NCBI RefSeq assembly: GCF_021028975.2
Contig: NC_059438.1
Location: 21,266,001-21,330,000 of the forward strand
DNA from: Sphaerodactylus townsendi
Lineage: Eukaryota
Reading direction: 5' to 3'
Length of the DNA stretch: 64,000 nucleotides
Both the position numbers and the translations under genes were made by a program. This document shows positions 1 to 64,000 of this stretch, one piece after another. The notes under the pieces are model-generated. The model was not told the origin of the DNA, searched no databases, and was given only the letters and a program-made list of their open reading frames with translations. Each line of letters starts with the position of its first letter. Positions within the stretch are counted from its first letter, which is position 1.

Positions 1-693
1 TCAAGCATTATCTCTCTGAATCAGGTCTCCATCAGTAGCTAGCACAAGGTCTGAGGGTGGAGATAGCCGCTTCTTGTGGGTAGGTTTCTGCAGCTGGTAA
101 TCAGATGAGCTGCAACATGTGGTAGAATTTTTTCCTTATAACCCTGTGAGGTAAGATAGACCTGAGAATGTGTGACTAACCCAAGCAAGCTTCTCCGGGA
201 GCGTGGGGATTCAAATCTGGATTTCCTATATTATAATCCAGCATTCTAACCACAGCAACTTAATAAAGCCTTGGATTTTTTTTCTTAGCAAGCTTGGAGC
301 AATTCCCAAGGCTTAAAAAAATGACTGAAGTTGGGGGCCTCTTTGATCCCCAACTGGATAAAGTATGCTTTTTAATGTAAGCAAGAGTTAATTAACTTTT
401 TCATGTCCTTTCTCCATAGAAACTCTCATCCTTCACTATGTTTGTTTCCTTATTGCTAATTTTTAAAAAATCCATATCAAAAGAATTGTCAGTTTTAAAA
501 CTTCACTCTCTGTTATGTCTTTGTTGACACAGACATACTGAAAGAGGAGAGAGAGGGGTGGGGCTGGATATTACTAGCATTCTGCATATTCTACTGAGAA
601 AGCTGATTCAAATAATAGGTTTCGTGGAGCTTCCATAGCTGTACCTTTTGTAGATCTTGGAATGATCTCTTTACTACTGGATCCAACAGACTT

Positions 694-711
694 TTCCTTA
701 ACTCCAGGAAC
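694..711 (+). promoter_or_regulatory. U12-type (minor spliceosome) branch point and AC 3' splice site of an E2F4 intron
   Basis: TTCCTTAAC at 694-702, then TCCAGGAAC; AC at 710-711 directly precedes the 44-nt in-frame exon. There is no polypyrimidine tract. E2F family genes are known to carry a U12 intron at this position. Confidence 0.9.
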
Positions 712-3700
712 GTTAGCCTATGTGACCGATGAGGACCTCTGCAAATGCTTTGCAGGTGAGCTGAAGTATCATATCCTAGTTAGGCTTCCCTTCCTCACTA
801 TTTCTTTGTGTGGTTAATTTTCCCATAGTTGGGTGCTGCTTCTGAAAAGACACAGGCAACTTTTGATTCTCCCAGTGAAGTCTGTTCTATTTCTGCTTCC
901 ACGTGCACCTTAAAAGTCCTTTTTTTTTTGCTCTTACAAAGCTCCAGACAAGAAGGGTTGGATCCCACAATTCCCTTTCATGTAGTCCAGACCAAGTCTC
1001 ACTTCACTAATGGAAGTCTTCTCTGTCAAAATTATTTAGCTGGAGGCAGTTGCAGGATCCCGCCTAAACTCTTTTCCCTTGGGCCTTTCCTCACCCCCTG
1101 ACTTGACTAAACTGTGGTTTGCCGATTATTTCTGAAGGCAGACCTTGTGCCTAGCCTGATCTTTCAAACAGTTGCTGTGGTAGCATTTATTCTGTGTCAC
1201 CATCTGCTTATTGGATGGCTAGATTATCTTGGCTGAAATTGGCCATGAGTACTCTCAAACAAAACAAAACAGTCTCCAAATGGAGAGTGTTTTGTTTTGC
1301 TTGATTGTGCTTAGGGCTTCACCTCTCCATTTTTTTGAAATTGACCATGCCCTGTATAAAAAATACAAATGCCCTTGGGCGAAATTCACCTGAGGACCAA
1401 AAGGCGGGATGTTCCAGAAAGCATCATACTGATGATTTACAAGGAATGAGGAGGGGACGGCTTAGGAAAAGATACAGGTGGAGTTCTTTTTTGTAGGATC
1501 GTGAGTTCTGTGGCATCCATGTTCTGTGCTTGGGCTAGCTCCGTCTCATGACCACGTTGTTCTTCTATTTCAGGTGACACACTGCTAGCCATTCGAGCCC
1601 CATCAGGCACTCAGCTCGAGGTTCCTGTTCCTGAGGTGGGTAGAATGGAGTGGGTTCTTGATAGAAAAAAGCCAATTGCTGGGAGTTGCTTACAGCTGGG
1701 AGGCTTGGTGCGCTTTTGCAATTCTGATGCAGTTACTTTAAAACATTAGTGATGCTGATAATAATTTATAGAAAATTATTTATAGCCTGGATTTCTCTCC
1801 AAGGCAAGTCACAACAGTCTCACAAGAAGAACATTTTAGAGGGTAGCCATCATGGTCTGCATTAGAACTTCTGGATTTGAGTCAAGTAGCATCTTAGAGA
1901 CCAATGGGGTTTTCAACAGAAGCTTTTGAGTCAAAACCTTTCATCAGATATAATATACAAGATACGAAGGTCTCTTCATCAGGAAGATGAGAAAATTTAT
2001 CTATTAAACAGCAGCCCACCTTCGCCCATCAGTATAATGCTAAAGCTACCATTATGAAGAACACAGCATGGTGCCCAGCACAGCTGGCAAAATTTCTCCT
2101 TGAAAGGAGAGCAGGAGCAAATGTGCCTGCATAACTGGAGAGTGATGAGCTCTGTTTTGAAGAAGTAGTTCTCATTTGGGGTTAGTGGAAGAAATGGGCT
2201 GGGTGTCTGCAGGCTGAGATTGCTGAAAATAGTGTTTTATCCTTGGCAAACTCCAAGAATGTCCCTATCTGAACTCCAAAATGGGGTGGGGGATCTCTGA
2301 ACCTCTGCGTAGCTTTGTATTAACTATAGGGTGTGATCAGAGTTTGGGATATGCCGTGGCTCAGTGGTCACAGATTCAGTCTCCAGCATCTCCAATTAAA
2401 AAGGACCAGGTACCACGTAATGTGAAAGACCTCCACCTGAGATGCTGGAAAGCTGCTGCCAGTCTGAGCAGACGATACTCACCTTGATGAACCAATGACC
2501 TGACTCAGTATCAGGCAGCTTCACAGGTGTTCACGTGTATCTCAGCAAAATTCCAAAGATGCACTTGTCCTTTTTCTCTTCAGGGCTTGAATGGGCAGAA
2601 GAAATATCAGATCCATCTGAAAAGCACAAGTGGTCCCATCGATGTTCTGCTAGTCAATAAGGATGTGTGGAGCTCCCCTCCGGTGGTACTTCCTGTCCCT
2701 CCCCCAGAAGACCTTATCCAGTGCCAGTCAGTCACTTCTTCCAAGCCCCATTCCCAAGAGGCATCCCTCCCTAGTGGTGCCCTCCCTTCCGTACCTGGGC
2801 CCAACAGCATTCAGGACCAGAGCCCTGCTCCTCAGAAAACTCTCAGCGCCACAGGTGAGTGTGAGGTGCAGGTGGAGAGTAGTTTTGTGGGGGTAGGAGG
2901 GGGATCTTTATTCTGAGCAATGTGGAATCGGCTCCTCAAGCTTCTGGAGTTATCCCTTCTTTAGAAAAAAAATTAAGTAGAGCTCTCAGTGTTTTTGTCT
3001 TTTACTTTTACTGCTTTTACTTGAGAGCCAGCATGGTGTAGTGGTTAAGAGCAGGTGCACTCTAATATGGAGAACCGGGTTTGATTCCACACTCTGCCAC
3101 TTGAGCTGTGCAGGCTTATCTGGTGAACCGGATTAACTTGTGCACTCCACCACATGTCTTCTGGGTGACCTTGGGCTAGTCGTCACAGTTCTTCACAGGT
3201 CTCTCATCCCTACCCACCTCACAGGGTTTGTTGTGGGGAGGGGAATATCAATCCAACTCCTCTTCTTCCACCTCACAGCACCTCTTTCCTCACTAACAGT
3301 CCTGCCCAGTTATTTTCAATTGTGCCAGTCATGCTGAGCAGCAGGCCACATCACCCCACGCTCAGCTCTGGAGGCCAGGGGGGCATGTCAGATGCCTGGG
3401 ATCTGTTGCAGGCCTCTTCAGTGGCATTCTTAGTGGATGTTGCCTGCTGTCTCAGTGACTGGGCACGGAGGGCAACAATTCAGTCTCTTTAGGCCTAGTG
3501 CCTTGAGATTTGCTTGCCCGCCTTGACATTCTGAATGGCTGCTCTTACCTGCTTCTTGAGGGAGGCTTTGCTTTCACAGTACAACAGGAAAGTGGCAGGT
3601 TTGCCCCGGGCAAATATTTGTTTTGCATTGTAGGCCTTGCGAGCTCTCTCAAGGATTAAATTGCAGTTTCCCATTCTTAGTTCTTGGAATGCGGTCTGCA

Positions 3701-6700
3701 ATCCACTGCTTGCCTTTGTCTGCATCAAACCCAAAATGAGCCTCTCTGCTGAGTGTTTTAAGACTGGTTTTCGTCCTGGCATCCTCCGCCACTCCATACA
3801 CCAGACTCTAATTTTAAAAAGTGTAACACTAATACTTTGCAAACATACAAGCTCAGGGGGCAGTGAAGAGGAATAAACACTGTACAAATTCCCTCAATGT
3901 GCATAGAGGTATCCCCCTCTAATATTGTACTGGCGTGAAGGGTTGAATGGCCTGCTTTTCATGATGGTAATGAAAGAACAGCCACTTTCCTGCTAGATCT
4001 GTTGATAATTTTGATAATATATGATATGTAATTTATGCAATTTATGGTTCCTTAATTAGTGGGGATTGATTGTTTTTAGCTGATTTTAAATGTTAGATAT
4101 ATTATTGTTGGACACCGCTCTGAGCCCCTTGGAGGAGGGTGGCATAAAAATTAATTAATTAATTATACAAAGAGGCCTTATTCTAGCTTGGGTGGTCAAC
4201 CTGTGTCTGGGCTGTATCCCTTGAAAAGACTGCAGGTTAGGTGCTCCCATAATGCAGTGCTCCAGGGAGGTGGGGAGCAGGAAGGGTTTTTCCACCTGGT
4301 CTCTTTCCTTGCATATGAGTTTTTGACAGAGGTGCTTTCTTTGTGCCTGTAGTCAGTGTGGTGTGGAAGCCATGACATACTGTGGAACTAAAGTTCTTTT
4401 TAACCTCAAACAGACAGCGGAATCTCAACAGCGGAATCCAGAGGCAGCCGGGAGTTGGACTCGCTCACCCCTTCAACGGCACCCACCAGCCCTCCTGCCA
4501 AGCTGGACACGCAGCCCCTTCAGCCTTCCGCCTTGCTGGACAGCAGCTCCATCCTGTCCAGTCCCTCGTCCTCCTTTGAACCAATCAAACCAGACCCCAC
4601 AGAAAGTGAGTCTCTCTTGTTGGGGCTTTTGGAGAGGTGTATGGGTAGAGTTGCCATTCTCCAGGTGGGTCATCCATAAGAAAAAAAAGGGTAGGTACCC
4701 CTGAAAGTTATCAAAAAATAAATATTCTGTGCCTTTATGGCTCTAGTACTGTAAAATAGTTTCCTTAAATAATACTTGATAAACACACAGGTATTCCTAC
4801 CTTTATAATGACACTTTTACTACAGAAATAATATTTATCCCCTTAGAATGATATAATTCAAACAAAAAAAACTCTCTTTACAAGGAAATAAGATAAGTAT
4901 GCAATATATAAGGGGCTAGCTAATCCCCGGGTTAGGTTATTCCCTGTGAACTGCTTCTATGGCCCCATCTGTAGAAACATAAGCACAAAATATCCTAATG
5001 AGAAATCACATTATTCATTATAAAATAGTAAATGACTACTGGACATACATTATTGTACTCGCAAACATAAAGACCTTAAATTCTTAATGATTCTTAATGA
5101 TTAACACAAAAAGATTTGTTTCTTTTTTCAATTTGGTGCCTCTCCTACAAAATAAAACATAAAATTCAATTGCATACGATAACTTTATGATAAACACATA
5201 CATTAAACAAGACCAATACTAATCTCTAAACAATGTGAACGCAAACCTGTTAGGGACTATTGTACTTCTCAATTTGCACTTCTCAAACCTAACAGCCTAT
5301 TTCTTCTTTCAGTACTGGAGCTTCCCAAAGAGCTTTCAGAGATGTTGGATCCTATGAGAGGTATGTTGCAGAACCAATTTTTGCCCCGTTTTCCCCAGAA
5401 AGCATGAAAAACCTCATGCCTACTTGGATTCTTCGTTGCTCGGTCCTTTGGTGGTGGTGGGGGGAAATACCATGTGCGCAGAGGCTCTAGGGCAGTGGTT
5501 CTCAACCCTCCTAATGCCGCGGCCCTTTAATAGTTCCTCCTGTTGTGGTGACCCCCAACCATAAAATTATTTGTATCTCAGTTCCTAAGACGATTGGAAA
5601 TATGTGTTTTCCGATGGTCTTAAGCAACCCCTGTGAAAGGGTCGTTGGACCCCCAAAGGGGTCGCAACCACAGGTTGAGAACCGCTGCACTAAGGCAAGC
5701 CTGAGCCCCTGCTCTTGCCTTAACCCTAACTTATTATTTTTATTGAATATATTCAGTCATAAATTGTTCCCAAAATTGTAGCAAAAACCCAAACCCTAAA
5801 ATTGACCATAGCGCTATTGTTGGACTGCGCCCTAGAACTCAACGTAACACTAGGGATTGCTGTTCAAACCAAAGCCTTAACAATGTGATGCTTTGGGGAG
5901 AGCCTTGCACCCGAGCGGCCTCTGCTGGATACTTGTGGATTACCAGCCAGCTCAGTCACTGTCCCTTCTTAACATAACTGCAATTCTGTGTAGTTTGCTT
6001 AGCAAGACTTGATGTACTGCAGGTGTGATTCATTCCTACATGCAATTTGGAACACTTTCCTTCAGTTTTTATTAAATAAACTGCAAATACAGCACATCAG
6101 CCAGCTTCATACATACAAATAAATAACTATTGTATAATGTGCTAGTTTCATGTAAAAAAACCCCTTACTAATGGTTCTAGATCTAGTGTTAAACAACATA
6201 GCTGCAGTCCCTATCCTCTGTGTGCGCGCGTATGTATATATTTCAGTTGATAAAGGATTACTTAAATATGGAACCCAATGTTGAACCTTAAGTGCTGTCA
6301 AGGTGCGGCTGAGTTAGGTGACCCCCCTGCTGGTTTTCAAGGCAAGAGACATTCAGAGGTAGTTTGCCATTACCTGCCTCTGTGTAGAAGCCCAGGTCTT
6401 CCTTGGTACTCTTCCCTTCTGAACCAAAATGAGGTCTTGGGCTAGTGAGGGCTGTTCAGGCTGCTATGTTACAACTAAGGTTTAAATAGATCTGATTTCA
6501 AAAATGCCAAAGAGTCCCCTTCCAGTTGATATTATAAATCCATACAGGATTACTTAAATATTAAAGTCATAAGTCATTTTATCTACAGTCAGCGACCAGT
6601 AGTACAAGATCAGGGTACATCAGTTTCAAGGTACCGTTACCATAGTGTATATATATAGACAAAAGAGTACTAGAAGCACTATTCAAATGTTACATAATCT

Positions 6701-8992
6701 ATAATCTATAACAAGAGTACTAAAAGCACTATACGAAATATTACATAGTCTATGGTATTTACAAGGAGGAATATTTGCGACACTAATATAATTATTATTG
6801 TACTTATACACAGTCGGTGACTGTTTACTAAATTGTCAACTTGCAAAAAATATTAAAGTTTATATTGCAATAACTAAAGATTAATAATAAACCTTAGTTA
6901 TTGCTATGTAAGGTTTAGTGTGCTGGAAGAGAGTTGTTGGCTTTTTTGAACTTGGATCACCTGGAATGAACTGTGGTCTCCTCCCTACTGAAAATAAAAC
7001 TGGCAGGACAAGAGGCTCATTAGAACTGTTCTGTTCACCTTTCACACACTTGCAGCTGCTGGAAGTTAGCAATGTCAGGGAAGGAATCAGCTGTCCAAGA
7101 AGTGTCTGTAACTGCAGTGACCGGCTATTTATGACTGCTATTGCCTGCATTTGCTACTCTCCAAATCCTTGCTTGTGGTTAAAATGAATGTCAGTGAGTT
7201 GTAGTGGTTAAGAGTCTTAGCCAAGTACCTGGGAGGACTCCGGTTCATATCCCTATTTGTGCCACGGAAGCTTGTTGAGTGATCTGGGTTCAAGGGGAAG
7301 GAAAAGAGATTCCACCTAAACATCAGGAAAGACTTCCTGACAGTAAGGGCTGTTTGACAGTGGAATGCACCACCTTGGAGTGTGGTGGAGTCTCCTCCTT
7401 TGGAAGTTTTTAAAGAGAGGCTGGATGGCCATCTGTCAGGAATGCTTTGATTGCGCGTTCCAGCATTGCAGGGGGTTGGACTTGATGGTCCTTGGGGTCT
7501 CTTCCAACTCTTTGATTCTATGTTCTTGGGCCAGTTGTACTCTCTCAGCCTAGCCTACCTCACAGGGTTGTTGTGAGGATGAAATAGTGCTAGTGAGAAT
7601 GATACAAGTCCTTTTGCTTTCCTGTTAAATATAAAGGCGGGATATGAATGAATTAAATAAAACATAAATAAATGGGCTTAGGTGAGGATGGGAAGCACGG
7701 GGCAGAGTCAAGGGGAAGAGAGAAAGCAAGAGTTCAAGCTGTTGATAAAGAGTTCTTTTTTTTCCTTTTTTCTTTCTTTTTTCTTCCTTTCTTCCTTTAT
7801 TTTTAACGAGTATGTACTTATGAATGAATTGATGTAAACTAACAGCTCTGGCTTTTTCTTTTATGTACATGCTAATTTTTAATAAAAAGTTTAAAAATGT
7901 TTAAAAAGAGTTCAAGCTGGGGAGCAGATGGCAGAGTACAGAAGCGTAACCAACTATCATTGGCTTGATTATTAATGTCCAACGGGCACTTTTGCCTTTT
8001 TCTTTTTGCCTCTTTGCCTCTGCTCTCCCTTACACTCAAACACTAAGCTGTTGTGATGGGGAAGGTATGGGATGTCACTTTTATTCGCCATCAATAGATG
8101 TTAAGTTTAGAATTCCTGTCGGTTTTGTATCGTTTCACTGTATTATCTGTTTTAAACGTTGCACGCTGCCCAGAGCTCGACTGTGGTTAGGAGCAGGCGA
8201 AATTCATTAAAATAAATAAAACACTTCTCTTTCTCCCACACAGAATGCATGAATTCTGAGCTGCTCGAAGAGCTGATGTCCTCTGAAGGTAAGGCTGAAG
8301 CCAGGGATCCTCCACTGTCTTGAACCGGTGGGCCCCACCACATAATGCAGGGCAAATGGCTGCATATGGGGAGATTCCAAGCCATGGGGCTTCTGATGAT
8401 CGAGGCAGGTGTCTCTGAGTGGGTGCTCCCTGCAGACCCAAAGGGCAGGTCTCCTAGATTCTTCTGATGCGCCTATTCCAATGAGGTAGAGGCAAGCTAG
8501 GACTGAAGAAGCAGGCGTGTACCACAGAACACACTGGCAGCAGTGGCGTGGTGATTAAGAGCAGGTGTACTCTAATCTGGAGGAACCGGGTTGGATTCCC
8601 CACTCCTCCACCTGAGTGGCGGAGGCTTATCTGGTGAGCTCTCTCAGCCCCACCTACCTCACAGGGTGCTTGTTGTGAGGGGGGAAGGGAAAAGAGTTTG
8701 TAAGCTCCTTTGAGTCTCCTGTAGGAGAGAAAGAGAGGATATAAACCCAACTCTTCTTCTTCTTCTTCAGGCCATGTGGGTCCCTGTGGATGGGGGCCAC
8801 ACTGGGGATCACAGCTTTAGGCATTGCCTGACATGCTGTGGTGCCCCAGCCCTCTAACTGCTTTTTCTCTGGACAGTGTTCGCTCCCTTGCTGCGCCTCT
8901 CCCCGCCTCCCGGAGACCACGACTACATCTACAACCTGGATGAGAGCGAAGGGGTGTGCGACCTGTTCGATGTGCCGATCCTCAATCTCTGA
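712..8992 (+). CDS. E2F4: Transcription factor E2F4, 3' portion (5' exons lie upstream of the window)
   Basis: Coding exons 712-755, 1574-1635, 2584-2854, 4414-4605, 5313-5360, 8244-8288, 8877-8992 (TGA). They splice in frame to [49 protein letters not shown]...[67 protein letters not shown], i.e. the marked box and the C-terminal pocket-protein-binding motif of E2F4. All internal introns are GT-AG; the intron ending at 711 ends in AC. Confidence 0.97.
3023..3269 (+). mobile_element. tRNA-derived CORE-SINE (Squam3-like)
   Basis: A box TGGTGTAGTGG, B box GGTTTGATTCC, CORE CTGGGTGACCTTGGGCTAGTCAC, (CTT)n tail. Confidence 0.85.
5493..5687. mobile_element. SPIN/URR1-type non-autonomous hAT MITE
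   Basis: TIRs CAGTGGTTCTCAACC...GGTTGAGAACCGCTG; degenerate 8-bp TSD (CTCTAGGG/CACTAAGG). Internal CCTAATGCCGCGGCCCTTTAATAGTTCCTCCTGTTGTGGTGACCCCCAACCATAAAATTATTT matches the SPIN/URR1 subterminal sequence as I recall it. Confidence 0.85.
7290..7525 (+). mobile_element. CR1 LINE 3' end, inserted into an older SINE
   Basis: Typical CR1 terminus ...GGTTGGACTTGATGGTCCTTGGGGTCTCTTCCAACTCTTTGATTCTATG; SINE halves at ~7190-7290 and ~7526-7670. Confidence 0.85.
8537..8768 (+). mobile_element. Squam3-like SINE with internal deletion
   Basis: Same head and (CTT)n tail as the other copies. Confidence 0.85.
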
Positions 8993-10964
8993 CTCTTGGC
9001 ATACCATCTGGATGGACTTCGGGATGCACGGATGCATAGATTTTTTTAATTAAAAAAAACTGTCTTTGGGGGCAGGGGAAGCCCCTCCATGGTTTTGGGA
9101 TTCCTTTTTTGCTAGTTGCTTGAGTGACTCACCTGAACTGCTGCAGTTTGGACATGAGACTGAGAGGACGGACTTGCTTCCAGGCTTGGCAGCCTCCTTA
9201 TTTGGGGCTTCTTCCTTTCCCGAGTTGCACAGGCTGCGTCTCCGATTTTTACCTCGCTCCGTTTTTGCCGGCCTTTCCCTGGATCCCGGGCCTCCATCCC
9301 AGGTGTACTTGCCATTGAATCTTCTTGTCCAGCTGAAGACCTTTCTCAGGTCCAGATCCTGCTTTTGGCTTCCCTGCAGTTTTGGAGTCACTTTGTCTTA
9401 GGAACCCGAAGGGTGATCCACAGCCTGCTGTCTTTGGGAGAGCAGAGGATTGGCCTGTCTCGTATCTTGGCCTTGTTGTTAACATGACTGTGTTTCTTTT
9501 GGCAACTACTTTTTTTGTGTGCAGAGGTGAGTGGGAGGGAAACTGAAGCCACAGGGCTCGTGGCAACCTTACTTTGCATCGGTTTTGTTGTAGGACAGGC
9601 GTGTAGAAACTGCATTTTGTGGGTTCAGCCCCCTTCTTTTGAGGCACAGTGTGACGTGAGAGGGTCTTCTTCCTTTAGCTGCATAGGTGAGCAAAAAAGG
9701 GGGTTCCAACTTTGCACAGTCACTTTCCTCCAAAGAGATGTAATTGAGAAACGGATTGCTCCGGACTGCGGCCGTGGTGTATTTGGCAAGAAGACACTTC
9801 TTTGGGACTTTCCCGTAAAAAGCTGCAAGTTGTGCTCTATAATAGAAGCTGCTGGTGATAATCCATAACTTTCCTCGTCACCCTGAGGGCAATATTCAGA
9901 TGCTGGAAGTGGGCTGCAGAAGCTCAGTGGCATTTTCTGCTGCAAAAAGGCTGCATACATGTGCAAAAGTATTCGCTCACCACACTCCAGGAGGTGCTGG
10001 GTTGCAATGCCTGTCTTGGGGTTCTCCACCTTCTAATGACAGATGTTTAGGGTTTTACCCCCTGGCTGATCATCTGAAGGGGAGGTGAGAAATCTCCCTT
10101 TTGCACTTCTGGAAGTCTTTCCCGTGGGCAGCTGAACCGACACTTGTTTTCTGCTCTGTACTCTTAACCTGAAACAATCACTTAAAACTCTCCATTCTCT
10201 GCAGCGGGAGAAAGCTTTCCCGCCAAGGAGAGTTGCAACAGCTAACGATCTCCCCCAAACCTTGCTGTGTGGAGTGAAGTCTGATTTCAGCTGTCTGTGT
10301 AGGGCTGCAGATGAGTGCAGATCTAGGCTATTCCCAGAATCAGGGAGTGCTTTTTGGTCGAGGAGAAGTGCTGGCCCTTTGTTTCAAATTTACCACAATC
10401 CTCTGCTGAGTTGCTCATCTCAAAATGTGTTGCAGCCGTGGGCTTAGACCGAAGTAACTCTGTGAAGGATTGCACTGCTAGTCCTGTTTGCTAGAGCGGA
10501 TGAACTACAACTACATGTCTACATCTTTCACAGGGAAGGCGTACTGTTTGCTATACATACCCCTCCAGAATAGAAGCTCGCTTCTGTTTCTAGAGGCTTA
10601 GAGCCTTGTGAAATACCTGCTTGGTTTTTTTGTGCTCGAGTGTTCCAGATTTTTCTGAGTGTGTCTCTCTTCTCCCTTATCCTATGCCTTTAGGAAGCTA
10701 GCTGGCTTCCCTCCCTCCTTGTTCACATGGATACCTTGACCTCTGTTTTCAATGGAGTATCTGATAGCTGTCCCCTCCACCCACCCTTGCTTATATGTGC
10801 TGTCAATCTCTGTCATATGACGTCTGGGAAAGAAGATACCTAGAGAGATGTACAATGGGAAAAATGAATTTTGATTCCTATATAAAGATTATTTTTATAC
10901 TTTTTTGCAGCAAAAACAAAAATTCAGCTGTAATATTTGTACAGTGAGTTTTTTTGAATGAATG

Positions 10965-10970
10965 AATAAA
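10965..10970 (+). terminator. Probable E2F4 poly(A) signal (3' UTR about 8993-10990)
   Basis: AATAAA at the end of a ~2 kb repeat-free stretch with U-rich and TGTA elements upstream; transposon-rich sequence resumes just downstream. Confidence 0.65.
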
Positions 10971-11181
10971 CAGATCCTTTACAAGGGTGCCTCACATCGG
11001 GACAAGCCATTACTCTTGCTCTGTACTGATATTACAGGAGTCCAAAGCAGATTACAACATTCTCCCCTTTCCATTTTATCCTTACAACAATCCTGCAAGG
11101 TAGGTTATGCTGAAAGCATGTGTCAAAGCTGAATTAAGAGAACAGCCGTGAACCTCATTAGGGAGCAGTGGCTAGAAAGGA

Positions 11182-11442
11182 GAAGGGTTTGGATGTATGC
11201 CCTGCTTTTCTCAACCATAAGGAGTCTCAAAGTGGCTTACAAATTCCTTCCCTTCCTTTCCCCACAACAGACACCTTGTGGGGTAGGTGGGGCTGAGAGA
11301 ATCCACAGAGAATTGTGATTAGCCCAAGGTCACCCAGCAGGCTTCATGCGCAAGAGTGGGGAGTCCGCACCTGAGGTGGAGAAATGGGGGAATCAAACCT
11401 GGTTCTCCAGATCAGAGTCCACAACTCTGTACCACGCTGGCT
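11182..11442 (-). mobile_element. Squam3-like SINE
   Basis: Reverse-complement copy. Confidence 0.8.
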
Positions 11443-13069
11443 GTTAGTTTGGGACCTTAGTTTAAAGGAGCATAATCTGGGACCTGTAATCAATGAGTTG
11501 GCTCTAGCATTGGATTTCTGCTAAAGAAGGTAACCTACCCTGTGAAAAACCTCAGTCCAGGGGCCCTGCGGAGTTGCTGCCAATCTGGGAAGACAGTAGC
11601 GGCTTTGATGGACTAAGGGTCTAATTCAGGGTAAGGCATTTTCATGTGTTCACTTGGAGTATATCCAGCTGCAGCTGGAGGTGAGAATCCCTTTCCATGG
11701 ACACATGAAGCCAGCTAGGTGGCCTTGGACCAGTCACAGCCCTCTCAAAATTCTCTTAGCCCATTTGGAGGCAGGCAGTGGCAAACCACCTCCGTACATC
11801 TTTTGCCTTGAAAGCACTACTGAAGTGTCATAAGTCAGCTGTGACTAGTCCTGGGTAAAGTAATAAACTGGCTTGGTTTACGCTACCTGTACAGGAAAGC
11901 CCGTTGTACTTTCCAAGTTTGTTTACAAGTGGTTTACAATTGGTACTTTCCAAGCTGGTTTACAACTGACTATCCACTGCTTCATAAAATATGTTTGCTT
12001 GTAGGCACAGGTGAGTTCTGAAGGCACAGGTGAGTTTAAAAATAATAAATAGGAGGCTCTGTTCACTACTGACTCCCATTTATGACAAGTTGGAGGGCAT
12101 CAAGTTGATACAGCAGACATGTACTATCGATGTTGGGGAGAAGATCTGCGAGGTCCTCATGTGGAGATCTGAGGCTAACGTGCCTTTCTGGTTAGTTTCT
12201 CCCTTCTATAGCAGTAGGAAGAAGATATTTTGGGTATAGATTACAGTGGCTGAAATCATGCAATGTCCTGATATAGCTGGCTGTTGTGGTTGGCTGTTTC
12301 AGGGTATACAGTGGTCCTGCCCCTACCATCTTCCCCCAACCAATGCTCAGCTTCTTTAAGCATTTAGTACTTGTAGGGCAACCAGGGGTCTCAATCCCTA
12401 CTGGGCAGTTTGGGGCTTGCTTTCTTGGTACATTTTAAGAGCTCCTCTCCATACTTTTTGGTACACTTGTGGGAATCCTCTAAGCACACAGGAAATCTTA
12501 TCTTAGATATGAAAGGAGGCTAGCTGGTACTGCTAGGCTGAGGGATGAGATTCTTTCCTCTTTTCTTACAATGGTGAGGTGGAGGGTGTGTTTACTGTGT
12601 GCAAGTCAGGTGGAAAAACCCAATCTGCTCACCTTCCCAAGCAAAGGTTATGCAGACAGGTGTGTGTGTATATATATATAATGAAAACAGGAGGAACTGT
12701 AGTTAGTGGAACTGCTCAAGATCATAAATACAATCGTCACCAACAAACTGGAATTATTGTGACCATATTACAAACCTGTTTTATTGCCAGAACGATATGG
12801 GTTTCAGTTTCCTTCTCCAGATCACCCAGCGAGGCTGGGGAGTCAATCCTCCCTCTACCTGACCACCTCCTGGTATTCTGACCACTACCGTCCCTCACTT
12901 ATACGTGTCCCTGGGGATTGCAACGATTCCCTCCATTCCGAACATGCTGGCTCTGCTGGCAGCCTCCATCCTCACGCCCTTTCCCTTGAATTTGGAAGGC
13001 TGCCGGGCCCTGGGCCAGAAGGACGAAAAATTGCGCACCCGTTAGTCCCTGCTGGGTGTGGTTGGGAAA

Positions 13070-13860
13070 AGCACTCTGTGCGCGCTCAGAGGGCATCTGA
13101 TCTTTTCCTTCTAGAATTCCGTAACAGGTTCTGGGTCCGATCCTTCTCTTGCTAGAAGGTCAGATGCAACCCTCCCCACCCCGCTTGCTCCTGAAGCAGA
13201 GCGAGCCGAGCTGTTGCCGGAACGGGGAGAAAGAGGGCGGGCGGGCAGGCCGGCCGGCCCCGCTCCACCGGTTGGATTCCTTCCTGGCCACTCGGTCTGC
13301 AGGAGGCGGAGCGTCCGGCGCCCCTCGAGGCTCCCGGGACGGACTACGCGCCCCCAGCCGGAGGCGCCCGGAAGCCTGGCTGGCCCGCCCGCGCCCCGGA
13401 CCTCTCCAGCCCGCCGAGCCCTCCCCGGGGGCGGAGACGGCCGGCCTCCCGCGCACCCTTCTGGGGAGCCAGCCGAGCCACCGCCCCGGAACTCCCGGCA
13501 GCCGAGCAGGAGGCCCGCAAGACGGCCAGACCGCCTCGGCCCCTCGCCGGAGCCAAGCGGCGCAGCACCGACGGCGGAGTCCCGCTGGGGCCGCTCGGAG
13601 CGCTTTTGGCCGCGCGTAAAGGCGCCGGTGGGGCGGTGGGTATCATCCCCGGACCAGGGAAGGAGCGGCGGCAGCAGCAGTCCGGGGGTAAGGGGTTAAA
13701 GCAAAGCCCCCGGGGTGCAGACCTCCCCCCAGCCCAGCTCGACTGGTTCTGGCGGAGGGGGCTGCCCAGGTCCCGGCGTGCGGATTTGGAGCCCAGTCCC
13801 GCGAACTGGATCCCGGAAAAGCGCGCCCAGGATTGTTGGCAGCGCCTGGCCGGAGGAGAG
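13070..13860 (+). promoter_or_regulatory. CpG island / ELMO3 promoter and probable non-coding first exon
   Basis: Very GC- and CpG-rich, with GC boxes (GGGCGG). Candidate donor GGG|GTAAGG at 13687/13688. The ATG-containing exon has its own acceptor at 16640-16641. Confidence 0.8.
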
Positions 13861-13896
13861 TCTAGTCAGCCTGGTCCCAAAGTCTGGGAAGTGAAA

Positions 13897-14053
13897 CTTC
13901 CTTTCCTTTCTCTTTTCTTTTTTAACTCCCCTTTTCTTTCCCTTTCTCTTTTCTTCCCCCCTCTTCTTTTCTTTTCCTTTCCTTTCTCTTCCCCATCTTT
14001 TTTTCTTTTTCCTTTCTTTCTCCCCCTTCTTCCTTTTCCTCCTTTCCTTTTCT
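13897..14053 (+). repeat. ~155 bp almost pure polypyrimidine low-complexity tract
   Basis: Runs of C and T with only a few A residues. Confidence 0.9.
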
Positions 14054-15830
14054 GAAAGGGGCTTCTGTGCTGCAGGCTTGCATGCCTCTCTGTGTTCTGG
14101 GAGAATGGAGACAGCAGCGAACTGGTTCTGCAGAAAATATTTTTATTATTATTATTTTTTCACGGCCAGTTCCAATATTGTAGTTCTCCCACCGCCCTTT
14201 TCTTTTTCTCTGTGGAAGCATGCCAGGTGGGAAAAATGCATTGGAATTAGTTGTCGAAAACTGACTCCACCGGGAGTTTGTCTGTTGGTGGGATGTGTGT
14301 GTGGCTCTTGGAATGTGTCTCTGAACAGCTTCTAGGATCGGAATGAATGGCTTGCACGAGAGAACTGAGGGTCTTGGGTGGCATGGCTTCTGTCGGAGGG
14401 AAGATGGCCTAGAGAGGGAGCTTAGGCCCTGGAACTGGACTTCATAGTTTCAATTGTAGAACACTCGCCTGTTTCGTGAGAGAGTGCCTTGAACATGCAC
14501 AGAGTGTCAATTGCAGTGGTGTAGCTATAACTGACCTTCCCATATATGGAATCGCAGCCATGCTGGGATATGTTTATAGGTGTCCGATACCTGTCAAGCT
14601 TTAGTGTAGTTTGTCTGAGTCCCTTAAGATAAATGTGAATTAGTTTAGCCAACTTCCAGGTGGAACTTCCATGTTCAAAGGCACTAAACCTCTGAATAAC
14701 ATTGCCGGAAAGCAACATCGGAGGGAAAGCCTCGGCCTCTGTGCCCTGTTGTTCGACCTTCGGAGGAACTGGTTGGCCACTGTGTAAGGCAGGATTCTGG
14801 AGTAGATGGACCGCTGGTCTGATCCAGCAGGGCTCTTGTTGTGCGCTTGTGTACCTTTCTCCCCAAGACTAAAACAGGTGCTTGTATCTGTTTTCTGTCC
14901 TGGTGTAACTATTACAGTGCTATCAAAATGTATGATTCTCTACAGCAGTGGTTCTCAACTAGTGGTATGTATATACCAGTGGTAGGTATATATACGATGG
15001 TTGGAGGTAGAATTTTCAGAACTTTAAGAATCTGTTCTTCTCAACCTCCATATCCACCTGCAGACGCTGTTTCCTGCAGATCCCACCTGCCATGGGTTAT
15101 CCGTCTGTGACCTTTTGGCATGCTTGTAGTAATCTGGGCGCTGGGTGTTTGTCCTAATCCTCTGTTCCTCTTGCCCATCAGGAAGTGTCTTTGATGTGCT
15201 ACTTCCTGCTAAATAATTTGTGGCTCTGTAATTTTTATGTCCTGTAATCGTAAAAGTCCCCGTCTTGGGAAATGTGGTGTTTTGTCTGTCCTGGTTGGAC
15301 TCTGATTCTTTGGGAGAGTAATTGACATAATATATTGTCTTGTACTGCTTTGAACAGGTTCAAATAATTACTTGTACAGTGGAAACTTGCTGGTTGACTT
15401 TGGGCCAGTCGCAAGCTCTCGGGCCTCACCCTGGCTACTATTTGGATAGGAGACCTCCAAGGAACACCCGGGGCGTGACACGGACGCGGAGGCAGGCAGT
15501 GGCAAACCACCTCTCAACATCTCTTGCTTTGAAAACCCTGTGGGGTTACCATAAGTCAACTGTGACTTGACTGCAACAACTAATGCATGTTCATGCCTTG
15601 TAAACTGTGTGGTCCTGCAGTGCCATGAGTTGGTTGTGACAACAGCACACAATTTTTATTATTCAGGATGCCTCTTTCTGGAAAAGAGTGGTCTCTGCCC
15701 AAGGAGCTTCTTGTGTAAAATGTGATATATGGGGGATGGATCTGTGCTTGTTTAGTTACTTGTACTTTTGCTTCTCCGTGTGTGGGTTTCTTGGTACAAC
15801 CTCTCCTTGATCCATCGGAAAGCACATAGG

Positions 15831-15978
15831 CAGGGGTCTGCAACCTGTGGCTCTCCAGATGTTCATGGACTACAAATCCCATCAGCCCCTGCCACCATGG
15901 TCAATTGGCCATGCTGGCAGGGGTTGATGGGAATTGTAGTCCATGAACATCTGGGGAGCCGCAGGTTGCAGATCCCTG
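15831..15978. mobile_element. Palindromic hAT MITE (148 bp)
   Basis: Near-perfect fold-back CAGGGGTCTGCAACC...GGTTGCAGATCCCTG with a perfect 8-bp TSD, CACATAGG. Confidence 0.92.
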
Positions 15979-16076
15979 CACATAGGGAAGTGATCTGCAG
16001 TGGCTTCTGCCATGTAGATCCCTCTGGAAACGGGGAGGTAAGATTATAGCATTAAGCCCTGGGAGCTGCCTCCTTT

Positions 16077-16361
16077 GAAGAAGAAGAGTTTGAATTTGTA
16101 TCCCCCCTTTCTCTCCTGTAGAAGACTCAAAGGGGCTTACAATCTCCTTTCCCGCCCCCCACCCCGCAGCAAACACCCTGTGAGGTAGGTGGGCTCTGAA
16201 GAACTGTGACTAGCCCAAGGTCACCCAGCTGACATGTGTTGGAGCGCACAAGCTAATCTGATTCACCAGATAAGCCTCCACAGCTCAAGTGGCAGAGCGG
16301 GGAATCAAACCCAGTTCCCCAGATTAGAGTGCACCTGTTCTTAACCACTATACCATGCTGG
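16077..16361 (-). mobile_element. Squam3-like SINE
   Basis: Full-length reverse copy starting with (GAA)n. Confidence 0.88.
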
Positions 16362-16677
16362 CATGCTGTAGAGATTGCAGGTGACAGACGTTTTGGGCTG
16401 TTGTTTGGGCCTGGATGTGCTTTCTCTGCAAGTTGCTGAACTTCCAAGGCTGTGTCTGAGTGACTGACCAGTCTTTCTTTTGTTGCCTGGAAGATCAGTG
16501 GTTCTTCTTGGTGGTGGGTGGACCCATCAGGGCCAACGTAGACATGATGGTGGCCACAGGTCTGACCTCTGGATGCCGTAAGGTCTCGTTTAACCCTAAG
16601 TGGCTCCTGGAGAGTTTTCTTGACACCTTGTTCTCTTTCAGGAGTTGCTTTGAAGTGGAAACAGGAAGGGCAGGACC

Positions 16678-19600
16678 ATGCCGCCCTCCAAAGATGTTGT
16701 GAAAATTGCTGTCCAGATGATGGGAGCCATCCCCCAGCTCATTGAACTTAACCAGGTAACACTTCTCTTCCTTGCCATTTTATGCCTTGCCAAGTCTGGA
16801 TTAGCTTCCACGGCTGGAATCACTAGGGCCGTGGTGGCGAACCTTTGGCACTCCAGATGTTATGGACTACAATTCCCATCAGTCCCTGCCAGCATGGCCA
16901 ATTGGCAGGGGCTGATGGGAATTGTAGTCCATAACATCTGGAGTGCCAAAGGTTCACCACCACTGCACTAGGGCGTTGTGGGTTTTCCGGGTTGTATGAC
17001 CATGTTTCAGTAGAATCCTCTGAAGATGCCAGCCACAGATGCAGGCGAAACGTCAGGAGAAAATGCTACTGGAATACGGCCATACAAACCGGAAAACCCA
17101 CGACGCCCTAGTGATTCCAGCCGTGGAAGCCTTCGACAATGCTCTGGATTAATTGTTTTTCTGACTACTGTATCGAATAGCATCCCAGCTCGTGATCCTT
17201 TCAGTGTCTCAATATATTTGGGATGCAGATGATTGGCTTTGTTGCCAGTGTTGGATCTGGAGGGGTCGACTCATGCTGAAGTCTCCCTATGATTGTTGAT
17301 TTCAGGCAAAGCCCTTGTCTGCAGTTGTGAAAGAAGTTTGTGAAGCGTAAGTAATTTTTGCTCATCACCTTTATCTTGTTGTCTCTTGACATGCTGTGTC
17401 CAGGGTGGTACAGGACAGACTTAGCTTGGTCCCAGCAATTAATTGGCTGTCTGGTTTACTAAATACAGCAAGATGAGCTGGTAACATGAACTTCCGACTA
17501 CAGGCAACTTCTACAGAGCTTTCAGCCCCTGGATGACGATGCAGCCATCCCTGAACTTGTGCCATAATGTTTGTGGTGCAAGTTCCTTTCCCTTATGGGC
17601 TTCATGGGGGCAGGAAGATTTCACAGTGTTCCCCCTACCCATGCTGCCAAGGTGGCATGCTCCCCTGCCTGCATTGGGCTGTAAGCCTTCCTAAAACTCT
17701 GCCCAGTCCCAGCCTGTCTCTTGCAAGCTCAAGCTCTTTGAGGGTTTCATGCTTTATATTCCGGCTTTTACGATTCCTCCTGTTGCTAGATTCATCACAG
17801 TTCCCTTGAGTTTTTTAAAAAATGAAAACAATGTAAACTTCTTGCAAGTAGAAAATTAGCATCTATGGGAGCAGGCTGGGGTCAAACCATATTCCCTGAT
17901 GTGCCAATTTTTCTCAGGTAGAGATAGGGGTTTAAACGTTGGAGAGGATTCAAAAATGGTGTCCCTCCCTCCAGTCTGAAGTTTATATGCATGTACGCGG
18001 CCTGGGACCTTACGCGGCCTGGGACCCTCGTATCTTCCAGACCGCATCACCCCATATGTCCCTACATGGCCTCTTCGTTCAGTGGAGGCCAACTTACTGG
18101 TGGTCCCTGGCCCCTCGATGATGCGGCTGGCCTCCACACGGGCCAGGGCCTTTACGGCTCTGGCCCCGGCCTGGTGGAACGCTCTCCCACCAGCTGTCCG
18201 GGCCCTGCGGGATCTTGGTGAATTCCGCAGGGCCTGTAAGATGGAGCTGTTCCACCGGGCCTTTGGAGGGACCGGCTGCTGATGGTGCCCCCCCTTCTTG
18301 GCTCTTACATCTGGGCCTGATACCATCTGATGGGACTCGCCGATCCTGCCTTTGGGAAAGGATTTAATAATGGGTAGCTGGGCGCCACCTACATCTATAA
18401 TTATCAGTATCACAGTTAGTTTTTCGCTGCTTTTATAGATTTTAATTAAATTATGATGGTTTTATGATTGTATTTATTATATGTTGTACACTGCCCGGAG
18501 CCCTTCGGGGATAGGGCGGTATAAAAGTCTAAAATATAAATAAATAAATAAATAAATAAAATGTAGCTGAAGCCCTTTTGGTGGTCTCCGTTACAGGTGG
18601 AACTTGAATAATTCGGAACGTTATGCCCTGCAGTATGTGGACGGCCAGCAGGCCTACATCACGGAGTCGGTGAGAGTGTTTGGCGTACTGTTTCACTCCT
18701 CAGCCAGCCCCTTATTCCTTGGCCATTTCTGGCTGCTCTGCTGGATGTTACAGATTTTGATTCCTTAACTGTTTCTCTTTTTTTCTCTTGTCTTGCTAGA
18801 ACCGTGGAGAGATTAAAAACGGGAGCATCCTGCAGCTGACGACTGCACCGGTGGGTTCCTTCATAAAACTGTAACTGCTGCACGTTGTCAGGACCACATA
18901 GAATCATAGTGTTGGAAGAGACCACAGGGGCCATCAAGTCCAACACCCTGCCATGCAGGAACACACAATCAAAGCACTCCTGACCACCTCTCTGCTAAGG
19001 CAGGGTCTGTCATGCATTTCTCCCAAATAGAGGGCCAGCGTGATGTGGGGGTTAGAGTAGGATCGGAAAGATCTGGCTTCAGATTCCCCTTCTGTCTTTT
19101 GGATTTCTTTTCTATTACTCCAGCCAGATTTCAGACCTCTCCTTACCATTAATCATCTGGAAAGCTCATAGAGCAAAGGAGCCAACCGTATCTGTGTGTG
19201 GTGTTTGCCGCTGTGTTCTTTTCCTAGCAAGTGTTCTCTAAAAATATGTGTTGTCTTGCTAATAGTAGGAAGAGGAAAAGATATTTGTCTGTTTATTTTT
19301 ATTTTACAAAATGTGTATTCTCACAAGGGCCACCAAGGCTGCGAACAAATGGAAACACACATCACAAAACCCGCTGTTTAAAACCAGTAAAATCAACCCC
19401 CCCCCCCCAAAAAAAAACAAACAAACACCCAAAGCAGAACCTCCAAAGATGGCTGCCATGATTTGGCTGTCAGAGGCCCGTTTGGCTGCCATTGTTAACC
19501 TTTGAATATCTTATACCTCTGGGCTGCCCGCCTCTTTGGTGGGATGTCAATGCATGCCAGATTATCTCCCTGTTTCTCTGCCTGGCAGGATCACGAGGCA

Positions 19601-22570
19601 GTGAAGCTACACGCTGGGATCCAGAGCAACCACATGAATGTAAAGACAGACTCTTTGAAGAAACTGGCCAGCCTTTCCCGAGACGTTGCTTTCGCTCAGG
19701 AGTTCATCAGCAGGAATGGCCTGCACCAGCTCTTCCTCATTGTGGAAGAGGAGAACAAGTGAGTGTTGTGTTGGAACTGGATTTTGGGGATGCATCCACT
19801 CTGTCTGGATCTTTGGCTGGGTCTGCTTCTTCTTTCCTGCCACCCGCAACGTACCTTCCTAAGACACAAGCTGGTGTATTTCTGCACGATCTTTCCTATG
19901 GTCAAGTGGAAGGGAGCTGCCATTTAGATATTTACACATTATTCTGTTGTTAATAAGCACCTCAGCGTGTCCAGTTCAGCAGAGCCCATCTGGTCTATTA
20001 ATCCCCAGCATGGCGCCTCTGGGCACCACAGCATCCACCAATGTGTTTCCTGGTGCCCACTTCCTCTTTTGCCAAAACAAATGCCAATCTTTGCTTCCTT
20101 CATTGGAGCCGGAATTGCTGGAGAAGAGCCAACGTGGCATCAAGAACACCCACCTAGAAACAGTTGCCTCACTCATAAGAGGATGCTTGGCTTGGAACTG
20201 CCCAACATCCTTAGACTGGCCCCTGCCCTCATTTTGTGTTGACCACACTCTTCCCTCCCTCACCTTGGCAGGCATTTTGTGACCTATCTGTTCTCAAAAT
20301 CCCTAAGTGTCCACAGGCTCCATTGTGGTCCATTGATGACTACTGGCCATGTGTCTAAAAGCAGTAAACATATGAATGCCAATGCCAGGAGGCAACATCT
20401 GGGGAAGACCTTGGCCTCTATGCCCTGTAACTAGTGGGTAACTAGTGTAACAAAGGGTAACTAGTGGGTCAGTGTGTGGGACAGCAGGATGCTGGATTAA
20501 ATGGACCAGGGTCTGATCTACTAGGGCTCTTCTGTGCTTGAACAACCATGATAAGGTCGGGAAGAGCTACAAGCTGTCTGTGCTGTTCAGAATAATCTAT
20601 GTTCATTTAAATCAAATGTAGAGACTTGTCTATCTAGTGGCAGAAGTGGAGATATTTAGAACAGAAATCTATGTTTTCTGGATTTGCTTCCTGACTTTCT
20701 GAATCTTCCTTTTCCTGGGAATGTTGATACAGAAACTTTCTCCTTTTCCTTTCCTTTGCTTTCCTTCCCTCCCACTCTTTCTCTAGGTGTCTCTAATGCA
20801 TCATCCCTGTGGTTTCTGGGCATCCCTCTTCCTCCTCCTCTGGCCCCTCATGGGTGGCGCTTCTAGAGCCTTCTCATACTGTTTGCTGTCTGTTGCTCCA
20901 GTACAGGGGACACTCTAGCGCACGCTCTGAAGGCCTTCATGGAGCTGATGGAACATGACTTCGTTTCTTGGGAGACCCTCAGTCCAACCTTCATTAAAAA
21001 AGTAAGCATTGCCTCAAACACAGACAGCTGGGCCTAGCTGTCTAAATCCCTGGTTGGGAGGAACTCTAGCTGGCAAATATTTGTGTATTCTAGGAGATGA
21101 GCACTCAAATTGGGCTCTTTTGAAGCATTATAGGAATCCAAAGAAGGCTAAAGGGTGGTGGCAGGCATCCCTTTTATGATACTTGTGCTACCATTTGTAC
21201 AAAAGTTTGGACTTTGTTCATTGCAGAGGTTCCATCAAAAGTCACTTGTACTTTTAACCTAGTTTTGTAATGGGAAACTGTCTAGGTCGGTTATCCAGCC
21301 TCCCTCTTTATAGTGTCAAGGGCCTTTATAGTGTCAAGAGCAGCAGTGGCGTAGTGGCTAAGAGCAGTGGCTAAGAGCAGGTGCACTCTGATCTGGAGGA
21401 ACCGGGTTTGATTCCCAGCTCTGCCGCTTGAGTTGTGGAGGCTTATCTGGGGAATTCAGATTAGCCTGCGCACTCCCACACACGCCAGCTGGGTGACCTT
21501 GGGCTAGTCACATCTTCTCGGAGCTCTCTCAGCCCCACCCACCTCACAGGGTGTTTGTTGTGAGGGGGGAAGGGCAAGGAGATTGTAAGCCCCTTTGAGT
21601 CTCCTGCAGGAGAGAAAGGGGGGATATAAATCCAAACTCTTCTTCTTCTTCTTCTTTCCTAGCCTGAGCGCCTTAAAAGGAAGATGTTAGAGATTTACTC
21701 AGCAACCTGTGTACTCTACCATAGAGTCAAAGTGTGTGTGTGAAAACAGCTGTGCAGAATTTGATTCTCTGAGCCTTATCGTGTTTCTTGGTTGCAGATC
21801 GTGAGCTACGTCACTGTTGCCTCGATGGACCCCCCCATCAGGCAGCTTTCACTAGCCATCTTGGAGAACATGGTGCCCACCAGCCGCTCACTTTTTGAGC
21901 TGGTCAAGCATGAAGTGACTCTGGACCGCCTCATTGCTCTTCTGCAAGAGTAAGCATAAAACAAACCAGTGGCTGCAACTTGGCAGCTGTCTTGTCCCTT
22001 TTTATTTCTAACTGCCTCAAAGTCCTTCCTCTCTGCTATCAAAGCAGGTTTCATTTAGCAAGCCATATGTCAGAGGGGATCATGGCGGTAACAGAGTGTC
22101 TTTGTGTGGTTATTTCCCACCCTCTTGACTTGCCTGGCCCTGCCCATTTAAAGTATTTTTAGGTGTGTTGTTAATTTCTGGTGTTAGAGTTCTATTGGTT
22201 ATATTGCTTGTATGTTTGTTATGACGTGGAGTATTCTAGCTGCTCTGAGCCCGACTAATTTAGGCAGAGTAGGTTAAACATCAAACAAATGCATTCCAGT
22301 CCTCCCACCACTAGAGGGTGTTAATAAGTAATTGGCATATTGTTAAGCTATAGCAATGTGTCAATTACGAATATTTTTTTAAAAGACCCGAAAGGTAATG
22401 GGGGGCAGGGTGGCCATGGGGGTGTGGCGGGGGGGGAGGTTCTGGGGCGAGGAAAAAATAATCTGATGTGGTTTGGATCTGCCAAAATGTGCACCTTCCC
22501 ATCTACTCACCATTGAAAAGTGTTTTGACTGTGAATTTTCCCCTAAAGGCTGCAGCTTTACTAGGTTTGG

Positions 22571-22618
<48 letters not shown>

Positions 22619-25600
22619 CTACCCTGTTTCCCCGAATATAAGACATCCCCTGAAAATAAGACGTAGTAGAGGTTTTGCTGAAGTGCGAAATATAAGGCAT
22701 CCCCCAAAAGTAAGACGTAGCAAAGTTTTTGTTTGGAAGCATGCCTGACGAACAGAACACAGAAAAATAAGACATCCCCTGAAAATAAGACATGGCGCAT
22801 ATTTGGGAGCAAAAATTAATATAAGACACTGTCTTATTTTCGGGGAAACACGGTACTAATCCTGTTTGGGTACCACTCCTGAAAGGTGTAGACATCTAAA
22901 AAAATCTAATACAATAAAATCTAATAAAACAAAATTAAAACAATAAATTTTCAAGCTTAAAAGCAAATTCCAGAGGAGGGACATTTCTGGTTGTGGAAAT
23001 GGCGCAGAGGGGAAGAGGGAACCACTTTCCTCCCTACTGGCTGCTCAGCTTTACATCTGGGAATCCAATGACCCGTGCCCCCATGTTGCTTGTGGTTTGG
23101 CCAGAGGCCTTGCTGGGTCGGGGTCGGGGGAGCTGTGGGGAGCTCCTGACCCGCCTGGCAGCTGCATGATGCTCAGTTTTTTTCTCCCTTTGCTCCTCTT
23201 TTTCTTTTAGGATGATTCAGCCCCTGCAACTGAAAGCTATGGCTCTCCTTATTGCTCTGCTCCTCAATGCCAGTGAGCCGGAGAGGAGGGTAAGGGGTGA
23301 TTACCTGGTCACATAATCCAGCGGCACCGGAGTGGGGGCAGGAGAGCAGGAGTGCTTAGACAAGCTGGAACGGGTCCAGAGGAGGGCAGCCAAAATGGTA
23401 AAGGGTCTGGAATCCATGTCCTAGGAGGAGAGACTTACGGAGCTGGGGATGTTTTGTTTGGTGAAGAGAAGGTTAAGAAGGTTCACTTTGGTAAAAACCT
23501 GCATGTTGTGTGACCTCAAAGGCCTTGTCAGTCCAGGACCATCATCGTGCCTCCTTTCTGTTTCCAGGCCATGATGGACTATCTGGGGGAGAAGAACCTC
23601 CGGCAGTTTATTCACAAGGTGGGCATTCATTTAGGCATTTGGGTCTTTCTGGCATCCATTTTCTCGCCATGGAGTTTTTGCCACTCTCGCCTCTTAAATT
23701 TCCTGCTTCCAGCATTTTGAGGAACCCACCCAAGTTCAGCGTGTCTCTCAGCAGCTCCAGTCGTTCACTGCCACGCTGCTTCCTGCTCCTCTGTGTCCTT
23801 GGTGAACATTTGTCTCATTTCCATTGATGTGGGGAGATGGAAGATTGCATTGTGGCCGAAAAGGGCGGGGCAGTGTGGGTGACCAGCTGTGTGGTACCTT
23901 TCCTCTAGAACATTGTCCATGCCTTGGAGCCAATTGGTGACGAGATGGCCCACTACCTCTACGTGCTGCAGTCCCTCATGCTGAACCTTCTGGAACATCG
24001 GATGAGGACTCCCATGGATCCTTATTCACAGGTCTGCCTCCTTTTCCCTCCTTTTCTGTCACAGTTCCCCTGTTCCTGTTATCCACTCATCCTGCTTGCG
24101 TGACTGCTGCCATCCTTTCCCTCCGGACCTGGACCTTTTTGCCTTCTCTTTTATGTTTTTCATACGCTTACATCCTTCTGTTTCATTTCATTTCATTTTA
24201 ACCTTTAATGGCATATAAATTATTAGCATATTTCCATTTAAAAGAGAAAACTTTTAAAACATTTAAATACGGGTGTTTAAAATGCTTTCCAAGAATTTAG
24301 CCACTGCCAAGGTGATCGATGGATTACAGTCACTTAGCAGAAAGCGAGTGGTCTGGAACTTGGAGTGCTCAAGTCTTGGAAGCAGCAGAGGGTGAATTAA
24401 AATCATGCGCAGGTTACTGTGAAGACAGCATTCCAGAAGAATATGAGTTATGGTTTCTATAGATCCACATCCGCAACGGCATAGTCTCTGATGTTTAGGG
24501 ATCTCAGTTGCAGATCTCCCTGAGGTTTTCAGCTGGATAGAGGAAAAAATATTAAGGCATGCTAGCATGAATGCACAACGTTGGTTAATGGATAACAGAG
24601 ATGAGAGATATTTAGCGACATCCTTCTGTTAATTTTTAAAATATGCCAATAACGGTATAATGAATGAATGAAGTATAAAGGGAACAAGAGCCAACCTGAT
24701 GCCTGTTCATTTGGTTTATTCCACACGTACTAATTTATGCTTTTCTGGTGGAGGGATGCTGCTTTTGTGGTGGGAAGTTTCATCTCCAGTGAACAGGACC
24801 TTGGGTAGTACAACTGGGAAAGGTCCCTGCTGGGTTCCTTTAGGAGTGCTGGGTAGATGGTACTGGGCTGGATGGACCGAGATGCCTTTGCTGGATATGA
24901 GGCACCGCTGCATGTTCACCTTGGGACATAACCGCAGTTATATTCTGTGCACAGGAGCAGAGGGAGCTTCTGCAGTCGCTGCGCCACTCCGCCTTCGAGT
25001 TGGAGAACGACTCTTCCTCCAGCAGTTTCAACACCGAACGACGGCGCTCTCTCTGTGCCAAGGAATTCCGCAAGCTGGGCTTTGTGGTGAGCACTTGCCA
25101 GGTTATCATTCTAGAGCCGTGGTGGCGAACCTTTGGCACTCCAGAAGTTATGGACTACAATTCCCATCAGCCCCTGCCAGCATGGCCAATTGGCCATGAT
25201 GGCAGGGGATGATGGGAATTGTAGTTCATAACTTCTGGAGTGCCAAAGGTTCGCCATCACAGTTCTAGAGGGTCATGTCCTGCAAGCAACGGGAGAGCAG
25301 CCAAACACTCCAAGTGCCCCTCCCTTGGACAAGTTTTGCTGGAGGGTAGCGCAGGGGAGGCCTCCTTATTCAGAGCAAATTAAAAAAAACTAAACAAACC
25401 TAAAAACAGACACTGAGAAAACTTCTCTTTCAGGCCAGATTTGCCTCTTCAGTCAGATTTGCCACTTTGCTGGCAATCCTGAGTTGCAGATTTTCACGTT
25501 ATGTACATCTTTGAACGATGTTTATGTCTGGAAAAGCAGGGAAGGCTAAGAGAACTCGTAGGATATTTTAAAAAGATAATGGGTTTAGAAGAAGAAGAGT

Positions 25601-28600
25601 TTGGATTTATATCTCCCCTTTCTCTCCTGTAAGGTGACTCAAAGGGGCTTACAATCTCCTTTCCCTACACCCCTCCCCCAACAAACACCCTGAGAGGTGT
25701 GTGGGGCTGAGAGAGCTCTGAAGAACTGTGACTAGCCCAAGGTCGCCCAGCTGGCATGTGTTGGAATGTCCAAGCTAATCTGGTTCACCAGATAAGCCTT
25801 CACAGCTCAAATGGCAGAGTGGGGAATCAAACCCAGTTCTCCAAATTAGAGTGCACCTGCTCTTAACCACTATACCACACTGGTTTAGTGTAAAAAGTGA
25901 GAATTACATCCGTCATCTGTACATGCACCACCAGGGGGCGGGGACACGGAAGGAGCACGAGCACCCTCTGGCCTTGTCTCCGCCCCCAGTGAGTGGCTGT
26001 CTTCAAGCATCACTTGAATGGAGGAAAGGTTTGTTGAAGTTTTTTTGCAGGAGGGTGGGGGGTGTTGAGGCAGCGGAGGTCAGCTGGGGACTGGGCAGGG
26101 GAGGGGCGCAACACAAGGTTTTGTAACGGTACACTTCAGGAGTAATCTGCCATTCATAGGATTTGTTCCCCTGGTCAACTTTTGTGAAGTAGAGCGCGCG
26201 TGAATATGCCACAGCCTAGCTCACCCTGTATTCAATCAGTCATTTATTTTATAGACCAGTGATGGCGAACCTTTTCGAGACCGAGTGCCCAAACTGCAAC
26301 CCAAAACCCACTTATTTATCGCAAAGTGCCAACACGACAATTTAACCTGAATACTGCAGCTTTAGTTTAGAAAGGTTGGCTCCAAGGCGTGCGTTACTCG
26401 GGAGTAAGCTTGGTGGTAGTCGGTGGCTCTGCTTTGAAGCATCACCCATTTGAACCGTGCAACTCTTCAAATGGGTGAATCATGATCCTAGGAGGGTTTA
26501 TTCAGAAGCAAGCCCCATTGCCAGCAATCGAGCTTACTCCCAGGTAAAGGATCACGCTTTAGTTCTTCGCATGAAAATCAGTGAGGTTTAACAGCATTTA
26601 TCAGGATTACCTACACTGCTTCCCCAAAGCTAGGCCTTAGGTTTAATGCTAATAATCGACCCCAGCGGCCCAGGCCAGCCTAGATGTAGGGGGGGCGACT
26701 CTGTTTGCACGTGCCCACAGAGGGGGCTCTGAGTGCCACCTCTGGCACCTGTGCCATAGGTTCGCCACCACTGTTATAGACCATCAGAATAAAACATACA
26801 TTTAACAGATTGTGTATTAGAACATATATACCATTTTTAGAACATATTCCATTGAGAGATATAAAAAATAGGTGTGTTATCTGTGTTATCTGACTCTGAC
26901 AGCTGCACAGAATCTGCCAACTCTAATCTGAAGGTTCAAAGTCTGCGAGAAGAAAGGAAGTACTCTTCCACTGATCTTGCCAGGATTTTTTTGGAGGATA
27001 GCTGTAATAAGCCTGATGTCATGATAGAAGAGGCAGTGTAGCAGCAGATGTTTCAATTAGCCATGTATTTGCATTGTGTGAGTATTTTACCCATGATAAT
27101 CAGAAGCCTGAAGTCTGCATTTATATCTTTCCTTTTGCAGAATAACAGTAATCCTGCCATGGATTTGCACCGTATCCCTCCTGGGCTTCTTGCCTTGGAC
27201 AGCATGGTCTACTTCTCCAGACACTTCCCAAGTGCCTACAGCCGGGTAATTTAAGAACCTGCTATCTTTTGCATTCTAATCTGGAGAACCGGGTTTGATT
27301 CCCCATTCCTTCTAATCTGGAGAACCGGGTTTGATTCCCCATTCCTTCTAATCTGGAGAACCGGGTTTGATTCTCCATTCCTTCTAATCTGGAGAACCGG
27401 GTTTGATTCCCCATTCCTCCACCTGAGTGGCGGAGGATTCTCTGGTGAACCAGACGTGTTTCCGCATTCCTACATTCCTGCTGGGTGACCGTGGGCTAGT
27501 CACAGTCCTTCGGAACTCTCTCAGCCCCGCCTGTTGTAGGGAAAGGAAGGGAAAGGAGTTTGTAAGCCAGGAGAGAAAGGCGGGGGGAGAAAGGCGGGGG
27601 GAGAAAGGCGGGGAGAGAAAGGCGGGGAGAGAAAGGCGGGGTATAAATCCAAACTCTTCTTCTTCCTGATGGACCAATGGTTTGAATTAATTTAAAAGAG
27701 CTTCATGTGTGACCATATGTAATGCAGATTTGAATCCCCACTCTTGTCATGGAAGTTGACTGTGTGAAGTTTGACCAATCTCACACTCTCAGTCTAATAT
27801 ACCGTACAGTTTAGTTGTGAGGATAAAATGGAGGAGAGAATGTTGGCAACCGTTTTGGGTCTCTGGTGGGGAGAAAAGTGGGGTATAAATGAAAACATAA
27901 ACAAAATAAACACACTCCTGAGCCTCATGACTATGCTGTCTCTTTTGCTCGGCTTCTGTGCTGTTTATGGGGCTGAGGAGACTCTGATCATGGTCTCTTT
28001 CTCTCAGTTCATCCTTGAGAACAGCAGCCGAGAAGACAAGCACGAGTGCCCATTTGCCCGGAGCAGCATCCAGCTTGCCTTCATACTCTGCGAGATCCTT
28101 CACGTGGGGGAGCCTTGTGAGTGCTGAATGCCCTCTCCATGACCCATAATGCTTTGGGATTGCCACTTTCGTTGGTGAGGCCATCTTTGTGAGCCAGCAG
28201 GAGATGTGATAATGCAGCAGGCCTTCTCTTTCCAATAATGGTGCCCCCTTGGAGGGTTGTGTAACCCAAGGCTGTCTTCAGCTTCAAGAAGAAAGGCAGC
28301 TAGTAGAAGTGTTAAGTAAATAAAAATAAGGCCTACAAAGCAGAAGGCACATAGCTGAGGTGATGAAGAGGTGGCTCAGCTGTAGAGAATACATTTGGGT
28401 ATTGTTCATGTAGTGCCTTGGGAAGACAGAGGATATCTTACTTACTTGGTTTAGCCTATAGAATTATATTCTTCCTAAAAAGGTACACCCACTATTTCCA
28501 TTTCATTTCACAAGAGCTGTTCTTCTCAGCCATTAAGAGCCAAACTAGACGTGAGGGCAGTGGTCCTGGGGCTCACCTGTGGCCTCTGACACAGTTCTAG

Positions 28601-31600
28601 AGGAGATTTTGCTGCGAAGATCCAATCAGGGCAGGATGGAGCATGTGGGAGAGTGGATATCGGCGATCTTCTCGAATGTTTTCTCCTTTAGAGCTTTATA
28701 AATGAATGGAAGAGTGGGAAGGCCCAGAGACCGTGTTGCTGTGTCGTTTCAGGCTCCGAGACCGCCCAGGCTTTTTACCCCATGTTCTTCGGCCAAGAAC
28801 ACTTTTTCGAGGAGCTCTTCTGTATCTGCATACAGCTGTTGAACAAGACCTGGAAGGAAATGCGAGCGACGCAGGAAGATTTTGACAAGGTGAGTCCTTG
28901 TTGTGATTTGCTCAGGGATGTGTTACCCGTACAGAGGAAACTCCAGACTCTTATCTGGTGAACCAGATTTGTTTCCCTGGTCCTATATTCTTGCTGGATG
29001 ACCTTTGGCTAGTCACAGTTCTCCCAGAACTCTCTCAGCCCCACCTACCTTACAAGGTGTTTGTTGTGGGGAGAGGAAAGGAAAGGAGTTTATAAGCTGC
29101 CTTGAGTCTCCTTACGGGACAGAAAGGTGGGGTATAAATCCAAATTCTTCTCCTTCACTGAATCATTGGTGGCTGGCTAGAAACGCTACGTTCTAAGTGA
29201 ATGGTTCATTTTGAAAACCTGTTCCTTATTGTTTGAGCCCAGCAAGGACTGTGGAGGGTATGATTGATTTGTTGTGGGAAGGGGGTGGGGCTCCCTGTCT
29301 ATCTGGCTGGGATGACTCTCTTTGGCTCCTGCAGGTGATGCAAGTGGTCCGGGAGCAAATCACCAGGACTCTGATCTTAAGGCCCACCTCCTTGGAACTC
29401 TTCAAGAGCCGAGTGAATGCCCTGAACTACAGCGAGATCCTGCGTCTCCGCCAGACGGAACGAATGCACCAGGAGGAGATTTTAGCTGCGCCAGTCCTGT
29501 GAGTGCAAAGGTGTCGGAGCTTTGTGCATTTGCATATGTGATGGGCCAAAATCAGTTTTTGTGTTGGCTGCATCCCTGCCTTTTAGCTTCCAGGTACCCA
29601 CCTAATGGATGAGTGTCTGTACTGTTCCCAGTGGTGAGCTTTCCCACATGTTCAAATCACGGGTGGAGACCTCGTTTCAAGTTTTCTTGAGGGGCGGAAT
29701 GAATTCAGGTGGGATTTGGGGCAGGGCCTTTTCAGTAGCCACCCCTTCATTATGAAATTTTCTCTCCAGAGAGGCACACCGAACTCTCAGTTTATTTTTT
29801 AAGGAGCTGTAAAAAGCTTGTCCCCTTCTACAACTGGAAGCAAAACTGAGTTAAGTAGGAAGCAAGGACAACTTTGCCTGAGTCTCCTTCTTTCTATGGC
29901 CCGTTGGGTTCCCAGGCGTTTTATCTACAGTGCTCCCCTGATTCCTGTGGCCTGGTCTTTTCAGGAGGATGCTGGAGGAAAGGTGGAGAAAAATCTGTGT
30001 TTGTAGGATGGTGAGGGGTGTGTATGCATGGAGCACAGTGGAGGTCATCCCCAGGCCTGTGTTGAAAGCCTTGCCCCTCATTGCATCATGTTTTGGTCCT
30101 AGGGAGCTGAGAGAGCAGCTGAAACCAGAACTGCTCAAGCTGATCCAGCAGCAGAGGCTTCTACACCTCTGCGAAGGAACGCTTTTCCGTAAGATCAGCA
30201 GCCGGCGCAGGCAGGGTAAGTATCAGAGATGTGGTCAAAGGTGACCTATGGTAGGATTGCCCACTCTGGGTTGGAAACATCCTGGAAATTTGGGGGCGGA
30301 GCCTGAGAGAGGAGGGGCCTCAGCAAGGTACAAAACCATAGAGTCTAACCTCCAAAGCAGCCATTTTCTCCAAGGACTTGATCTGTGTAGTCTGGAGATC
30401 AGTTGTACTTCTGGGAGATTTCCAGGCCTCACCTGGAGGTTGGCAACCCTAGCTTTGCAGATATAGGAGGGGGAGATTAATGCGTTTGGCTATACCCGGG
30501 GAGGAGATTATCTAGGAAGCTCAGCCACAAATAGGGGTCCACAGTCCCATGGTTTGTGACTCCCATTTCCAAGAACTTTTGGCCTTCATGGGAAAAAATG
30601 TGAAGTCAGATTTCTAAACCATTAAAAGCCAGATAACCAAGGAGTTGAAACGTGAAAGGAAGAAGGTGGGGAAAATTGCCCCACAGATTTGGGAAGGAAT
30701 AGCAGCTTTGCATGCAGAAGATCTTGAGTTCAGCCTTCAGTCTCTCCAGTTAAAGGGTCCCTGGTTGCAGGTGTGTGGAAGAAATCCTTGCAGCTGCCAG
30801 TCAGAGCAGGCAATGCTGAACCAGACAGATCTAATAGTCTACTTCAGCCTTTATGGTGCTGAGAACTTGCTGCTGGCAATGAGGTGGAAAGGGCTGGAAA
30901 AAAAAGAAGTTGGCCGTCATTGCAAGTCTATATTAGTTCTATTGCATATATTTCTGTGCCCTTAATTGTACACTATGGGTGACTCTGCCCACACCTTCTC
31001 TCTTTGACAGATAAGCTCTGGTACTGCCGCCTTTCTCCCAACTACAAATTTCTGCACTATGGAGATGTTGAAGAAGGTACAGAAAGCCCACCTGTCGAAA
31101 GCCTGCAGGACAAAGGTAGGGCGACTCTTCCCCGTGTACTTATAAGACTTTTTCCTCTCCCCCTGGCACCAATGACCTGCATTCCTGGGCCTTGGGTGGG
31201 CATCTTATTGTCTGTGCAGGTGGGAAAACCCAGAAATAGTTACACATCCTCTTAAGCTATGCATGCTTCACTGTGAGAAATACTGCCCAGCATGGCGTTG
31301 AGTTAAGAGCAGGTACACTCTAATCTGGAGAACTGGGTTTGATTTCCCACTCCTCCACCTGAGTGGCAGAGGCTTGTTTGGTGAATCAGATTGGCTTGTG
31401 TGCTCCAGCACATGCCATCTAGGTGACCTTGGGCTAGTCACAGTTCTTTGGAGCTCTCTCAGGCCCACCCACCTCACAGGGTGTTTGTTGTTAGGGGAGA
31501 AGGGAAAGGAGTTTTAAGCTCCTTACAGGAGAGAAAGGGGGGATATTTCTCCTCCTCCTCCCCGCCTCCTCCTCCTCCCCTCCTCCTCCTCCACCACCAC

Positions 31601-33509
31601 CACCATCATTCTGATTTCCTCATTTTGTTTCTGTTAAGTTGTGCACAGGTTGTGCAGCTCAAAGGATAATTAACCTGCATATGTATTTGTCTGCAGTTCC
31701 TGTGGCAGATATGAAAGCACTCTTGGTTGGCCGGGACTGCCCACATACAAAGGAGAAGAGTTCTGGCAAGCAGAATAAGGTCAGTCCTTGTTGTGTCTTG
31801 TCCACTGCCTTCTTTCCCCCTCCCCAGTTCTTTGCCAGCGGGGGTGTTTGTGTGCCCTCTGTTCTAGGGTTAGTTGCCCCACAAGGCACAAGTCTCCCAT
31901 GGTTTGTAGTGTAGAGGCCCTCCCCTCTCCTTGAAGATTCACTGGGGTCAAATGTAGGTAGCTAAGGTCAATCCAGAAACGTTGTGCCTTCATCGCATGC
32001 GACTGGTGTGGTCTTCCAGGAAGTTGAGGTATCCTGACTGGGATGGCCCGCGCCAGCCTGCTGTAGTCATATCTCAGAAGCTAAGCAAGGTCAGCCCTGG
32101 TTAGCAGTTGGATGGGAGACCATGAAGGAAGTCCAGGTTGGCTAACACAGAGGCAGACAACACAAGCCACTTCTGTTCATCTCTTGCCTCGAAAACCCTA
32201 AAAAGTCACCATATGTTGGTTGCAACTTGATGAACTTTCCACCACCATGACAATCTCTGCTTGCCAGATAGCAGGAAAGCCAAGCGCTTGCTGAATGGCA
32301 AAGTAGCACCTGCAAGTGAAATCCAAAGTGTCCAGATAAAGAGTTAAAACTAGGCAAGGCAAGGTGGCCACAGGTTCCTGTTTGCTGGGAACCGTGTGCA
32401 TAAGCAGAGTTGGGGCTACTGGTTAATGCCATGGATGTTTGTCTGATTCTTTTCTGGGCCTCCGTTCGTGAGGTCACTATAAGGGGTGGTGTACCCGCAC
32501 AAGCATCCGGAGTCCTTCTCGTATTGTTCTTCCCTCCAGGATCTTCTGGACCTTGCCTTTTCCATAAGCTATGATGTTGGAGAATATTTGAATTTTATTG
32601 CCCCGACACGATACGAGGTGAGCTGCTGCGTAGGGGTGTTCGTGCCTGAAGAGAATGGAGTGGGGGAAGGAATATAGATACATGTATGATGTCTTGAATG
32701 TAGGTAGTCGCTGGAGCAGGGCTCGGGGTTCTGGACGGGGGCTTTGCTGCATCAAGGCGGAAATGTAGCTGGTAGGAGAGAGTTTGCAGGGTGGTGGTGG
32801 TGGGGGTAATAGTGGTACACAACCCCTCATGTTGGAATATGGACTCCGCCCCAACCTCAATGAGTATCAGCAGGAGGCTGGATCCACCACTGAAGGGACA
32901 CTATTCCAGCCACCCATGATGTAGAGCTGAAACAGGAGTTGAGATGAGCTGATGCCCTTCTCCCTTCCTCTGTTCTAGGGTTAGTTGCCAGTGTGGTGTA
33001 GTGGTTAAGAGCAGGTGCACTCTAATCTGGAGAACCGGGTTTGATTCCCCACTCTGCCACTTGAGCTGTGGACGCTTATCTGGGGAACCAGATTAGCTTG
33101 AGCACCCCAACACGTGCCAGCTGGCTGACCTTGGGCTAGTCACAGTTCTTTGGAGCTCTCTCAGCCCCACCTACCTCACAGGGTGTTTGTTGTGAGGGTG
33201 GGTGGAGGAGAAAGGAGATTGTAAGCCCCTTTGAGTCTCCTTGCAGGAGAGAAGGGGAGGACATAAATCCAAACTCTTCTTCTTTTTCTCTTTCAGTTCT
33301 GCCTGTGGACAGATGGGTTGAATGTGCTCCTGGGCCGAGACATGGCAAGCGAGCGCACCCAGACCGACCTGGATATCCTGCTGTCGATGGAGCTGAAACT
33401 GCGGCTGCTAGACCTGGAGAACATTCCCATCCCAGATGCCCCACCGGTCATCCCAAAGCCCCCCAGTAACTTAAACTTCTGCTATGATTTCACCCATGTG
33501 GAACAGTGA
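16678..33509 (+). CDS. ELMO3: Engulfment and cell motility protein 3 (718 aa)
   Basis: 20 GT-AG coding exons: 16678-16755, 17306-17346, 18597-18669, 18800-18850, 19589-19758, 20902-21001, 21798-21949, 23211-23289, 23568-23618, 23909-24031, 24955-25086, 27141-27245, 28008-28116, 28753-28889, 29335-29498, 30103-30215, 31011-31115, 31697-31779, 32540-32617, 33297-33509. Total 2157 nt, one open frame: [14 protein letters not shown]...[20 protein letters not shown]...[18 protein letters not shown]...[10 protein letters not shown] (PH domain)...[22 protein letters not shown]. Paralog assigned by sequence and by position next to E2F4. Confidence 0.96.
16829..16965. mobile_element. Palindromic hAT MITE nested in a Penelope relic
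   Basis: Fold-back CCGTGGTGGCGAACC...GGTTCACCACCACTG; 8-bp TSD CACTAGGG. Confidence 0.92.
17016..17058 (+). ncRNA. Minimal type I hammerhead ribozyme motif (Penelope-associated)
   Basis: TCCT-CTGAAGA-T-GCC-agccacagatgca-GGC-GAAA-CG-TC/AGGA: core CUGANGA and GAAA, stem II GCC/GGC, stem I TCCT/AGGA, GUC cleavage triplet, palindromic ACGT stem III. Confidence 0.72.
17995..18560 (+). mobile_element. L2-clade LINE 3' fragment with (TAAA)n tail
   Basis: Encodes [43 protein letters not shown], an L2 ORF2 C-terminus, then a 3' UTR and TAAA repeats ending ~36 bp before ELMO3 coding exon 3. Confidence 0.85.
21337..21656 (+). mobile_element. Squam3-like SINE, young CpG-retaining copy
   Basis: Full length; short duplication in the head (AGTGGCTAAGAGC x2); long (CTT)n tail. 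Confidence 0.9.
22572..22615. repeat. (GA)n microsatellite
   Basis: About 22 GA units directly before the Tc2-like MITE. Confidence 0.95.
22622..22853. mobile_element. Tc1/mariner-superfamily (Tc2/pogo-like) MITE
   Basis: TA|CCCTGTTTCCCCGAATATAAGACA ... TGTCTTATTTTCGGGGAAACACGG|TA, with repeated internal AAAATAAGAC modules. Confidence 0.85.
24180..24660 (-). mobile_element. Non-LTR retrotransposon 3' fragment with CCHC zinc knuckle
   Basis: ORF 24263-24568 contains [20 protein letters not shown]; (ATGAA)n-like tail. A similar fragment lies at ~62520-63000. Confidence 0.7.
25117..25262. mobile_element. Palindromic hAT MITE (146 bp)
   Basis: Same family as 16829-16965; 8-bp TSD TTCTAGAG; lies 30 bp downstream of an ELMO3 donor site. 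Confidence 0.92.
25587..25883 (-). mobile_element. Squam3-like SINE
   Basis: Full-length reverse copy. Confidence 0.88.
26257..26773 (+). mobile_element. Non-autonomous hAT transposon (517 bp)
   Basis: TIRs CAGTGATGGCGAACC / GGTTCGCCACCACTG; perfect 8-bp TSD TTATAGAC. Confidence 0.92.
27275..27665 (+). mobile_element. Squam3-like SINE with 4x36-bp tandem amplification of the B-box region
   Basis: TCTAATCTGGAGAACCGGGTTTGATTCCCCATTCCT starts at 27275, 27311, 27347 and 27383; GAGAAAGGCGGGG is repeated at ~27573-27641. Confidence 0.9.
31286..31610 (+). mobile_element. Squam3-like SINE with (CCT)n/(CCA)n tail
   Basis: Standard body; tail expanded into a trinucleotide microsatellite. Confidence 0.82.
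32040..32240 (+). mobile_element. 5S rRNA-headed SINE with Sauria/RTE-type tail
   Basis: ATCTCAGAAGCTAAGCAAGGTCAGCCCTGGTTAGCAGTTGGATGGGAGACC is the 5S internal control region, followed by a CATCTCTTGCCTCGAAAACCCT tail. Related copies at ~6310-6460 (-), ~15410-15580 (+), ~59960-60150 (-). Confidence 0.75.
32987..33283 (+). mobile_element. Squam3-like SINE abutting the last ELMO3 acceptor
   Basis: Full-length copy whose tail AAATCCAAACTCTTCTTCTT runs directly into TTTCTCTTTCAG|exon (33297). Confidence 0.9.
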
Positions 33510-36437
33510 AGGCTGCTGCTGCTTCCAAGCGTATGCTGCCCTTTGCCCACGGCCATCCCACCTCTTCTCAAGGTCTATGGCTGATCTTCCACATTATGGG
33601 TTGGAAGGTCAGGGGTGTTCCCTGGGCCTGTGCACCCCCTTTTCCTTCCCCCACCTTTCTCACTTGTGGATTTTTTCTTCCATTTGCGTTAGCAGAATTT
33701 CCCATGATGTCCAAGATAGGCAAACAAAGGATTTGCACTAACCTTCAAACCGTGGTTTGAGGTTAGTACTAATCACAGTTTGGCCAATCCAGACATCAGA
33801 GCTAATTAATGCAATCCAGGGAAAGGAGGGAAGGATTATATGAGCTCTCTGTGCATTCCTAATCACCTGAAGCCTTACTCACAAGTGACAATGCACACAT
33901 GTACAATCTGTATACAGCATACAATTTTCCTTTATGCATGCATTGAATAATTATCATGTTACATTCAATGCATATACAGCAGAACAAGTGATTTAATCTA
34001 TTTATTCGATGATGGAGGTACTAGTATTTATCTAGGTAATAACCCCTGGGTTCATTTGTAGATTACACACTAGCTGTTTCTTAACAAAGTACCCACGTAC
34101 GTTCAGGACGTATGTATGTTCACTGTAATGTGAACAGGGCTTTTATGGCGCCTGGACGTGATGCGTATGTTTGTACTACTAAAACCAATCGGAAAATCCA
34201 TTTTCAGTTATCAGAAATTGCTAGATCTTTCTCAATTGTCCACATTTCTCAGGTTAGGATTCTTCTGAGTTGATTTTAAACTTTTTTTTATTTTGCAAAT
34301 GTAACCACTAGGTGTGCTTGATGGCGGAGGCAAACAACATGGGGATTGAAAGAGGGAAAATTTGAACCCATTTACGCCTTCTGTTTTCTCACAGGAAAAA
34401 GCCACCCAAGCTTCCTTCGGCATTTTTCCGCCTAGTTGGAAAAAACCCACCACAGGAGCGACTTTTTAAAGATGCTTTAAAATAACCACAGGAAGCAATC
34501 ATGAAGTGGGATTAAGCCCCCATTTTGGACGTGCCCAATAGAATCTGATTGCTTCTGCACTTAGGTTTCCTACGTCGGGCTGACCTAAGAAACTTGGTAG
34601 GGTTGTGCTCGCTGTCAGAAAAAGTGTTCCCAGTTTTCTTTACTGGTTTGGGCTGCTGACGAAACACAAGCTTCTTTTGGCCTACAGTGAATATAAGAAG
34701 GGGCAGGAAGCCGTTCTAGAACAGCCAGGTGCTTGGTCTAGCGCCCAGCATCAGTTCCCAACAGTGGCCAGCTAGATTCGTCCAATCATTTGCAAGCGAG
34801 TCACAAATCTTCCCCAACTATCCCCTCATTTTTATGAGGAATTCTAGGATTACTGTTGATGGTACAATCCACAAGAGCCCCAAGCAAGGCATTTTGATGG
34901 TATCTGGTGGATGGAATCCATTTTTTCCTTTAGCTTTTTTCCCAAGCAAGCCAGGGTGAAATGAATGGCTTCTTCGTTCCCTGTGCCACCCAAACATTTT
35001 CAGTTTTTGTTTAGCTGATGGCACTTGATCTGCCTTTGGTACATTCTTGTGAGGCAGAAATTAGCACTTTACCAAACTAGCTCCCTCCCACAGGCGCAGG
35101 TACGTTGCCAGTCTACCTGAGCAACAGAAGAGGGCTGAAATGGTGGGGGCAGATACGCTATTCAGAAATGCAGGTCCATTTTGTTTTTTCTTTTGGGAGC
35201 TGCCAGCTGGGTGTGGTACAGGAAGGCTCCCCTTCTCCTCTCAGAATACTTTCCATCTTGTGCCTATTCAGAAACATATTCTGAAACAGCGCCCTGATAT
35301 TCTCTGCTCACATGTGTGATTCAGTATGTCCAGCAAGAACTGTATGTACTTTAAAAAAGAAAACCAAACAAATACAAATTCTACATTGGCAGAAGCAGAT
35401 TGGGTGACTGGGGCAAGTCTGCACGTTTTGGATAGTTTTGTTTCACGTAATTCTGCACTGTTTACCATTTTGTATAACTTGTGCCATTTCTGTTGGCCTT
35501 AGGGAAAGCCAACGGGCTTCAGCCCTGCCCTCTGGCTAACAGCTGTTTTTCTTCCTTCTGACATTGTATCTGCACGCTTTTTCAAACCTGCTTTTTTGAT
35601 TGATGGCTTGGGGGGGAAAAAGCAAAAGGTGAGATTCTCAGGAAATTGATTTCTACACCCACTGTCACCTTTTACTGTTGATTTCCTTCTGCACAAAATG
35701 GTGGTTAGTCACACTTCTGTTTTTTAGCCTTTTTTAAAACTAGCTGATTTTGAGTATTCTAAAGAGATCCGGGGGGGAGATGTCAAATTGAGGTTGACAC
35801 CTCTGAGCATCCCAGCTCCCTCCCAATTACAGGGAGATTTAGTACTTTGAGGCTGAAGCTCACCCTTCCATACCAGTCGCATGCCTTTCAGGGCACTTTG
35901 GCCTCAACAGGGTAGGGCTCCGCCTGATACTGGCTGTCTTGGATTGCCTGACAGCCACTCACTCCATCAGAACCTCAGTATTTTGGACAGAGGCAGAGCT
36001 TTCTGGAGATGCTTTGGGTTGGAGATACCAGGTTTGCACTGGGAACCTTGTGAAGGAGAGAAGCTGCCACTGGCCCACCCCCTGTAGGGATCTTGTTCCC
36101 AGCTTGGAAGATCATCAGCGGCACTTCTTTCTCCTACCTGTTTTGAAGAACACGTGACTGTTTTTTGTATGAACGCTGTAAATGTAGCACAGATGTCTCT
36201 TTCCCCCCAGATACGATGTGCCCTCTTTAGAAACACAATGAGTCCACTGCACTGGAAATTCCATTTTTTTCACTTCTTTTTGTATTAATGGTTCTTGTGG
36301 AACATTGACCAATAGACCCTTTCCCTCACCCTCCTGAGCAAGACTTGGAAAGGGACTTCTGGGCCTCTCTGTTTTCTCCCTGCTCAGGTGCATCTACTGT
36401 AACGTGTTCACTATGGCACTGCCCCAGGACTGAAACT

Positions 36438-36443
36438 ATTAAA
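36438..36443 (+). terminator. Candidate ELMO3 poly(A) signal
   Basis: ATTAAA followed by a GT-rich element (ttgccttgtgtttgtgtcttg). I saw no + strand AATAAA between 33510 and 37075. Confidence 0.5.
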
Positions 36444-37074
36444 AGGGAAATGATTTTGATGGAGTTTTGGCGTTGCCTTGTGTTTGTGTCTTGAGTCTTG
36501 CAACCTATTGCGGCAAGTGGTTTTTGCTGCCTGCCTTGCTTTAAAGATGCCGTCCCTCTTATTGAATCGTGGAAAACATGCGGTGGTCAAAAATGTCACT
36601 TTGGTGATTCTGGAGGGGTAGGCGTGTTTAGACTGTTGCGGCAAAAAGAACACTGGTGTCTGGTAGCACGTTAAAGGCTGATGAAGTTTATTCCAGCATT
36701 GGCTTTTGTGAGTCAGGTCTCACATCGCTTGACTTCACTGTGCATCTCGGGAAGTGAGGTTTGACTCAAAAAAGCCAGTGACGGAGTAAGTCTTTAAGAT
36801 GCTCCTGGCCTGAGCTAGATGACTCAGGCTAACCTGATCTTATCATGTGCAGAGTGGAAGTCTTGCTGTGGGAAGTCTGGCACTACCCCCCTCCCTCCCC
36901 CAAGCAGGCAACGGCACAGCTGTGCTTAAGAGCAACAACTTGGCCAACTTTGGCTACCCTCCATTCCTTTTGCGGCGTTATTGTTGGGCATTGAGATGAC
37001 GAGGCAGGAGCTGTTTTAAGGCGCTGCGCCCCAGCCGAGAGCTGAGCGGATTTGTCCACCTGATGGAGCCTTTT

Positions 37075-40000
37075 TCAAAGAGTGACAGAAAGGTCTGCTC
37101 CGCCTACAAACCGGGAGTGGATATTCGTCTGCAGTAGGAGGCGTGACTGTAAGAGTTCGACGTCGGGCATGCTGATCCCACTGCACATGGAGATGTCCAA
37201 GTTCTTCAGTTGCCGACACTCCTGACTGACAGCTTTTAGAGTCCTGGTAAAGGAAAAACCCATTACAGACTGGCCAGCCTGGTGCAGTGGTTAAAAGCAG
37301 GTGGATTCTAATCTAGAGAACCGGGTTGGATTCCCCACTCCTCCACCTGAGTGGCGGAGGCTTATCTGGTGAACCAGATGTGTTTCCGCACTCCTGCATT
37401 CCTGCTGGGTGACCTTGGGCTAGTCGCAGTTCTCTCAAAACTCTCTCAGCCCCACCTGCCTCACAAGGTGTCTTTTGTGGGAAGAGGAAGGGAAAGGAGT
37501 GGCTCATCCAGCATAGCATTGCTGCAGGCTTCCCAAGGTCTGAGGAAAAGAGAGGGACCTTTCTCTGCCCTCTTAGCTAAGATCCTTTTGGAAAATGCGA
37601 AGGATTGAACCCCAGAGTCCTGTGCAGACCAAGTATGTTCTACGTCAGGGCCCCTTCCACAGAAGTAACACATGAAACTGCTTTACACCCACTCACTCCA
37701 TCAGAATCTCAGGAAGACCGGGGTCTGTCTCATCCCCACGGCTTGAGATCCTTAAAACATAGACCCTGCTGTTGTTCTTTAAGTATGATTATTTTTTAAT
37801 AAAATGGGATATGATGTCTTTTATCATGTTGTGATTTGCCCTGAGCTCATCTTAGTGAGGGAGGGGGGAATATAACTAAAACTGACTGGTTGCACTCCTG
37901 ACTTTCGGACTGTGCAATACTTACTGCGGGGTGAGCTGGTTGCAGCCAGAAAGGATGAGGTGTTGAAGCCGGTGCAAGGCGCTGGCTGCCTCCACAAACC
38001 CTCGGTCGGTCAGGTTCACACAGTGGCTGAGCGAGAGGTGCTCCAGGCTGGGGCAGTGACGAGCGACGGCTGTGAGGCTTGTGTCTGTGATGTTGGGCAC
38101 CAGGCTGAGGGACAGACGGCGGAGCTCTGGGAATCTGATGACCTGGAATAGCATGACAAGCAGCTGCAGGAGAAGACGAGGCTTTGGGGACCCAGGGCCA
38201 GCTGGGCTTGTGAGTGGCCAAGGGGGATATGTGCCTCTTAGAGCCTCTACAGCATTTCCAGCTGACTCGCGGCTGAACTATGTGCTCAGGTCTTTTACAC
38301 AAGAGCCAGCAAGGAGAGGGGGTGGTGCAGCTTCTGCTATGTTAACAAAATGGTGCATTTTCAGAGAGGCACTTGGGTGCTGAACAATATACGGAGAATA
38401 ATGGAACAAGATAGGCCTCCTACAAGAAACTGCAGGTTGTCTGCTGTCTTCAAGATCCTCTTCTGAAGGGAAAAAAAACCCTAAGCACCTCAAGGACAAG
38501 AGCAAGATAGAACATTTCCCTCCAACATGCTTTTAAAGGGCAGAGTTGCTCTTTCGTCCAGAGTGGTGCATCTGAGGAGAACTGCTGTTGTTCTAAACAT
38601 CAATTACAGGGCTTATACCATCTTAATGTGGTTGTGTGTTAGGTCTCGAACACTGAAGCAATAAACAGACTCTGTATTGTTGATTAGCAGCATTTATTGA
38701 TAGGCATTGAAGCACTCAGCTTGTCAAAGCAGGTTCTGGGGAACCTGGCTTTTGCTACCCGCTTTATTCTGATGTCAGTCCCTCCTCCCATTTTCCCAGG
38801 GAATGTGAGAAAGAGTTAGTTTGGAGCTATGGCACCCCAAGGTTGGCGATAGATAGAGATAGAGCCACCTGGCCTCCTGTCCCCACAGGACAACGGAAAC
38901 AATCCTGTTTCCCATGAGACCAAAGTGTCAGGTATCTACTTGGCGTGTGAAGCCATAAAGCAAAAATCAAGGAAAGAATGTCCCAGAATGGCAGTGATAA
39001 CAAATCGCAGGCTGGTTATATATATCTTGTAGCAATTACACTGTGCTAAGAATGCATCTCAATCAACTAGATACAATCCCTTGATACTGTGATCCTTTCA
39101 CTCTTCCCCTCAGGGCCCCATGTTTAACTAGTAAGGGACGCTCAGGGAATCAGTGATGGCTTAACTTTGATGGCACGGGGTGCCAGAGGGTGGCACTTCA
39201 GGGAGCCCACTCTCTCTGTGGAGCCTTGGCGCAAACAGAATGCCCCCTCCACACATCTAGGGCTTTGGCCAATAATTGGGCCACTGGGGCTCAATTACCC
39301 TAGCATTAAGTACGTTCCTTTAAGACTCCAGTTTTGGGGGAAGTAGTGCTAAGTGTAACCCTGTTAAGCGATGTTAAACTAAAGCGTAAACCTTTACCTG
39401 GGAGTAATCTCGGTTGCTGGCAATGGGGCTTGCTTCTGAGTAAACCCTCCTAGGGTTGTGATTTACCCGTTGGAAGAGTTGCACAGTTGCTTCAAAGCAA
39501 AGCCACTGACTACCACCAAGCTTACTCCTGAGTAACACACACCTCGGAGCCAATTGTTTTTTCTAAACAAAAACCTCAATATTCAGGTTAAATTACCGTG
39601 TTGGCACTTTGCGATAAATAAGTGGGTTTTGGGTTGCAATTTGGGCACTCGGTCTTGAAAAGGTTCGCCATCACTGGACTAGAAGCTTGGAGTTTAAAGA
39701 GTTCTCTGCCTCACTGCAACCAGCCATAGACCTAGCTGTGAATTTCCCTGTATCCCTTTCTGTATCTTCTGCCTCTGGTTTCCTGCTGAGCTCCTTGCGC
39801 CTGTAACAAACTTTTCCCCTTCTGTGTATCAAACCACTTCCCCTTCCTCCATGACCCACTTTCTTAACCAAAACCCTTTTCGAAGGGTGTTCTGTAGCCG
39901 TGCCCCAGATGAATCATTGCTACACTTTGACATCTCCCTACCCCCATCTGCATCCTCCCTAATGTAAATCTTGGCAGAGCCCATCCCTTCTGTTTTCTCC

Positions 40001-43000
40001 AAGAGGGGCACTTTATAAGGAGCCCGATGGACGGCTGCAATCCCGCTGCCACCCCTTCTTCTTCCCTGCAGACCAGCCTTAGCCGGAGCCGGCTGCAGCC
40101 TGCAAACATTGTGTCCAAACCTTGGCTATGCTCATGTCCGTCAGCTTCCCGCAGGCTGTCAGGTCAAGCTCTTGCAGGTGGCTCAGAGCATTCAAGGAGG
40201 CCCGGTGCTTCTGCTCGTCCTCCCGCTTTGTGAGGTCAACGAGGATGGAGGTGTCCTGCTCCAAATCCTGTGGAGGCGGCAGGAAGAATCCCATGTTTCC
40301 AAAATTCCTGCTGAACTTCAGGCCAGCGTCCTTCTATCAAGGCAACAACAGAAGAGTTAATGGAGTTTGGGGTTACTTGGCCACCTTTCCCTTGGTTCTG
40401 ACCGGTGGCTCATACTATGGCACAAGGTGTGCTGGGAAAGGGAGCTATGCTTCCAGGGCAAAGAACGCCTTCTGGAAAAAAAGTTTGGATTTCTACCCCA
40501 CCTTTCTCTCCTGTAAAGAGACTCAAGGTGGCTGACAAGCTCCTTTCCCTTCCTCTCCCCACAATACACATCTTGTGAGGTAGGTGGGGCTGAGAACGTT
40601 CCGAAGAACTGTGACTAGCCCAAGGTCACCCAGCAGGAATTTAGGAGTGCGGAAACTCATCTAGTTCACCAGATAAGCTTATGCCACTCAGGTAGAGGAG
40701 TGGAGAATCAAACCCTGTTCTCCAGACTAGAATCCACCTGCTCTTAACCACTGCACCACACTTTGCTTATTCTTAACTGACTGCGGCTGTTGTGTTCCCC
40801 CTGTGATGCTGCCAGGCTCTTGCTTTCCCAGCCCTGAGCTTTTAGCGACCCTCCGGATTGTCAGATATAGATTGGCAGACGCATCTGCCACTCCACACTT
40901 GCTGCTGCCAGTTCCATCAGCTAGAATCCATCTCAGTTTACGCGGCCTCCCTGGGGCCTCTGTCAGGCAGGCTTCGGATCTTTCTGGGGGTGCTGAATGA
41001 TGAGATTGAGGTGCTCTCCACCCCCCAGCAAACAATTCCTGCACTTCCTGGACTGGCTTCTTAATAACTTTCTCAGCAATTTCTGAGCTGGCAGGCCCCA
41101 TACTTAGTTTTGCTTTCTGCTGTCTCCATCCTCTGAAACCTGGTGGGAGTTATCATTGAGAGTCAAGAGGCTCGGTTGGTGGTGCAGAGTCCCTAGATGT
41201 GGTCAGGATGACATAGGGAGGAAAATAGGTTTTGATTCTGTTTTGAAGACCTTCGGCTGTAGATATAACACCCTGACTGGTCAGAGAACACAGAGCGTTC
41301 CATCCTGTGGTTCTCCAGCCTTTATCAACCTGAGAACCCAAGTTCCTCCCTCGCCTCTTAGAACAGAAGCCTGAAATGGGGTCAGAGCCAGAACCACGGC
41401 CTCCAGAGAGAAAGCAAAGGCGGGATATTTGTTTGGTCTTTCTTCCAGCTTTTTAGGGCAAATGCAGTTCTGGACGGTTGGGGGAGCAGATGCCGATTAC
41501 TACAGTGGATACAGACGAAGCTGCCTTCTACCAATTCAATCCTTGGTCTGCCGAGCTCAGTCTTGCCCACGCTGGCTGGCAGCAGCTTCCCAAGGCCTCC
41601 GGGGAGGTCTTTCATGTCACCTCCTACCTGACCTCTTGAATAGATGGCCAACATTGAAGCTGAGATCTTCAACGTGCCACAGCAGATGAAGCACAACCCT
41701 AGTGTGTTTCAGAAATGGGCAAGGGGAAATGTGATTCTTCCCCCTAGCGTGCACATACATTTACCTGTGCTTTTTGGGGGAGGGGGATTCTCTCACCTCC
41801 CTGGAGCGATCGTGCGCCTCTCTGGGCTGCTCGACCCCCAGCAAGCCCCAATCCGTCAGTTCTTTGCACCAGGCTAAACGCAAGATGGTCAAGTTCAAGA
41901 GGTGGGTGGAGATGGCTTGTACGCTTCGGTTGGTGATGGACGTGCAGGAGGAGAGATCCAAAACCCGAAGGCTTCTACGCAGCGCTCCAGCCAGCGAGAT
42001 GACAGAGCTGTCCTATGAAAGAAGGGAGAAAAAAAGTTAGGTACCGTATATACTCATGTATAAGTCGAATTTTTCAGCACATTTTTTATGCTGAAAAAGC
42101 TCCCCTCAACTTATATGCGGGTCATTAAATTTTTTTGTGTGTTTTTACTTTGCCGGCCAGCAGGGGGTGCAGATTTTATGCTAGCGACATCAGGGTACCC
42201 TCAGAAGACACTCCTGATGATACCAGCTAAGTTTGGTAAAGTTTGGTTCAGGGGATCCAAAGTTATGGACCCCCAAAGGAGGGGTAGCCCCCATTCCCCA
42301 TTGTTTTCAATGGGAGCTATTAGTAGATGGGGCTACCCTTTTGAGGGTCCATAACTTTGGACCCTCTGAACCAAACTTCACCAAACCTGGCTGGTCTCAT
42401 CAGGAGAGTCTCTTTATGATACCAGCCAGGTTTGGTGGTGAAGTTTGGGTCAGGGGATCCAAAGTTACCTGAGCCCCAAAAGTGGCGCCCCATCCCCCAT
42501 TGTTTACAATGGAAGCTAATAAGTAGATTTTCCATTTTCTGATAATATCCCTCTTAAAAAATCTAAGTTGAGTTACATTTGGACATACAGATGATGATGA
42601 GGAATCCAGTTTTGAAGGATTTTAACTCTTGTGTTTTAGCCTTCTGGTTGCTGGTTGAGCTAAGGTTTCTTGTATTTTTAAAGTTATTGCTGATACCATA
42701 TTGTTCTTTGTTGACCCTCTTTTCCACTCCCTTACAGAGCCAGTTTACTTATCGTTTTTCTTTGAAATAAATATTCAAAAAACATTTAAACCTACACAAT
42801 GATGCCTCAATTGATGTAATTTTATTGGTATCTATTTTTATTTTTGAAATTTACCAGCAGCTGCTGCATTTCCCACCCTCGACTTATACGCAAGTCAATA
42901 AGTTTTCCCAGTTTTTTGTGGTAAAATTAGGTGCCTCGACTTATATGCGGGTCGACTTATACACGAGTATATACGGGGATCTCTTTTAAGCTGCTAATGC

Positions 43001-46000
43001 ACCTTTTCGGTTACATCCATTCTTTGCCATCTGCCTTCCTTGAGTGGCTCACAGTAGATGGCAGATTTATAAAAACAATGCAGTAAAGAGCAGCATCTGA
43101 CATCCAATAAACAATGCAGTCAAACTGGATTGTGCCGTTAAGAGACCAACAGACTGACGACAGGACGCTGGATCCAGGTAGCCGAAGTGCAGCATTTTAA
43201 TGTTTACCATTCTGCGTTTTATTTTGTATCTGTATTGATTCTACTCAAGACCTTTGGCCAGAGAGGCGTAATAAAACAGGAAAGGAAGCCAAAGTTCATA
43301 GAAATTGCAGCTGGAGCTATATAGCAGGGGAAGAAGGGAATCATTCCCTTTCTCTTGTTTAGGAGTATAACCTGAGCTCACAGGCCACGATCAAACCCCT
43401 GCCTATTTTGGCATGTTATCCTTATTTAGATGTCTATGTATTTGTCCTGCCTCTATCCTATAAGACATGTGGTCAGGCTGAACCATTGATTTCTCTGAAT
43501 TTAAGAAGCGGCCTTTTAATGGACTCAGACCATTAACTGATTCAAACTGTTGAGCTGTACAGCCCAGGAGTGTCCTCTCTGACCGACAGCCAGCGTGGAA
43601 TGGTGATCAACAGCAGCGGGATCTAATCAAGCAACTATCTTCTCAAAAGGTACTTGGTCACTGAACCACAGGCCACACCCTCATCCAAGCCCTTTCTCAG
43701 TTCTGCTGCTAGACATGGCGGAGTCTAAACTGGCACCTCCCACTTCCCCTCTAGGATTTGGGTTGTTCTCTCTGATTCTTCAGGGTGTGGTTGATGACCC
43801 TCTGGAACTGGGTGCCTTTGTTTTGCAGCCAATTCTCACTATTACACACAGTTGCAGCCCCAGGAGAGGGGTTTTGCATTGATGTGTTGTAGAGGAGAAA
43901 CACACAGTGGGTTTTGTTCTCTGGGAGCAGGGGATTTTAATTCTGGAGCAGCTGGGGGATGGGGATGTAGTAGACAGCCCAGATGGGTAACATTCATGTG
44001 TCAGGTTGCAGCATGACGATTTGGTGGTCTGTTTGAAGGGGCCCCAGTATGGCGCCTGTGGGCACCATAGTGCTGCCAACACTTTCCTGGCACCCATTCA
44101 GTCTTTTTAGGGAGTGGGTGGGCCATGTAGAGCTTTTTTGCCCAGCAAGGCTACTAAGTGATAATTAAAGATTTGATTGGCTATGCCCATTTTTAAAAAT
44201 GTTGCTTCGGCAGCAGCTGGCCCCAAAGCTCCAGAACCTGTGCTACGTTACTGAAGTTAATCCGTGACAACCCTTTTGTGGCAGTCTCTACCTTCTGTGG
44301 ACATCATTCCATGGCAGCCATTTTGTTGCTGTGGCCACCGTGTTGTGTCAGAATTTCAAAAGTGCCTGCAGGCTCAAAAAGTTTAGGGACACCCATTTTC
44401 GGAAAGTTGCTGTTAGTTGCATAGCAACTTAAAACTGAAGGACAAACATCTCTCAATTGTATTTTACGAGAATTTGATGTCATCAGCAGAGGGGTGGCCT
44501 CTTGAACAACAACTTCATGTCTGTAATATGGGGGCGGAACTCCCCCCCCCCCCAACTACCACCTTCTGCCAATCCACCAGCCCATGTTTAATTATGGGTT
44601 AACCTGGTGCAAATACAAAAGAAGAAACTTAGAGATAACCCATAAAAATTCAAACAAACCCAATTTTTTTCAGAAAAGCCGAAAATATTTGGGTTTACCA
44701 AATCAGATATTCAACTTTTTCCACTTTAACAATAATTTTAGAGCCAAATAAAGCCGAATCTGAATTTCACCAAATTTGTTCGGTATTGCTCAAGCCCACT
44801 TACCCTCAGCAAAGAACAGAAAGCTACATTCAGCGAAACCAGTTGAAACTGTCCCTCGATAGACCCAAGGGCTTTCACCAGCTCGCTGGAGCTCACGAGG
44901 TTGCATTCGGACACATCCAGACTTTGGAGGTGCCTCAGGTGTGAAACTCCCTGAAAGCCAGCGTCTGTGACCCGTGGGAGCTTCCCCAGCCTCAGGCACC
45001 GAAGCTCCTGGAGGCGGGAGCAGAGGGCCAGGATGGCCCGGTTGGTCAGCTCGAAGCAACCACTCAGGTCCAGCGTGGCCAGTTGAGGCTGGTGCTGACA
45101 CAAGACACTGACAGCCTCATCAGAGAGGTTGCGGCACCCCTGGAGCACCATTTCCTGCAGGCGCAGGTTCTCCACCTGGACCAGGGACTTCATGGCCTGG
45201 CTGGAGATGCCAGTGCCACTCAGGTCCAAAGCCTTCATGATGCCCGCCCGCTCTGCAAGGAAGCGCAGCAGGTTGCGGAAGGACAGGAGGGCCGAGGAGT
45301 TGTAGTCACGAGAGCCGTGGTAGGCGTCAAACTCAAAGGTGACGTGGCAGCGGGCGAGCGACAGCTTGGCCAGCTGGTGAGCACAGCCAGTCAAGCGATT
45401 GAAGGTGAGGTCGGACAGGTAGCGCACGCTGGATAGGTTAAGGTCCTGCAGGTTGCCCAGGGCTTTCTGAGCTCGGAGGAAGGCCTGCTCTTTCGAAAGC
45501 AGAGTCCCTGGCATGAAGAGGCTGTTGCAGCCGCTCAGATCCAAGGCAGTCAAGCTAGGGCAGGCGAAGAGGAGCTCCTCAAAGCAGGCTTCTGTGATGC
45601 TGCTCCCCCGTAGGCACAAGTGGCGCAGGTGGGGACTCAGGTAATCGGCCACATAGCTGATGACCTCCCGGGAAATGGAGGAGCCATCTAGGTTTGTTAT
45701 TTGGATGCTGCAGACCCGTCTCCGGGACAGGCTTTTGATGGTCCCCAGTGAGGCGGAAGTAACTGGGATGTTGTAGAAGATGCTGTCCTCCTGGAAGCAA
45801 AGAAGAGGGCAATTAGATGGCAAAGAGAGACTGAGACAGATTGACAACCGCGGTGCTTCCTGCCCATCTGTCATGGCATGTCGCTTCCCTGAGCCAGTGC
45901 AGTGGCAGAGCGGGATCCAGCAGCTCGGGTTGGAATCCCCGTTCTGCCATGGAAGCTAACTGGGTGACTTCAGGCCACTCCCACCGCCTAACCTACCTCA

Positions 46001-49000
46001 CAGGGGTGGTTGTTGTGAGGATAAAATGGAGGAAGGGGTAATGATGTTGTAAGCCAATTGGGTCCCCATTGGGGAGAAAAGCAGGGTACAAATAACTAAT
46101 CAGTGTAACTAAAAGTCACTTTCTCAGTTTAAACTATCTGACAGGGTTGTTATGAGATTAAAGTAGTGATCTCCCCACCCAGAACACTGATCCAACTTTT
46201 TGAGTGTAAGGGCAGGATAGACATGCATTCAGTAGCCACAGAACAAATGAGCTTGCCCATTACAGTTCTCTAGCAGGGCACCTTTAGAGGCAGAGGGAAA
46301 ATATGATAGGGCTTCCAAAAGACAGAGGAGCATTCCTTCAGATTTAATCTGCTACTGCCCATCATATGCAGCCTTATCATCGAATGTTTCCAAGCCATGA
46401 ATGGGGAGAAAAGTCGTACACAAAAACAACATTTCATACAAAGCAACTTTATTGGTATGGGCTTGTTTATGATATATGCTGCCAATACATCAGGCATATG
46501 TTGCCAGCAACCCTTCTGCTGGATTCCTGGTTGTCTGGTTGATGAGTGCTGCATTTTTTAAGGGCCTGTGGAACAAATCTGGGATGTTTTTCCCCTCAGG
46601 GCAGAATGAACGGTATAAACCACCAGTCAGAAACCACAAGAAGTGTGGAGAAGTAGTGGGTGCCTCAAATCCCAAATGCCCTTAATTTAAACAGCAACAT
46701 TCCCAATCCCTCTCCAAGATTTGTAGATTGCACCATTGTGTATGGGTTGGGAGGAGGGGGCAGCATGACCCTGCTTTTAAGAACCAACGGAGGAAGAGAT
46801 GGTTTACCTGCCGCAAGGAGTCTTGGGCTGCAAAATACCAGCTTTGGTTCACCAGAGAGGCCTCTTTCCTGTCGGGGATGGGCAGGAAGTTCAGAATGTG
46901 AGTGATCACCTGTCAAGAATTTTAAAAAAGTCTGTCAAGACGGAGATCCAGCCAAAGGGCCTTCCTTTCTCTCCTTTAGGATAGGGTGACTTAAATAACA
47001 CCCAGCACACACAGAGTTGATTTAACTCAAGTTTCCCTTTCTGTAACTCTTCTTTTTCTGAAAACTGCAAGCACTAAATACAGAAGCTGCTGGATGAAAC
47101 AGGGTGGTCCCATGGAACGCAAAAGAAACCTTCATGTGACACGGTTGACAGAGTCACAAATACTGATGATTAACCCAGTACTAAAAATATTACTCTGGCC
47201 GCTTCATCAGATGTATAATTCTTGATTTCGTATCTCCCCCCTATTTTTTTTTTAAAACCTCATCTAAATTGATCTGATGTGGTAACAGGTTCAGTTTGAA
47301 GAGAACAGAAAGGTAGTAACCATCATTTAGATTACCCTCAAATTTCATTTTAGAACTCTGACTCATGAGAGCTAAAACGGCAGTGAATGTTTTTAGTCTT
47401 TAAGGAGCTGCAGAACTTGCTTTTTGTCTGTTAAAAAAAACATTTTGTAGAACTGCATTGTAACTTTTAAAACACCCAATTTAATATAGTTTTCAATTCC
47501 CCCTCCCCACAAAAATATTGATTTCTAAGCATGTTGTTCATTCATTCAGCGGCCTATTAAAAGACAGATATTGCATGGAAGAAATGAGAAATGGAGCAAT
47601 GGATTTTGTCTGTTTTCCAAAGGAAGAGGAATGCTGGAAACTGGAATGTGCTTGGTGTGTGGCTTGTGGCAGCCTGTGGGTGAAACAACTGTGTTCAAAG
47701 AACAGGCGTACTCCATTCATACTGTACATACCAATGCTAGTTTTGTGAAAGGTGAGTCTACAACCATAATTTATTCTATAGTACACCACTAAAGCAAATG
47801 TTTGTGCATTTCCATATTTATTTGTTTATTTGTTTATTACTGTAGATTTCATAGACTGCCTCATCCCCAAAGGGCTCCCCCCCCCCCCTTGAGTTCAGGG
47901 TGGATTGTATAATTATTCCCGGATTCCATTTTCTTCTTACGACAATCTTGTGAAATAGGTTGGGCCAAGTTTAAGACAGTGACTGTTCTAAGATCCCAGT
48001 GAGACTTCCGGCTTGGAGGGTTGAACCTGAGTCCAGTGCTCTAACCAGTATACCACATGGCCCACAATGGCTCAAGGCGAGCAGTGTGTTTACTATCTTT
48101 TCTACTCCAGAGTCAAGCACGCCAACTTGGCATGGGTGCCTGTGATTTGAAAAGACAGAAACTGATCCGGGGATGGGAGGGCTGTGTGTCTGGAAACACT
48201 GAAGTGTTTGTCCAGATCAACTGAATGCTGATCCTTGTGCAAAACCTGGATGTGATATAGCAACATTATGTACGATGATAAGACCATAAAAGCAATTAAT
48301 AATTAACTGGGCATTATTGATACGAAACATCTATCTGTGACCTATGGTTCTGAAGGATATCGCTGCCCCTCCTCCACAGCAGGTGGAAAGACACAAAGAA
48401 GCTAGACATAGCTGGAAATCTGGTCCATCCTTAACAAGCCACAATTTGTTTCTGTATTCCTTCAAAAAAGGATGAAGAGCGACGTGCCCCAAAACAATCC
48501 TCACACACTTCACCAGCATCTTTTCTAGCCCACCTATTCATTTTCATGCAGGGTATTCAAAATCCCACTAACCCTTCAAAACCCATGTGGTTTTCTTTTG
48601 TAACAGGCACCGGAATGGGTGAGTTGGACTCGCATCTGAGAATGTATTTTCAAAAATAAAGCTTCAGCTCAGGCAAAATTCATACAGGAGTTTCCTAAAA
48701 CGGATAGGTAATTGCAGGGGGCTACCTCAAAACTTAAGAACATAAGAACAAGCCAGCTGGATCAGACCAGAGGCCATCTAGTCCAGCTCTCTGCTACTCG
48801 CAGTGGCCCACCAGGTGCCTTTGGGAGCTCACATGCAATGGCCTTCTGCGGCTGTTGCTCCCGAGCACCTGGTCTGTTAAGGCATTTGCAATCTCAGATC
48901 AAGGAGGATTAAGATTGGTAGCCATAGATCGACTTCTCCTCCATAAATCTGTCCAAGCCCATTGGGGGGGGGGGGGGGGGGGAGAAAAAAGATTTTTGAA

Positions 49001-50436
49001 CAATTAATTACTGGAGATACAAAACATTTATTAGGGAAATTTTATAGGTTGTTATTGCAATGAGATAGAGAATCAGAACAAGTAAAAGATTATATGGTAA
49101 GATGCGTGCAAACTTTTGGAGAAACTATAAGTATGAATCAATGGGAGAGTTCCTGTACTGTGAATTAAAATTGTAGATAGTCAGATGTTCAGAGAAAACT
49201 GGTATTAAATGTTTTAGATAGTAAATTACACCTAAAGATATAGCTAAAGTTAAAATAATACAAAATGTTGGAAATGTCAAAATACAGATGCTACTTTTTA
49301 TCTTATGTGGTGGACTTGTTTAAAAGCAAGGAAATATTGGATTATGTTTCATGATGAAATGCAAGAGATTGAAAGTTAAGTTTGTATTTGATCAAAAATA
49401 TATGTTAAATATTTTGCAAATAATGTACCAAAAGTGTATAATGAGCTGTTCAAATACATGGTGACCGCGGCCAGACTTGTATTTGCAGCAAGATGGAAAG
49501 CAAATCATCCCCTCGATCCTACGGAATGGATGAACAAACTAACAGAATATCCATTAGTGGTAAAACTGACAGTTGATACATAACAGACAGTCGACAGCGT
49601 ATGAAAGAGGGTGGGGTTTTTTTTACTATATAAATCAAGGACTAGGATAATGAGAGTTCTGTATATATGCACGTGTTGCTATCCAGTTTGGTCCTTGTGA
49701 CAGTCAGCAAGTGCCTGCGGCAAACAGCCAACAGGATCGGGATCCGTTGCTACCAAGACACTGCCATAGTCCTGCCTACTAAATAAGAAAGCAACACACA
49801 CTAGTTCCATTGCTGCTGATGCTATCCAATAGACCCTTTGGACGCTTTTTCTTACTTTTTGAAAGGTGGTTTAAATGTGTGTGTGTGTATGTATCCAACT
49901 CTTTGAACCAAGCATTTACACTGCAGCCCTCACTACAGTTACTCAAAAGGAAGCCCTACCAAACTGCACTGCTGCTACTACGAATTGCAGAGTGCACTGG
50001 GTTGCATCCTCAATCGAAGACGCTTGCAAAAAGGCACTTGAAAGGGCAAGGATGGAGGAGGGGTAAAAGGGTGGCTGGAGTGGAGGAGAGAGGAGGAAAG
50101 AGGAAATGAGCGGTGGAAATCAGAGCCAAGCTGCCTCTGACAAAATAAAACCTCGTGAGGCCCCTCCGCAGGGGACATTCATTCATTTTAGATATCCCCG
50201 ACCCGTCCTTTCGCCTGGCTCAAGGCACGTGACACGCCCCCACCCGAATAAAAGGCACACAAAATCCCACTGACACTTGTTTGCAGACACGTCTGTACAC
50301 GCGCACACGTGTCGACTCAAGAACTGCGCCCTTCTCGGGTGATGCCCACTCTGGCAACCCTACTCCACCAGGTTTCCTCCTCCCTCCGCTGCCCACTAGG
50401 CATCCCTACCTCCACAGGCAACTCCCGGGTCTCCAT
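37075..50436 (-). CDS. LRRC29: F-box and leucine-rich repeat protein LRRC29/FBXL9, full length (643 aa)
   Basis: Coding exons in transcript order: 50436-50410 (METRELPVE), 46909-46808 (VITHILNFLPIPDRKEASLVNQSWY, F-box), 45790-44804, 42012-41797, 40333-40121, 38142-37925, 37243-37075. Total 1932 nt, all GT-AG, open frame. Many cysteine-containing LRRs (LxxLDLSGC) and the C-terminus SRFVGGADLSVTL. Syntenic position between ELMO3 and TMEM208. Confidence 0.93.
37272..37500 (+). mobile_element. Squam3-like SINE (3' truncated)
   Basis: Head and CORE present; starts ~27 bp from the last LRRC29 acceptor. Confidence 0.82.
38637..39113 (-). mobile_element. Probable ERV 3' LTR with polypurine tract
   Basis: The minus strand reads GAGGGGAAGAG|TGAAAGGATC...CGAGACCTAACA (TG...CA, ~464 bp), with AATAAA ~55 nt before the end (plus TTTATT 38693-38698). 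Confidence 0.65.
39151..39676 (-). mobile_element. Second copy of the 517-bp hAT family, opposite orientation
   Basis: Reverse complement of 26257-26773 along its length; no matching TSD. Confidence 0.88.
40476..40760 (-). mobile_element. Squam3-like SINE
   Basis: Reverse copy. Confidence 0.85.
42044..42976. mobile_element. Tc2/pogo-like non-autonomous DNA transposon (~930 bp)
   Basis: TIRs CCGTATATACTCATGTATAAGTCGA / TCGACTTATACACGAGTATATACGG; TA on the left flank; internal inverted modules at ~42190-42520. Confidence 0.85.
48736..48960 (-). mobile_element. CR1-clade LINE 3' fragment
   Basis: Plus-strand AAGAACATAAGAACAAGCCAGCTGGATCAGACCAGAGGCC is the reverse of a CR1 3' terminus; ends at a poly-G run. 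Confidence 0.7.
48985..49660 (+). mobile_element. Degraded L1-like ORF2 3' fragment
   Basis: A-rich; disrupted KCWKCQNTDATFYLMWWTC zinc-knuckle region around 49260-49320. Confidence 0.65.
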
Positions 50437-50686
50437 AATCGCCCAGCCTCACTGGAGTCCGACCGTCACTAGTCGCTCCAACGGCTTGGCCACGCCCCCG
50501 TCCCCTGCTTGGCTCCTCCCCTCCGCCTCTCCCACACGGCTTCTCCGATCCCTATGACGACGGCGCGATGCCTCATGGGTGTTGCAGTCCAGCGCGCTGG
50601 ACGATGACGCGTTTTATCTGCGCCGGAAGGTCTGCTATGCTGAGCTGGTGGTGTGCAGCCCGTTTAGGACTGGCTGGGGAACGATC

Positions 50687-56961
<6,275 letters not shown>

Positions 56962-57297
56962 CAGTGTTTGTGCGAGTGGATAGGATGCCACCCGTTGTCT
57001 CTGAGTGGCTGCTCATCAGGGATGCAATTTTTTTAAAACCAATCAGAAAACATCAGGGGCTGCTTCTCTCTCATATCCCCCCACCCCTTTTGGCAATGGC
57101 ACTTCACTTTAAAGCTACAGCGACGGTTCTGGATGCTTTCAGGAGTGTCACTTAGCAGATACTTTGGCCTTCTATCTGCTTTACGGCACAGGGTGGGAAT
57201 CTTTTGTGGGAGTGGCAGTGTGTAAATAATCTTATAAAAGTGATGTTGAAATATGAATTGAAAGCTGGAAGCATTGCAAGGTTTGTAGAAATGGTAT

Positions 57298-57303
57298 ATT
57301 AAA
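57298..57303 (+). terminator. Candidate TMEM208 poly(A) signal
   Basis: ATTAAA ~340 nt after the stop codon, followed by T/GT-rich sequence. Confidence 0.45.
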
Positions 57304-57828
57304 AAAAAAGAAAAGCTTTTAGTCTATATGATAATTCTTGTGGCTGGTGTTGATGTCATTCTATCCCGATAGGTAATCTATCTATTGGCTATCTCACTCT
57401 GGGCAGGGTCCATTAAGCCAAAACTCAAAACAATCAATAAGCTTAAATAGTGAAAACAATAATTAAAAGTGAGATCCTTGAAGGGCAAAAACATTTGAGT
57501 GAAAAGAAGAAGGTTGTCTGCAGAGATTGCGAGAGGTTTTTCATGAAAGGTCCTAGTCATAAAATAAAAATAGAATGAGTTGGATCCTATCATCTTTTGT
57601 GCTGGCAAAGATGAGAAGAGAAAGTCCTCTGTGCTAGAGATCGTGGGACATAGGGATGTGGGCACAGGCCGCTTGAGATGTGGGCTACAATATAGAGAGG
57701 AATGGGAAAGCTGATTGCATGATGCGACCCAATCAAATGTTCTCAGTATCTAAAATCCCATTGGGTGGAAATTAATCCATACTAAAAGCAGCAACCAAGA
57801 ATTAAAAAAGCAATGCAACAGTAAACAC

Positions 57829-57860
<32 letters not shown>

Positions 57861-57904
57861 TTATTTATTATTTGATTTGATTTGATTTGATTTGATTTGA
57901 TTTG
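57829..57904. repeat. Compound microsatellite (CTGT)n-(TATT)n-(TTTGA)n, tail of a reverse L2-type element
   Basis: Read directly; followed by CCGCCCTACCCCCGAAGGGCTCAGGGCGG, the reverse of the L2 3' end seen at ~18490-18520. Confidence 0.85.
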
Positions 57905-58641
57905 GTAAACCGCCCTACCCCCGAAGGGCTCAGGGCGGCGCACAACAAACAACAACAAACATAATAAAACAAATCGAATAACCCCAATTTAAAATACAGA
58001 ACTTTAAAACTATAGCAGCAGCATCTATCACTAAATAATTAATGTTAATGTTAATGAAGGCATGTAATTGGCATGTAATTGGCATGTCAATGCTAATTAG
58101 CATGTATTGGCATCATTGCCCTAACTAGGTGCACCACATCTTTACAGGGCAAAGGATTGAGATGCTGGTCTAAAGAGAGCCAGTATGATTAGTTAGTGTT
58201 GGACCAGCATCTGGGAGAACCAGGTTTGAATCCCCACCTTGCCATGAAAGCTTGCTGGGTGACTTTGGGCCAGTCACACACTCTCGGCCTAACCTACCTC
58301 ACAGGGTTGTTGTGAGGATAAAATAGGAGACACGGGAACTATGTTAGCTGCTTTGGATTCTCTCTGGGATGAAAGAGAGGGTACCAGTGTGGCCTTAAGT
58401 GCTCTTCTTCACAGCATGGTGCAAGATGAAAGAAAAGGCAGATGAATGAAAGAGGAGGTTTTTTTGCAAGGGGGTAGCTGTGCAGATTTGGTTTGATGCT
58501 TAAGTAAAACCAAACGCTGTAGTCAAAATAAAAAATTAAAAGATGGGTGCAGGATTTCCCATTGCACATCTCAAAAACCTACCAGCATTGTTGATTAACT
58601 ACCACAGCACTGACTTTCACTCTTGAAACAAGCAGGTGAGA

Positions 58642-59045
58642 ATATATTGTCGAAGGCTTTCATGGCTGGATTAAACTGGTTCTGGTGGGTTTTCCGAGCT
58701 GTGAGGTCGTGGTCTGGTGGATCTTGTTCCTAATGTTTCACCTGCATCTGTGGCTGGCATCTTCAGAGGTGTATCACAGAGGGAAGTCTGATACACACTT
58801 TGTCCCTGCAATGCAGAAGAAAGGATAAAGAGCATAGCAGGTGTGCTTCTTGATCCTCTCCATTTTCTGGGTCTGTTGGAAGGTTTCCTCCCCGCAGAGG
58901 TGTTCAATGTATTGTCGGAGACACAGTGTGTAACAGACTTCCCTCTGTGATGCACCTCTGAAGATGCCAGCTACAGATGCAGGCGAAACGTTAGGAACAA
59001 GATCCACCAGACCACGGCCACACAGCCTGGAAAACCCACCAGAAC
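58642..59045. mobile_element. Penelope-like element relic with inverted pLTR arms and 15-bp TSD
   Basis: Arms ~58679-58797 and ~58926-59045 are reverse complements; AACAAGCAGGTGAGA is duplicated at 58627-58641 and 59043-59057. Confidence 0.85.
58955..58995 (+). ncRNA. Minimal hammerhead ribozyme motif (GUU triplet); a decayed twin lies on the - strand at 58729-58769
   Basis: CCT-CTGAAGA-T-GCC...GGC-GAAA-CG-TT/AGG. The minus-strand copy reads GGTGAAACATT, consistent with CpG decay. Confidence 0.68.
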
Positions 59046-60663
59046 AAGCAGGTGAGAGTTATCAGAAGGCCTGCTTGCAGCAAAGTCACGCCAAAGTTGC
59101 ATCTATTGAATACCATTTTGGGAGTGAAGCTGCAAAAACGCAAATGCTTTGCCAGCTACGATGCAGTGGTAAGAGAAGGCTCAAAAAGAATTCCCACTGT
59201 ATGGGGAGAAAAGAAATTGAGATCTGCTCTTTCCAGTTAGGTTTAGCTGCAGACCCAGCAGTGGCTGAAGCAGTGGATGACAGAATAGAAGAAAAATGTT
59301 CCAAGCATCTGTTTCCTTAAAGTGTTTCTTGTCCGTCCCACTCTCAAGATCTGCCAGTGTCTAAATTCATTTTCTCTGATAACTTTCTCCTTTCCCCCAA
59401 AAAACAATCAATTTTTCTTAGTATAAACTGGAATGTGTGTGTGTGTTGTGATGGCTTGCTAGGGTGTGGTCTTGCACAAATTTCCTGCAGTGAAAAGCCA
59501 GAAAGGGAGGAGGTATCCCAGTTGTTTTTAAATATTTTGTACATTAGCATTCTTAAGAGTCTCTTGGATTTCCTCCAACAGTCCTGTTTAGAGATTTGTT
59601 AATGTTTGCCAGGCCACTAGTTTCCATCAGTGCCTCACATGTTCTGGGTGGTACGTAACCACAGCCGGTTTGTTTCTTAAGAAGTTGGAATAAAACAGTA
59701 AGACGAAAGCAAGAACGCGTTCCTCATTGGCACCTTTTGCTGACAACAGGATGCGGACTTCCAGGTTTTGCAGAGTTGATCTGCAGGCTGAAATAGCAAG
59801 GCTGCGTACGTTCCTATTCCCCAAAACTAGACCCAGGCATGGAAGCTTCTGAGTACATGTAAGTACAACAGTAATAACAATACTGATAAAACAGTAGGAT
59901 TTAAAGAGCCTGAGAAAATAGATCTCTATAATCAAGGTTTTAATGATGAATTTTTAAAAATGCGGTCAAGTCACAGCTGAATTATGGCGATCCTGTAGCT
60001 CTGAAGGCAAGAGGTATTCAAAATTGGTTTTACCATGCATAGTAGGCCTGTTATGGGTGGTTTCCCATTAAATTACTGACCAGAGCCAATCCTACTTAGC
60101 TGCTGAGAACTGATGAGACTAGACTAGCCAGGGCTATCAAGGTCAGGACAAAGAAATATATTCTTGAGCATTTTTGTTTATGTATTCGATTCACGTCCTG
60201 TATCTTCCCCTTTTGTGTTCTGTATCTTCCCCTTTTACAGTGACCGTGTTGCTGGACGGATTCCTCTGTTATACGGTGGTGTGTGGATGTAGCTTCTATT
60301 TCTACATCATTAAATACACTATTAGTGAATCAGGAATTGGTTTCTAGGGTTGGTGGAGCTTTCTGTCTGGCCCTGCTCTTTTAATTTAAATTTAATCTGT
60401 CTGGCTCTAATAACAGGGAACAGACTCCACACACATTCTCAGTGCCTGTATCTCCACATGGTTGAGTGAGTGTTGTTTTATTCTTGTGCTATGGCTATAA
60501 TTCAGAACTGGATTTGCCCACTGTGGACAAACCAAGCCAGTGTTTTTGGTTGCCAATTCCAGTTTGGGAACTTCCTCGAAATGTAGGAGCTATGCAGAGG
60601 GGATATGCCACAAAGCCCACCTTCTGTACTGCCATTTTCTGATGCTTTTGGATTGTCCTAAGG

Positions 60664-60731
60664 CAGGGGTCTGCAACCTGCGGCTCTCCAGATGTTCATG
60701 GATTACAATTCCCATCAGCCCCTGCCAGCAT
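60664..60731. mobile_element. Half copy of the palindromic hAT MITE
   Basis: Left arm only, matching the 15831 family; CCTAAGG on both flanks. Confidence 0.8.
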
Positions 60732-60969
60732 AGGACCTAAGGAAAAGTAGGTTGTGGCTTTTTATTGGGGGCTTTGCTTTGGACCCATGCTGGTTTCTGC
60801 ACTTGCATCTCTACATATCTGTGTTCTCCAAAAGCACTTGGGCATAACCCCGCCCTCTCTTCAAAAGGCAGGTTGTATGTGTGGGGAAATAAATTTATTT
60901 GCAACATAAAAGCACTTGGGCTTTTCAAAAGTGGGATGGGGGAAATAAATTTATTTGGCACATTGCAAC

Positions 60970-61330
60970 GCGGTGAGAGGAACTAAGAGATCAACGACCC
61001 CCTCCCTTGTGGCGCCCAGCGCTGTAGTACTGCCTCCTGCCATCAGGGGGCGGGCCAGCGCGGGTATCGCTGAGCCGAACGAGCAAGGAGACAGGCGGGG
61101 CTTAATGGATTGTGGGTGGCGACAGCCGGGCCGCTCGGAGCGTCGCCATGGAGACGGGCCCCGCGGCCTGAGGTCCTCGGAGCCTTTGGTCCCTTCGGGC
61201 CCATCGTGAAGTGGGCGCCCTCCGGTGCCCTCCCGTTCCCGGGCATGAGGCGGGTGCGTGGCCGCTCGGAACTGCCGCTGAGCTGGGGGGATGGTGAGGA
61301 GAAGGCCTGGGGCAGCGCGCGGGGAACTAT
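60970..61330 (+). promoter_or_regulatory. CpG island; probable promoter and first exon of an unidentified downstream gene
   Basis: CpG-rich, with GC boxes (GGGGGCGGG). Strong-Kozak ATG at 61148 opens a 7-codon ORF (METGPAA*). Candidate donor CGG|GTGCGT at 61253/61254. Confidence 0.7.
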
Positions 61331-64000
61331 ATGCAGTTGTTTGTGGGAAAGGGGGCTTTGCATAATCAGCCAAAGGGAGGCCCCCCTCCCCATAAACACG
61401 AGCGCCCTGGATCTCTATGGGGATGCATATGATGTTGGGCTGGGTGGGTGCCTGTGGAACTGTGCCTTACCAGGCTTTCTGAGTAACCGTGTGTGTGTGG
61501 GTGGGTGGGGGGGGGGCAGTTTAAGTCAAACACAAATATGGGGGGAAGGGTTTGTCTGCTTATACTTTTTAGAATTCCAGCTTATACTTTTTAGAATTCC
61601 AGCAGTTTAAAATATGCATATCACTGTTTCTCTCGACCCAAGGAAAAGTAACTGCACAGATGTAACTTGCAAGGGTGTTTTTTTCTTGTAAGCTTCTTTG
61701 TTTGTTTCCCCACTAGAGAAAAAAAGCACAGGAAAAAACTCTATTTATTTACTTTATAGTCCATTCTTTTTTTGCCTAGGCTCAAGGTGGATTGCAAAAT
61801 TGCAAAACAGTGCAATTGAGGCAGTTTAAGAGAGGCAAGTGGTGTCATAATATTGAATCCCAAAGGTAAAAATTCAGAGCATTAAAATGCTGTAAGATGT
61901 GGTGTATAAAAACTGGATTACAGGATTTAGAAAGCAGTATCGTAAATGATAAATAAAGCAATGTAACAGTGAGCAGTCATCTTTACAATCAATAAAAACA
62001 ATACCGAAAATAATAGAAACAAGCCAGCGCCCGAAGTTAGAGAGATGAGAACACTTTTTCATTGTACCCATGCAGTTCTTTTTCTGCCTCTGAACTGCCT
62101 CTAGTGTAAGCTTTATATTTAAATAAATGATTGTTTATAATTGATGTCTGATTAGCAACAGAATTATGCTAGATGTTCTGTTGATCCTTAACGTGACTTC
62201 ATCTCTGCACTGGGCAGTTTGCAGTCTGCTTTATGCAAGGGAGCAAATTATCCTGAAATTGACAAGCTAGAAAACGGCAGAGACTGGGCATAAATTTTCC
62301 TTGCGCTTATTAGTGCCAGAATTGCATTAGGTGCTCTACAGCTGTTGGCTCCTGAACCACAACTAACTTACACCAACATTACCACCATTATTTTTTCTTT
62401 TCAAAAGTGATGCTGGAAATATCACATAAAGATGGGGAATAGACAAATGAGTCTGATAAAAGAAGACAATTTGCAACTAGAGAAAAGGAGAGGTCCTGGC
62501 CCATGGTTAAACAAACTAACAACAACAACAACCCTTATTAGGCATATAAAATAAAGTCTGATACATTATCAAAAAAATTGTAATGTACAGAGCGAGAATA
62601 TAATCGAGACAAAAACAGAAGAACTGTATCTAACATTAGATGTTATTTACAGAGTTCCATCACTTGTAAGAGAAAATTGGCTGTTTTTTCCAAGAGTACA
62701 ACATCTGAGTTATTTAACAGGAGCCTCCTGTGGGTGGAACCAAGGTTCGGGAGTCACTTGCTAGGATTTCCATCTCAAGACTAGAGCTGTAAGGAGAGAA
62801 ATTTCTGATACCCACATATCTCGGGGAATCAAGTATAATATGGGCAAGAGTCTCCACTTGATTCTTAAATCCGATCCTGGAGAAGAATAGAGAAATAGCG
62901 ACCCCTTGAAATGGCAGATGGTAAAGTATTACATCTGGCCCTTGTAATCCATCTCTGTTGGGGTTCAGTTGTTAAAAAAATTAAAAGTGGATCTCATGTT
63001 AAGTGAAGGTCCTAGGACTGAAAGAAGTAAAAACAACAGTCCATGACAGTACGTAGAAGGGATTCTGTCTGTGTCCTGATAGCTTACAATTGGCTATCCA
63101 GACAGGGCTTGGCCCAGCAACTGACAGATTAAGAATGGGGCTGGAAAAGGGGAGAGAGGAAATAGCTCATGTTTCTAATTAGTTCCAGAATTGTGTTAGG
63201 TGCTCATCAGAACATATGAACGGCTCCACCCTTGTCCAGACAGCTTTAGATCTATGTTACATGGACCAGGGAATGACAAGTGAATCGTAAGTCTGGGGAA
63301 ACAGAGGGTACAAGGAATCGCTTGCTTGGTTGGGGACAGTCCTTGTTCATTCTCAGTTCAGAGTGGGATGTGTCCCTTTTGAGGTTCTTTTTCTGAGAGA
63401 AGGCAAAAGCCCTCTTTAAAAAGTTGGTTAAGACTGCGTTCCTGTGAACGTTCAGTGAGGAGTAATCTCAACAGGAATGATAATAAAACATGCTAATGTG
63501 GAAGCAACCTACCCCTAAGGGCTGTTGTTAGCAGCTGTACTACAAGATTGATTATGTTTCATGGGCTATAGTTATGGTGTTCTAGGAAACACATATTTGT
63601 GCTTTCCTTCTGGCACTTAGACAGGAGTAGATTCATCCAAAAATCCTCAAGGTTGCATAAATCAGAGCAAACAGCACTTGTAGAAAAGTCCCGACTTTGC
63701 CAACTTCTGTATGTTTATTATCATATAGATTTATGTCCTTTGGGTTAATGCCAGTTAGGGAAAGATGGCAGTTCAGCTTGACAGGACTGCAGAGCGTGGT
63801 GAAATCTGGAAATGTAACATCTCCATGACTTATGCTTTCTTTCTACTTGATTAGCTTTTTCCAAAATCCTTTTGTGAAGCATTTTGACAGTTGAGATTTA
63901 GGAACTGATGCTATTTTCCTTTTTTTAGTAGCTTTGTGAATAACTGTAGATGTCTCACACCTTTGTATGATGCAGAGGCAGCTTCTTCTCTGGAAGGTTT

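What the first reader, a model, noticed from the sequence alone, without database searches (positions are those of the whole stretch)
17016..17058. Intact hammerhead ribozyme motif in sense orientation inside an ELMO3 intron
Seen: a full catalytic core (CUGAAGA...GAAA...GUC) with stems I and II and a palindromic ACGU stem III, ~260 nt downstream of the first coding exon and on the transcribed strand. Known: Penelope-like elements encode such minimal type I hammerheads, which cleave poorly as monomers and better as dimers. Inference: the ELMO3 pre-mRNA may be cleavable after C17054, and the flanking fold-back arms could hold the ends together or favour folding. This is the best candidate here for an unannotated functional RNA.
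Basis: partly seen in the sequence, partly recalled or inferred. Interest (0 to 1): 0.7.

Follow-up and report, generated by a model that had tools for sequence, protein, structure and literature searches.

The report
Poseidon retrotransposon stub in ELMO3 intron
The self-cutting RNA motif in this lizard ELMO3 intron is real, but it is one of about 9,000 identical copies left by a Penelope-type jumping gene, and it likely does not cut the host RNA.

Summary
It is not specific to this locus. The same 43 bases occur 8,991 times in the genome. They form the ORF start of a Poseidon-clade Penelope-like element; an intact 819-aa RT ORF begins with the same motif. The insert (16804-17142) is a 5'-truncated stub with an inverted arm, a 9-bp target duplication and a later MITE. 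The fold-back is therefore a by-product of insertion. Stem III has no loop, so one copy cannot fold into an active core, and no second copy lies in this gene. Modelling buries the cleavage site (0.1% ready) and disfavours the dimer. Across copies, the essential A6 mutates as often as the free A7 (132 vs 139). Earlier notes of this scan describe seven similar stubs, two in this genome. Verdict: an ordinary, likely inert fossil of a known kind.

The parts
16678..16755 (+). First coding exon of the ELMO gene (ELMO3 by gene order)
   Evidence: 26 aa match ELMO1/2 N-termini in PDB, E 6e-4; ELMO_CED12 and PH_12 hits at 27042-31252
16756..17305 (+). 550-nt GT-AG intron that holds the insertion; next exon 17306-17346
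   Evidence: Sequence
16795..16803 (+). Left copy of the 9-bp target site duplication
   Evidence: Identical to 17143-17151
16804..16828 (-). Outer part of the inverted Poseidon arm (reverse complement of 17106-17130)
16829..16965 (.). Later MITE (hAT-type by its 8-bp TSD and CAG-type TIR; class name recalled) inserted into the arm; TSD 16821-16828 / 16966-16973
   Evidence: TSD identical; TIRs differ at 2 of 32 bases; high-copy in DNA runs
16974..17016 (-). Inner part of the inverted arm (reverse complement of 17063-17105); stops short of the hammerhead, joined to the direct copy through a 2-nt overlap
   Evidence: Whole arm differs from the direct copy at 7 of 68 bases
17016..17058 (+). Minimal type I hammerhead motif; predicted cut after C17054
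   Evidence: 8,991 exact copies
17026..17142 (+). First 117 nt of the Poseidon ORF (ATG at A9-U-G10.1), including the 3' tail; the element ends at +117
   Evidence: Aligns without gaps to the start of the intact 819-aa ORF in L146, 15 differences in 117
17143..17151 (+). Right copy of the 9-bp target site duplication (contains ATT)

Best explanation
The motif is the hammerhead at the ORF start of a Poseidon-clade Penelope-like retrotransposon, left in the ELMO3 intron as a short head-to-head stub, and it is likely a passenger that is spliced out uncut. Shown here: the repeat identity, the element boundaries, the 9-bp target duplication, the inverted arm and the later MITE. Inferred origin: the element protein cut the AT-rich site with a 9-nt stagger and primed cDNA from both cut strands near ORF positions +117 and +105. 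The two short cDNAs were joined through a 2-nt overlap, giving the fold-back. Inferred behaviour: in the pre-mRNA the arms zip into a long hairpin. Within its loop the CUGA box pairs over the cleavage site. The loop-less stem III can form only with a second molecule, which the gene does not supply and the arms hinder.
For: Copy number: 8,991 exact 43-mers, control 0. In 60 evenly spaced 10-kb stretches there were 49 pieces, 34 spanning the core, 3 exact and 8 of 34 with an intact core. Identity: L146 holds an open 819-aa frame that starts at this ATG, with RVT_1 E 1e-12 and a GVY..YIG motif. The cut lies 26 nt after the start codon and the end is at +117; PMC11167929 gives 26 nt and RT starts at +111-118 for Poseidon_Ac. 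Ends: 113 of 139 hits stop at +83-89 or +116-124, and none passes +129. Architecture: 23 of 30 exact copies have an inverted arm within 700 nt. Inverted 5'-truncated pLTR, tail and 8-10-bp TSD are the published layout (passages of PMC3846280 and PMC8557442). Neutral decay: single mutants number 132 at essential A6, 139 at free A7 and 2,665 at G12, a CpG. Folding: ready fraction 0.8% alone and 0.1% in the intron; the active dimer lies +4.1 kcal/mol above two monomers, +5.9 with the arms. Literature: a single min-HHR showed no detectable cleavage (PMC4209133). The PAc hammerhead cut only with its protein, the minimal RNA needed 172 nt of ORF (this stub has 117), and no RNA-seq ends were found at the cut site. 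RNA of a related species: no pile-up of ends at 17054/55 among family reads (weak).
Against: This copy is intact over all 43 bases although its 3' part has drifted. With 7 of 68 differences between the arms, about 5% per copy, that has a chance of roughly 0.1, so it is mildly lucky. Its arm does not cover the motif, unlike 19 of 30 exact copies, and its ready-fold penalty is the lowest: 0 of 30 are lower, the next being 4.4, 4.9 and 5.1, which is within model error. An intact ORF and a 98-99% identical young subfamily exist in the genome, so helper protein could be present. The insertion is shared with at least one related species, and the state of the core there could not be read. Nearest-neighbour models omit core tertiary contacts and Mg2+. 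The genome-wide decay test speaks for the family, not for this one locus. No cleavage assay was run.
Confidence: 0.9

Rival explanations
1. Conditional cleavage in trans. Where Poseidon protein is expressed, it binds the stub's tail, refolds the motif (alone or with another family transcript) and a small share of ELMO3 pre-mRNA is cut. The arms hold the ends together, so splicing may still finish.
For: The PAc hammerhead is protein-assisted (PMC11167929). An intact 819-aa ORF is in this genome. The motif is unlocked and has the lowest penalty of 31 copies. Family RNA is plentiful in a relative's RNA-seq.
Against: The stub lacks ORF +118-172, which PAc needed for DNA cleavage and extension in vitro; its need for RNA cleavage was not tested in that paper. 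No cut-site ends were seen in Anolis RNA-seq or here. There is no sign of selection for or against the core.
Confidence: 0.07
2. Exapted regulatory ribozyme. The copy is kept by the host to tune ELMO3 output, like the conserved intronic hammerheads of amniotes (recalled, not read here).
For: Sense orientation, an intact core, a position 261 nt from the first coding exon, and an insertion shared with organism D.
Against: It is unchanged from the family sequence and has gained no stem III loop that would make it active as a monomer. The arm took a MITE insertion and 7 of 68 changes. About a quarter of random copies are also intact (8 of 34), and orientation is a coin toss.
Confidence: 0.02
3. 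The insert matters through its double-stranded RNA (editing, splicing kinetics, small RNAs), not through catalysis.
For: Very stable fold-back (z -9.7; -249 kcal/mol for the whole insert), filling about 340 of 550 intron bases.
Against: Such hairpins are the family default (23 of 30 copies). No locus-specific intron reads were available to test editing.
Confidence: 0.05

Closest known systems
Poseidon_Ac / PAc, Penelope-Poseidon clade element of Anolis carolinensis (Frangieh et al. 2024, PMC11167929; parts 1-2 of 4 of the text read)
   Same: ORF starts at stem II; cut 26 nt after the start codon; insertion ends at +111-118 with a second end 30-40 nt upstream; AT-rich target with ATT; ORF of similar length (819 aa here) with RT.
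   Different: This is a 339-bp truncated, inverted, non-coding stub of a related family in another lizard. It has only 117 nt of ORF and a MITE in its arm. No sequence alignment to PAc itself was made.
Minimal type I hammerheads (min-HHR) of metazoan PLEs (Cervera and De la Pena 2014, PMC4209133; parts 1-2 of 4 read)
   Same: Intact core, extra base between A9 and G10.1, G10.1-C11.1, palindromic 15.2-16.2, no loop 3, 4-bp helix I; mostly single motifs from truncated elements; opposite-strand pairs also reported.
   Different: Helix II has 3+2 pairs with an A.A mismatch rather than 7-8 pairs; helix I is extended by an insertion-made arm.
Non-LTR retrozymes (bioRxiv 10.64898/2026.07.22.740005; passages only)
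   Same: Hammerhead-bearing non-autonomous sequences derived from PLE pLTRs.
   Different: Retrozymes are head-to-tail tandems that supply a dimer partner; this is one copy with a head-to-head arm that lacks the motif.

Membership tests
Minimal type I hammerhead (PLE min-HHR) | Core C3-U4-G5-A6-N7-G8-A9, G12-A13-A14-A15.1, U16.1-H17 | tested here: met
   17020-26, 17047-50, 17053-54
Minimal type I hammerhead (PLE min-HHR) | Extra base after A9, G10.1-C11.1 pair, palindromic 15.2-16.2, no loop 3, helix I of 4-5 bp | tested here: met
   U17027; G17028-C17046; C17051/G17052; 4-bp helix I (features)
Minimal type I hammerhead (PLE min-HHR) | Second copy in cis for the dimer | tested here: not met
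   No other copy within the ELMO gene span; the nearest are 42 kb away, beyond the neighbouring LRR/F-box gene
Minimal type I hammerhead (PLE min-HHR) | Self-cleavage activity | not testable with these tools
   Models disfavour it; no assay
Canonical (Rfam) hammerhead families | Match to a curated covariance model; closed helix III | tested here: not met
   No hammerhead among 22 matches at E<=10; no loop 3
Penelope/Poseidon-clade PLE insertion | Single ORF with RT in full-length relatives, hammerhead at its start | tested here: met
   L146: 819 aa from the same ATG, RVT_1 E 1.1e-12
Penelope/Poseidon-clade PLE insertion | C-terminal GIY-YIG endonuclease | tested here: inconclusive
   GVY..YIG motif visible near the C-terminus, but Pfam GIY-YIG did not score on it
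Penelope/Poseidon-clade PLE insertion | 5' truncation, inverted 5' arm, 30-40-bp tail, short TSD | tested here: met
   9-bp TSD and arm; two 3' end clusters about 33 nt apart
Penelope/Poseidon-clade PLE insertion | Phylogenetic placement of the RT in Penelope/Poseidon rather than Neptune | not tested
   No tree built; clade inferred from the positional matches to PAc
Non-LTR retrozyme | Head-to-tail tandem monomers, each with a hammerhead | tested here: not met
   Single copy at this locus

The most novel reading that the evidence does not exclude
Unlocked Poseidon stubs such as this one are latent cut sites in host pre-mRNAs that switch on when the element's protein is made in trans. Here the arm insulates the hammerhead and clamps the cut ends, so transposon activity would nick ELMO3 and perhaps thousands of other introns while splicing continues across the break.
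Probability: 0.05. Interest if true: 0.7.

Novelty: new member of a known kind. Interest (0 to 1): 0.12.

Why it matters
As found, it matters little: it is one more fossil of a known retrotransposon, useful as a record of how Poseidon inserts (two priming ends, microhomology join, 9-bp TSD). The one reusable result is at family level: catalytic positions of genomic copies decay at the neutral rate, which argues that hosts neither keep nor purge these ribozymes. If protein-assisted cleavage of unlocked stubs were shown, it would tie transposon expression to cleavage of host pre-mRNA genome-wide and help settle what PLE hammerheads do.

Tried and rejected
Rfam scan: no hammerhead; the miRNA matches are below their gathering scores and fall on MITE hairpins. 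GIY-YIG family search of the genome: 3 hits, none with the motif within 1.5 kb, not used. Run search: no RNA holder listed; this is not used as evidence. ELMO3 expression: the two RNA runs are from a related species and were read in part (about 6% and 19%). Exon 1 depth was 0 and about 3.6, and no reads fell on the unique intron parts, so nothing locus-specific could be tested. State of the core in relatives: no listed contig spans the motif together with unique flank. The organism B contig has only 30 element bases at the 3' junction, one short of the bridging rule, so only organism D (two runs, one study) is counted. The low mutation count at 17020-26 in the random sample was rejected as a sign of selection: copies were kept only if the alignment began by query position 5, which drops copies mutated there (15 of 49 pieces did not span the core). 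Searches replaced that test. The share of C17 to U reads in RNA (about 40%) was rejected as editing, because a second subfamily has U there in DNA. Sense/antisense bias of copies within genes was not tested (no annotation). Paper searches: hammerhead+Penelope+gecko gave 1 irrelevant paper; the six-term intronic-hammerhead search gave 0. No search combined ELMO3 with hammerhead, so I do not claim that this locus is unreported. Supplements of PMC11167929 and PMC4209133 were not opened; they hold the PAc sequence and the cleavage gels.

Full report
Observation. Stem III has no loop, so it cannot close in one molecule. The host exon 16678-16755 matches ELMO N-termini, and further ELMO domains follow on the same strand at 27042-31252. 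The neighbours are an E2F gene and an LRR/F-box gene, which fits ELMO3 by recalled gene order. The motif starts 261 nt into a 550-nt intron. No shuffle reproduces it (0 of 100). Rfam lists no hammerhead here.

What it is. The 43 bases occur 8,991 times without a mismatch in the genome, with 0 for the reversed control. In 60 evenly spaced 10-kb stretches there were 49 family pieces; 34 spanned the core, 3 were exact and 8 of 34 kept an intact core. Scaled to the genome, that is roughly 100,000 motif-bearing copies, a rough figure that includes a second subfamily. Longer copies run upstream into reverse-transcriptase coding sequence. Locus L146 holds an open 819-aa frame that begins at the same ATG as 17026, with RVT_1 at E 1e-12 and a GVY..YIG motif that Pfam did not score. 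Frangieh et al. (PMC11167929, parts 1-2 of 4 read) report for the anole Poseidon element that the ORF starts at stem II, the cut is 26 nt after the start codon, and reverse transcription starts at +111-118 and at a second site one tail-length away. Here the cut is 26 nt after the codon and the element ends at +117. Of 139 hits in 119 loci (some overlapping), 46 end at +83-89, 67 at +116-124 and none beyond +129.

Anatomy. A 9-bp target duplication (16795-16803, 17143-17151) frames the insert. Inside lies an inverted arm, the reverse complement of 17063-17130, differing from the direct copy at 7 of 68 bases. A 137-bp MITE with its own 8-bp duplication interrupts the arm, so it arrived later. 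The direct copy follows at 17016-17142. Inverted 5'-truncated arms, tails and short duplications are the published layout of these elements (passages of PMC3846280 and PMC8557442). Of 30 exact copies, 19 have an arm that covers the motif, 4 have an arm that stops short of it as here, and 7 have none (two pairs of these loci are the two sides of one insert). Contigs of organism D bridge the 3' junction, so the insertion predates that split.

How it likely works. Inferred origin: staggered cut, priming from both strands near +117 and +105, and a join through a 2-nt overlap. Predicted RNA behaviour: the arms form a long hairpin (z -9.7). In its loop, 17019-23 pairs with 17053-57, burying both the CUGA box and the cut site. 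The ready fold holds 0.8% of the ensemble alone and 0.1% in the intron. The active double hammerhead lies 4.1 kcal/mol above two monomers, or 5.9 with the arms, which must then be exchanged between molecules. No second copy lies in the gene. Cervera and De la Pena (PMC4209133, parts 1-2 of 4 read) saw no cleavage from a single minimal motif and low cleavage from dimers. The anole motif cut only with its protein, and no cut-site ends were found in RNA-seq. Among otherwise exact 35-mers, single changes number 132 at the essential A6, 139 at the free A7 and 2,665 at G12, a CpG. Genomic copies thus decay without regard to catalysis. In two RNA runs of a related species, family reads covered the motif at depths of about 1,000-1,400 and showed no pile-up of ends at 17054/55; the only one listed was at 17074. 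These are standard libraries and nearly all reads come from other copies, so this is weak evidence.

Against this reading. The copy is fully intact, which has a chance of roughly 0.1 at its level of drift. Its arm leaves the motif free, and its ready-fold penalty is lower than in all 30 other exact copies, though the next few are within model error. An intact ORF and a young subfamily (98-99% identity) mean that helper protein may exist. The stub lacks ORF +118-172, which the anole protein needed for DNA cleavage and extension; whether RNA cleavage needs it was not tested there. The models omit tertiary contacts, no assay was run, and the orthologous core could not be read.

Comparison and novelty. 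It works like, and meets the tested sequence features of, a PLE minimal hammerhead. It fails the features of canonical hammerheads and of tandem retrozymes. Placement in the Poseidon clade is inferred from positional matches, not from a tree. Earlier notes of this scan describe seven similar lizard stubs, two in this genome. I had reached this reading before seeing them, and they are unchecked AI notes, not support. Verdict: a new copy of a known kind, likely inert; interest 0.12.

Noticed in passing
window 58646-59046: A second head-to-head stub of another subfamily (U at position 17). Motifs at 58732-58766 (-, 3 changes including C11.1 and G16.2) and 58958-58992 (+, core intact), with an apparent 15-bp duplication at 58627-41 / 59043-57.
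   Followed up: partly
G000:C9:22336775-22336995 (- strand): Three same-strand copies of the motif, 124 and 62 nt apart, sharing one change at the free position 7. Such a tandem could form the double hammerhead in cis and is a better cleavage candidate than the ELMO3 copy.
   Followed up: no
L146:181-2637 (+): Intact 819-aa element ORF; its 5' end appears to sit at an inverted junction rather than behind a full pLTR.
   Followed up: partly
L061-L080: Young subfamily, 98-99% identical over 395 nt upstream of the motif, with 2,241 candidates: the family was active recently.
   Followed up: partly
window 16829-16965 and 15841-15968: Two related hairpin MITEs that give sub-threshold Rfam miRNA matches (mir-5408, mir-9 and others); likely artefacts of the palindrome.
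   Followed up: partly
window about 17990-18560: GC-rich stretch with a short tandem duplication and a (TAAA)n tail in the next ELMO intron; looks like another retroelement 3' end.
   Followed up: no
window 17074 (run X24): The only pile-up of read ends listed: 10 molecules against a depth of 49, 20 nt downstream of the predicted cut; these are family reads, perhaps one expressed copy.
   Followed up: no
window 37924-46912 (-) and 1552-2913 (+): LRR/F-box gene exons downstream and E2F exons upstream of the ELMO gene.
   Followed up: partly
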